A stretch of DNA of 32,818 bases from Desulfuromonadaceae bacterium (GTDB taxonomy: Bacteria; Desulfobacterota; Desulfuromonadia; Desulfuromonadales; BM103): positions 1 to 32,818 of the forward strand of contig JBFYXI010000019.1 in the NCBI GenBank assembly GCA_041310635.1. The letters are read 5' to 3'. Of this stretch, positions 1 to 32,818 are shown piece by piece. How positions within the stretch are numbered: the stretch's first letter is position 1; each line of letters opens with the position of its first letter. The notes below the pieces were generated by a model. That model saw nothing but the letters and a program-made list of their open reading frames with translations, searched no databases and was not told where the DNA came from. The position numbers and the translations under genes were made by a program.

Positions 1-233
1 CCAAAACACCGGAAATCGGCGAAGTCGACGGTCCTCTCCTTGGATTTTCTGACAAAAACCGACGGAACTGCGTTCCTAATCCTTTTGAAGAACCAACGTC
101 AGGACTTTTGCAAGAGGCTCATAGAGTAGAAAATTCTGACTGGAAGTCAATAGCCGACTCAACGCGGCGGCACCGATGACAACCACCGTGCTGCTGTGCT
201 AAGCTATCCAGAAAATCGGCAAAGAGGTGGAAC

Positions 234-548
234 GTGGCGCGTGCGCCCGCCAGTGGCCGGACCCAGCCGGCAACCGGCACTCATGAACAGACCCGTCAGC
301 CGCCGTTGTTCAAGGTGCTGATGCATAACGATGACTACACGACCATGGAGTTTGTGGTCGAGGTCCTGCAGGCCGTTTTCCGTCTGCCGCCCACCGAAGC
401 CAACCGGATCATGCTGCACATCCATTTCAAAGGGGTCGGCATGTGCGGGGTGTTCCCCTTTGAAGTGGCCGAGACCAAGGTCGCCCGCGTGCATGCCATG
501 GCCCGCGGACAGGGCTATCCCCTGCGCTGCACCCTCGACAAAGTCTGA
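234..548 (+). CDS. clpS: ATP-dependent Clp protease adaptor ClpS
   Basis: The translation contains the ClpS core FKVLMHNDDYTTMEFVVEVL...ANRIMLHIHFKGVGMCGVFPFEVAETK. A GAGG-type RBS sits about 5 nt upstream of GTG 234. clpA follows 5 nt downstream. Confidence 0.9.
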   Translation: MARAPASGRTQPATGTHEQTRQPPLFKVLMHNDDYTTMEFVVEVLQAVFRLPPTEANRIMLHIHFKGVGMCGVFPFEVAETKVARVHAMARGQGYPLRCTLDKV

Positions 549-553
549 TTGCC

Positions 554-2802
<2,249 letters not shown>

Positions 2803-2806
<4 letters not shown>

Positions 2807-2880
2807 GGCCTGGGGTCTGGGGACTGGAAGAACCGAATGCGGAAGAGATTTTGCCAGCCCCCAGCAACCAGCCTCTAGCC
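2803..2880. repeat. Heptamer-phased imperfect palindrome: CTAGGGC CTGGGGT CTGGGGA CTGG, a spacer, then TTTTGCCAGCCCCCAGCAACCAGCCTCTAG
   Basis: The left arm (2803-2827) is largely complementary to the right arm (2855-2878). The first CTAG contains the clpA stop codon. The element shares the TTTTGCCAG motif with the other elements. Confidence 0.75.
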
Positions 2881-2889
2881 ACCGCTTTT

Positions 2890-3585
2890 ATGCCCATCTT
2901 CCGCCTGACCGACCAACTGGCCTTCCCCGATCCGCGACTGGCCAGCGCCGAGGGGTTGCTGGCGGTCGGCGGCGACCTCGCCCCGGAGCGCCTGCTGCTG
3001 GCCTACAGCCTCGGCATCTTCCCTTGGTACGGTCCTGGCGAGCCGCCCCTGTGGTGGTCCCCCGATCCCCGCTGCGTCATCTTCCCGGCGACGGTGCACG
3101 TGTCCCGGCGCCTGGCCCGGACCTTGCGGCAAGGGCGCTTTGCCGTCACGTGCAACCACGCCTTCGACGAGGTGATTGCGGCCTGCGCCGATCTCAGGGC
3201 TGGCCACGCCGGGGGAACCTGGCTGGTGCCGGAGATGCGAAGTGCCTACCGGGAGCTGCATCGGCTCGGCTACGCGCATTCGGTAGAGGTCTGGCGGCAC
3301 GGCCAGTTGGCCGGCGGGCTTTACGGCGTGGCGGTCGGCCGTTTTTTCTTCGGCGAATCGATGTTCCACCTCCTGACCGACGCCTCGAAGGTTGCTCTGG
3401 TCAAGCTTTGCCGGCACCTGACCGAGAGGGATTTCGAGCTGCTCGACTGCCAGGTGCCGAACCCGCACCTGCTGCGCATGGGGGCAAGGCTCCTGCCGCG
3501 CAGCGAATTCCTCGAGCGCCTGCACCGGGCCGGGCTGGCCCTGTCGGGCCGGCTGCCGCGACTGCTGCTGCCGGCAACCCTTTAG
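2890..3585 (+). CDS. aat: Leucyl/phenylalanyl-tRNA--protein transferase
   Basis: It carries the motifs GIFPWY and LWWSPDPR. The N-terminus from ATG 2890 (MPIFRLTDQLAFPDPR...) aligns with the known Aat start. The longer ORF from TTG 2851 would translate the repeat arm. Confidence 0.9.
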   Translation: MPIFRLTDQLAFPDPRLASAEGLLAVGGDLAPERLLLAYSLGIFPWYGPGEPPLWWSPDPRCVIFPATVHVSRRLARTLRQGRFAVTCNHAFDEVIAACADLRAGHAGGTWLVPEMRSAYRELHRLGYAHSVEVWRHGQLAGGLYGVAVGRFFFGESMFHLLTDASKVALVKLCRHLTERDFELLDCQVPNPHLLRMGARLLPRSEFLERLHRAGLALSGRLPRLLLPATL

Positions 3586-3587
3586 TG

Positions 3588-3623
3588 TGAAAAAAGGCGG
3601 CCGCGCTGCAAAGCGCGACCGCC
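3588..3623 (-). terminator. Rho-independent terminator of the cytochrome gene
   Basis: On the minus strand GGCGGTCGCGC pairs with GCGCGGCCGCC (11 bp, one mismatch), followed by TTTTTT (plus-strand A run 3590-3595). It lies just downstream of the cytochrome stop at 3651. Confidence 0.7.
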
Positions 3624-3650
3624 GTCGTGGTCCACGGAACAAGGATCGGC

Positions 3651-4226
3651 CTACATCTCGTGACAGGTTCCGCAGGTGTCCTCGTCCTTGACGCCGAAGG
3701 CGGTGCTGCCGTCATGGCAGGCTCCGCAGGAGGCGCCCCCCTCCATGTCGGTCATGCTGGCCTTGTTGACCCCCTTCTGGGCCTTGAAAGTGTCCGGGTG
3801 GCAGGCATCACAGCCGAAGGCCGCGGTGTGCACCTCATGGCTGAAGAGCGCCTTGCCGGCATCGGTTTCATAGACGACATCGCCATTGCCGTGGCACCTG
3901 GCGCAGTCGCCTTTCACTGAAAAGGCTTTCTTGCCGTTGTGGCAGGCCCCGCAGGAAGCCCCGCGTTCCATGGCTTGCATGGTGACGTTCTTGTTGCCGC
4001 GCTTCTTCTCGTAGAGCTTCGGGTGGCAGGAGCCGCAGCCGAACATTCCGCCATGGGCACTGTGGCTGAAGGGAACTTTGCCGACGGCCTTGGTCTGCAG
4101 GTTGACGATATCCACGATCCCTGCCATCCCTCCCATATCCCCCATCCCGCCCATGCCGACGGCATACAGAGCGGATGGCAGGGCGATCAGCAGCGTAACG
4201 ACCATCACGATCCCGAGCCTTGACAT
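3651..4226 (-). CDS. Secreted hexahaem c-type cytochrome with two c7/c3-like trihaem domains
   Basis: It has a signal peptide (MSRLGIVMVVTLLIALPSALYA) and six CXXCH motifs (CGSCH, CGACH, CARCH, CDACH, CGACH, CGTCH). The internal duplication reads FSHxxH...CxxCH...M..ME.GASCGACH...CxxCH. Confidence 0.9.
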   Translation of the reverse strand: MSRLGIVMVVTLLIALPSALYAVGMGGMGDMGGMAGIVDIVNLQTKAVGKVPFSHSAHGGMFGCGSCHPKLYEKKRGNKNVTMQAMERGASCGACHNGKKAFSVKGDCARCHGNGDVVYETDAGKALFSHEVHTAAFGCDACHPDTFKAQKGVNKASMTDMEGGASCGACHDGSTAFGVKDEDTCGTCHEM

Positions 4227-4258
4227 AGCGTTTCTCCCTGGGCAATGGTTTGGCGGTG

Positions 4259-4287
4259 ATTATACCTCGTTTGCCGAATAATGCCAA
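4259..4287 (-). promoter_or_regulatory. Sigma70-type promoter TTGGCA-17-TATAAT for the cytochrome gene
   Basis: Read on the minus strand: -35 TTGGCA (plus 4282-4287), a 17-nt spacer and a perfect -10 TATAAT (plus 4259-4264). It sits about 30 nt upstream of the start codon. Confidence 0.6.
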
Positions 4288-4380
4288 TTCTGCCAAGCTG
4301 TCCGTCTCCGGGTCGGCCAGGCCGGCCGCGGCGCTTTGCCGGCAGCGTGCTTTCCTGACCAGAAAATGGCGTGCTGAGTA

Positions 4381-5511
4381 ATGGACCATCGCTGTGTGGA
4401 ACAATTTTATGCCGTCGCCGCGCCAGGGCTGGAGCAAGTCTGTGCCGACGAACTGGCTGCCCTCGGCATGGTCCCGGCCGGGATCGGCCCGGGAGGGGTC
4501 GAGTTCACCGGCCGATTGGCCGACCTGTACCGGGCCAACCTGCAGTTGCGTACCGCCAGTCGGGTTGTGGTGCGCTTCGGCAGGTTCCGCTGCCGATCGT
4601 TCCCCGACCTTTATCGCCAGGCGGTCCGATTGCCCTGGGGAAGCTTCGTTCGTGCCGGGGCCCCGCTGCACTGCCGGGTCACTTGTCGCAACTCGCGTTT
4701 GATGCATACCGGCCGAGTGGCGGAGACGCTGACGGCTGCCGCCGACCACGCCTTGGGGCGACAGCCGTTGCCCGCCGCAGAGGGACAACTGGTGCTGGCC
4801 AGGATCGTCGACGATGTGGCCGAGCTGTCGATCGACAGCTCCGGAGAGCTGCTCCACCGGCGCGGCTGTCGCACCAACGTGGCGGTTGCGCCGCTGCGCG
4901 AGACCCTGGCGGCCGGCATCCTGCTGCTGCTCGGCTGGGACGGCTCCGGGGCGCTGGCCGACCCACTGTGCGGCACCGGCACCATGCTCCTCGAAGGCGC
5001 CCTGCTGGCGGCCAACCGTGCTCCCGGCCTGCAACGGGAATTTGCTTTCATGTCTTGGCCGGGATATCGCTCCGGCCTGTGGGCTCAGCTGTGCGCCGTG
5101 GCCCGGCAAGCCGAGCGCCCCTGCCCGTCAGCGATTTCCGGCGGGGATGCCGATGCCGGGGCGCTGGCCGCCGCCCGTGCCAACCTGGAACGAGCCGGGT
5201 TGGCCGAGGTTGTCACGCTGCAACAGCGGCTGTTGTCCAGTCAGCCGGTCCACACAGGGCAGGGCCTGGTCGTCTGCAACCCCCCGTATGGCAAGCGGCT
5301 GACGACGGCGGTGCCGTTGGCGGACTATTTCGCCGAGCTCGGCGGGGAGTTGCGGCGGGCCTATCCGGGATGGCGCAAGGCCTTGATCTGCCCTGATGTG
5401 TCCCTGGCCCGCGCCACCGGTCTGCCGCTGCGCGAAGTGGCGCAACTGGACAACGGTGGGTTGCGGGTCGGGCTGTATGCGACGGTTGAGGCGCAGGGCC
5501 GCTGTTCCTGA
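4381..5511 (+). CDS. THUMP-domain class I SAM-dependent RNA methyltransferase (COG0116/RlmL-like)
   Basis: The SAM motif I is LADPLCGTGTMLLEGA and the catalytic motif IV is VVCNPPYGKRL. The N-terminal region is THUMP-like. Confidence 0.8.
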   Translation: MDHRCVEQFYAVAAPGLEQVCADELAALGMVPAGIGPGGVEFTGRLADLYRANLQLRTASRVVVRFGRFRCRSFPDLYRQAVRLPWGSFVRAGAPLHCRVTCRNSRLMHTGRVAETLTAAADHALGRQPLPAAEGQLVLARIVDDVAELSIDSSGELLHRRGCRTNVAVAPLRETLAAGILLLLGWDGSGALADPLCGTGTMLLEGALLAANRAPGLQREFAFMSWPGYRSGLWAQLCAVARQAERPCPSAISGGDADAGALAAARANLERAGLAEVVTLQQRLLSSQPVHTGQGLVVCNPPYGKRLTTAVPLADYFAELGGELRRAYPGWRKALICPDVSLARATGLPLREVAQLDNGGLRVGLYATVEAQGRCS

Positions 5512-5518
5512 TTTCTGC

Positions 5519-5547
5519 TTGCGTTGCCCCGAAAATTCGGCTATATG
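5519..5547 (+). promoter_or_regulatory. Candidate sigma70 promoter TTGCGT-17-TATATG upstream of rpsU
   Basis: Hexamers with 17-nt spacing lie about 55 nt upstream of the rpsU start. Confidence 0.35.
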
Positions 5548-5603
5548 TCACATTCCCCGTGAGTCTGGGGGCTATTGTAGAGTGAAAGCGAGGTGAGGTC
5601 AGA

Positions 5604-5798
5604 GTGGAGATCCAGGTGGTCGACAACAATGTCGAAAAGGCCATTCGGGTTCTCAAGCGCAAGCTGCAGCAGGAAGGGCTATTCCGCGAGATGAAGCAGC
5701 GGAAGTACTACGAAAAGCCGAGCGTGAAACGTAAGCGCAAGGAGAAAGAAGCCCAGCGGCGACTGCGCAAGAAGATGCGCTTGATGCGTACCGACTGA
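5604..5798 (+). CDS. rpsU: 30S ribosomal protein S21
   Basis: 64 aa and basic. The sequence EKAIRVLKRKLQQEGLFREMKQRKYYEKPSVKRKRK is the classic S21 sequence. The start is GTG with a GAGGTGAGG RBS. Confidence 0.95.
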   Translation: MEIQVVDNNVEKAIRVLKRKLQQEGLFREMKQRKYYEKPSVKRKRKEKEAQRRLRKKMRLMRTD

Positions 5799-5818
5799 TC
5801 ACCCGCAGTGCATGAAGA

Positions 5819-5864
5819 ACGCAGCAGGCCGGCCCTTGGAGGGCGGCCCTGCTGCGTTTGTTGG
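5819..5864 (+). terminator. Rho-independent terminator after rpsU
   Basis: ACGCAGCAGGCCGGCCC pairs with GGGCGGCCCTGCTGCGT (about 16 bp, one bulge). The loop is TTGGA and TTGTTGG follows. Confidence 0.7.
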
Positions 5865-5885
5865 CTCGTTATTGGCATGCGGTAT

Positions 5886-5951
5886 CTAGTGTCTGGTTGA
5901 TTGAGACCTGACTGCAGGTTAATGTCCCAGCAACCAGCAACCAGCAACCAG
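5886..5951. repeat. Heptamer-phased element: CTAGTGT CTGGTTG, a central mini-hairpin ACCTG/CAGGT, then (CCAGCAA)3 CCAG
   Basis: The unit family matches that at 15068-15256 and 16582-16658. The CTGGTTG and CAACCAG arms are complementary. Confidence 0.7.
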
Positions 5952-6037
5952 ATTGCTCTGGACTTGCCCCCGCCCAAGCTGGTATGAAAAAGTGTTCACT
6001 CTGGCGCTGAACCGATCCCCGCAGGAGGTCTGTCAAC

Positions 6038-7012
6038 ATGGGCAGCACGGTGCATTATTCAGAGCTTGGCCTGGCCAACACCCGCGACATGTTCGCCAAG
6101 GCGATGGCCGGCGGCTATGCCATCCCGGCCTACAATTTCAACAACCTCGAGCAACTCCAGGCGATCATCACCGCCTGCGCCGAGACCGGCTCGCCGGTCA
6201 TTGTCCAGGTCAGCAAAGGGGCCCGCGACTACGCCAACCAGACCATGCTGCGCTACATGGCCATGGGTGCGGTGGCGATGGCCCGCGAGATGGGGTCCAA
6301 CATCCCGATCTGTCTGCACCTCGACCATGGCGACTCCTTCGAGCTGTGCAAGTCGTGCGTCGATTCCGGCTTCTCATCGGTGATGATCGACGGTTCGCAT
6401 CTGCCCTACGAGGACAACATCAAGCTGACCCGCCAGGTGGTCGAGTATGCCCACCAATTCGACGTCTGCGTCGAAGGGGAGCTCGGCGTGCTGGCCGGGA
6501 TCGAGGACGAGGTTTCCGCCGAGCATTCGACCTACACCCGCCCCGAGGAGGTCGAGGATTTCGTCAGGAAGACCGGGGTCGATTCCCTGGCGATCTCCAT
6601 CGGCACCTCCCACGGTGCCTACAAGTTCAAGCCAGGGGCGGCAGTGCCGCCGCTGCGCTTCGACATCCTCGAGGAGATCGAGCAGCGCATTCCCGGTTTT
6701 CCCATCGTCCTGCATGGCGCCTCCAGCGTGGTGCAGGAGTATGTGGCGCTGATCAACCAGTATGGTGGCAGGATGGAAGGGGCGGTCGGCATCCCCGAGG
6801 ATCAACTGCGCCGGGCCGCCGCCAGCGCGGTGTGCAAGATCAACATCGACTCCGACGGCCGCCTGGTGGTGACCGCCAAGGTGCGCGAGTACCTGGCCAA
6901 CCACCCCGGCGAATTTGACCCGCGCAAATATCTGGGCGCCGCCCGCAAGGAACTGGTCAAGCTGCTCAAGGAGAAGAACGCCACGGTTTTGGGGAGTGCA
7001 GGCAAGGCGTAA
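6038..7012 (+). CDS. fba: Class II fructose-1,6-bisphosphate aldolase
   Basis: 324 aa. It carries YAIPAYNFNNLEQLQAII, HLDHG and VEGELG, the metal-dependent class II FBA signatures. Confidence 0.93.
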   Translation: MGSTVHYSELGLANTRDMFAKAMAGGYAIPAYNFNNLEQLQAIITACAETGSPVIVQVSKGARDYANQTMLRYMAMGAVAMAREMGSNIPICLHLDHGDSFELCKSCVDSGFSSVMIDGSHLPYEDNIKLTRQVVEYAHQFDVCVEGELGVLAGIEDEVSAEHSTYTRPEEVEDFVRKTGVDSLAISIGTSHGAYKFKPGAAVPPLRFDILEEIEQRIPGFPIVLHGASSVVQEYVALINQYGGRMEGAVGIPEDQLRRAAASAVCKINIDSDGRLVVTAKVREYLANHPGEFDPRKYLGAARKELVKLLKEKNATVLGSAGKA

Positions 7013-7067
7013 TCCTGTGTGATACGTCACCCGAGTCAGATCCAGTTTTCCCGGATTTTCGTGAAGC

Positions 7068-7106
7068 AAGAGCCGCCCTTCGACAGCCGGGGCGGCTCTT
7101 TTGTTT
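7068..7106 (+). terminator. Rho-independent terminator after fba
   Basis: A perfect 11-bp stem forms between AAGAGCCGCCC (7068-7078) and GGGCGGCTCTT (7090-7100), followed by TTGTTT. It lies between the convergent fba and lipoprotein genes. Confidence 0.8.
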
Positions 7107-7130
7107 ATGCTGCGCTCGGGAGCGAGATCC

Positions 7131-8378
7131 TTATGGTTTGTGCGGCTCACCCGTCGGCAGGGGCTGAAATTCCACTTCGAGGTTGAGCGTCTCGCCGACG
7201 CGCTCCACGGTGAGGGTCGAGCGGTCGCCCTTCTGCCGCTGGCCGATGGCATAGATCAGATCGAAATTCTCGACGATCGGCTCCCCGTCGATGGCCAGGA
7301 TGAAGTCGCCGGTCTGCACGCCGCCACGATCTGCCGACGAGCCGGGAACGACCGCCAGCACCGCCACCCTGCCGTCCTGCTCTTCCATGCGCACGCCGAG
7401 CTTGACCCGATCCCCGGGCAGATCCTCGTAGGCGGTGAACACCACATAATCGTAGGGCGCCATGGGGAACGCGGGCATCTGCACGTGCATGCGCTGGCCG
7501 AGCCGGTGTTCCGGGAATTCGACTTCTTCGCTGCCGATCAGCGCATAGGAGACCGGCAGGCGGCGGAAAACCCGGCGTGGGATGCCGAAGCCGTAGCGGA
7601 CGTGGTGACTGCCGGCCAGCACCACCATGCGTTGACTGTCGTCGGGGAACGACTGCAGGTGGCGGACCACGCTTTCGGCCATGGCTTCGTCCCACAGGGT
7701 CTGGACCCGCTGGAAGCCGGCCAGATGGCTGCCTCCGGCAGAATGACCGCCAAAGACCGCTTCGACCATGGCCGTCTGGTAGGGATCGCTCATGTCCAGC
7801 TCCGGCAGCTGATGGTGTTCCTCGGCGGCCAATTCGGCCGGGGGTTTTTGACTGATAGCTTTGACCAGTGCTTTTTCGGCATTGAGTGCGACCACCGGGA
7901 TCTTCTGCTCGCGGGCAAAGTGCAGCAGGTCCCGGTAGAAGGCAAAATCCAGGCTCCAGACCGAATACCAGTCCGCTTCCTTGAGGAACTGCTTTTCACT
8001 CAGTTCGCCGGCGACCCAGCGGTCGAGCACCGGCTGCTCGGCACGGGTGAGCATCTCCATGCCGAGACTGACCCGTCCCGGCCAGCGTTCGGCCATGGTC
8101 TTGAGTACGGCCAACTGGACACGGTGAGCGGCCGGGTTGTCATGGGTCTCGCCGACATAGACGATGCGCGCATCGGTGGCTGCCGCCAGCATCTGCGCCT
8201 CGGTCACTGGCGTGCCGGTCGGGATGTGCATGATCTCGCCGACGCGCGGCGGCTGGGGTGGCGGGTAGGGTAGCTCGGGGCTGCCGATGGGCGCCTGGCT
8301 CATGGTACAGGCGCTCAGGAGCAGCAGGGCCAGGCCGAGGGCTGCGGCCGGCGTAAAAATGCGCAAGGTATAGTGCAT
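7131..8378 (-). CDS. ChaN-family (Tiki/haem-binding-like) lipoprotein with C-terminal PDZ domain
   Basis: Starting from ATG 8378, the protein has a signal peptide with a lipobox (LLLLSAC). It also has the ChaN-like motif IVYVGETHDNPAAH and a C-terminal PDZ-like segment GVQTGDFILAIDGEPI. The 53 aa further upstream in the ORF track look non-coding. Confidence 0.75.
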   Translation of the reverse strand: MHYTLRIFTPAAALGLALLLLSACTMSQAPIGSPELPYPPPQPPRVGEIMHIPTGTPVTEAQMLAAATDARIVYVGETHDNPAAHRVQLAVLKTMAERWPGRVSLGMEMLTRAEQPVLDRWVAGELSEKQFLKEADWYSVWSLDFAFYRDLLHFAREQKIPVVALNAEKALVKAISQKPPAELAAEEHHQLPELDMSDPYQTAMVEAVFGGHSAGGSHLAGFQRVQTLWDEAMAESVVRHLQSFPDDSQRMVVLAGSHHVRYGFGIPRRVFRRLPVSYALIGSEEVEFPEHRLGQRMHVQMPAFPMAPYDYVVFTAYEDLPGDRVKLGVRMEEQDGRVAVLAVVPGSSADRGGVQTGDFILAIDGEPIVENFDLIYAIGQRQKGDRSTLTVERVGETLNLEVEFQPLPTGEPHKP

Positions 8379-8558
8379 GACAACTCCGGAGTTTGGATGT
8401 GGTGCCGACGGCGAATCGTCAGGGGCATGTGGTGAATTAGAGCATGAGCGGCCTCTTCGGCTCAAGGGGGAAGCGGCCGGACCTTCCCCCCCCGACCGCA
8501 CGGCAACCGCCTGCCTCGAAAAAATACCGACCGGCACCGCTGGCCACTGAATTTCCTG

Positions 8559-8586
8559 TTGACAAGCGCCGCCGGAACGCTAGAAT
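8559..8586 (+). promoter_or_regulatory. Sigma70-type promoter TTGACA-16-TAGAAT for the XRE-cupin regulator
   Basis: The -35 is a consensus TTGACA at 8559-8564 and the -10 is TAGAAT at 8581-8586. GAATT-containing motifs flank both hexamers. Confidence 0.55.
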
Positions 8587-8637
8587 TCGCATCTGACTTT
8601 TTTCTTAGCAGCACTAAACAACAGAGGGGCGTGACCC

Positions 8638-9183
8638 GTGAAAATCGGTGATCGACTGAAGCGGCTCAGAATCATCAACTCGCTGACCCAGGAAGAGCTG
8701 GCCAGTCGGGCGGATCTGACCAAGGGCTACATTTCGCAGGTGGAAAACGATACCGCTTGCCCGTCGATTGCCACTCTCAAGGACATTCTCGACGTCTTTG
8801 GGGTGAGCATGCAGGAATTCTTCACCGAGCCGACCGATACCGAGGTGGTGTTCGGCAGCGACGCCCGGGTGCAGTCGACCGCGGACGGGGATGCGGTGAA
8901 AGTTGAACTACTGGTCCCCGGCGCCCAGAATCGCGAGATGGACCCGGCGCTGGTGACTCTGGCACCGGGCGCCGAGATGGAGCTGCAGGATGTGCATGAG
9001 GGGGAAGAATTCGGCTATGTCCTGCGAGGCCGCATTCAGGTGCGACTCGACGACAAGTGCTACAAGGTGGAGCGGGACGAGTGCTTCTTCTTCACCTCAG
9101 ACCGTCGTCACGCGGTGAAAAATATCGGTCGCGGGCCGGCGAAGATTTTGTGGGTGGTCACCCCACCGACCTTCGACTATTGA
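8638..9183 (+). CDS. XRE-family HTH transcriptional regulator with C-terminal cupin domain (PuuR-like architecture)
   Basis: The N-terminal HTH is LTQEELASRADLTKGYISQVEN. The C-terminal cupin segment is HEGEEFGYVLRGRIQV...FFFTSDRRHAVKNIG. The start is GTG with an AGAGGGG RBS. Confidence 0.85.
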   Translation: MKIGDRLKRLRIINSLTQEELASRADLTKGYISQVENDTACPSIATLKDILDVFGVSMQEFFTEPTDTEVVFGSDARVQSTADGDAVKVELLVPGAQNREMDPALVTLAPGAEMELQDVHEGEEFGYVLRGRIQVRLDDKCYKVERDECFFFTSDRRHAVKNIGRGPAKILWVVTPPTFDY

Positions 9184-9192
9184 CTGTGTATC

Positions 9193-9259
9193 CAGAATTC
9201 AGGAACCGGTAAACATAACGGCTTTTTTCTGAATTCCGGATGCCGAACCTGAATTCCGG
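9193..9259 (+). promoter_or_regulatory. Three copies of a CTGAATTC(C/T)GG motif upstream of the polyamine genes (candidate operator)
   Basis: CCAGAATTCAGG lies at 9192-9203 in inverted orientation. CTGAATTCCGG lies at 9229-9239 and again at 9249-9259, as direct copies 20 nt apart. Confidence 0.4.
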
Positions 9260-9292
9260 GGCGGGTGATTCCCCGGGGAAGGAGATCATAAG

Positions 9293-10492
9293 ATGAGCAA
9301 GGTTCTGATCATCGGGGCCGGCGGGGTCGGCCGGGTCGTCGTGCACAAGTGCGCCCAGCGCAAGGATATCTTCACCGCCATCACGCTGGCGTCGCGAACC
9401 AAGAGCAAGTGCGATGCCATTGCCGCCGAAATAAGACATTTTCCGGTGCAGACCGCGCAGGTCGATGCCGACAACGTGCCGGAACTGGCGGCGCTGATCA
9501 AGCGGGAGCAGCCCCGCCTGGTGATTAACGTGGCGCTTCCCTACCAGGACCTGACCATCATGGACGCCTGCCTGGCGACCGGGGTCGATTACCTCGACAC
9601 GGCCAACTACGAGCCCCATGATACCGCCAAATTCGAGTACAGCTGGCAGTGGGCCTACCACGACCGCTTCCGCGACCAGGGGATCATGGCCCTGCTCGGC
9701 AGCGGCTTCGACCCGGGGGTGACCAACGTCTACACGGCCCTGGCGGCGAAGCAGTACCTCGACGTGATCGAAGAGCTCGATATCATCGATGCCAACGCCG
9801 GCAGTCACGGCCAGCCCTTCGCCACCAACTTCAACCCGGAGATCAACATCCGCGAGGTGACCGCGCCCTGCCGCCACTGGGAAGACGGCCGCTGGGTGGA
9901 GACCCCGGCGCTGACGACCAAGCGCAGCTTCGACTTCCCCGGGGGGGTCGGGCCGATGAACATCTATCGCCTCTACCACGAGGAGATGGAATCGCTCGTC
10001 AAGCACCTCCCGACCATCAGGAAGGCCCAGTTCTGGATGACCTTCTCCGACAACTACCTCAAGCACCTCGAGGTGCTGCAGAATGTCGGCATGACCCGCA
10101 TCGACGAGGTCGAGTTCCAAGGGCAGAAGATCGTGCCGATCCAGTTTCTCAAGGCGCTCCTTCCCGACCCGGGGAGCCTGGGGCCGCTGACCAAGGGGAA
10201 GACCTGCATCGGCGTCATCGCCCGCGGGCGGAAAGACGGCCAGCGCAAGCAGGTCTACATCTACAACATCTGCGACCACGAGGCCTGCTATGCTGAGACC
10301 AACTCCCAGGCGATCAGCTACACCACCGGCGTGCCGGCAGTGGTCGGCGGCATCATGATGCTGACCGGCAAGTGGCATGCGCCGGGGGTGTGGAACATGG
10401 AACAGTTCGATCCGGAACCGTTCCTCGAGGTGCTCGGCCCCATGGGCCTGCCCACTGTTGTCGTTGACGGCGGCGACTGGCCGGAACTGTGA
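9293..10492 (+). CDS. Carboxy(nor)spermidine dehydrogenase/synthase (saccharopine dehydrogenase family)
   Basis: 399 aa. The N-terminal Rossmann motif is VLIIGAGGVGRVV. The length and overall sequence are typical of CASDH/CANSDH, and it sits next to the cognate decarboxylase. Confidence 0.88.
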   Translation: MSKVLIIGAGGVGRVVVHKCAQRKDIFTAITLASRTKSKCDAIAAEIRHFPVQTAQVDADNVPELAALIKREQPRLVINVALPYQDLTIMDACLATGVDYLDTANYEPHDTAKFEYSWQWAYHDRFRDQGIMALLGSGFDPGVTNVYTALAAKQYLDVIEELDIIDANAGSHGQPFATNFNPEINIREVTAPCRHWEDGRWVETPALTTKRSFDFPGGVGPMNIYRLYHEEMESLVKHLPTIRKAQFWMTFSDNYLKHLEVLQNVGMTRIDEVEFQGQKIVPIQFLKALLPDPGSLGPLTKGKTCIGVIARGRKDGQRKQVYIYNICDHEACYAETNSQAISYTTGVPAVVGGIMMLTGKWHAPGVWNMEQFDPEPFLEVLGPMGLPTVVVDGGDWPEL

Positions 10493-10508
10493 GTCAAGCA
10501 AAAACGAT

Positions 10509-10710
10509 TTGACGCGGAGACGCTGCGGCGCTGAGAAAGTCTTTTGAGGGTCAAGGAACAAAGAACGAGGAATAGGTTTTTGCCCTAGGATCTTGAACCT
10601 AGGCTCTTGAACCTAGGACCTTGAACCTAGGATCTTGAACCTTGGACCTTGGACCTTGAACCTTGGGCCTGCCAGTGGATTTCCTCCGCGCCTCTGCGCC
10701 TCTGCGTCAA
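10509..10710. repeat. Composite element: outer inverted repeat TTGACGCGGAGACGC / GCCTCTGCGTCAA enclosing GGTTTTTGCC and a 13-unit heptamer array
   Basis: The outer arms at 10509-10523 and 10698-10710 are complementary (11/13). The inner array is at 10584-10674. 8-mer units GCGCCTCT x2 lie at 10689-10704. Confidence 0.75.
10584..10674. repeat. Tandem heptamer array of 13 units: CCTAGGA TCTTGAA CCTAGGC TCTTGAA CCTAGGA CCTTGAA CCTAGGA TCTTGAA CCTTGGA CCTTGGA CCTTGAA CCTTGGG CCTGCCA
   Basis: The units were counted directly in the sequence. The 7-nt phase is strict over 91 nt. Confidence 0.9.
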
Positions 10711-10726
10711 ATAAAGGGCTTAAAAT

Positions 10727-11881
<1,155 letters not shown>

Positions 11882-11894
11882 CAAGGCGGAAATT

Positions 11895-11988
11895 ACAGAA
11901 TACAGAATACAGAATACAGAATAAAATCATTCAATCTTCGGCAACCTTGGCCGAAGATTCTGAATTCTGACTCCTGAATTCTGTATTC
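11895..11988. repeat. Heptamer-phased palindrome: (ACAGAAT)4, a perfect 10-bp central hairpin, then CTGAATT CTGACTC CTGAATT CTGTATT
   Basis: The left array is at 11895-11922. The central stem pairs AATCTTCGGC (11933-11942) with GCCGAAGATT (11950-11959). The right array at 11960-11987 is roughly complementary to the left array. Confidence 0.8.
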
Positions 11989-12006
11989 GCCTGAAAGGTA
12001 CTGAGA

Positions 12007-13914
<1,908 letters not shown>

Positions 13915-13930
13915 GGCGGTTACTAGTGTC

Positions 13931-15066
13931 TAGTTGCAAAATTAAACGATATAATATGGACTTCTTTCACCCTCTTCGCGAAAGGAGTCGCTTATGCCGA
14001 GAAAAGCTCCCCCACCGCCGTGCAGCGAGAAGGACCGCCAGACACTCAGGGAATGGGCAAGCAGTCGAAGCATGGAGGTACGCCTTGTTGAACGTGCCCG
14101 GAGCATCTGCAAACTCCTTGACGGAGACTCCGTCAGTAAAGTCGCCAAGGACCTTAATGTGCGCCAGAACACGGTGATTGAATGGCGTGACCGGTTCGCA
14201 GATCAAGGCATTGCCGGACTGTACGATCGTCCGCGTTCGGGTAAGCCCCCGAAATATGATCAGGAGTTCCACTCGCAAGTTCTGAAAACCCTGGAACTTC
14301 CGCCACCACCTGGTCAGGCATGCTGGGACGGGCCGGCGCTTGCCAAACATCTTGGGGCTTCAGATGATGCTGTCTGGCGTGTGCTGCGCAAACACAATAT
14401 CGGTCTTTCCCGACAACGAAGTTGGTGTGTCAGCACCGATCCCGAGTTTGCACCGAAGGCAGCCGATATTATCGGACTCTATTTGGCGCCACCCGAGAAA
14501 GCCTTAGTCATTTCGGTTGACGAGAAGACAAGTATCCAAGCGTTGGAGCGCACCAAGGGTTATGTTTGTACCAGTAGCGGCAAAATCGTCCAAGGCCTCA
14601 AGAGCACCTACAAGCGGCATGGAACCCTCAACCTGTTTGCGGCGCTGAACGTGGCAACGGGCGCCATCCATGCGCAGACAACCAAGCTCAAGAGACGGGT
14701 TGATTTTCTGGCCTTCATGGATCAGGTCCTCTCAGAACTTCCGGATAGCGATCAGAGAGAAATTCACGTGATCCTGGACAATTACTGCATTCACAAGCGC
14801 AACGATGAATGGCTTGCGCGGCATCCGAACATTACGTTCCACTTTACGCCAACTTCTGCAAGCTGGCTAAATCAAGTGGAGATATGGTTTGGCATTCTCT
14901 CCCGTAAGGCCTTGAATAATGTAAGCTTTCAGAGTGTTGACCAACTGCGTGCGGCCGTTGAGGCATTTATCGACGCCTATCAACCCAACGCCAAGCCCTT
15001 TGTATGGCGCAAGCGCGAGGTCAAGGGCTCGCAATTAAGAAACACTATCGAAAACTTTAGCAATTA
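13931..15066 (+). mobile_element. IS630-family insertion sequence with TA target-site duplication
   Basis: The imperfect terminal inverted repeats are GTTGCAAAATTAAACGATA (from 13933) and the reverse complement of TATCGAAAACTTTAGCAAT (ending 15064). TA flanks the element at 13931-13932 and 15065-15066. The segment is visibly more AT-rich than its surroundings. Confidence 0.75.
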
Positions 15067-15067
15067 G
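13994..15067 (+). CDS. IS630-family transposase (HTH plus DDE_3)
   Basis: 357 aa and intact. It has an N-terminal winged-HTH region and a DDE region (VISVDEKTSIQALER ... ILDNYCIHK ... FTPTSASWLNQVEIWF). Confidence 0.9.
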   Translation: MPRKAPPPPCSEKDRQTLREWASSRSMEVRLVERARSICKLLDGDSVSKVAKDLNVRQNTVIEWRDRFADQGIAGLYDRPRSGKPPKYDQEFHSQVLKTLELPPPPGQACWDGPALAKHLGASDDAVWRVLRKHNIGLSRQRSWCVSTDPEFAPKAADIIGLYLAPPEKALVISVDEKTSIQALERTKGYVCTSSGKIVQGLKSTYKRHGTLNLFAALNVATGAIHAQTTKLKRRVDFLAFMDQVLSELPDSDQREIHVILDNYCIHKRNDEWLARHPNITFHFTPTSASWLNQVEIWFGILSRKALNNVSFQSVDQLRAAVEAFIDAYQPNAKPFVWRKREVKGSQLRNTIENFSN

Positions 15068-15111
15068 ACGCTGGTTGCTGGTTGCGGTTGCTGGCAAAAC
15101 CAAGAACAACG

Positions 15112-15148
15112 GGAAAAGGGGTTCCTTAGCTTGAGGAACCCCTTTTCC
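15112..15148. terminator. Perfect 14-bp palindromic stem-loop (candidate bidirectional terminator)
   Basis: GGAAAAGGGGTTCC (15112-15125) pairs with GGAACCCCTTTTCC (15135-15148) around a 9-nt loop. The A4/T4 runs lie inside the stem and there is no separate U-tract. Confidence 0.45.
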
Positions 15149-15165
15149 TGTGACAACGTCTTCAG

Positions 15166-15256
15166 CAACCAGCAACCAGCAACCAGCAACCAGCAACCAG
15201 CAACCAGCAACCAGCAACCAGCAACCAGCAACCAGCAACCAGCAACCAGCAACCAG
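15166..15256. repeat. Perfect tandem heptanucleotide repeat (CAACCAG)13
   Basis: Thirteen uninterrupted copies were counted (91 nt). The tract ends 3 nt from the thiC stop codon. Confidence 0.95.
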
Positions 15257-15259
15257 GTT

Positions 15260-16573
15260 TCAGCCCCCAGCCCCCGCTCTGGTCTTCTCCTGCCCCCGCT
15301 CGTTCATGACCTTATAAGCGCAGAACGCTCCGCACATGGTGCAGGCGCCGTGCTCCGCGTCGACCCCCGACTCGGCGCGCAGGCGGCGGGCCTTGGCCGG
15401 GTCGAGGGCCAGGGCGAACTGGCCTTCCCAGTCGAGCTGCTTGCGGCAGCGGGCCATGGCGTTGTCTTTCTCGATGGCCCCCGGCACCCCCTTGACAATG
15501 TCGGCGGCGTGGGCGGCGATGCGGCTGGCGATCACCCCCTCGTGAACATCCTCGACGGTCGGTAGGCGCAGGTGCTCGCTGGGGGTGACGTAGCAGAGGA
15601 AGTCGGCTCCGGCCGCGGCCGCGAGGGCTCCGCCGATGGCGCAGGTGATGTGGTCGTAGCCGGGGGCGATGTCGGTCACCAGCGGGCCGAGCACGTAGAA
15701 CGGCGCGCCGTGGCAAAGGCGCTTCTGCAACTGGATGTTGGTCCGGATCTGGTTGAGCGGCACATGACCAGGACCCTCGATCATCACCTGCACCCCGGCC
15801 GCCCAGGCCCGCTCGGTCAATTCGCCGAGCACGATCAGTTCATGAATCTGCGCCCGGTCGGTGGCGTCGGCCAGGCACCCCGGGCGGAAGCCGTCGCCCA
15901 GGGACAGGACCGCGTCGTACGGCTTGACGATCTCCAGGAGGCGGTCGTACTGCTCGTAGAGGGGGTTTTCCTTCTGGTTGTGGGTCATCCACTCGATGGT
16001 GAAGGAGCCGCCGCGGGAGACCACCTCCATGATCCGCCCCTCGCGCTCCATCCGCTCCACGGTGGCGCGGGTCACCCCGCAGTGGACGGTGATGAAATCG
16101 ACGCCGTCATCGAGGTGCTTGACGATCCCTGCGAAGATCTCGTCGGCAGTCATGTCAACCATGGCCTTCTGCTTGCGCATGACCGTATCGACCGCCGCCT
16201 GGTAGAGTGGCACGCTGCCGATGCAGGCTTTGGTTTCGGCAATCACCGCCCGGCGGATCTCATCGATCGGCCCGCCGGTGGAAAGATCCATGATCGCGTC
16301 CGCCCCGGCGGCCACCGCCACGCGGGCCTTCTCCAGCTCCTTGTCGATGCTGGTATCGTCGCGGCTGGTGCCGATGTTGGCATTGACCTTGGTGCGCAAT
16401 CCCAGGCCGACGGCCAGCGGCGTGCCGTGTGTGTGCTTGCGGTTGCGGCAGATGACCGCAGTGCCCTCGGCGATGCGCTGGCGCAAGGTTTCGGCAGCAA
16501 CCCCCTCAAGCGCGGCAGCCTGCTCCATCAGTTCGGTGACGATACCCTGGCGGGCAGCTTCGATTGTGGTCAT
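15260..16573 (-). CDS. thiC: Phosphomethylpyrimidine synthase ThiC (radical SAM)
   Basis: 437 aa. The sequence is ThiC-like throughout and ends in the cluster motif CTMCGAFCAYK. Confidence 0.95.
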   Translation of the reverse strand: MTTIEAARQGIVTELMEQAAALEGVAAETLRQRIAEGTAVICRNRKHTHGTPLAVGLGLRTKVNANIGTSRDDTSIDKELEKARVAVAAGADAIMDLSTGGPIDEIRRAVIAETKACIGSVPLYQAAVDTVMRKQKAMVDMTADEIFAGIVKHLDDGVDFITVHCGVTRATVERMEREGRIMEVVSRGGSFTIEWMTHNQKENPLYEQYDRLLEIVKPYDAVLSLGDGFRPGCLADATDRAQIHELIVLGELTERAWAAGVQVMIEGPGHVPLNQIRTNIQLQKRLCHGAPFYVLGPLVTDIAPGYDHITCAIGGALAAAAGADFLCYVTPSEHLRLPTVEDVHEGVIASRIAAHAADIVKGVPGAIEKDNAMARCRKQLDWEGQFALALDPAKARRLRAESGVDAEHGACTMCGAFCAYKVMNERGQEKTRAGAGG

Positions 16574-16581
16574 GGTTTCCT

Positions 16582-16654
16582 CTTGGTTTCTGGTTTCTAG
16601 TGGCTGGTTTCTGGTTCTTGGTTCTTGGTTTCTGGTTTTGCCAGCAACCAGTAA

Positions 16655-16658
<4 letters not shown>
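16582..16658. repeat. Heptamer-phased element inside the thiamine operon
   Basis: CTTGGTT TCTGGTT TCTAGTG GCTGGTT TCTGGTT CTTGGTT CTTGGTT TCTGGTTTTGCCAG CAACCAG TAACTAG. It fills the whole thiED-thiC spacer. The terminal CTAG contains the thiED stop codon. Confidence 0.85.
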
Positions 16659-18085
<1,427 letters not shown>

Positions 18086-18096
18086 CTTTTCTCCCC

Positions 18097-18140
18097 GCAA
18101 AAAACAAAGAATCGCCGGGCTGGTTCGGCCACGGCGATTC
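18097..18140 (-). terminator. Intrinsic terminator forming the expression platform of the TPP riboswitch
   Basis: On the minus strand GAATCGCCG pairs with CGGCGATTC, extended by GGC/GCC pairs. TTTGTTTTTT follows, immediately before the thiDE RBS. Confidence 0.7.
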
Positions 18141-18167
18141 CCGAAGGTTTCGATCGTTGCTGACCAG

Positions 18168-18262
18168 ACCGCTTCCCTACGCCGGCATGACCCGGATCAG
18201 GTTCGAGGGGTCGTCCCGCCCGCGCGGAACTCTCAGTAGGAAAGGCCTACTCCCCCAGCGGT
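18168..18262 (-). promoter_or_regulatory. TPP (THI-box) riboswitch aptamer
   Basis: The minus strand reads ACCGCUGGGGGAG...CUGAGAG...ACCCCUCGAACCUGAUCCGGGUCAUGCCGGCGUAGGGAAGCGGU. This matches the conserved CUGAGA and ACCUGAUCUGG..CCAGCGUAGGGAA cores, with P1 pairing ACCGC/GCGGU. Confidence 0.9.
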
Positions 18263-18393
18263 AATGGCTTGTTGCGGCTGATCGGCCCGTCTTTATCGGC
18301 AACGCGCCCACAGCATTCAAACAGCTTATAAAGGTTGCCGCCACCCTGTCAACCTTTGCGTGCCATCGGAGGCGGTCCGGTCCCAGCAGGCTC

Positions 18394-18422
18394 TTTACAC
18401 CTTGCCGGCCACGTGGTTAAAT
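18394..18422 (+). promoter_or_regulatory. Candidate sigma70 promoter TTTACA-17-TTAAAT for alr
   Basis: Hexamers with 17-nt spacing lie about 40 nt upstream of ATG 18461. Confidence 0.45.
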
Positions 18423-18460
18423 GCCGCTGCCACTCCCTGCCGCGAGGTTCTGCATCCGCC

Positions 18461-19600
18461 ATGACATCTCTCCCGCTGACCCGCCCCACCCGTGTCGAAA
18501 TCGATTGTGGCGCCCTGCGCTTCAACCTGGCCAAAGTGCGCCAGACCGTCGGTTCCGGCTGCGAAATTCTCGCCGTCGTCAAGGCTGATGCCTATGGCCA
18601 TGGCGCCTCGGGAGTGGCCCCGGTGCTGGCCGCCGCCGGCGCCGACCAGTTCGGTGTCGCCCTGGTGGGAGAAGGGGAGGCCCTGCGCCGTTACGGAATC
18701 CGTCAGCCCATCGTCGTGCTGGGCGGGGTCTTCCCCGGCGAAGAACCGATGGTGCTCGAACACGACCTGCAGCCAGTACTCTACGACCTGGACACCGCCC
18801 GTCGCCTCTCTGCCGCCGCTGGTCATGCCGGCCGCCGGATTGCGTGTCATCTCAAGGTCGACACGGGGATGGGTCGCCTCGGCTTCCGCCCCGAAATGCT
18901 GTCGGAAGTTCTCGCTGTCCTGAGCGGCTTACCGGAATTGGAGCTGCGCGGCCTGGCCAGCCACCTGGCGCTGGCCGACGAACCGGAGCAGCCGTTCACC
19001 ACGGCACAGCTGGCAAAGTTTCGGCGCGTGGGCGAACAGGTGCGCGCCGCCGGCTTCACCCCCCGATACACCCATATCGCCAACAGTGCCGCCATCTACA
19101 GTCGGGAGTTGGATGGCTGCAACCTGGTGCGTCCCGGCATCTCTCTCTACGGCGGACTGACCGGCACGCCGTTCGAGGAAATCGTGCCGCAGCGACCGGT
19201 CATGCGCTTCGTCAGCCAGGTGGCCCAGCTCAAGGAGGTTCCGGCCGGAGAGGGGATTTCCTATGCCCACCGTTTCGTCACGCCGCGTCCCTCGCTGATC
19301 GCCGCCGTCCCCGTCGGCTACGCCGACGGTTACAATCGCCTGCTGACCAACCGCGGCGAAGTGCTGATCCGCGGTTGTCGCGCACCGGTCGCGGGGACGG
19401 TCTGCATGGACTGGATCCTGGTCGACGTCACGGCGATCCGCGGCGTAACGGTAGGCGACCAGGTGACGCTGCTCGGTTGCGACGGTGACGAGTGCGTCAG
19501 CGCCCGGGAGTGGGCTGAGAAAATCGGCACCATCACCTATGAGGTGTTCTGCCAGATCAGCAAGCGCGTACCACGGATTTTCGTAAATCGCGAGGGGTGA
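18461..19600 (+). CDS. alr: Alanine racemase
   Basis: From ATG 18461 the protein reads MTSLPLTRPTRVEIDCGALRFNL. It has the PLP-lysine motif AVVKADAYGHG and the C-terminal motif YEVFC. The upstream 42 codons in the ORF track are unlikely to be coding. Confidence 0.92.
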   Translation: MTSLPLTRPTRVEIDCGALRFNLAKVRQTVGSGCEILAVVKADAYGHGASGVAPVLAAAGADQFGVALVGEGEALRRYGIRQPIVVLGGVFPGEEPMVLEHDLQPVLYDLDTARRLSAAAGHAGRRIACHLKVDTGMGRLGFRPEMLSEVLAVLSGLPELELRGLASHLALADEPEQPFTTAQLAKFRRVGEQVRAAGFTPRYTHIANSAAIYSRELDGCNLVRPGISLYGGLTGTPFEEIVPQRPVMRFVSQVAQLKEVPAGEGISYAHRFVTPRPSLIAAVPVGYADGYNRLLTNRGEVLIRGCRAPVAGTVCMDWILVDVTAIRGVTVGDQVTLLGCDGDECVSAREWAEKIGTITYEVFCQISKRVPRIFVNREG

Positions 19601-19614
19601 GGAGTACAGGTGTG

Positions 19615-20916
19615 ATGGTCGATAAGCCCCCAGCCCCCGGCCCCGGTTTTCTCACTATCGATCTCGGCACCACCACCCTGGCCGGCCGGGTGGTGGCCGC
19701 TGACGGTGCCCTCCTGGCCGAAGCCCGCGCGTCCAACCCGCAGCGCGCCCTCGGTACCGACATTCTCACCCGCCTGCAACGGGCGCAGGAGGGGGCTGGC
19801 GAGGAGTTGCAGGGGCTGCTGGTCGATGGCGTGCGCGGGCTGGTCAGGGACCTTCTGACCAAAGCCGGCTGCTCGCCGGCAACGGTCAAGGCGGTGGCTG
19901 CCGCCGGCAATCCCGGCATCAGCCATCTGCTCTGCCGGCTGCCGGTCGCATCACTGCTTTTCCCGCCGCACCGCTGCGCCCTGCAGCAGCTGACGGTTCT
20001 CACTCCAGCGGAACTCGACCTGGGGCTGCCGGTGCCGCTGCAGCTCTTCCCGGCCGTGACCGGCTTCATCGGCGGCGATCTGGTAGCGGTTCTTTTCGGA
20101 TCACGGCTCACGAATCACGGTTTCCCCCCTCACTCCTCACCCCTCACCCCTCACGAAATCGGGCACCAAGGCCCCGCCCTCGTGCTCGACCTCGGTACCA
20201 ATGCCGAACTGGCGCTGTGGACCGGTTCCCACTGGCGGGTGACTTCGGCCGCCGCCGGGCCGGCCTTCGAGGCCGGCAATATCGCCTGTGGGATGCCGTT
20301 GGCGCCGGGGGCGGTGACCGATGTGCAACGCTCCGGCGACCGCCTGGAACTGGTGGTGGCCGGTGGCGGCCGGCCGGCCGGGCTGTGCGGCAGCGGCCTG
20401 CTTGCCCTACTGGCGGTGGCTCGCCGCGGCGGGCTGATCGATGTCGGCGGGCGGATTGTCGCCCCTGACGAGGTCGACACCAATCTGGCCCGTTATCTGG
20501 TGCCGGACGGGGCGGGGTGGAGCCTGGCCTTCCATCGCGATGCCCGGGGGGAACTGCGCCTGACCCAGGAGGATGTGCGCCAGTTTCAATTGGCCAAGGG
20601 GGCGGTGCGCGCCGGCGTCGAAGTTCTGCTCGGGCGGAGTGGTCTGGCCCCTGCCGAGATCGTCGCGGTCATGCTGACCGGCGCCTTCGGCGCGGCCCTG
20701 CCGAAAGCCGCTCTGGAAGGGGTTGCCATGCTGCCGGAGGGCATGATAGATAAGCTCTTCCCGGTGGCGAACGGGGTGCTCGACGGACTGGCGGACTATC
20801 TCCGCGACCCGCACGGGCCGGAGCGCCTGGCGACCCTGCTGGACACCGTCAAGCCGCTGCCGCTCTCCGGAACCCCGGCCTTCGAGAGGCGCTTCCTGGC
20901 GGCGCTGGATTTTTAG
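19615..20916 (+). CDS. Stand-alone ASKHA-fold ATPase of the DUF4445 / RACo C-terminal domain family
   Basis: It has the motifs [35 protein letters not shown] and LTGAFGAAL. There is no N-terminal ferredoxin domain. The start is ATG 19615 (GAGGA RBS), or alternatively GTG 19597, which overlaps the alr stop. Confidence 0.75.
20100..20155. repeat. 7-nt-phased repeat array embedded in frame in the DUF4445 CDS
   Basis: ATCACGG CTCACGA ATCACGG TTTCCCCC CTCACTC CTCACCC CTCACCC CTCACG. TCAC recurs at 20101, 20108 and 20115, then at 20130, 20137, 20144 and 20151. The array encodes [18 protein letters not shown]. Confidence 0.7.
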
Positions 20917-20927
20917 CCGGAACTTTC

Positions 20928-21061
20928 GACACGGAGACGCAGAGACGCGGAGAAGAACCAAACGTCCCTGTTGTTAACATCATGAAAACCTTGACTTTCC
21001 ATGATGGCTCTGGTTTGACGATGCAGTTTCTGCAGTTGGATTTTCTCTGCGTCTCCGCGTC
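20928..21061. repeat. Inverted-repeat-bounded element of the GACGCGGAGACGCAGAGA family (8-nt phased arms)
   Basis: The left arm GACACGGAGACGCAGAGA (20928-20945) pairs with TCTCTGCGTCTCCGCGTC (21044-21061), 17/18. An inner 7-bp hairpin pairs CATCATG with CATGATG. The reverse complement of the right arm (TTGACGCGGAGACGC, 21049-21063) is identical to 10509-10523. Confidence 0.75.
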
Positions 21062-21089
21062 AATATTAATTTTTGAGGAGATTCCCAAA

Positions 21090-22655
21090 ATGGCCAAGAT
21101 TCAGCGGGCACTGATCAGCGTTTCCGACAAGACCGGCATCCTCGATTTCGCCCGGGAACTGGCCGGGTACGGAGTCGAAATCCTCTCCACCGGCGGCACC
21201 GCCAAACTGCTGCGCGACAATGGTTTGCCGGTCAAGGACGTCGCCGATTTCACCGGCTTCCCGGAGATGCTCGACGGCCGGGTCAAGACCCTGCATCCCA
21301 AGGTGCATGGCGGCCTGCTCGGCCTGCGCGCCAATCCCGAACACGTCGCGACCATGCTGGCCCATGGCATCCAGCCGATCGACATGGTCGTGGTCAATCT
21401 CTACCCCTTCGAGGCCACCGTGGCCAAGGCCGACTGCCCTCTCGAGGAGGCCATCGAGAATATCGACATCGGCGGACCGACCATGCTGCGCTCGGCGGCC
21501 AAAAACAACGCCGATGTCACCGTGCTGGTCGACCCTGTCGACTACCGTGCAGTCCTCGACGAGATGCAGACGAACGGCGGTGCGGTCGGCAGGGCCACCA
21601 ACTTCCGGCTGGCGGTCAAGGTCTACCAGCATACCGCCGCCTACGACGGCGCCATCTCCAACTGGCTCGGCAAGCAGTTGGGCGAGGACGCTGCCCACTT
21701 CCCGCCGGTGCTGACCCTGCAGTATCGCAAGGCACAGGGGATGCGCTATGGCGAGAATCCCCACCAGGGCGCCGCCTTTTACGTCGAGCGCGACGTGCGC
21801 GAGGCGTCGATCGCCACCGCCCGCCAGCTGCAGGGGAAAGAGCTCTCCTACAACAACATCGCCGACACCGATGCGGCTCTGGAGTGCGTCAAGCAGTTTG
21901 CCGAGGGCCCGGCCTGCGTCATCGTCAAGCACGCCAACCCCTGCGGGGTGGCCATCGGCGCTACGCTCCTGGAGGCCTACGACCGCGCCTACCGGACCGA
22001 TCCGGAATCGGCTTTCGGCGGGATTATCGCCGTCAACCGCGAGCTGGATGCCGCGACCGCCCAGGCGATCTGCGAGCGCCAGTTCGTCGAGGTGATCATC
22101 GCTCCGGCGGTTGCGGCCGCCGCCGGCGAGATCGTCGCCGCCAAGAAGAATTTGCGCCTCCTCGAGTGCGGCATGTGGCCGGAACAGTCGTCGCCGCGCC
22201 TTGATCTGAAGCGGGTCAACGGCGGCGTGCTGGCCCAGGATACGGACCTCGCTCTCTTTGCCGAACTCAAGGTGGTCAGCAAGCGTCAGCCGACCGCCCA
22301 GGAGATGGAAGATCTGCTCTTCGCCTGGCGGGTTGCCAAGTTCGTCAAGTCCAATGCCATCGTCTACGGCAAGGGGCAGATGACCATCGGCGTCGGCGCC
22401 GGGCAGATGAGCCGGGTGAACTCGGCGCGCATCGCCGCCATCAAGGCCGAGCACGCCGGCCTCGAAGTCAAGGGGGCGGTGATGGCTTCCGATGCCTTCT
22501 TCCCGTTCCGCGATGGCATCGACAACGCCGCCAATGTCGGCATCAGCGCGGTGATCCAGCCAGGCGGCAGCATGCGCGACAGCGAAATCATCGCTGCCGC
22601 CGACGAACACGACATGGCGATGGTGTTCACGGGGATGAGGCATTTCCGTCACTAG
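21090..22655 (+). CDS. purH: Bifunctional AICAR transformylase / IMP cyclohydrolase
   Basis: From ATG 21090 the protein reads [16 protein letters not shown]. It also carries [10 protein letters not shown] and a C-terminal FTGMRHFRH. The upstream 36 codons in the ORF track would translate the repeat element. Confidence 0.95.
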
Positions 22656-22729
22656 AAAATCTTTTACAGCATAGAGTTTTATGGGTCGGGTAAGACCCAT
22701 GGGACGTCTGCTGTTTGCAGGAGTTTGCC

Positions 22730-24003
22730 ATGCAAGTTCTGGTAATCGGCGGGGGTGGGCGCGAGCATGCGCTGGTCTGGAAGATCGCCCAGTCGCCGCT
22801 GGTCAAGAAGGTCTACTGCGCCCCCGGCAACCCCGGCACCGCACAACTGGCGGAAAATGTCGCGCTACAGGCTGACGACCTCGACGGCCTGCTGGCCTTC
22901 GCCAGGAGCGAAGCCATCGACCTCACCGTGGTCGGCCCGGAATTGCCGCTGTCTCTCGGCATCGTCGATCGCTTCGAGGAACAGGGGCTGACGATCTTCG
23001 GTGCCCGCCGCAGTGCGGCGATCATCGAGGCGAGCAAGGCTTTTGCCAAAAACCTGATGAAGAAATACCAGGTACCAACCGCCTTCTACGAGGTCTTCAC
23101 CGAGGTCGAGCCGGCCCTGGCCTACATTGACCAGCATGGCGCGCCGATCGTCGTCAAGGCAGACGGCCTTGCGGCCGGCAAGGGAGTGATCGTCGCCCGT
23201 AGCGTCGCGGAAGTCAGACGGCGGTGCGCGACATGCTCTCCGGCAACGCCTTCGGCGCGGCCGGCTCGCAGGTGGTCATCGAGGAGTTCTTGGACGGTGA
23301 GGAAGCCTCGTTTCTGGTCTTCACCGACGGGAAGAACATCATCCCTCTGGCCAGCGCCCAGGACCACAAGCCGGTCTTCGACGATGACCGAGGGCCGAAC
23401 ACCGGCGGCATGGGGGCCTACTCCCCGGCGCCGGTGGTCACCCCGGCCGTTCACGAACAAGCCATGCAACAGGTGCTGCGCCGGGCCATCGATGGCATGG
23501 CCGCAGAAGGGCGGCCTTATCGGGGCGTGCTCTATGCGGGGCTGATGATCAAGGGGGAGAGCGTCAAGACCCTCGAGTTCAATGCCCGTTTCGGCGATCC
23601 CGAGTGCCAGCCGCTGTTGATGCGCCTCAAGTCAGACCTGGTGCCGGTGCTGCTGGCCTGTGCCCGCGGCGATCTCTCCGGCATCGAACTGGATTGGCAT
23701 GACCAGGCGGCGGTCTGCGTGGTCATGGCCTCCGGCGGCTATCCCGGCGAGTTCGCCAAGGGTCTGCCGATCACCGGCCTCGAGCAGGCGGCGCAGATCG
23801 ATGATCTGGTGGTGTTCCATGCCGGCACCGCCGAACAGGGCGGGCAGATCGTCAACCACGGCGGCCGGGTTCTCGGCGTCACCGGTCGCGGGCCAACGGT
23901 GGCCGCTGCCATTGACAAGGCCTACCAGGGGGTGCGCGCCATTACCTGGGAGGGCGCACATTTTAGGACCGATATCGGCAGAAAGGCATTAACCAAGGGC
24001 TAG
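22730..24003 (+). pseudogene. purD: Phosphoribosylamine--glycine ligase (purD) with an apparent 1-nt deletion near 23212-23216
   Basis: The N-terminal part is MQVLVIGGGGREHAL...KADGLAAGKGVIVARSVAE, in the frame of 22730. The C-terminal part, (A)QTAVRDMLSGNAFGAAG...GGMGAYSP...RTDIGRKAL, continues in the frame of 23224. One extra base after GAAG would restore ...VAEAQTAVRDML. Confidence 0.85.
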
Positions 24004-24040
24004 AGGCTGGGGGCTGGTTTTGCCAGTCCCTAACCCCTAG
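24000..24040. repeat. Heptamer-phased hairpin: CTAGAGG CTGGGGG CTGG TTTTG CCAGTCC CTAACCC CTAG
   Basis: The arms at 24000-24017 and 24023-24040 are complementary at about 14/18 around the conserved GGTTTTGCCAG apex. The first CTAG contains the purD stop codon. Confidence 0.8.
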
Positions 24041-24071
24041 TCCCCCGCCCAGGACTTAAAAGGAGCATATC

Positions 24072-24593
24072 ATGTCCAACCAACCCCTCGTCTCCATCCT
24101 GATGGGCAGCGATTCCGATTACGAGATCATGGTCGAGGCGGCCAAGGCCCTTGACCAGTTCGGGGTGCCGTTTGAGATGACGGTTTCCAGCGCCCACCGC
24201 ACCCCGGAGCGCACCGCCAACATCGTCCGCGGGGCGCGGGAACGTGGCGTCAAGGTGCTCATCGCCGGTGCCGGGGCCGCGGCCCACCTGGCCGGGGTGG
24301 TGGCGGCCGAAACCACGCTGCCGGTCATTGCCGTGCCGATCGACTGCACCTCGCTGCATGGTCTTGACGCCCTGCTCGCCATGGTACAGATGCCGGCCGG
24401 CATTCCGGTGGCGACCGTGGCGATCGGCAAGGCCGGCGCGCGCAATGCCGGCATCCTGGCCGTGCAGATGCTGGCCCTCAACGATGCCGACCTGACCCGC
24501 CGGCTGGTCGAGTTCAAGGCGGAGATGGCGGTGGGGGTGGAGGCCAAGGCCAAGGTGCTCAAACGCCGGCTCGAGGAGGACTTCCCGCGCTGA
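24072..24593 (+). CDS. purE: N5-carboxyaminoimidazole ribonucleotide mutase
   Basis: 173 aa. It carries ILMGSDSD, SAHRTP and AGGAAHLAG-type motifs. Confidence 0.95.
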   Translation: MSNQPLVSILMGSDSDYEIMVEAAKALDQFGVPFEMTVSSAHRTPERTANIVRGARERGVKVLIAGAGAAAHLAGVVAAETTLPVIAVPIDCTSLHGLDALLAMVQMPAGIPVATVAIGKAGARNAGILAVQMLALNDADLTRRLVEFKAEMAVGVEAKAKVLKRRLEEDFPR

Positions 24594-24657
24594 GTCGGCG
24601 GTTTTGGTCAAAAGGGGCCATTTCGTCCGTGTCGCAGGCGCCGGCCACCGGTTTGCC

Positions 24658-24687
24658 TTGACACTGAAAAAAGACCCACAGTACACT
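24658..24687 (+). promoter_or_regulatory. Candidate sigma70 promoter TTGACA-18-TACACT upstream of resB
   Basis: The -35 is a consensus hexamer at 24658-24663. The -10-like hexamer is at 24682-24687. Confidence 0.4.
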
Positions 24688-24702
24688 GACCGAGTTAACG
24701 TC

Positions 24703-24745
24703 AGAGAGGGCTCGTGCGAACTGCCGCACTTCGCCCTCTCTTTTC
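24703..24745 (+). terminator. Terminator-like hairpin between purE and resB
   Basis: AGAGAGGGC (24703-24711) pairs perfectly with GCCCTCTCT (24733-24741). An inner GTGC/GCAC pairing adds to the stem. TTTC follows, and the resB RBS AGGAG sits directly downstream. Confidence 0.5.
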
Positions 24746-24757
24746 AGGAGACGCACT

Positions 24758-26128
24758 TTGAGCAATGAGCAAAATTTCGTCGATCGCCTCTGGGACTTTT
24801 TCTGTTCCCTGAAGCTGGCGATCACCACCCTGATCCTGCTGGCCCTGACCTCGATCCTCGGCACCGTCATCGAACAGGGCACCACCCCCGAGGAGCTGGC
24901 CGCCAAATCCGGCTGGAACCTCGACTTCCTGAAGTTCCTCGACAGAATCGACGCCTTCGGCATGTACCACTCCTGGTGGTTCCTGGGGCTGATGGGGCTG
25001 TTCGCCGTCAACCTGATCTGCTGTTCGATCAAGCGCTTCCCGCACGTCTGGAAGACCGTGCGCAATCCGAAGCTGGTCGCGGACGACGGCCATTTCCGCA
25101 CCCTGAGCAACGTCGAAGAGGTGGTGGTCGCCAAGGGAACGCTTGATGGCGTCCGCGACCAGGTGGTCACCCTCCTCAAGGGCAGTTTCGCCGCCCCGGT
25201 GGTCACCGAGCAAGACGGCAAGATCCACCTCTACGCCGAGAAGGGCGCGCTCTCTCGCTTCGGCGTTTACGTCACCCACTGCTCGATCCTGATCATCTTC
25301 CTCGGGGCGATGATCGGCAACATCTGGGGCTACAAGGCCTTCGTCAACATCACCGAAGGGGGGACCGTCAGCGAGGTCTGGAGCCGCAGCGGCCAGCAGG
25401 CGATCCCCCTCGGTTTTTCAGTGCGCTGCGACGATTTCAGCGTCAGCTTCTACGAAGGTACCCAGCGTCCCAAGCTCTACTCCAGCGACCTGGTGGTCCT
25501 GGAGAATGGTCAGGAGGTCCTGAAGAAGACCATCGTGGTCAATGACCCGCTGAACTACAAGGGGTTGACCTTCTACCAGTCCAGCTACGGGTCGGCCGGC
25601 GATCCTCAGTTCCTGCTGCGCGTCCGTGAGCGGGCCACCGGCCAGGTTGTCGAAACCGTTGCCAAGATGGGGCAGCGTCTGGCGCTGCCGGGGGGCGGGA
25701 CCTTTGCCGTCACCAACTTTGCCCAGAGCTACGATCGCTTCGGCCCGGCCGTGCAGATGCAGGTCAGCACCGCCGATGGCCGGCAAAGCAACCCGTTTCT
25801 CGTCCTGCAGAACTTTCCTGACTTCGATGCCCAGCGCGGCGGCGATCACATCTTCAGCCTGCTCGACCTGAAGCAGAGCTACTATACCGGCCTGCAGGTG
25901 GCCAAGGATCCGGGCGTGTGGGTGGTCTGGCTCGGCTGCTTCCTGATGGTGGTCGGCTCATGCGGGGCCTTCTTCCTCTCGCACCGGCGCCTGTGGGTGA
26001 CCATCCAGCCGCTGGCCAAGGGGGTCGGCGTCAAACTCGGCGGCAGCGCCCATCGCAATCAACCGGCCTTCGCCCTTTATTTCGACAGGCTCAAAAAGGA
26101 CCTCAACGATGCACTGGCTAAGCAATAG
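24758..26128 (+). CDS. resB: System II cytochrome c biogenesis protein ResB/Ccs1
   Basis: 456 aa. The N-terminal TM segment is LKLAITTLILLALTSILGTVIEQG. It has a large periplasmic domain and a C-terminal TM segment. ccsA follows. The start is TTG with an AGGAG RBS. Confidence 0.88.
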   Translation: MSNEQNFVDRLWDFFCSLKLAITTLILLALTSILGTVIEQGTTPEELAAKSGWNLDFLKFLDRIDAFGMYHSWWFLGLMGLFAVNLICCSIKRFPHVWKTVRNPKLVADDGHFRTLSNVEEVVVAKGTLDGVRDQVVTLLKGSFAAPVVTEQDGKIHLYAEKGALSRFGVYVTHCSILIIFLGAMIGNIWGYKAFVNITEGGTVSEVWSRSGQQAIPLGFSVRCDDFSVSFYEGTQRPKLYSSDLVVLENGQEVLKKTIVVNDPLNYKGLTFYQSSYGSAGDPQFLLRVRERATGQVVETVAKMGQRLALPGGGTFAVTNFAQSYDRFGPAVQMQVSTADGRQSNPFLVLQNFPDFDAQRGGDHIFSLLDLKQSYYTGLQVAKDPGVWVVWLGCFLMVVGSCGAFFLSHRRLWVTIQPLAKGVGVKLGGSAHRNQPAFALYFDRLKKDLNDALAKQ

Positions 26129-26158
26129 CCGGGTGCGCTTTTCGCGGGAGACGCTTCC

Positions 26159-27010
26159 ATGACCAGTTCGTTGTTCTTCAACCTCACGACCGTGGCCTAC
26201 TTCTCTGCCATGGCGGTCTTCATCCTCTATCTCAGTGCCAAGAGCGAAAAGATCGGTCTGGTCGCGACCGTCCTCAGCTGGGGCGGCTTCGCCGCCAACA
26301 CCATCGCCATCGGCCTGCGCTGGAGCGAGGCCTACGCCATGGGCTTCCAGCAGGCGCCGCTGTCGAACCTGTACGAATCGGTGGTGTTCTTCGCTTGGTC
26401 GATCCTGCTCATCTATCTGCTGTTCGACCTGAAGTACAAGTATCGCGCGATCGGCGCCTTTGTCCTCCCCTTCGCCTTTGCCGGGATGATCTGGGCGCAG
26501 TGGGGGCTCGACGCCACCATCGCGCCGCTGGTGCCGGCCCTGCAGAGCAACTGGCTGACCTACCACGTGATCACCTGCTTCCTCGGCTATGCGGCCTTCG
26601 CCATGGCCTGTGGCGTGTCGGTCATGTTCCTGATCAAGGTCGGCAAGGAGGATGCCGCTTCCGGCAACCCGGTGGGCGGCATCCTCGGCATGTTCCCGAG
26701 CGCCAAGGTGCTCGACGATCTCAACTACAAGGCAATCATGGTCGGCTTCCCGATGCTGACCCTGGGGATCATCACCGGTGCGGCCTGGGCCAACTACGCC
26801 TGGGGCACCTACTGGAGCTGGGACCCGAAGGAAACCTGGAGCCTGATTGTCTGGTTCATCTACGCCGCCTTCCTGCATGCCCGTTTCACCCGCGGCTGGG
26901 TCGGCCGGCGCGCCGCCTGGCTGTCGATCATCGGCTTCGCGGCAACGATTTTCTGCTACCTGGGGGTCAACCTGCTCCTTTCCGGCCTGCACTCCTACGG
27001 CGGGGGGTAG
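26159..27010 (+). CDS. ccsA: System II cytochrome c biogenesis protein CcsA/ResC (haem exporter/synthetase subunit)
   Basis: 283 aa and polytopic. It carries the WWD-type tryptophan-rich motif WGTYWSWDPKETWSL and conserved histidines. Confidence 0.92.
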   Translation: MTSSLFFNLTTVAYFSAMAVFILYLSAKSEKIGLVATVLSWGGFAANTIAIGLRWSEAYAMGFQQAPLSNLYESVVFFAWSILLIYLLFDLKYKYRAIGAFVLPFAFAGMIWAQWGLDATIAPLVPALQSNWLTYHVITCFLGYAAFAMACGVSVMFLIKVGKEDAASGNPVGGILGMFPSAKVLDDLNYKAIMVGFPMLTLGIITGAAWANYAWGTYWSWDPKETWSLIVWFIYAAFLHARFTRGWVGRRAAWLSIIGFAATIFCYLGVNLLLSGLHSYGGG

Positions 27011-27053
27011 TCTGGCAGACTCCCTGCCGTAAGCAGGGCAAGCGTACTCCCGG

Positions 27054-27094
27054 CGGGGCTGCGGCAGATGATGACTTCATCTGCCGCAGCCCCG
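27054..27094. other. Perfect 18-bp stem-loop downstream of ccsA
   Basis: CGGGGCTGCGGCAGATGA (27054-27071) pairs with TCATCTGCCGCAGCCCCG (27077-27094) around a 5-nt loop TGACT. No U-tract follows. Confidence 0.8.
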
Positions 27095-27152
27095 CAAACT
27101 TTATCGGGAGCGCCTCCGTCTGCGGGACGGCCACGGCGCTCAAGGCGGGCGA

Positions 27153-27896
27153 ATGATGGAGACCCTCGATTACCTGCAGGGCTTCGACCTGCAGCTGCCG
27201 CAGGCGCGCGACGGCTACCGCTTTTCCCTCGACCCCCTGTTGTTGTGCGACTTTGCCAAAATTGACGCGCGGGCCCGGGTGGTCGATCTCGGCACGGGGA
27301 GTGGCATCATTCCGCAGCTGCTGGCCAGGGCGGGGAAGGGGCGGGAGTGGCTCGGCCTCGAGCTGCAACCGGCCATGGTCGAACGGGCGCGGCGCAGCGT
27401 CAGTCTCAACGGACTGGAGAATGTGGTACGCATCGAGTTGGGCGACGTCCGCGCCCTGCCGGTCGACTGGCAGGGTGAAAGCGTCGAGGTGGTGATGACC
27501 AACCCGCCCTTCCGTCCACCGACGCGGGGCCGGGTCGCCCCCGGCGTCGAGCGGGGCCTGGCCCGTTTCGAACTGGCCGGCGGGCTGCCGGATTTCCTGC
27601 GGGCTGCCGCCTTTCTGCTCAGGAACGGCGGGCGTTTTTACCTGGTTTACCTTGCCGAACGCCTGGCCGAACTGCTCGACGGCATGCGCACCTACCGGCT
27701 TGAACCGAAGCGGCTGCGTCTGGTTCATTCGCGCGCCGGCGCGGCGGCCAAGCTGGTTCTGGTGGAGGGGCGCAAGAACGGCCGGCCAGGGGTGACGGTC
27801 GAAGCCCCGCTGATTGTCTATCGGGAGGGAAAAGCGCGGGAATATACGGCAGAGGCGCAGAGAATCGTGGCGGCGTCCCGCACGGAGGTCAGCTGA
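27153..27896 (+). CDS. Class I SAM-dependent methyltransferase, tRNA1(Val) m6A37 (TrmN6/YfiC)-like
   Basis: Motif I is VVDLGTGSGIIP and motif IV is VVMTNPPF. The length is about 247 aa. Confidence 0.75.
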   Translation: MMETLDYLQGFDLQLPQARDGYRFSLDPLLLCDFAKIDARARVVDLGTGSGIIPQLLARAGKGREWLGLELQPAMVERARRSVSLNGLENVVRIELGDVRALPVDWQGESVEVVMTNPPFRPPTRGRVAPGVERGLARFELAGGLPDFLRAAAFLLRNGGRFYLVYLAERLAELLDGMRTYRLEPKRLRLVHSRAGAAAKLVLVEGRKNGRPGVTVEAPLIVYREGKAREYTAEAQRIVAASRTEVS

Positions 27897-28392
27897 ATTC
27901 TCTGGCCCGCGTCAGGCGGGCCTGCTGCATCAGGAGGGTTTCCAGCTCCTGACGCAGTTCGGCGTCGCTGACTGTGGCCAGCAACGCCCGCATTTCGGCG
28001 ACCTCCTCGGCGGGCAGCACGACCCCCCGCCAGCGGGGCGCTTGTTTCAGGCCTGATGCTGCCGGGCGCGGCGCAATGCTGCCCCGCTTGAGAAATATCT
28101 CGCGCAGGCAGGCGTCGCCGAGCCGGGCATTGAGCTTGGCCAGGATCTGTGGCTTGAGCAGCTGCAGCTGCTGCATCCAGGTCGGCTGGTCGACGCCTAC
28201 CTCGAGAATGCCGTCGCGGATCCGGTCGGGCCTGGTATGCGCGGCGATCTGCGGCCCCACCACCTCGTCCCAGACCAGCATGGCCCGGTACTGGCGCAGA
28301 CGCTCGTCAAGTCCCCATCCCGCCAGCAGGGCATTGACCAGGTCCCCGGCCCGTGCCGCCCGACGCATGGGCGGGCGCCTGCCGCGACTCAC
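27889..28392 (-). CDS. DUF721 (DciA-like) domain protein
   Basis: The core is LRQYRAMLVWDEVVGPQIAAHTRPDRIRDGILEVGVDQPTWMQQLQLLKPQILAKLN. The start is GTG 28392, overlapping the upstream stop, or ATG 28368. The 3' end overlaps the convergent methyltransferase by 8 nt. Confidence 0.75.
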   Translation of the reverse strand: MSRGRRPPMRRAARAGDLVNALLAGWGLDERLRQYRAMLVWDEVVGPQIAAHTRPDRIRDGILEVGVDQPTWMQQLQLLKPQILAKLNARLGDACLREIFLKRGSIAPRPAASGLKQAPRWRGVVLPAEEVAEMRALLATVSDAELRQELETLLMQQARLTRAREFS

Positions 28393-28676
28393 CGGAATCT
28401 CCGGCGCCGGGCGCGGCTGCCGATGATCTGCCCGGCCAGCGCCAACGCGAGGGTGAAGGGGATCGCCCGCCAGCTGACGTCATTGGCGATGCGCAGGCCG
28501 ATGATGAAGGGGATCGACAGGTGGATGAAGACGAACCAGCGCAGCGAAAAGCGCGGCGCGCCCTCGCGCAGGTAGCCGAGAGGAATGTTGCTGAGAAGAG
28601 CAAACCCGAGGATGCCGAGCAGGGCGGGATCGAGCAGGTTGGGCAAGGGCGGGCCTTTCGAAGCCGATATCCGCAT
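28389..28676 (-). CDS. Small hydrophobic membrane protein, function unknown
   Basis: 95 aa with 2-3 predicted TM segments and a basic tail. Third codon positions are strongly GC-rich, like neighbouring genes. It is translationally coupled to the DUF721 gene. Confidence 0.6.
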   Translation of the reverse strand: MRISASKGPPLPNLLDPALLGILGFALLSNIPLGYLREGAPRFSLRWFVFIHLSIPFIIGLRIANDVSWRAIPFTLALALAGQIIGSRARRRRFR

Positions 28677-28860
28677 ACTTTAGTCGGCGGCGTTCCCGGC
28701 TGTCAATGTCGCAAGACGCCAGCCCCAGGGAGTCTTGGATTTTAAGTCCTGCATCTCGTGTCGCGAAATCTCGTGACGCGCATCAGTCTTGCGCCTGAAA
28801 CCTTCCCGGTGCTAAGGTTTAAAAGTTTGCCGGATCAGCCAGTTTTCGTGAGGTCGCGCC

Positions 28861-30216
28861 ATGGATCAGAAGCAACAGTTGCTGCTAGACACCACCCGCC
28901 GGCTGATCCGCCGCGGCGCTTTCCCCAACCTTGCCAAGGTTCTCGCCAAGTCGCACCCCGCCGACATTGCTGCCCTGTTCCGCTATCTCGACCTCAAGGA
29001 GCAGCGCATCCTTTTCAACCTGATCGAGGAAGCGGAAAAGAGCGCCTACGTCCTTTCTGAACTGGATCATGCCACCGGCGCCCAATTGCTCGAGCAGCTC
29101 GACAAGGAGACGATAACCGAAGTTCTGCAGGAGATGCCCTACGACGACGCCGTCGACATTATCCAGAACATGCCCGAGGAAGTCGCCGAAGCGCTGCTGA
29201 GTATCATGCAGGACGAAGACTCCGATGAGATCGAGCAGCTCCTGCAATACGGCGAGGACACCGCCGGCGGGATCATGGCCACCGAGTTCTTCGCCCTCGG
29301 CGAGGACGTCACGGTGCGCGAGGCGATTGAGGCGCTGCAAAAGGCCGAAGACCTCGAGATGGTCTTCTACGTCTACGTCATCAACGACCAGCAGCAACTG
29401 GTCGGAGTGCTATCCCTGCGCCAGTTGCTGACCGTGCCGCCGGAGTCGCCGCTCTGCCAGATCATGGCCACCGAAGTCATCAGCGTCGGTACCGGCATGG
29501 ACCAAGAGGAGGTAGCGCAGCAGGTGGCGCGTTACAACCTGTTGGCAGTCCCGGTCGTCGACGACAACAACCGGCTGGTCGGGATCGTCACCGTCGACGA
29601 CATCATCGACGTCTTGCGCGAGGAGGCTACCGAGGACATCTACAAGATGGCCGGCACCAGCGAGGAGGAACTGCTCTACGGGCACCGGTCGCTGAAGATT
29701 GCCCGCCTGCGCCTGCCGTGGCTGATCACCAGCCTGTTCGGCGGGGTGGTCACCGGCTACCTGATGTGGCTGTTCAAGGCGACCCTGGAGCAGATCATCG
29801 CGCTGGTCACCTTCGTGCCGGTCATCACCGGCATGGGCGGCAACGTCGGCGGCCAGTCGTCGACCATCGTGGTACGCGGCTTTGCCACCGGCCGCATCGA
29901 CTTCTCCATGCTGCGCCAGGTCTTTTTCAAGGAGCTGCGGGTCGGCCTGATCATGGGTGCCGTCTGCGGGGTGGTGGTCGGCCTGGTGGCGTTCATGTGG
30001 CACCACAATCCCTACCTCGGCGTCGTGGTCGGCCTGGCCATGGTCACCGCCATGGCCGTCGCGGCGAGCATGGGGGTGCTGGCCCCCAGCTTCTTCAAGA
30101 AGATCGGCATCGACCCGGCCATCGCCTCCAGCCCCTTCGTGCAGACCGCCAACGACATCTCCGGCATCCTCATCTACTTCGGCACCGCCACGCTGTTCCT
30201 CAACCTGCTGCATTGA
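28861..30216 (+). CDS. mgtE: Magnesium transporter MgtE
   Basis: 451 aa. It has an N-domain, tandem CBS domains (LLAVPVVDDNNRLVGIVTVDDIID) and a C-terminal TM domain with GMGGNVGGQS and ANDISGILIY. Confidence 0.95.
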   Translation: MDQKQQLLLDTTRRLIRRGAFPNLAKVLAKSHPADIAALFRYLDLKEQRILFNLIEEAEKSAYVLSELDHATGAQLLEQLDKETITEVLQEMPYDDAVDIIQNMPEEVAEALLSIMQDEDSDEIEQLLQYGEDTAGGIMATEFFALGEDVTVREAIEALQKAEDLEMVFYVYVINDQQQLVGVLSLRQLLTVPPESPLCQIMATEVISVGTGMDQEEVAQQVARYNLLAVPVVDDNNRLVGIVTVDDIIDVLREEATEDIYKMAGTSEEELLYGHRSLKIARLRLPWLITSLFGGVVTGYLMWLFKATLEQIIALVTFVPVITGMGGNVGGQSSTIVVRGFATGRIDFSMLRQVFFKELRVGLIMGAVCGVVVGLVAFMWHHNPYLGVVVGLAMVTAMAVAASMGVLAPSFFKKIGIDPAIASSPFVQTANDISGILIYFGTATLFLNLLH

Positions 30217-30233
30217 GGAGGTTTGTGAAATTT

Positions 30234-31549
30234 TAGCCTGTAAAATCCTTTGTGTAAATGGCCAGATTCGGTTACAACCCCCAACGACTGGAGGAACCGA
30301 TGGCCATTCCCGACGACCTGCTCACCGCCCTGATGAAGGATTACAGGAATCCTGAAGACCTCATCGGGGAGACCGGGCTCCTGAAGCAGCTGACCAAGCA
30401 ATTGTTGGAGCGCGCCATGCAGGCTGAGATAACCGACCATCTCGGCTATGAGAAGCACGCGCCGGCCGGCAAAAAGACCGACAATTCACGCAATGGCAGC
30501 TACAAGAAGCGCGTCAAGGGAGAGTTCGGCAATCTTGACATTGCCGTTCCCCGCGACCGGAACGCAACCTTCGAACCGATCATTCTCCCCAAGGGGCAGA
30601 GCCGCTTCGCCGGGTTCGACGACAAGATCATCGCTCTGTATGCCCGGGGGATGACCACCCGCGACATCCAGGCTCACTTGGAAGAGATGTACGGCGTCGA
30701 GATTTCACCGCCGCTGGTTTCGCAAGTGACCCAGGCGGTGCAGGAGGACATCATCCTCTGGCAGAACCGCCCCCTGGATGAAGTCTATCCCATCGTTTAC
30801 CTCGATGCTATCCGCGTCATGGTGCGCCATGATGGCCGGGTCATTAATAAGGCTGTCTACCTGGCCATTGGCGTCAATCTCGAAGGAATCAAGGACGTCC
30901 TCGGGATGTGGACCGCAGAAACCGAAGGCGCCAAGTTCTGGCTCCAGGTGGTGACCGAGCTGAAGAACCGTGGCGTTAAGGACATCTTCATTGCCTGCGT
31001 CGATGGGCTCAAGGGGTTCCTCGAGGCGATCGAGGCGGTCTTCCCACAGACCCAGAACCAGCTCTGCCTGGTGCACATGGTGCGGCACAGTCTGAACTAT
31101 GTCTCCTGGAAACAACGTAAAGAGGCCGCCGCTGATTTGAAGTCCATCTATCAGGCGCCGACCATTGAGCAGGCCGAGGTCCACTTGGCGCAGTTTGAAG
31201 CCAAGTGGGATGGCAGCCACCCGACGATCAGCCGCTCGTGGCGGCGCAACTGGGAACGCATTACCCCGTTGTTCTCTTACCCGCCGGCGATTCGCAAGGT
31301 GATTTACACGACCAACGCCATCGAGTCCGTAAACATGTCGCTGCGCAAGGTCACGAAGAACCGGGCTCGTTTCCCAACGACGACGCCATGTTCAAGCTGC
31401 TTTATCTGGCCCTGAAGAATATCTCCAAGAAATGGACCATGCCGATTCATGACTGGAAATCGGCATTGAATCAGTTTACGATCATCTTCGAAAACAGGAT
31501 GCCGCAACACTGACCGATTGACCGTTTACACACAATCCTTTACAGGCCC
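30234..31549 (+). mobile_element. IS256-family insertion sequence with probable 8-bp target duplication TGAAATTT
   Basis: The terminal inverted repeats are GCCTGTAAAATCCTTTGTGTAAA (from 30236) and the reverse complement of TTTACACACAATCCTTTACAGGC (ending 31547). TGAAATTT occurs at 30226-30233 and at 31550-31557. The insertion is 17 nt after the mgtE stop. Confidence 0.75.
30258..31513 (+). pseudogene. IS256-family (Mutator-type) transposase, frameshifted near 31363
   Basis: ORF 30258-31415 ends ...[20 protein letters not shown] and then goes out of frame. The conserved continuation [32 protein letters not shown] is in the frame of ORF 31205-31513. A GGG run at 31363-31365 would need a fourth G. 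Confidence 0.85.
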
Positions 31550-31664
31550 TGAAATTTATGGGAAATTTTGACCGATGAATACACGCCAGCCGTAAAGACG
31601 TGGATGGCTTGTCTTGTTTTGAACTGCCCATTTCCTGGGTTACTTACGGAGCCTCTCACTGTCT

Positions 31665-32303
31665 ATGAAAACCTTGCTCATAATTGGTGCGACAGGCCAA
31701 GTCGGGCAGGAGATATTGCAGCTGGCCTTGCAACATCACGAGATTTTTCGGGTGATAGCGCCCACGCGCCGCCCCTTGCCATCTCATGCAAAGCTTGAAA
31801 ATCCCATTGTCAATTTCGATAGTCTTCCGAAAGACGCCCCTTGGTGGAAAGCTGACTTTGCGCTCTGCACTCTGGGAACCACGTTACGTCAGGCGAAATC
31901 CAGGGCTGCCTTTTATCGCGTGGACCATGATTATACCTTGACTATGGCAGAACTGGCCCATCTGGCTGGAACCCCGACGTTCGGACTGGTTTCTTCACTG
32001 GGCGCCAATCCCCTGTCTCTAGTGTTCTATCTTAGGGTTAAGGGGGAGATTGAGCGAGATCTCGCTGCCCTGGGATTTACTTCTTTGGTCATCGTGAGGC
32101 CCTCGCTGCTGGTCTGGGGTCCGCGATCCAGCGGCCGGCCATTAGAAGCTGTTGGCCTCTTTCTCGGCGAACATCTTGCCGCACTGCTTCCCCGGCGATA
32201 TCGGGCAGTGTCAACACATAACGTGGCGAGGGCACTGTTCGCCGCTGCTCTTCGTTCGCCCGCGGGACTTCACCTGATCGAATCAGAGAAACTCTCGGAC
32301 TGA
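31665..32303 (+). CDS. NAD(P)H-binding (atypical SDR / NmrA-HTATIP2-like) protein
   Basis: 212 aa. The N-terminal Rossmann motif is LLIIGATGQVGQ. Confidence 0.7.
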   Translation: MKTLLIIGATGQVGQEILQLALQHHEIFRVIAPTRRPLPSHAKLENPIVNFDSLPKDAPWWKADFALCTLGTTLRQAKSRAAFYRVDHDYTLTMAELAHLAGTPTFGLVSSLGANPLSLVFYLRVKGEIERDLAALGFTSLVIVRPSLLVWGPRSSGRPLEAVGLFLGEHLAALLPRRYRAVSTHNVARALFAAALRSPAGLHLIESEKLSD

Positions 32304-32339
32304 ATGCCCTCCCCGACAACTATGCTCAGAGGAGCACCC

Positions 32340-32717
32340 ATGAAAATCAAGAAAGCCTTTCTCATTGCAGCGTTCATCATCGTTTCGGTCATAGCCTTGC
32401 TCTATGGTGTGAATCCCCAATGGTTCGGCCGCACGTTCCTGAACCTGCCACAGCTCGATCCAAACATTGCACATATCCTCCGGGCAGTCATGTGTCTGTA
32501 TCTGGCGCTGGGGTTATTCTGGTTGTATTCGGCATTCAACCAAAAATATCGAAACGTCGCAGTTCTTACTACGATAATCTTCTCTGGCGGCTTGGTCACA
32601 GGAAGAATTATCAGCTACTTCAGGGAGGGGCAACCAGCACCGCTGTTGACATTTTATATTATTGCTGAATTAGCGCTTATACCGTTGGCCTACTGGGTCT
32701 TTACCTTGGAAGAGTGA
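32340..32717 (+). CDS. Small integral membrane protein (DUF4345-like)
   Basis: From ATG 32340, preceded by AGAGGAG, the protein has four hydrophobic segments (MKIKKAFLIAAFIIVSVIALLYG...). The family assignment is by recollection only. Confidence 0.55.
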   Translation: MKIKKAFLIAAFIIVSVIALLYGVNPQWFGRTFLNLPQLDPNIAHILRAVMCLYLALGLFWLYSAFNQKYRNVAVLTTIIFSGGLVTGRIISYFREGQPAPLLTFYIIAELALIPLAYWVFTLEE

Positions 32718-32818
32718 AGTGCGGTCCATTTCGTTGCCAACGATTAATTTTTGACCAAAACCCACAGTGGATTTGACTGTGCTTAACGTGACATAACCCG
32801 CGGGAAACTATTTACAAG

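Follow-up and report, generated by a model that had tools for sequence, protein, structure and literature searches.

Why do three genes of one bacterial contig close with the same GGC TAG, and a fourth with GGC TGA, inside tandem repeats of seven bases? Do such repeats remodel the ends of genes, or is a hairpin positioned by selection so that it begins at the stop codon? We analyzed a window of 32,818 bases, which is an entire NCBI contig. Because the contig apparently stems from a metagenome-assembled genome, repeat copy numbers in the window are possibly mis-assembled.

Heptamer arrays at four gene ends

The original prediction described the ends of clpA, purD, thiDE and thiC, and rereading of the sequence found these descriptions exact at every coordinate. 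On the plus strand, clpA closes with TTC GGG GGC TAG, followed by GGC CTGGGGT CTGGGGA CTGG, and purD with AAG GGC TAG (stop at 24001-24003), followed by AGG CTGGGGG CTGG. On the minus strand, thiDE closes with ACT GGG GGC TAG, followed by TTA CTGGTTG CTGG. In each of these three genes a CTGGNNN heptamer array opens with a variant unit, the CTAG of the stop. The thiDE-thiC element holds the final two Gly codons of thiDE together with the TAG (16655-16657), and the first C of its array is the third base of the Thr codon that precedes them. The minus-strand gene thiC reads GCG GGG GCT GGG GGC TGA, with its stop within two GGGGGCT units. This end can be parsed in a single 7-base register as GGGGGCT GGGGGCT GAAACCT and then (GGTTGCT)13, which is in register with (CTGGTTG)13; the array encodes the residues G-A-G-G and the TGA stop (15260-15262). 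Heptamer arrays supply the stop codon and the last codons of all four housekeeping genes.

Tandem Repeats Finder reported a period of 7 at 2798-2827 (4.3 copies), 15163-15256 (13.4 copies, 100% matches) and 15261-15275, and also at 5927-5951, 11894-11923, 11957-11988, 16584-16638 and 20126-20154. The repeats of the window are 7-base units arranged head to tail in at least about three copies (Table 1). Read on the minus strand, the right arm of the clpA-aat element is GGCTAG AGG CTGGTTG CTGGGGG CTGG (pattern match at 2861-2880), and the ATG of aat follows it at 2890. The N-terminal part of purD is found from 22730 in a different frame, with a 1-base frameshift near 23208-23222.

Many distinct heptamer units coexist within this 33-kb stretch. 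The rpsU-fba element makes no contact with any stop codon and has an orthologous copy in the relative L206, and the composite arrays begin 15 bases past the stop of the upstream gene. The paired arrays at 11894-11988 fold with -37.7 / -42.6 kcal/mol (z -7.4 / -8.4). As seen from thiC, the array at 15068-15110 is the distal arm, and the inner hairpin downstream of thiC (15112-15148, minus strand) qualifies as terminator-like, with a GC-rich stem and a U tract directly behind it. On our reading of the sequence, the array that begins at 13920 is split by an IS630-family element; an inverted-repeat search for the ends of this element gave no convincing match, and its ends and TA duplication are assigned by eye.

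Table 1. Repeat elements of the window and the genes whose ends they encode (TRF, Tandem Repeats Finder).
Feature	Position	Strand	Units or remarks
clpA	554-2806	+	NCBIfam TIGR02639, residues 3-737 of 750
clpA, last two Gly codons and TAG	2798-2803 and 2804-2806	+	Inside repeat array
clpA-aat element, left arm	2798-2827	+	GGGGGCT AGGGCCT GGGGTCT GGGGACT GG; TRF
clpA-aat element, left arm, other register	2798-2827	+	CTAGGGC CTGGGGT CTGGGGA CTGG; pattern match 2801-2820
clpA-aat element, spacer (loop)	2828-2853	+	TTTTG at its end; non-conserved
clpA-aat element, right arm	2854-2880	+	CCAGCCC CCAGCAA CCAGCCT CTAGCC
rpsU-fba element, CTGG family	5886-5951	+	CTAGTGT CTGGTTG ... (CCAGCAA)3 CCAG
Composite paired arrays	10507-10712	+	CCTAGGATCTTGAA/CCTTGAA units within GACGCGGAGAC.../...CTCTGCGTC arms
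Paired arrays	11894-11988	+	(TACAGAA)4 and ATTCTGA ATTCTGA CTCCTGA ATTCTGT, flanking inner hairpin
Outer array units	13920-13933	+	TTACTAG TGTCTAG; array begins 5 bases past speA stop
Continuation of IS630-split array, with loop	15068-15110	+	ACG CTGGTTG CTGGTTG CGGTTG CTGG CAAAA CCAAGAACAAC
Terminator-like hairpin	15112-15148	-	GGAAAAGGGGTTCC...GGAACCCCTTTTCC; between arrays downstream of thiC
Array abutting and entering thiC	15163-15275	-	GGGGGCT GGGGGCT GAAACCT (GGTTGCT)13
thiC	15260-16573	-	NCBIfam NF009895, residues 1-431 of 437
thiDE-thiC intercistronic element	16577-16665	-	CTGGGGG CTAGTTA CTGGTTG CTGG - CAAAA - CCAGAAA CCAAGAA ...
thiDE (ThiE-ThiD fusion)	16655-18100	-	NCBIfam equivalog models ThiE and ThiD
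In-frame heptamer array, CCCCTCA-type	20126-20154	+	Raco_middle/RACo_C_ter linker, gene 19597-20916
purD, C-terminal part	23224-24003	+	NCBIfam PurD equivalog; last Lys/Gly codons and TAG inside array
purD-purE element	23995-24043	+	AAGGGCT AGAGGCT GGGGGCT GG - TTTTG - CCAGTCC CTAACCC CTAGTCC

Gene ends with and without arrays in relatives

How do the same proteins end where the repeats are absent? An exact-protein look-up with ClpA gave no match, and relatives were reached through a homologue search. The original prediction suggested that the repeats enter the very 3' ends of genes, by insertion there or by expansion, and remodel the C-termini. The alignment of orthologues supports this reading: array-free relatives differ from the window in the terminal residues and in the stop position of ClpA, PurD, ThiDE and ThiC. 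In the window ClpA ends in FNFGG*, as opposed to FSYP/A* in array-free close relatives, and relatives in general end in FSYS/R/P/A at 748-749 aa; the corresponding ends in the window and in array-free close relatives are KALTKG* versus KALDK* or xR* for PurD, AVTGG* versus VLRDEC* for ThiDE, and TRAGAGG* versus EEKKAG* for ThiC. Since the array-free close relatives end differently, these last residues and the stops belong to particular lineages and go together with the repeats. Within sub-clades the last residues and the repeat occur together: ClpA proteins ending in ...GG* are confined to members that carry GGG GGC TAG and the array, and PurD proteins ending in ...T[KR]G* to those with GGC TAG and an array.

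ThiC of the relative L208, 97% identical, ends AAG GCG GGC TGA GTGGTTG and has no array; this one GTGGTTG past the stop is a possible seed, compared with 13 CTGGTTG units in the window. The same relative carries an octamer, GTTGAATC, at the end of thiDE. Other units found at gene ends in relatives are GTAGCGA (L013), GGGACGC/GTAACGC (L017, L007), GTGAACA (L015), GTGATCC (L026), GGGTGAA (L074) and, after purD, AGGTAAA (L006, L014, L017). GGCTAG is not special: other heptamers act likewise at gene ends in relatives.

We also considered, and dropped, the proposition that most tail variability of ThiC and ThiDE is array-encoded. Arrays lie over the stop in only 6 of 80 and 6 of 75 orthologues, respectively, and with a detectable array at only about 8% of these ends, most of the variability is not attributable to arrays.

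The arrays differ even between close strains. Contigs of L211, L212 and L213 are 99.5-99.6% identical over 11.7-13 kb, and every indel between them lies in an array, those of 32 and 48 bases within (CGACTCAA)n and that of 7 bases (TCCCCAG) within their orthologue of the purD element. This unit-number polymorphism shows whole-unit gain and loss, the signature of replication slippage. The unit sequence of an array changes far faster than the flanking genes, and the arrays sit in the DNA directly 3' of genes. Two loci illustrate how arrays meet coding sequence. The last five residues of PurH are invariant in 40 orthologues; here the array starts past the stop in six and overlaps it in one. The inter-domain linker of RACo measures 9-12 bases in 19 orthologues, as against 27-72 bases of heptamer units in the window and nine relatives (35 compared). 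All of these heptamer linkers are in frame and stop-free, and their units differ between relatives, with one unit shared by L045 and L054.

The explanation we favor, and regard as probable though well short of certain, is that long-SSR (STRR-like) heptanucleotide arrays, often in pairs of opposite orientation that flank a terminator or a non-conserved spacer, overwrite gene ends. An array that spreads or homogenises toward a gene would overwrite its last dispensable codons. As 7 is not a multiple of 3, a frame entering an array meets all three unit phases within 21 bases, and because CTGG is one G-to-A transition away from CTAG or CTGA, a few codons suffice for a stop to be encountered or to arise. 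The open reading frame would therefore end within the array, the unit dictating its residues; GGGGGCT encodes Gly-Gly or Ala-Gly, which would account for the repeated GGC TAG. Purifying selection would set the bounds, with arrays stopping short of C-termini under constraint and entering tails that are free of it, as well as a domain linker. Complementarity of the arms is probably kept by intrastrand template switching, as we propose. From the outgroups we infer that the change ran from array into gene.

Could the arrays instead have arrived ready-made? Against overwriting, four CTGG-type arms share GGCTAG ends, up to 13 identical bases (GGCTAGAGGCTGG) and a TTTTG/CAAAA loop edge. By sequence, these shared ends look like copies of one dispersed element and not like four independent local expansions, and the presence or absence of arrays between relatives with 87-89% identity could equally mean insertion. 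The responsible agent would be a small non-autonomous mobile element, MITE- or REPIN-like and with heptamer arms, that inserts at CTAG/TAG and so prefers TAG stops. We consider such an element unlikely. It would be in keeping with the four window arms that match GGCTAGNNNCTGGNNNCTGG (GGCTAG plus two units; 0.00 expected from 100 shuffles), three of which are in-frame gene stops, with the occurrence of GGCTAGAGGCTGG both in the left arm of the purD element and in the right arm of the clpA element, with its restriction to one sub-clade, and with the location of the IS630-family element in a CTAG unit. The clpA and purD elements each have CTAG at their two outer ends, though this word is also simply a variant unit. 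Given that CTAG is rare (17 in the 32.8-kb window), C-preceded TAG stops would make up a large share of the targets of a mobile element.

Other properties speak against mobility. The elements have no conserved core, and spacers are unalignable even between orthologous copies, as seen for clpA-aat in the window, L201, L203 and L209. The shortest elements are about 49 bases long and the longest exceed 200, and contigs that are nearly identical differ in unit number. Where L205, L206 and L214 lack the element, the stop is TGA or TAA and CTAG is absent; the spacer is of similar length with the purD element and without it, which fits replacement, not insertion. In relatives the same sites hold quite different units, and roughly one array in two has no inverted partner. 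All transposases seen in the window are of the DDE_3 (IS630-like) and Mutator families, whose ends are unrelated to the arrays.

Preference for 3' ends and a possible role of hairpins

Is the association with stop codons peculiar to four genes? The pattern is stronger than chance allows: in the window, GGCTAGNNNCTGGNNNCTGG occurs 4 times versus 0.00 expected, three of them in-frame gene stops, and CTGGNNNCTGG occurs 26 times versus 2.1 expected. GGC stands before 3 of 12 TAG stops of the window, as opposed to 7 of 222 in relatives (binomial p = 0.006). In 1.27 Mb of sequence from relatives, with the census scoring, we counted 56 non-coding arrays of period 7, as opposed to 2, 3 and 4 for periods 5, 10 and 11, an approximately 15-fold excess over these control periods; arrays of periods 6, 9 and 12 were mostly coding. 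In the same sequence, arrays overlapped stops in 18 of 62 facings but starts in only 5 of 62 (p = 0.005), and the median distance from array to gene was 16 bases at 3' ends and 56.5 at 5' ends. A called stop lay inside 16 of 77 arrays. Genes in this census were called by codon usage, and three cases of a start inside an array look like mis-called upstream starts.

A metagenome scan took only sites where three CTGG units come after CTAG; it shows generality and frame preference, not frequencies. In at least 28 cases the CTAG of CTAG(NNNCTGG)3 was the in-frame end of an open reading frame of 100 codons or more, as opposed to at least 12 for each of the other two frames. The overlap with stops in relatives and this frame preference both agree with remodelling of gene ends by the repeats. 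Seven of ten sampled open reading frames with this ending contain Pfam domains of unrelated families, and four of these domains end no more than 26 residues before the stop. Taken together, our data indicate that the repeats are primarily a hypermutable process bounded by selection, and show that this process rewrites the last residues and the stop codons of housekeeping proteins.

Do the arrays matter as RNA structures? An inverted tandem partner lies within 160 bases of 36 of 77 arrays, as opposed to 12 of 77 for a control word; the remaining 41 have none. The clpA-aat hairpin (2796-2884) folds with -46.3 kcal/mol (z -3.9), the purD-purE hairpin with -33.4 kcal/mol (z -4.4) and the thiDE-thiC hairpin with -21.8 (sense) or -26.1 (antisense) kcal/mol. 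The stems of these three GGC TAG elements, with z scores between -2.5 and -4.4, take in the last Gly codon and the stop. One could picture a selected RNA device, in which the stem begins at the stop and would protect the upstream cistron against 3' exonucleases or modulate termination or reinitiation, as REP/BIME do in enterobacteria. Orthologous elements retain their hairpins (-36 to -55 kcal/mol) though the arms drift, and the sense fold is 3-8 kcal/mol better than the antisense fold in L209, L201, L211 and L213. Moreover, all three GGC TAG elements are intercistronic, in the clpS-clpA-aat, thiDE-thiC and purH-purD-purE operons, with the next start codon 66-84 bases away. In E. coli, REP hairpins no more than about 15 bases from the stop are said to lower expression of the upstream gene, a result ascribed to Liang, Rudd and Deutscher in 2015.

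We nonetheless judge a selected RNA device to be improbable, more so than a mobile element. There is no overall strand bias: of 33 co-directional regions, 20 fold better in sense and 13 in antisense orientation, with a mean difference of +0.6 kcal/mol, and two of the three GGC TAG elements of the window fold better in antisense. Relatives with 87-89% identical proteins are hairpin-free at the same sites (-8 to -11 kcal/mol, z approximately 0). The array start lies -2 to +26 bases from the stop, many arrays are unpaired, and some are intragenic and in frame. The original prediction also offered an alternative, selection for a hairpin that begins exactly at the stop codon; these data lend it no support. 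No Rfam family covers the elements, the sole match being a TPP riboswitch upstream of thiDE (18157-18266, minus strand). A terminator scan of positions 1-20,000 called no intrinsic terminator at the clpA or thiDE element, and the purD element, outside the scanned range, has no U tract past its stem on sequence reading. Sense-strand RNA selection, visible as G·U asymmetry, was dropped as evidence for an RNA function on account of the same 33 regions, and in the window the antisense fold is usually no worse than the sense fold.

In a further model, slightly less credible again, the arrays would be no passive products of slippage: a mechanism restricted to certain lineages would both make them and maintain their inverted pairing, and they would persist since the hairpin, with the stop codon at its base, couples translation termination to mRNA 3'-end stability or to expression of the next cistron. 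If true, the same process would as a by-product continually generate new C-terminal tails and inter-domain linkers in several bacterial phyla. Under the overwriting explanation that we prefer, a putative role of the hairpin, for example in stabilising mRNA between cistrons, would be secondary.

Comparison with known repeat systems

Heptamer repeats have been catalogued since 1990 in cyanobacteria and later in Xanthomonas, Beggiatoaceae and Geobacter. The window and its relatives provide a clean comparative series: one gene end with and without an array, differing units at one site in close relatives, and, between near-identical contigs, no indels other than those of whole units. The series also includes a constrained C-terminus that arrays respect and a linker that they fill in frame. 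Annotators should treat terminal residues and stop positions beside these arrays with caution, since they are unstable and easily mis-assembled. Whether the hairpins have any effect could be examined in G. metallireducens or in isolates of Desulfuromonas.

REP/BIME and REPIN sequences of enterobacteria and pseudomonads are likewise intergenic, often intercistronic or at 3' ends, and consist of many dispersed copies with shared ends that form inverted doublets and long hairpins; REP/BIME can stabilise the upstream mRNA. Each REP is itself imperfectly palindromic, carries a conserved GTAG at its 5' end and is moved by a RAYT transposase. The arms in the window, in contrast, are direct heptamer arrays of varying unit number, not self-complementary, with CTAG at the outer end and not 20-40-base imperfect palindromes with 5' GTAG, and no RAYT is among the transposases of the 32.8-kb window. 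MITEs such as the Rickettsia palindromic elements, or Chunjie of Geobacter uraniireducens, are short inverted repeats that can be tolerated in operons or in frame within genes and alter protein ends. Their length is fixed, their interior is conserved and they are flanked by target-site duplications, unlike the elements of the window with their variable lengths and unalignable spacers.

From the same order come the 'global regulator binding sites' of G. metallireducens, for which Aklujkar et al. 2009 (PMC2700814) give the consensus sequences GTTGCTYN (class 1), TCTCCGTS[Y] (class 2) and MTYCTGA (class 3). These sites, like ours, are paired arrays of hepta- or octanucleotide units on opposite strands, at a variable distance. 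The authors also report GGGACCG four-repeat elements within and between genes, and IS elements at a fixed distance from the sites. The class 3 consensus is matched at 11957-11988 in the window, by ATTCTGA ATTCTGA CTCCTGA ATTCTGT, and a class 2-like TCTCTGCGTCTCCGCGTC is present at 21044-21061. Class 1 is an octamer, while the window unit is the 7-base GTTGCTG (CTGGTTG), a comparison by published consensus only. The window further contains TCTCTGCG/TCTCCGCG-type arrays. By analogy, paired arrays might be DNA sites for a nucleoid-associated or regulatory protein, with incidental overlap of gene ends, and equal hairpin potential on both strands would fit a feature of the DNA. We rate this as the least probable of the explanations considered. 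The published description as putative IHF/HU or regulatory RNA sites is itself conjecture (PMC2700814), units that are wholly different at the same site in close relatives are awkward for a sequence-specific binder, and unit numbers are polymorphic. The same paper draws no link to C-termini or stops; the term 'stop codon' occurs 0 times in its text.

Heptamer repeats near or on stop codons have been published for Xanthomonas (GGGAATC), Nostoc (GGGGA(C/T)T, among the STRRs of heterocystous cyanobacteria) and Beggiatoaceae (TAACTGA). Rehm et al. describe variation in repeat length between Xanthomonas species, and MacGregor 2015 (PMC4679880) reports 13-14 repeat sets that overlap the stop of the upstream ORF, with stops in all three frames from forward repeats. 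These papers counted distances and contain neither an orthologue comparison of replaced ends nor domain-linker arrays. Our case further differs in its Desulfuromonadales host, in the number of units within 33 kb and in the share of arrays, about half, that form inverted pairs with hairpins. The likeness to STRRs or long SSRs is otherwise close: seven-base units follow each other head to tail, lie for the most part between genes and are in strong excess over repeats with other periods, and CTGGGGA of the window is the same word as GGGGACT of Nostoc. The fast-changing heptamer arrays described here are a local case of a class already published on stop codons in other bacteria.

Gene ends within heptamer arrays

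Do the heptamer arrays between the genes of the window also reach into them? It had been predicted that repeat termini supply the stop codons and last residues of clpA, purD, thiDE and thiC, and every statement on these four sites was borne out when the sequence was re-read. The gene identities are backed by NCBIfam equivalog models, and the family profiles stop a few residues short of each stop codon. Tandem Repeats Finder gives period 7 at all four ends, and each stop lies within a unit one G-to-A change from the CTGG core (CTAG or CTGA). The end of thiC reads in a single 7-base register, GGGGGCT GGGGGCT GAAACCT, followed by (GGTTGCT)13. These patterns exceed chance: GGCTAGNNNCTGGNNNCTGG occurs four times (0.00 expected), three times as a gene stop and once, facing the aat 5' end, as the clpA element's right arm; there are 26 occurrences of CTGGNNNCTGG (2.1 expected); and 3 of the window's 12 TAG stops directly follow GGC, whereas relatives have 7 such stops among 222 (p = 0.006).

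The clpA stop (2804-2806) and the right-arm TAG of the clpA element, 72 bases further on, share a reading frame (one-in-three odds of coincidence); reading through the first would extend the protein by 23 residues, with termination at the mirror CTAG. A fifth Gly-rich end, that of ccsA, also has CTGG after its TAG and may represent a decayed array unit.

Features of the window, followed by relatives' gene ends (L numbers are their loci)
Feature	Position	Strand	Detail
clpA	554-2806	+	end TTC GGG GGC TAG, then GGC CTGGGGT CTGGGGA CTGG
Right-arm TAG, clpA element	2876-2878
Array	11957-11988		fits MTYCTGA
IS630-family element	about 13931-15066		DDE_3 and HTH domains
IS630 transposase	13994-15067		stop AAT TAG, 15065-15067
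Distal arm, thiC array	15068-15110
Terminator-like hairpin	15112-15148	-	3' of thiC
thiC	15260-16573	-	end GCG GGG GCT GGG GGC TGA
thiDE	16655-18100	-	end ACT GGG GGC TAG, then TTA CTGGTTG CTGG
TPP riboswitch	18157-18266	-	81.7 bits; upstream of thiDE-thiC operon; ordinary
RACo-like gene	19597-20916
AGCCCCC-type stretch	19625-19644		short, period 7
RACo linker array	20126-20154		CCCCTCA-type
purD, whole	22730-24003	+
purD C-terminal ORF	23224-24003	+	end AAG GGC TAG, then AGG CTGGGGG CTGG
ccsA	26159-27010		end GGC GGG GGG TAG TCTGG (26999-27020), ...SYGGG*
ThiC, L013			unit GTAGCGA, ...VASSE*
ThiC end, L017, L007			units GGGACGC / GTAACGC
ThiDE, L015			unit GTGAACA, ...AVNSEQ*
ThiDE end, L026			unit GTGATCC
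ThiDE end, L074			unit GGGTGAA
purD, L006, L014, L017			unit AGGTAAA, array begins at TAA
ThiDE, L208			octamer GTTGAATC / GTTGAACG, ...LLNR*

Period-7 arrays of differing units (CTGGGGN; CTGGTTG; TACAGAA / TTCTGAA; CCTTGAA; GACGCGGAGAC-type) occupy many intergenic regions of the window, usually as two inverted arms around a spacer. The intercistronic elements clpA/aat, purD/purE and thiDE/thiC are predicted to fold into hairpins (clpA -46.3, purD -33.4, thiDE -21.8 kcal/mol) whose stem base takes in the last Gly codon and the stop. Could such a hairpin be a selected RNA device positioned at the stop codon? Folding potential is kept in orthologous copies, but there is no sense-strand bias (20 versus 13), the offset from stop to array start spans -2 to +26 bases, half of the arrays are unpaired and close relatives lack hairpins. 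The alternative in the original prediction, that the hairpin is selected to begin at the stop, finds no support in strand, offset or pairing, and an RNA device is quite improbable. A terminator scan called no terminator-like site at the clpA or thiDE element, and no U tract follows the stem of the purD element; the scan did call one 3' of thiC, flanked by the 13-unit array and its distal arm. Rfam matched only the TPP riboswitch, and none of the arrays or elements.

Judging from its flanks, the IS630-family element apparently occupies the TA of a CTAG unit. Excising about 13933-15064 with one TA restores TTACTAG TGTCTAG ACGCTGG TTGCTGG in 7-base register, and the transposase stop consists of the duplicated TA and the flanking G.

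Orthologous ends with and without arrays

Most of 120 close ClpA homologues have 748 aa and end in ...L[DNT]F[SQ]Y[SR]; a 750-aa form ending in ...LTFN[YF]GG is confined to the window and five relatives (89-100% identical). All DNA fetched for this sub-clade (L201-L204, L209, L210) has GGG GGC TAG and, after it, a hairpin element of the CTGG or CCGG type. In L205-L207, whose ClpA is 89% identical, clpA ends TAC CCC TGA or TAC GCC TGA, and the 43-46-base spacer after it lacks an element. PurD usually has 423 aa and ends ...KAL-x-R; the ending is ...KALTKG in the window and ...KALTRG in four relatives (87-88% identity). The purD of L211-L213 (TRG) has GGC TAG GGG CTCGGGG CTGGGGG CTGG ... (CCCAGTC)3-4, while the element-free purD of L214 ends GAT AAA TAA. 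ThiDE ends ...VL[RS]DEC in L214 and L002 and ...ALKT in L001; the window's ...AVTGG is different and shorter. The nearest ThiC in the species collection is 94% identical; that of L208, at 97%, ends ...GEEKKAG (AAG GCG GGC TGA) with one GTGGTTG and no array after the stop, and the window's ends ...GQEKTRAGAGG before 13 CTGGTTG units. Repeat-free relatives thus differ in terminal residues and stop in all four genes; since identical ends were found in none of them, the predicted remodelling of C-termini by arrays stands. The outgroups suggest that the change probably ran from array into gene.

A one-base deletion near 23208-23222 splits purD: the N-terminal part reads ...VARSVAEVRR and the remainder (VRDMLSGN...) lies in a different frame; in relatives the reading frame is unbroken here (...EEANAAVRDMLSG). 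The NCBI entry holds only the 256-aa C-terminal fragment (P0241). Either an assembly error or pseudogenisation accounts for the split. The window, which spans an entire NCBI contig (32,818 bases) of a Desulfuromonadales bacterium, appears to derive from a metagenome assembly and, given at least this frameshift, its repeat copy numbers may be imprecise.

In other relatives the same gene ends receive tail and stop from other repeat units (table). A detectable array overlaps the orthologue's end in only 6 of 80 ThiC and 6 of 75 ThiDE, so arrays explain a minority of tail variability. Association tests rest on the window, relatives' loci and metagenome matches. Our census of scored arrays (window plus 80 loci, 1.27 Mb; genes from our own codon-usage caller) found 56 non-coding arrays of period 7 and 2-4 each of periods 5, 10 and 11. 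A called stop lies inside 16 of 77 period-7 arrays. Arrays facing a 3' gene end overlap it in 18 of 62 cases, those facing a 5' end in 5 of 62 (p = 0.005), with median distances of 16 and 56.5 bases. Metagenomes were scanned for CTAG(NNNCTGG)3 (contigs of the matches listed, 36-71% G+C); among the 124 arms listed, 28 have their TAG as the stop of an ORF 100 codons or longer, versus 12 and 12 in the other frames (p = 0.002). Pfam domains, from unrelated families, were identified in seven of ten sampled ORFs ending at a CTAG array; four of these domains end 26 residues or fewer from the stop. An ABC1 kinase-like ORF (metagenome contig L110, 986-1846) ends at a CTAG array unit and matches only profile positions 1-119 of 244; here the array may have truncated the gene rather than trimmed a tail.

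Unit turnover and its limits

What process would generate such ends? We infer that the arrays are the product of a mutational process bounded by selection. An array would spread into dispensable codons, and the frame entering it would pass all three phases within 21 bases; since a single transition turns CTGG into CTAG or CTGA, a stop would arise within a few codons. The unit would set the terminal residues, GGGGGCT giving Gly-Gly or Ala-Gly.

Contigs L211, L212 and L213 are 99.5-99.6% identical; over the 11.7-13 kb compared, every indel falls in an array: 32 and 48 bases within (CGACTCAA)n, and 7 bases (TCCCCAG) within the purD element's right arm. These are whole-unit changes, as expected of replication slippage. 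The octamer array (CGACTCAA)n lies in the purH-purD spacer (L211 7001-7209) in 12, 6 and 8 copies, respectively; its inverted partner is GTTGAGT/GTTAAGT. At one site, units differ between relatives with 97%-identical proteins, so that the units turn over far more quickly than the proteins diverge. A role as putative protein-binding sites, as proposed for G. metallireducens, fits poorly with this turnover and is highly improbable.

A mobile element, MITE- or REPIN-like and targeting CTAG, would account for the GGCTAG ends shared among arms, the 13 identical bases common to two arms, the TTTTG/CAAAA loop edges and the variable presence among relatives. We nevertheless regard it as unlikely: spacers are unalignable even in orthologous copies, length and unit number vary, CTAG is absent from element-free sites, the arms lack the palindromic structure of REPs and the window shows no cognate transposase.

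The last five PurH residues are invariant across 40 orthologues, and arrays begin after the stop in six and overlap it in one. The RACo linker array is translated in frame, exactly between Raco_middle (aa 20-172) and RACo_C_ter (aa 194-438). The linker measures 9-12 bases (mostly xPGT) in 19 of the 35 orthologues compared; the window and 9 other relatives have 27-72 bases of heptamer units, all in frame and stop-free. The units differ among carriers, L045 and L054 sharing one, and the L069 array is an inverted pair inside coding sequence. Arrays thus stay outside constrained C-termini and enter weakly constrained stretches. The AGCCCCC-type stretch near the N-terminus of the RACo-like gene directly follows its 4-base overlap with the alanine racemase gene.

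Relation to known repeat systems

Given the published comparisons (Rehm et al.; MacGregor 2015; Aklujkar et al. 2009), this kind of repeat is not new, and that it lies close to stops has been published. TAACTGA sets overlap the stops of 13-14 upstream ORFs, and forward repeats hold stops in all frames (MacGregor 2015, PMC4679880). G. metallireducens has paired hepta-/octanucleotide arrays (GTTGCTYN, TCTCCGTS, MTYCTGA), GGGACCG repeats both inside genes and in the stretches separating them, and IS elements whose distances from the repeat sites are fixed (Aklujkar et al. 2009, PMC2700814); array 11957-11988 fits the third consensus, and the IS630 case resembles these IS elements. To these systems we add orthologue-level proof of replaced terminal residues and stops, unit turnover at fixed sites, indels in repeat units only, the contrast with PurH, where arrays are kept out, and the RACo linker case.

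Follow-up and report, generated by a model that had tools for sequence, protein, structure and literature searches.

The perfect (CAACCAG)13 tract beside thiC in a Desulfuromonadaceae genome, a probable slippage-expanded arm of a heptamer-armed intergenic hairpin element

The window analyzed here is the whole 32,818-nt stretch of contig JBFYXI010000019.1 (assembly GCA_041310635.1, Desulfuromonadaceae bacterium), which belongs to a MAG of 2.07 Mb in 296 contigs, with 64% G+C and 81% completeness. The nearest ThiC loci come from Desulfuromonadales or Geobacteraceae records only. Near the middle of the window, the arginine decarboxylase gene speA and the thiamine gene thiC converge on a spacer that is occupied in its entirety by a repeat element, and the speA-thiC synteny is kept in relatives. 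The features of the locus, in window positions, are the following:

12007-13914, plus strand: speA, arginine decarboxylase (Pfam Orn_Arg_deC_N, Arg_decarb_HB and Arg_decarbox_C), convergent with thiC
13915-13932, plus strand: distal part of the short arm that faces the array, GGCGGTTACTAGTGTC followed by TA, cut off from the proximal part by an IS insertion
13933-15064, plus strand: insertion sequence of the IS630 family (Pfam DDE_3, 3e-22, with HTH_32, HTH_29 and HTH_23)
15067-15094, plus strand: proximal part of the same opposite arm, degenerate, GAC GCTGGTT GCTGGTT GCGGTT GCTGG (TRF 15070-15094)
15090-15102, plus strand: apex-like motif GCTGGCAAAACCA at the inner end of the short arm
15112-15148, both strands: terminator-like GC hairpin between the arms (terminator scan, 15 pairs; inverted repeat)
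15163-15256, plus strand: perfect (CAACCAG)13.4 array (TRF period 7, score 188, 100% matches)
15257-15277, plus strand: three degenerate units, GTTTCAG CCCCCAG CCCCCGC, in the same 7-nt phase as the array (TRF 15261-15275, CAGCCCC x2.1)
15260-16573, minus strand: thiC (Pfam ThiC_Rad_SAM, 2e-197), last gene of the thiED-thiC operon
16582-16658, minus strand: sister element in the thiED-thiC spacer, TTACTGGTTGCTGG, then CAAAA, then about 8 units of CCAGAAA/CCAAGAA (TRF 16584-16638, 7.9 copies)
16655-18100: ThiE/ThiD fusion gene (Pfam)
18157-18266: TPP riboswitch (81.7 bits) at the head of the thiED-thiC operon

In TRF terms the array comprises 13.4 copies of CAGCAAC/CAACCAG, and 3 nt separate it from the thiC stop codon (15260-15262), which bears out the earlier note on this DNA in its description of a perfect tract of thirteen units at that distance. 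The plus strand of the array is 43% A, 43% C and 15% G, with 0% T. Because the 7-nt register continues beyond 15256, the thiC stop and last codons fall inside degenerate units. The hairpin between the arms has the core stem GGGGTTCC/GGAACCCC, with an A-tract 5' and a T-tract 3' on either strand, and the surrounding region 15095-15162 found no second copy in the genome by blastn. The apex-like 13-mer occurs only twice genome-wide, the other copy being an exact match on the minus strand at 16633-16645, in the thiED-thiC spacer. The sister element in that spacer stops 10 nt short of the thiC ATG. Among RNA families, the TPP riboswitch was the sole match at the gathering threshold, and nothing credible was found over the element at E <= 1.

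The arm facing the array is short and degenerate. TRF resolves its proximal part (15070-15094) as 3.7 copies of GCTGGTT at period 7, with 89% matches and one indel, and 16 nt of it form a perfect complement to the array. The arm has, however, been split by the IS630 element, which sits in a CTAG of the arm and is bordered by a TA duplication at 13931-32 and 15065-66; a CTAG with TA duplication is the classical IS630 target. The transposase ORF covers 13994-15067, and the terminal inverted repeats, GTTGCAAAATTAAACG and ATTGCTAAAGTTTTCG, share 10 of their first 16 positions. The element is present as a single copy in this genome; in the congeners shown, speA and thiC also converge and no IS lies between them. 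We reconstructed the empty site by removing the element (13933-15064) together with one TA copy and joining 13915-13932 to 15067-15094. The rejoined arm reads CGGTTAC TAGTGTC TAGACGC TGGTTGC TGGTTGC GGTTGC TGG, that is, about six phased units beginning directly 3' of the speA stop. Thus, of the claim that the complementary arm consists of some 3.5 degenerate units, the degeneracy stands and the length does not. A part of the distal segment, CTAGTGTCT, reappears in another arm of the window, at 5886-5894.

The CAACCAG array is not alone in this genome. Perfect arrays of at least three copies number 24 at period 7, as against 2, 14, 1 and 1 at periods 5, 6, 8 and 9, and on these counts we exclude a chance origin of the array. 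Eight of the 24 have the unit CAACCAG, three of them with 12.7, 13.4 and 14.1 copies; these three are the only arrays of at least 12 copies in the genome, and all are perfect. The two besides the one described here lie at C204:2988-3076 and C205:3715-3813. Of the six perfect arrays that reach five copies or more, five are built of CAACCAG, and the unit is found in at least two perfect copies at 12 genome sites. Copies that have a partner arm all run in one order, a 5' degenerate CTGGTTG arm, a loop and a 3' CAACCAG arm, and the reverse order was never seen. Each long array pairs one perfect arm with a decayed partner, and the other copies have loops of unrelated sequence. The spacers that hold the sister arrays adjoin housekeeping genes (glyQ-glyS, queA-tgt with the 12.7-copy array, efp-epmA, and downstream of folD).

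These arrays belong to a larger class. TRF detects 196 period-7 arrays in the genome, of which 110 (56%) are intergenic and so crowded into the 12.5% of the DNA that is non-coding, as judged by crude, ORF-heuristic gene calls (coding fraction 0.875) in which some loci, the IS included, are mis-called. An inverted partner within 200 nt, defined as a match to two reverse-complement units, accompanies 65 of the 107 merged intergenic arrays (61%), as against 1 and 17 of 107 when the reversed sequence and the complement, respectively, were searched as controls. With spacers typed from the same heuristic gene calls, co-directional spacers contain 76 arrays, convergent ones 12 and divergent ones 4, compared with roughly 51, 18 and 23 expected from spacer length. 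The arms are also polar: the G/T-rich arm is 5' and the C/A-rich arm 3' in 44 loci versus 11, whichever strand is read, and this G/T-first rule is unbroken in the seven families that have at least two informative loci and any G/T-first locus. The mean G+T of the sense strand is 0.55 in arrays adjoining stops and 0.39 in those adjoining starts. Copy number has its mode at 3-4. Unit families differ from one another inside this one genome; the 7-nt phase is nonetheless strict across differing units, many of which have NNNCTRG in common. For a PF05635 (23S rRNA IVS protein) gene between such arms, the 81%-complete genome yielded no PF05635 match.

Comparison with relatives indicates rapid turnover of the unit within a conserved layout. 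(CAACCAG)3 was found in none of the six congeners searched, and among 150 further genomes of the order just two have it; one of these two (G122) has the same arm order and the GCTGGCAAAACCAAG apex as well. The thiC-speA spacers of relatives retain the succession of stop, arm, terminator hairpin, complementary arm and stop, built from other units (CGATGAG/CTCATCG, CGTGGGA/TCCCACG, CAGAATC/GATTCTG, GGGACGC and more). In a set of 80 thiC loci from the order, period-7 arrays are concentrated directly 5' and 3' of thiC, and the unit is nearly always different. Similarly, the queA-tgt spacer contains unrelated repeats in the six congeners. Since the unit was not found in the six congeners and other units fill the orthologous spacers, the CAACCAG family is young and species-specific, its arrays being replaced in place.

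Two further claims of the earlier note can be weighed against these results. It had attributed the tract to recent slipped-strand expansion, and this gains indirect support from the failure to find the unit in the six congeners searched, from the CAACCAG share of the longer perfect arrays (five of six), from the contrast between one perfect and one decayed arm, and from the other units found in the thiC and tgt spacers of congeners. It had also regarded a long heptamer tract as unusual outside contingency loci, a view that finds no support here: period-7 arrays are the commonest intergenic repeat in this lineage, and perfect heptamer arrays of 14 and 26 units exist in Xanthomonas and Nostoc (PMC4692102). 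The tract is therefore an ordinary member of a known, unexplained repeat class rather than a one-off. By itself it is of small import, as no gene is changed. Its value is as a clean case for asking why paired 7-nt repeats are so abundant in the transcribed spacers of bacteria from several phyla, given that a species-specific unit appears to have been caught mid-expansion in three perfect arrays of 13-14 units, while the orthologous spacers of congeners have retained the layout and swapped the unit.

This repeat class has been on record since 1990, when the cyanobacterial STRR heptanucleotides were reportedly first seen in Calothrix by Mazel et al. Among the closest descriptions is that of heptameric long SSRs in Xanthomonas (GGGAATC) and Nostoc (GGGGA(C/T)T), which form 70-75 convergent pairs in each genome, favor four units and include the perfect arrays of 14 and 26 units mentioned above (Rehm et al., 2015; PMC4692102). 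Most of those repeats are transcribed, their length and sequence vary widely between Xcc and Xac, they were linked neither to phase-variable gene classes nor to IS elements, and their function is unexplained (PMC4692102). The arrays described here resemble them in being dispersed, head-to-tail 7-nt units with period 7 over-represented relative to neighboring periods, in being enriched between aligned ORFs and depleted between divergent ones, and in their frequent convergent inverted pairs, with a mode of about 4 copies and rare perfect arrays of at least 14 units. The strand bias is likewise the same, the G-rich strand being coding after a stop and non-coding before a start (here, CTGGTTG lies on the thiC coding strand). 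Both sets of repeats vary in length and unit among close relatives, in our case between species, and neither has a link to surface or virulence genes. On the other hand, CTGGTTG has GG runs only and is not a G3-type G-quadruplex former, unlike one subclass of the long SSRs; the host belongs to the Desulfuromonadales and is not a cyanobacterium, as in the strict STRR; several unrelated unit families coexist in one genome; and an IS630 element lies within the element studied here.

Three other repeat types are similar in part. In Geobacter metallireducens, of the same order, tandem 7-9-nt sites paired on opposite strands and adjoined by IS elements were described as "predicted global regulator binding sites," with the consensus sequences GTTGCTYN (class 1), TCTCCGTS(Y) (class 2) and MTYCTGA (class 3) (Aklujkar et al., 2009; PMC2700814). 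In G. bemidjiensis, direct repeats of 6-42 nt and palindromes occur in 12% of spacers (Aklujkar et al., 2010; PMC2996986). Our arrays share with the Geobacter sites the tandem 7-9-nt units, the opposite-strand pairing at variable distance, the placement in housekeeping-operon spacers, the lineage-specific families and the neighboring IS elements; class 1 has the 6-nt core GTTGCT in common with our unit in the register GTTGCTG, but is an octamer where ours is a heptamer, and there are 3-5 units at those sites compared with 13 perfect units in this arm. REP/BIME elements, too, are dispersed and hairpin-forming, are transcribed as our element would be, lie in co-directional or convergent spacers and near terminators, and never in promoters, and by analogy an effect on mRNA 3'-end stability is plausible. 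Yet REPs are conserved palindromes of about 35 nt that are spread by RAYT transposases, whereas the arms here are tandem heptamers that change in sequence and grow by whole units, with no RAYT association found. Lastly, TAACTGA direct heptamers are known from Beggiatoaceae, cyanobacteria and Bacteroidetes, where a post-transcriptional role has been proposed (MacGregor, 2015; PMC4679880). They are also intergenic and in tandem, often lie a few nucleotides upstream of starts and reach tens of copies; they differ in that a single unit recurs across phyla, nearly always as direct repeats, instead of the lineage-specific and mostly inverted pairs found here.

Taken together, we think it reasonably probable that the tract represents one arm, expanded by slippage, of a heptamer-armed intergenic hairpin element. 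This element would be of the long-SSR/STRR-like class and is arranged around the bidirectional intrinsic terminator of speA and thiC. The arm would have been lengthened recently and in 7-nt steps by replication slippage, which we infer because there are no substitutions in 94 nt and the facing arm is decayed and split by IS630. Transcription of thiC would then place (CUGGUUG)13 between the thiC stop and the terminator. In predicted folds, the minus-strand RNA of 15060-15262 has a free energy of -110.3 kcal/mol (z = -9.4), and the thiC 3' UTR up to the terminator has -70.4 kcal/mol (z = -6.1), with the array paired to itself. Thus modeled, (CUGGUUG)13 could self-pair through C-G and G-U pairs and form a long hairpin directly upstream of the terminator stem. 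If such a structured 3' UTR acts at all, it might, by analogy with REP/BIME, serve as a barrier to 3'-to-5' exonucleases or modify termination. The location in a 3' UTR or convergent spacer, outside any ORF or promoter, is as the earlier note had it, and the role at the RNA or DNA-structure level that it suggested is plausible from these predicted folds.

Several observations limit how far a function can be read into this structure. Should thiC transcripts stop at the intrinsic terminator, they would lack the distal arm, and the two-arm hairpin may never form as RNA. Furthermore, the arms in this genome do not co-vary, one being perfect and its partner decayed (C113 and C205 are examples), so that selection for full-length pairing is weak and the element may be functionally neutral. 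The four other CAACCAG/CCAGAAA arrays of at least six copies with a gene downstream have the C/A-rich strand as sense directly upstream of a start codon, and therefore a 3'-end role cannot be general.

On the opposite strand, read-through from speA or from the IS could, speculatively, produce an unstructured, C-rich and G-poor tract resembling a Rho loading site. The plus-strand array RNA is unpaired in the centroid of its predicted fold and agrees with the features of a rut site (about 70-80 nt, unstructured, C-rich and G-poor), being 94 nt long, 43% C and 15% G, and free of U; the genome carries a rho gene. The fixed polarity of the arms and their exclusion from promoter spacers are the basis for a broader idea, to which we give little credence, namely that the elements are bidirectional transcription insulators on which Rho loads when the C-rich tract is read through from either direction, the 13-unit expansion being a recent shield of thiC against antisense read-through from speA and the newly inserted IS630. 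Were this so, a polymerase running past the central terminator would make, in either direction, a long RNA that is unstructured, rich in C and poor in G.

The repeats might instead be an array for protein binding, in which phased heptamers, with a CTGG/CTAG core every 7 nt, form tandem sites for a DNA-bending or RNA-binding protein. Variants of this proposal include the "global regulator" or IHF/HU binding sites of Aklujkar et al., and a multimeric RNA-binding protein that contacts one unit per subunit. The strict 7-nt phase across differing units and the frequency of NNNCTRG would fit such sites, as would the fixed order and polarity of the arms (44 loci versus 11), which a plain hairpin does not require. 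The resemblance between GTTGCTYN of G. metallireducens class 1 and GTTGCTG, both with IS elements adjoining, points in the same direction (PMC2700814). However, units are swapped wholesale between congeners at one locus and vary between families within the genome, and a single conserved protein could not read all of them. A candidate protein was not found, and the cited papers contain no experiment in support of binding, the IHF/HU-like binding having been proposed without a test (PMC2700814). We consider protein binding unlikely as the basis of the arrays.

The copy number of the tract derives from one short-read assembly, and de Bruijn assembly could in principle have generated both this number and the perfection of the repeat, the true tract being longer, shorter or heterogeneous. 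The fragmentation of the MAG into 296 contigs gives some reason for such a concern, as do the suspiciously similar lengths of the three long arrays (89, 94 and 99 nt), which could reflect the upper limit that the assembler can resolve, and contig C165, which terminates within a related 14-mer array. Against this, the three arrays are unequal in length, internal to their contigs and bounded by unique flanks, and only 1 of 592 contig ends is tandem-repetitive. Moreover, an independent Logan contig (run SRR28346269) agrees at every base with the IS, the short arm, the hairpin and the beginning of the tract and confirms the first four units before it breaks at the k = 31 limit. In the collections searched, the exact ThiC protein is not on record, the exact transposase was found in only one Logan contig, and both tract flanks gave 0 matches among metagenome contigs. 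The presence of the tract is not in doubt, only its exact length, and we regard an artifact of assembly as improbable.

It is very unlikely that the element is a MITE- or REP-like unit mobilized by the adjacent IS630 or by a RAYT, with the arms as terminal inverted repeats. Dispersed inverted arms, an IS630 within one of them and a single Y1_Tnp (RAYT-like) gene in the genome (C116, 42 bits) are what such a unit might leave behind. Nevertheless, the sequence enclosed by the arms occurs only at this locus, and the other copies have unrelated loops; the IS630, of which there is one copy, disrupts the arm and is not bordered by it; and the Y1_Tnp gene has no period-7 arrays in its flanks or on its contig. 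Arrays of other units at the same orthologous position also fit turnover in place better than insertion. We thus rejected a MITE, as the 68 nt inside the arms have no second copy in the genome and there is no shared internal sequence, and likewise a REP/RAYT link, as the sole Y1_Tnp gene has no arrays nearby.

In non-typeable Haemophilus influenzae, 7-bp repeats lie in the hmw promoters. That the tract is such a contingency (phase-variation) locus, at which copy number switches or tunes thiC or a neighbor, is hardly credible even though hypermutability would be expected of a long perfect SSR and heptamer tracts tune promoters in some pathogens, as it lies outside ORFs and promoters, 3' of the stop of the last gene of a riboswitch operon, before the terminator and between convergent genes, its sister arrays occupy housekeeping spacers, and Rehm et al. 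were equally negative for the class (PMC4692102). A change in copy number alters no reading frame or promoter; the tract is not a thiC-specific switch.

As a candidate apex motif of the whole order, CTGGCAAAACCA was rejected, as it occurs in 88 of 151 genomes at low copy and is also common in the reversed control, and so is not clearly beyond chance; within this genome, GGCAAAACC adjoins only 4 arrays. Separately, GCTGGTTG was considered as a possible Chi-like sequence, being one mismatch from E. coli Chi.

thiC is bordered by related elements on either side, since both genomic copies of an exact 13-mer, GCTGGCAAAACCA, sit there: one in the short arm downstream of the gene (15090-15102), the other in a sister element in the thiED-thiC spacer, which stops 10 nt upstream of the thiC ATG. 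The 13-mer has only these two copies in the whole genome.

16582-16658, minus strand: sister element in the thiED-thiC spacer, consisting of TTACTGGTTGCTGG, then CAAAA, then approximately 8 units of CCAGAAA/CCAAGAA.

A composite element with an arm order and apex identical to those of the window element was found in a genome from a different family of the same order (G122).

G122, contig C1, approximately 164189-164364 (locus L096): composite array of approximately 30 heptamer units (CACGAGC, CAACGAG and CAACCAG).

This array is preceded by CTAGTTGCTAGTTGCTGG-CAAAA-CCAAG and has its end just upstream of a start codon.

Across the metagenome-assembled genome that contains the window (G000), paired heptamer arrays have a G/T-rich 5′ arm and a C/A-rich 3′ arm, on both strands (44 loci vs. 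11). This polarity agrees with the strand rule reported for the heptameric repeats of Xanthomonas and Nostoc (Rehm et al., PMC4692102), and the need to form a simple hairpin does not account for it.

The copy number of period-7 arrays in the same genome is bimodal, with one peak at 3-4 units and no arrays between 8.6 and 12.7 units. The upper group comprises three arrays, all of them perfect and all built from CAACCAG, which have 12.7, 13.4, and 14.1 units and span 89-99 nt; their comparable lengths may reflect either biology or a limit of short-read assembly. On contig C165, a 14-nt compound array in which GGTTGCT and GGGAGCT heptamers alternate (2827-2925) leaves the contig end, the only tandem-repetitive one among the 592 contig ends of the genome. 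As this array runs off the assembled sequence, the assembly probably lacks one or more longer arrays of a related unit.

The genome encodes a single Y1_Tnp transposase.

C116:1070-2011, minus strand: Y1_Tnp (IS200/RAYT-like) gene, 313 aa.

No period-7 arrays were found on the contig carrying this gene. With regard to the IS630-family insertion in the short arm, the Logan contig (k = 31) that carries it, L094, has CTAGTGTCTAG as its left end, at window position 13923 and 10 nt beyond the inferred end of the insertion. Further copies of CTAGTGTCT lie on contig C73 and within the arm at 5886-5894. A branch of the assembly graph is possible at this end, through either the repetition of this arm sequence or the presence in the sample of an allele free of the insertion.

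The most frequent heptamer family in the genome is GTGAGGA/TCCTCAC, with 32 arrays, and it may be connected with translation. On the G-rich strand the Shine-Dalgarno-like GAGGAG occurs repeatedly, and the C-rich strand contains CTCCT, similar to the anti-Shine-Dalgarno sequence.
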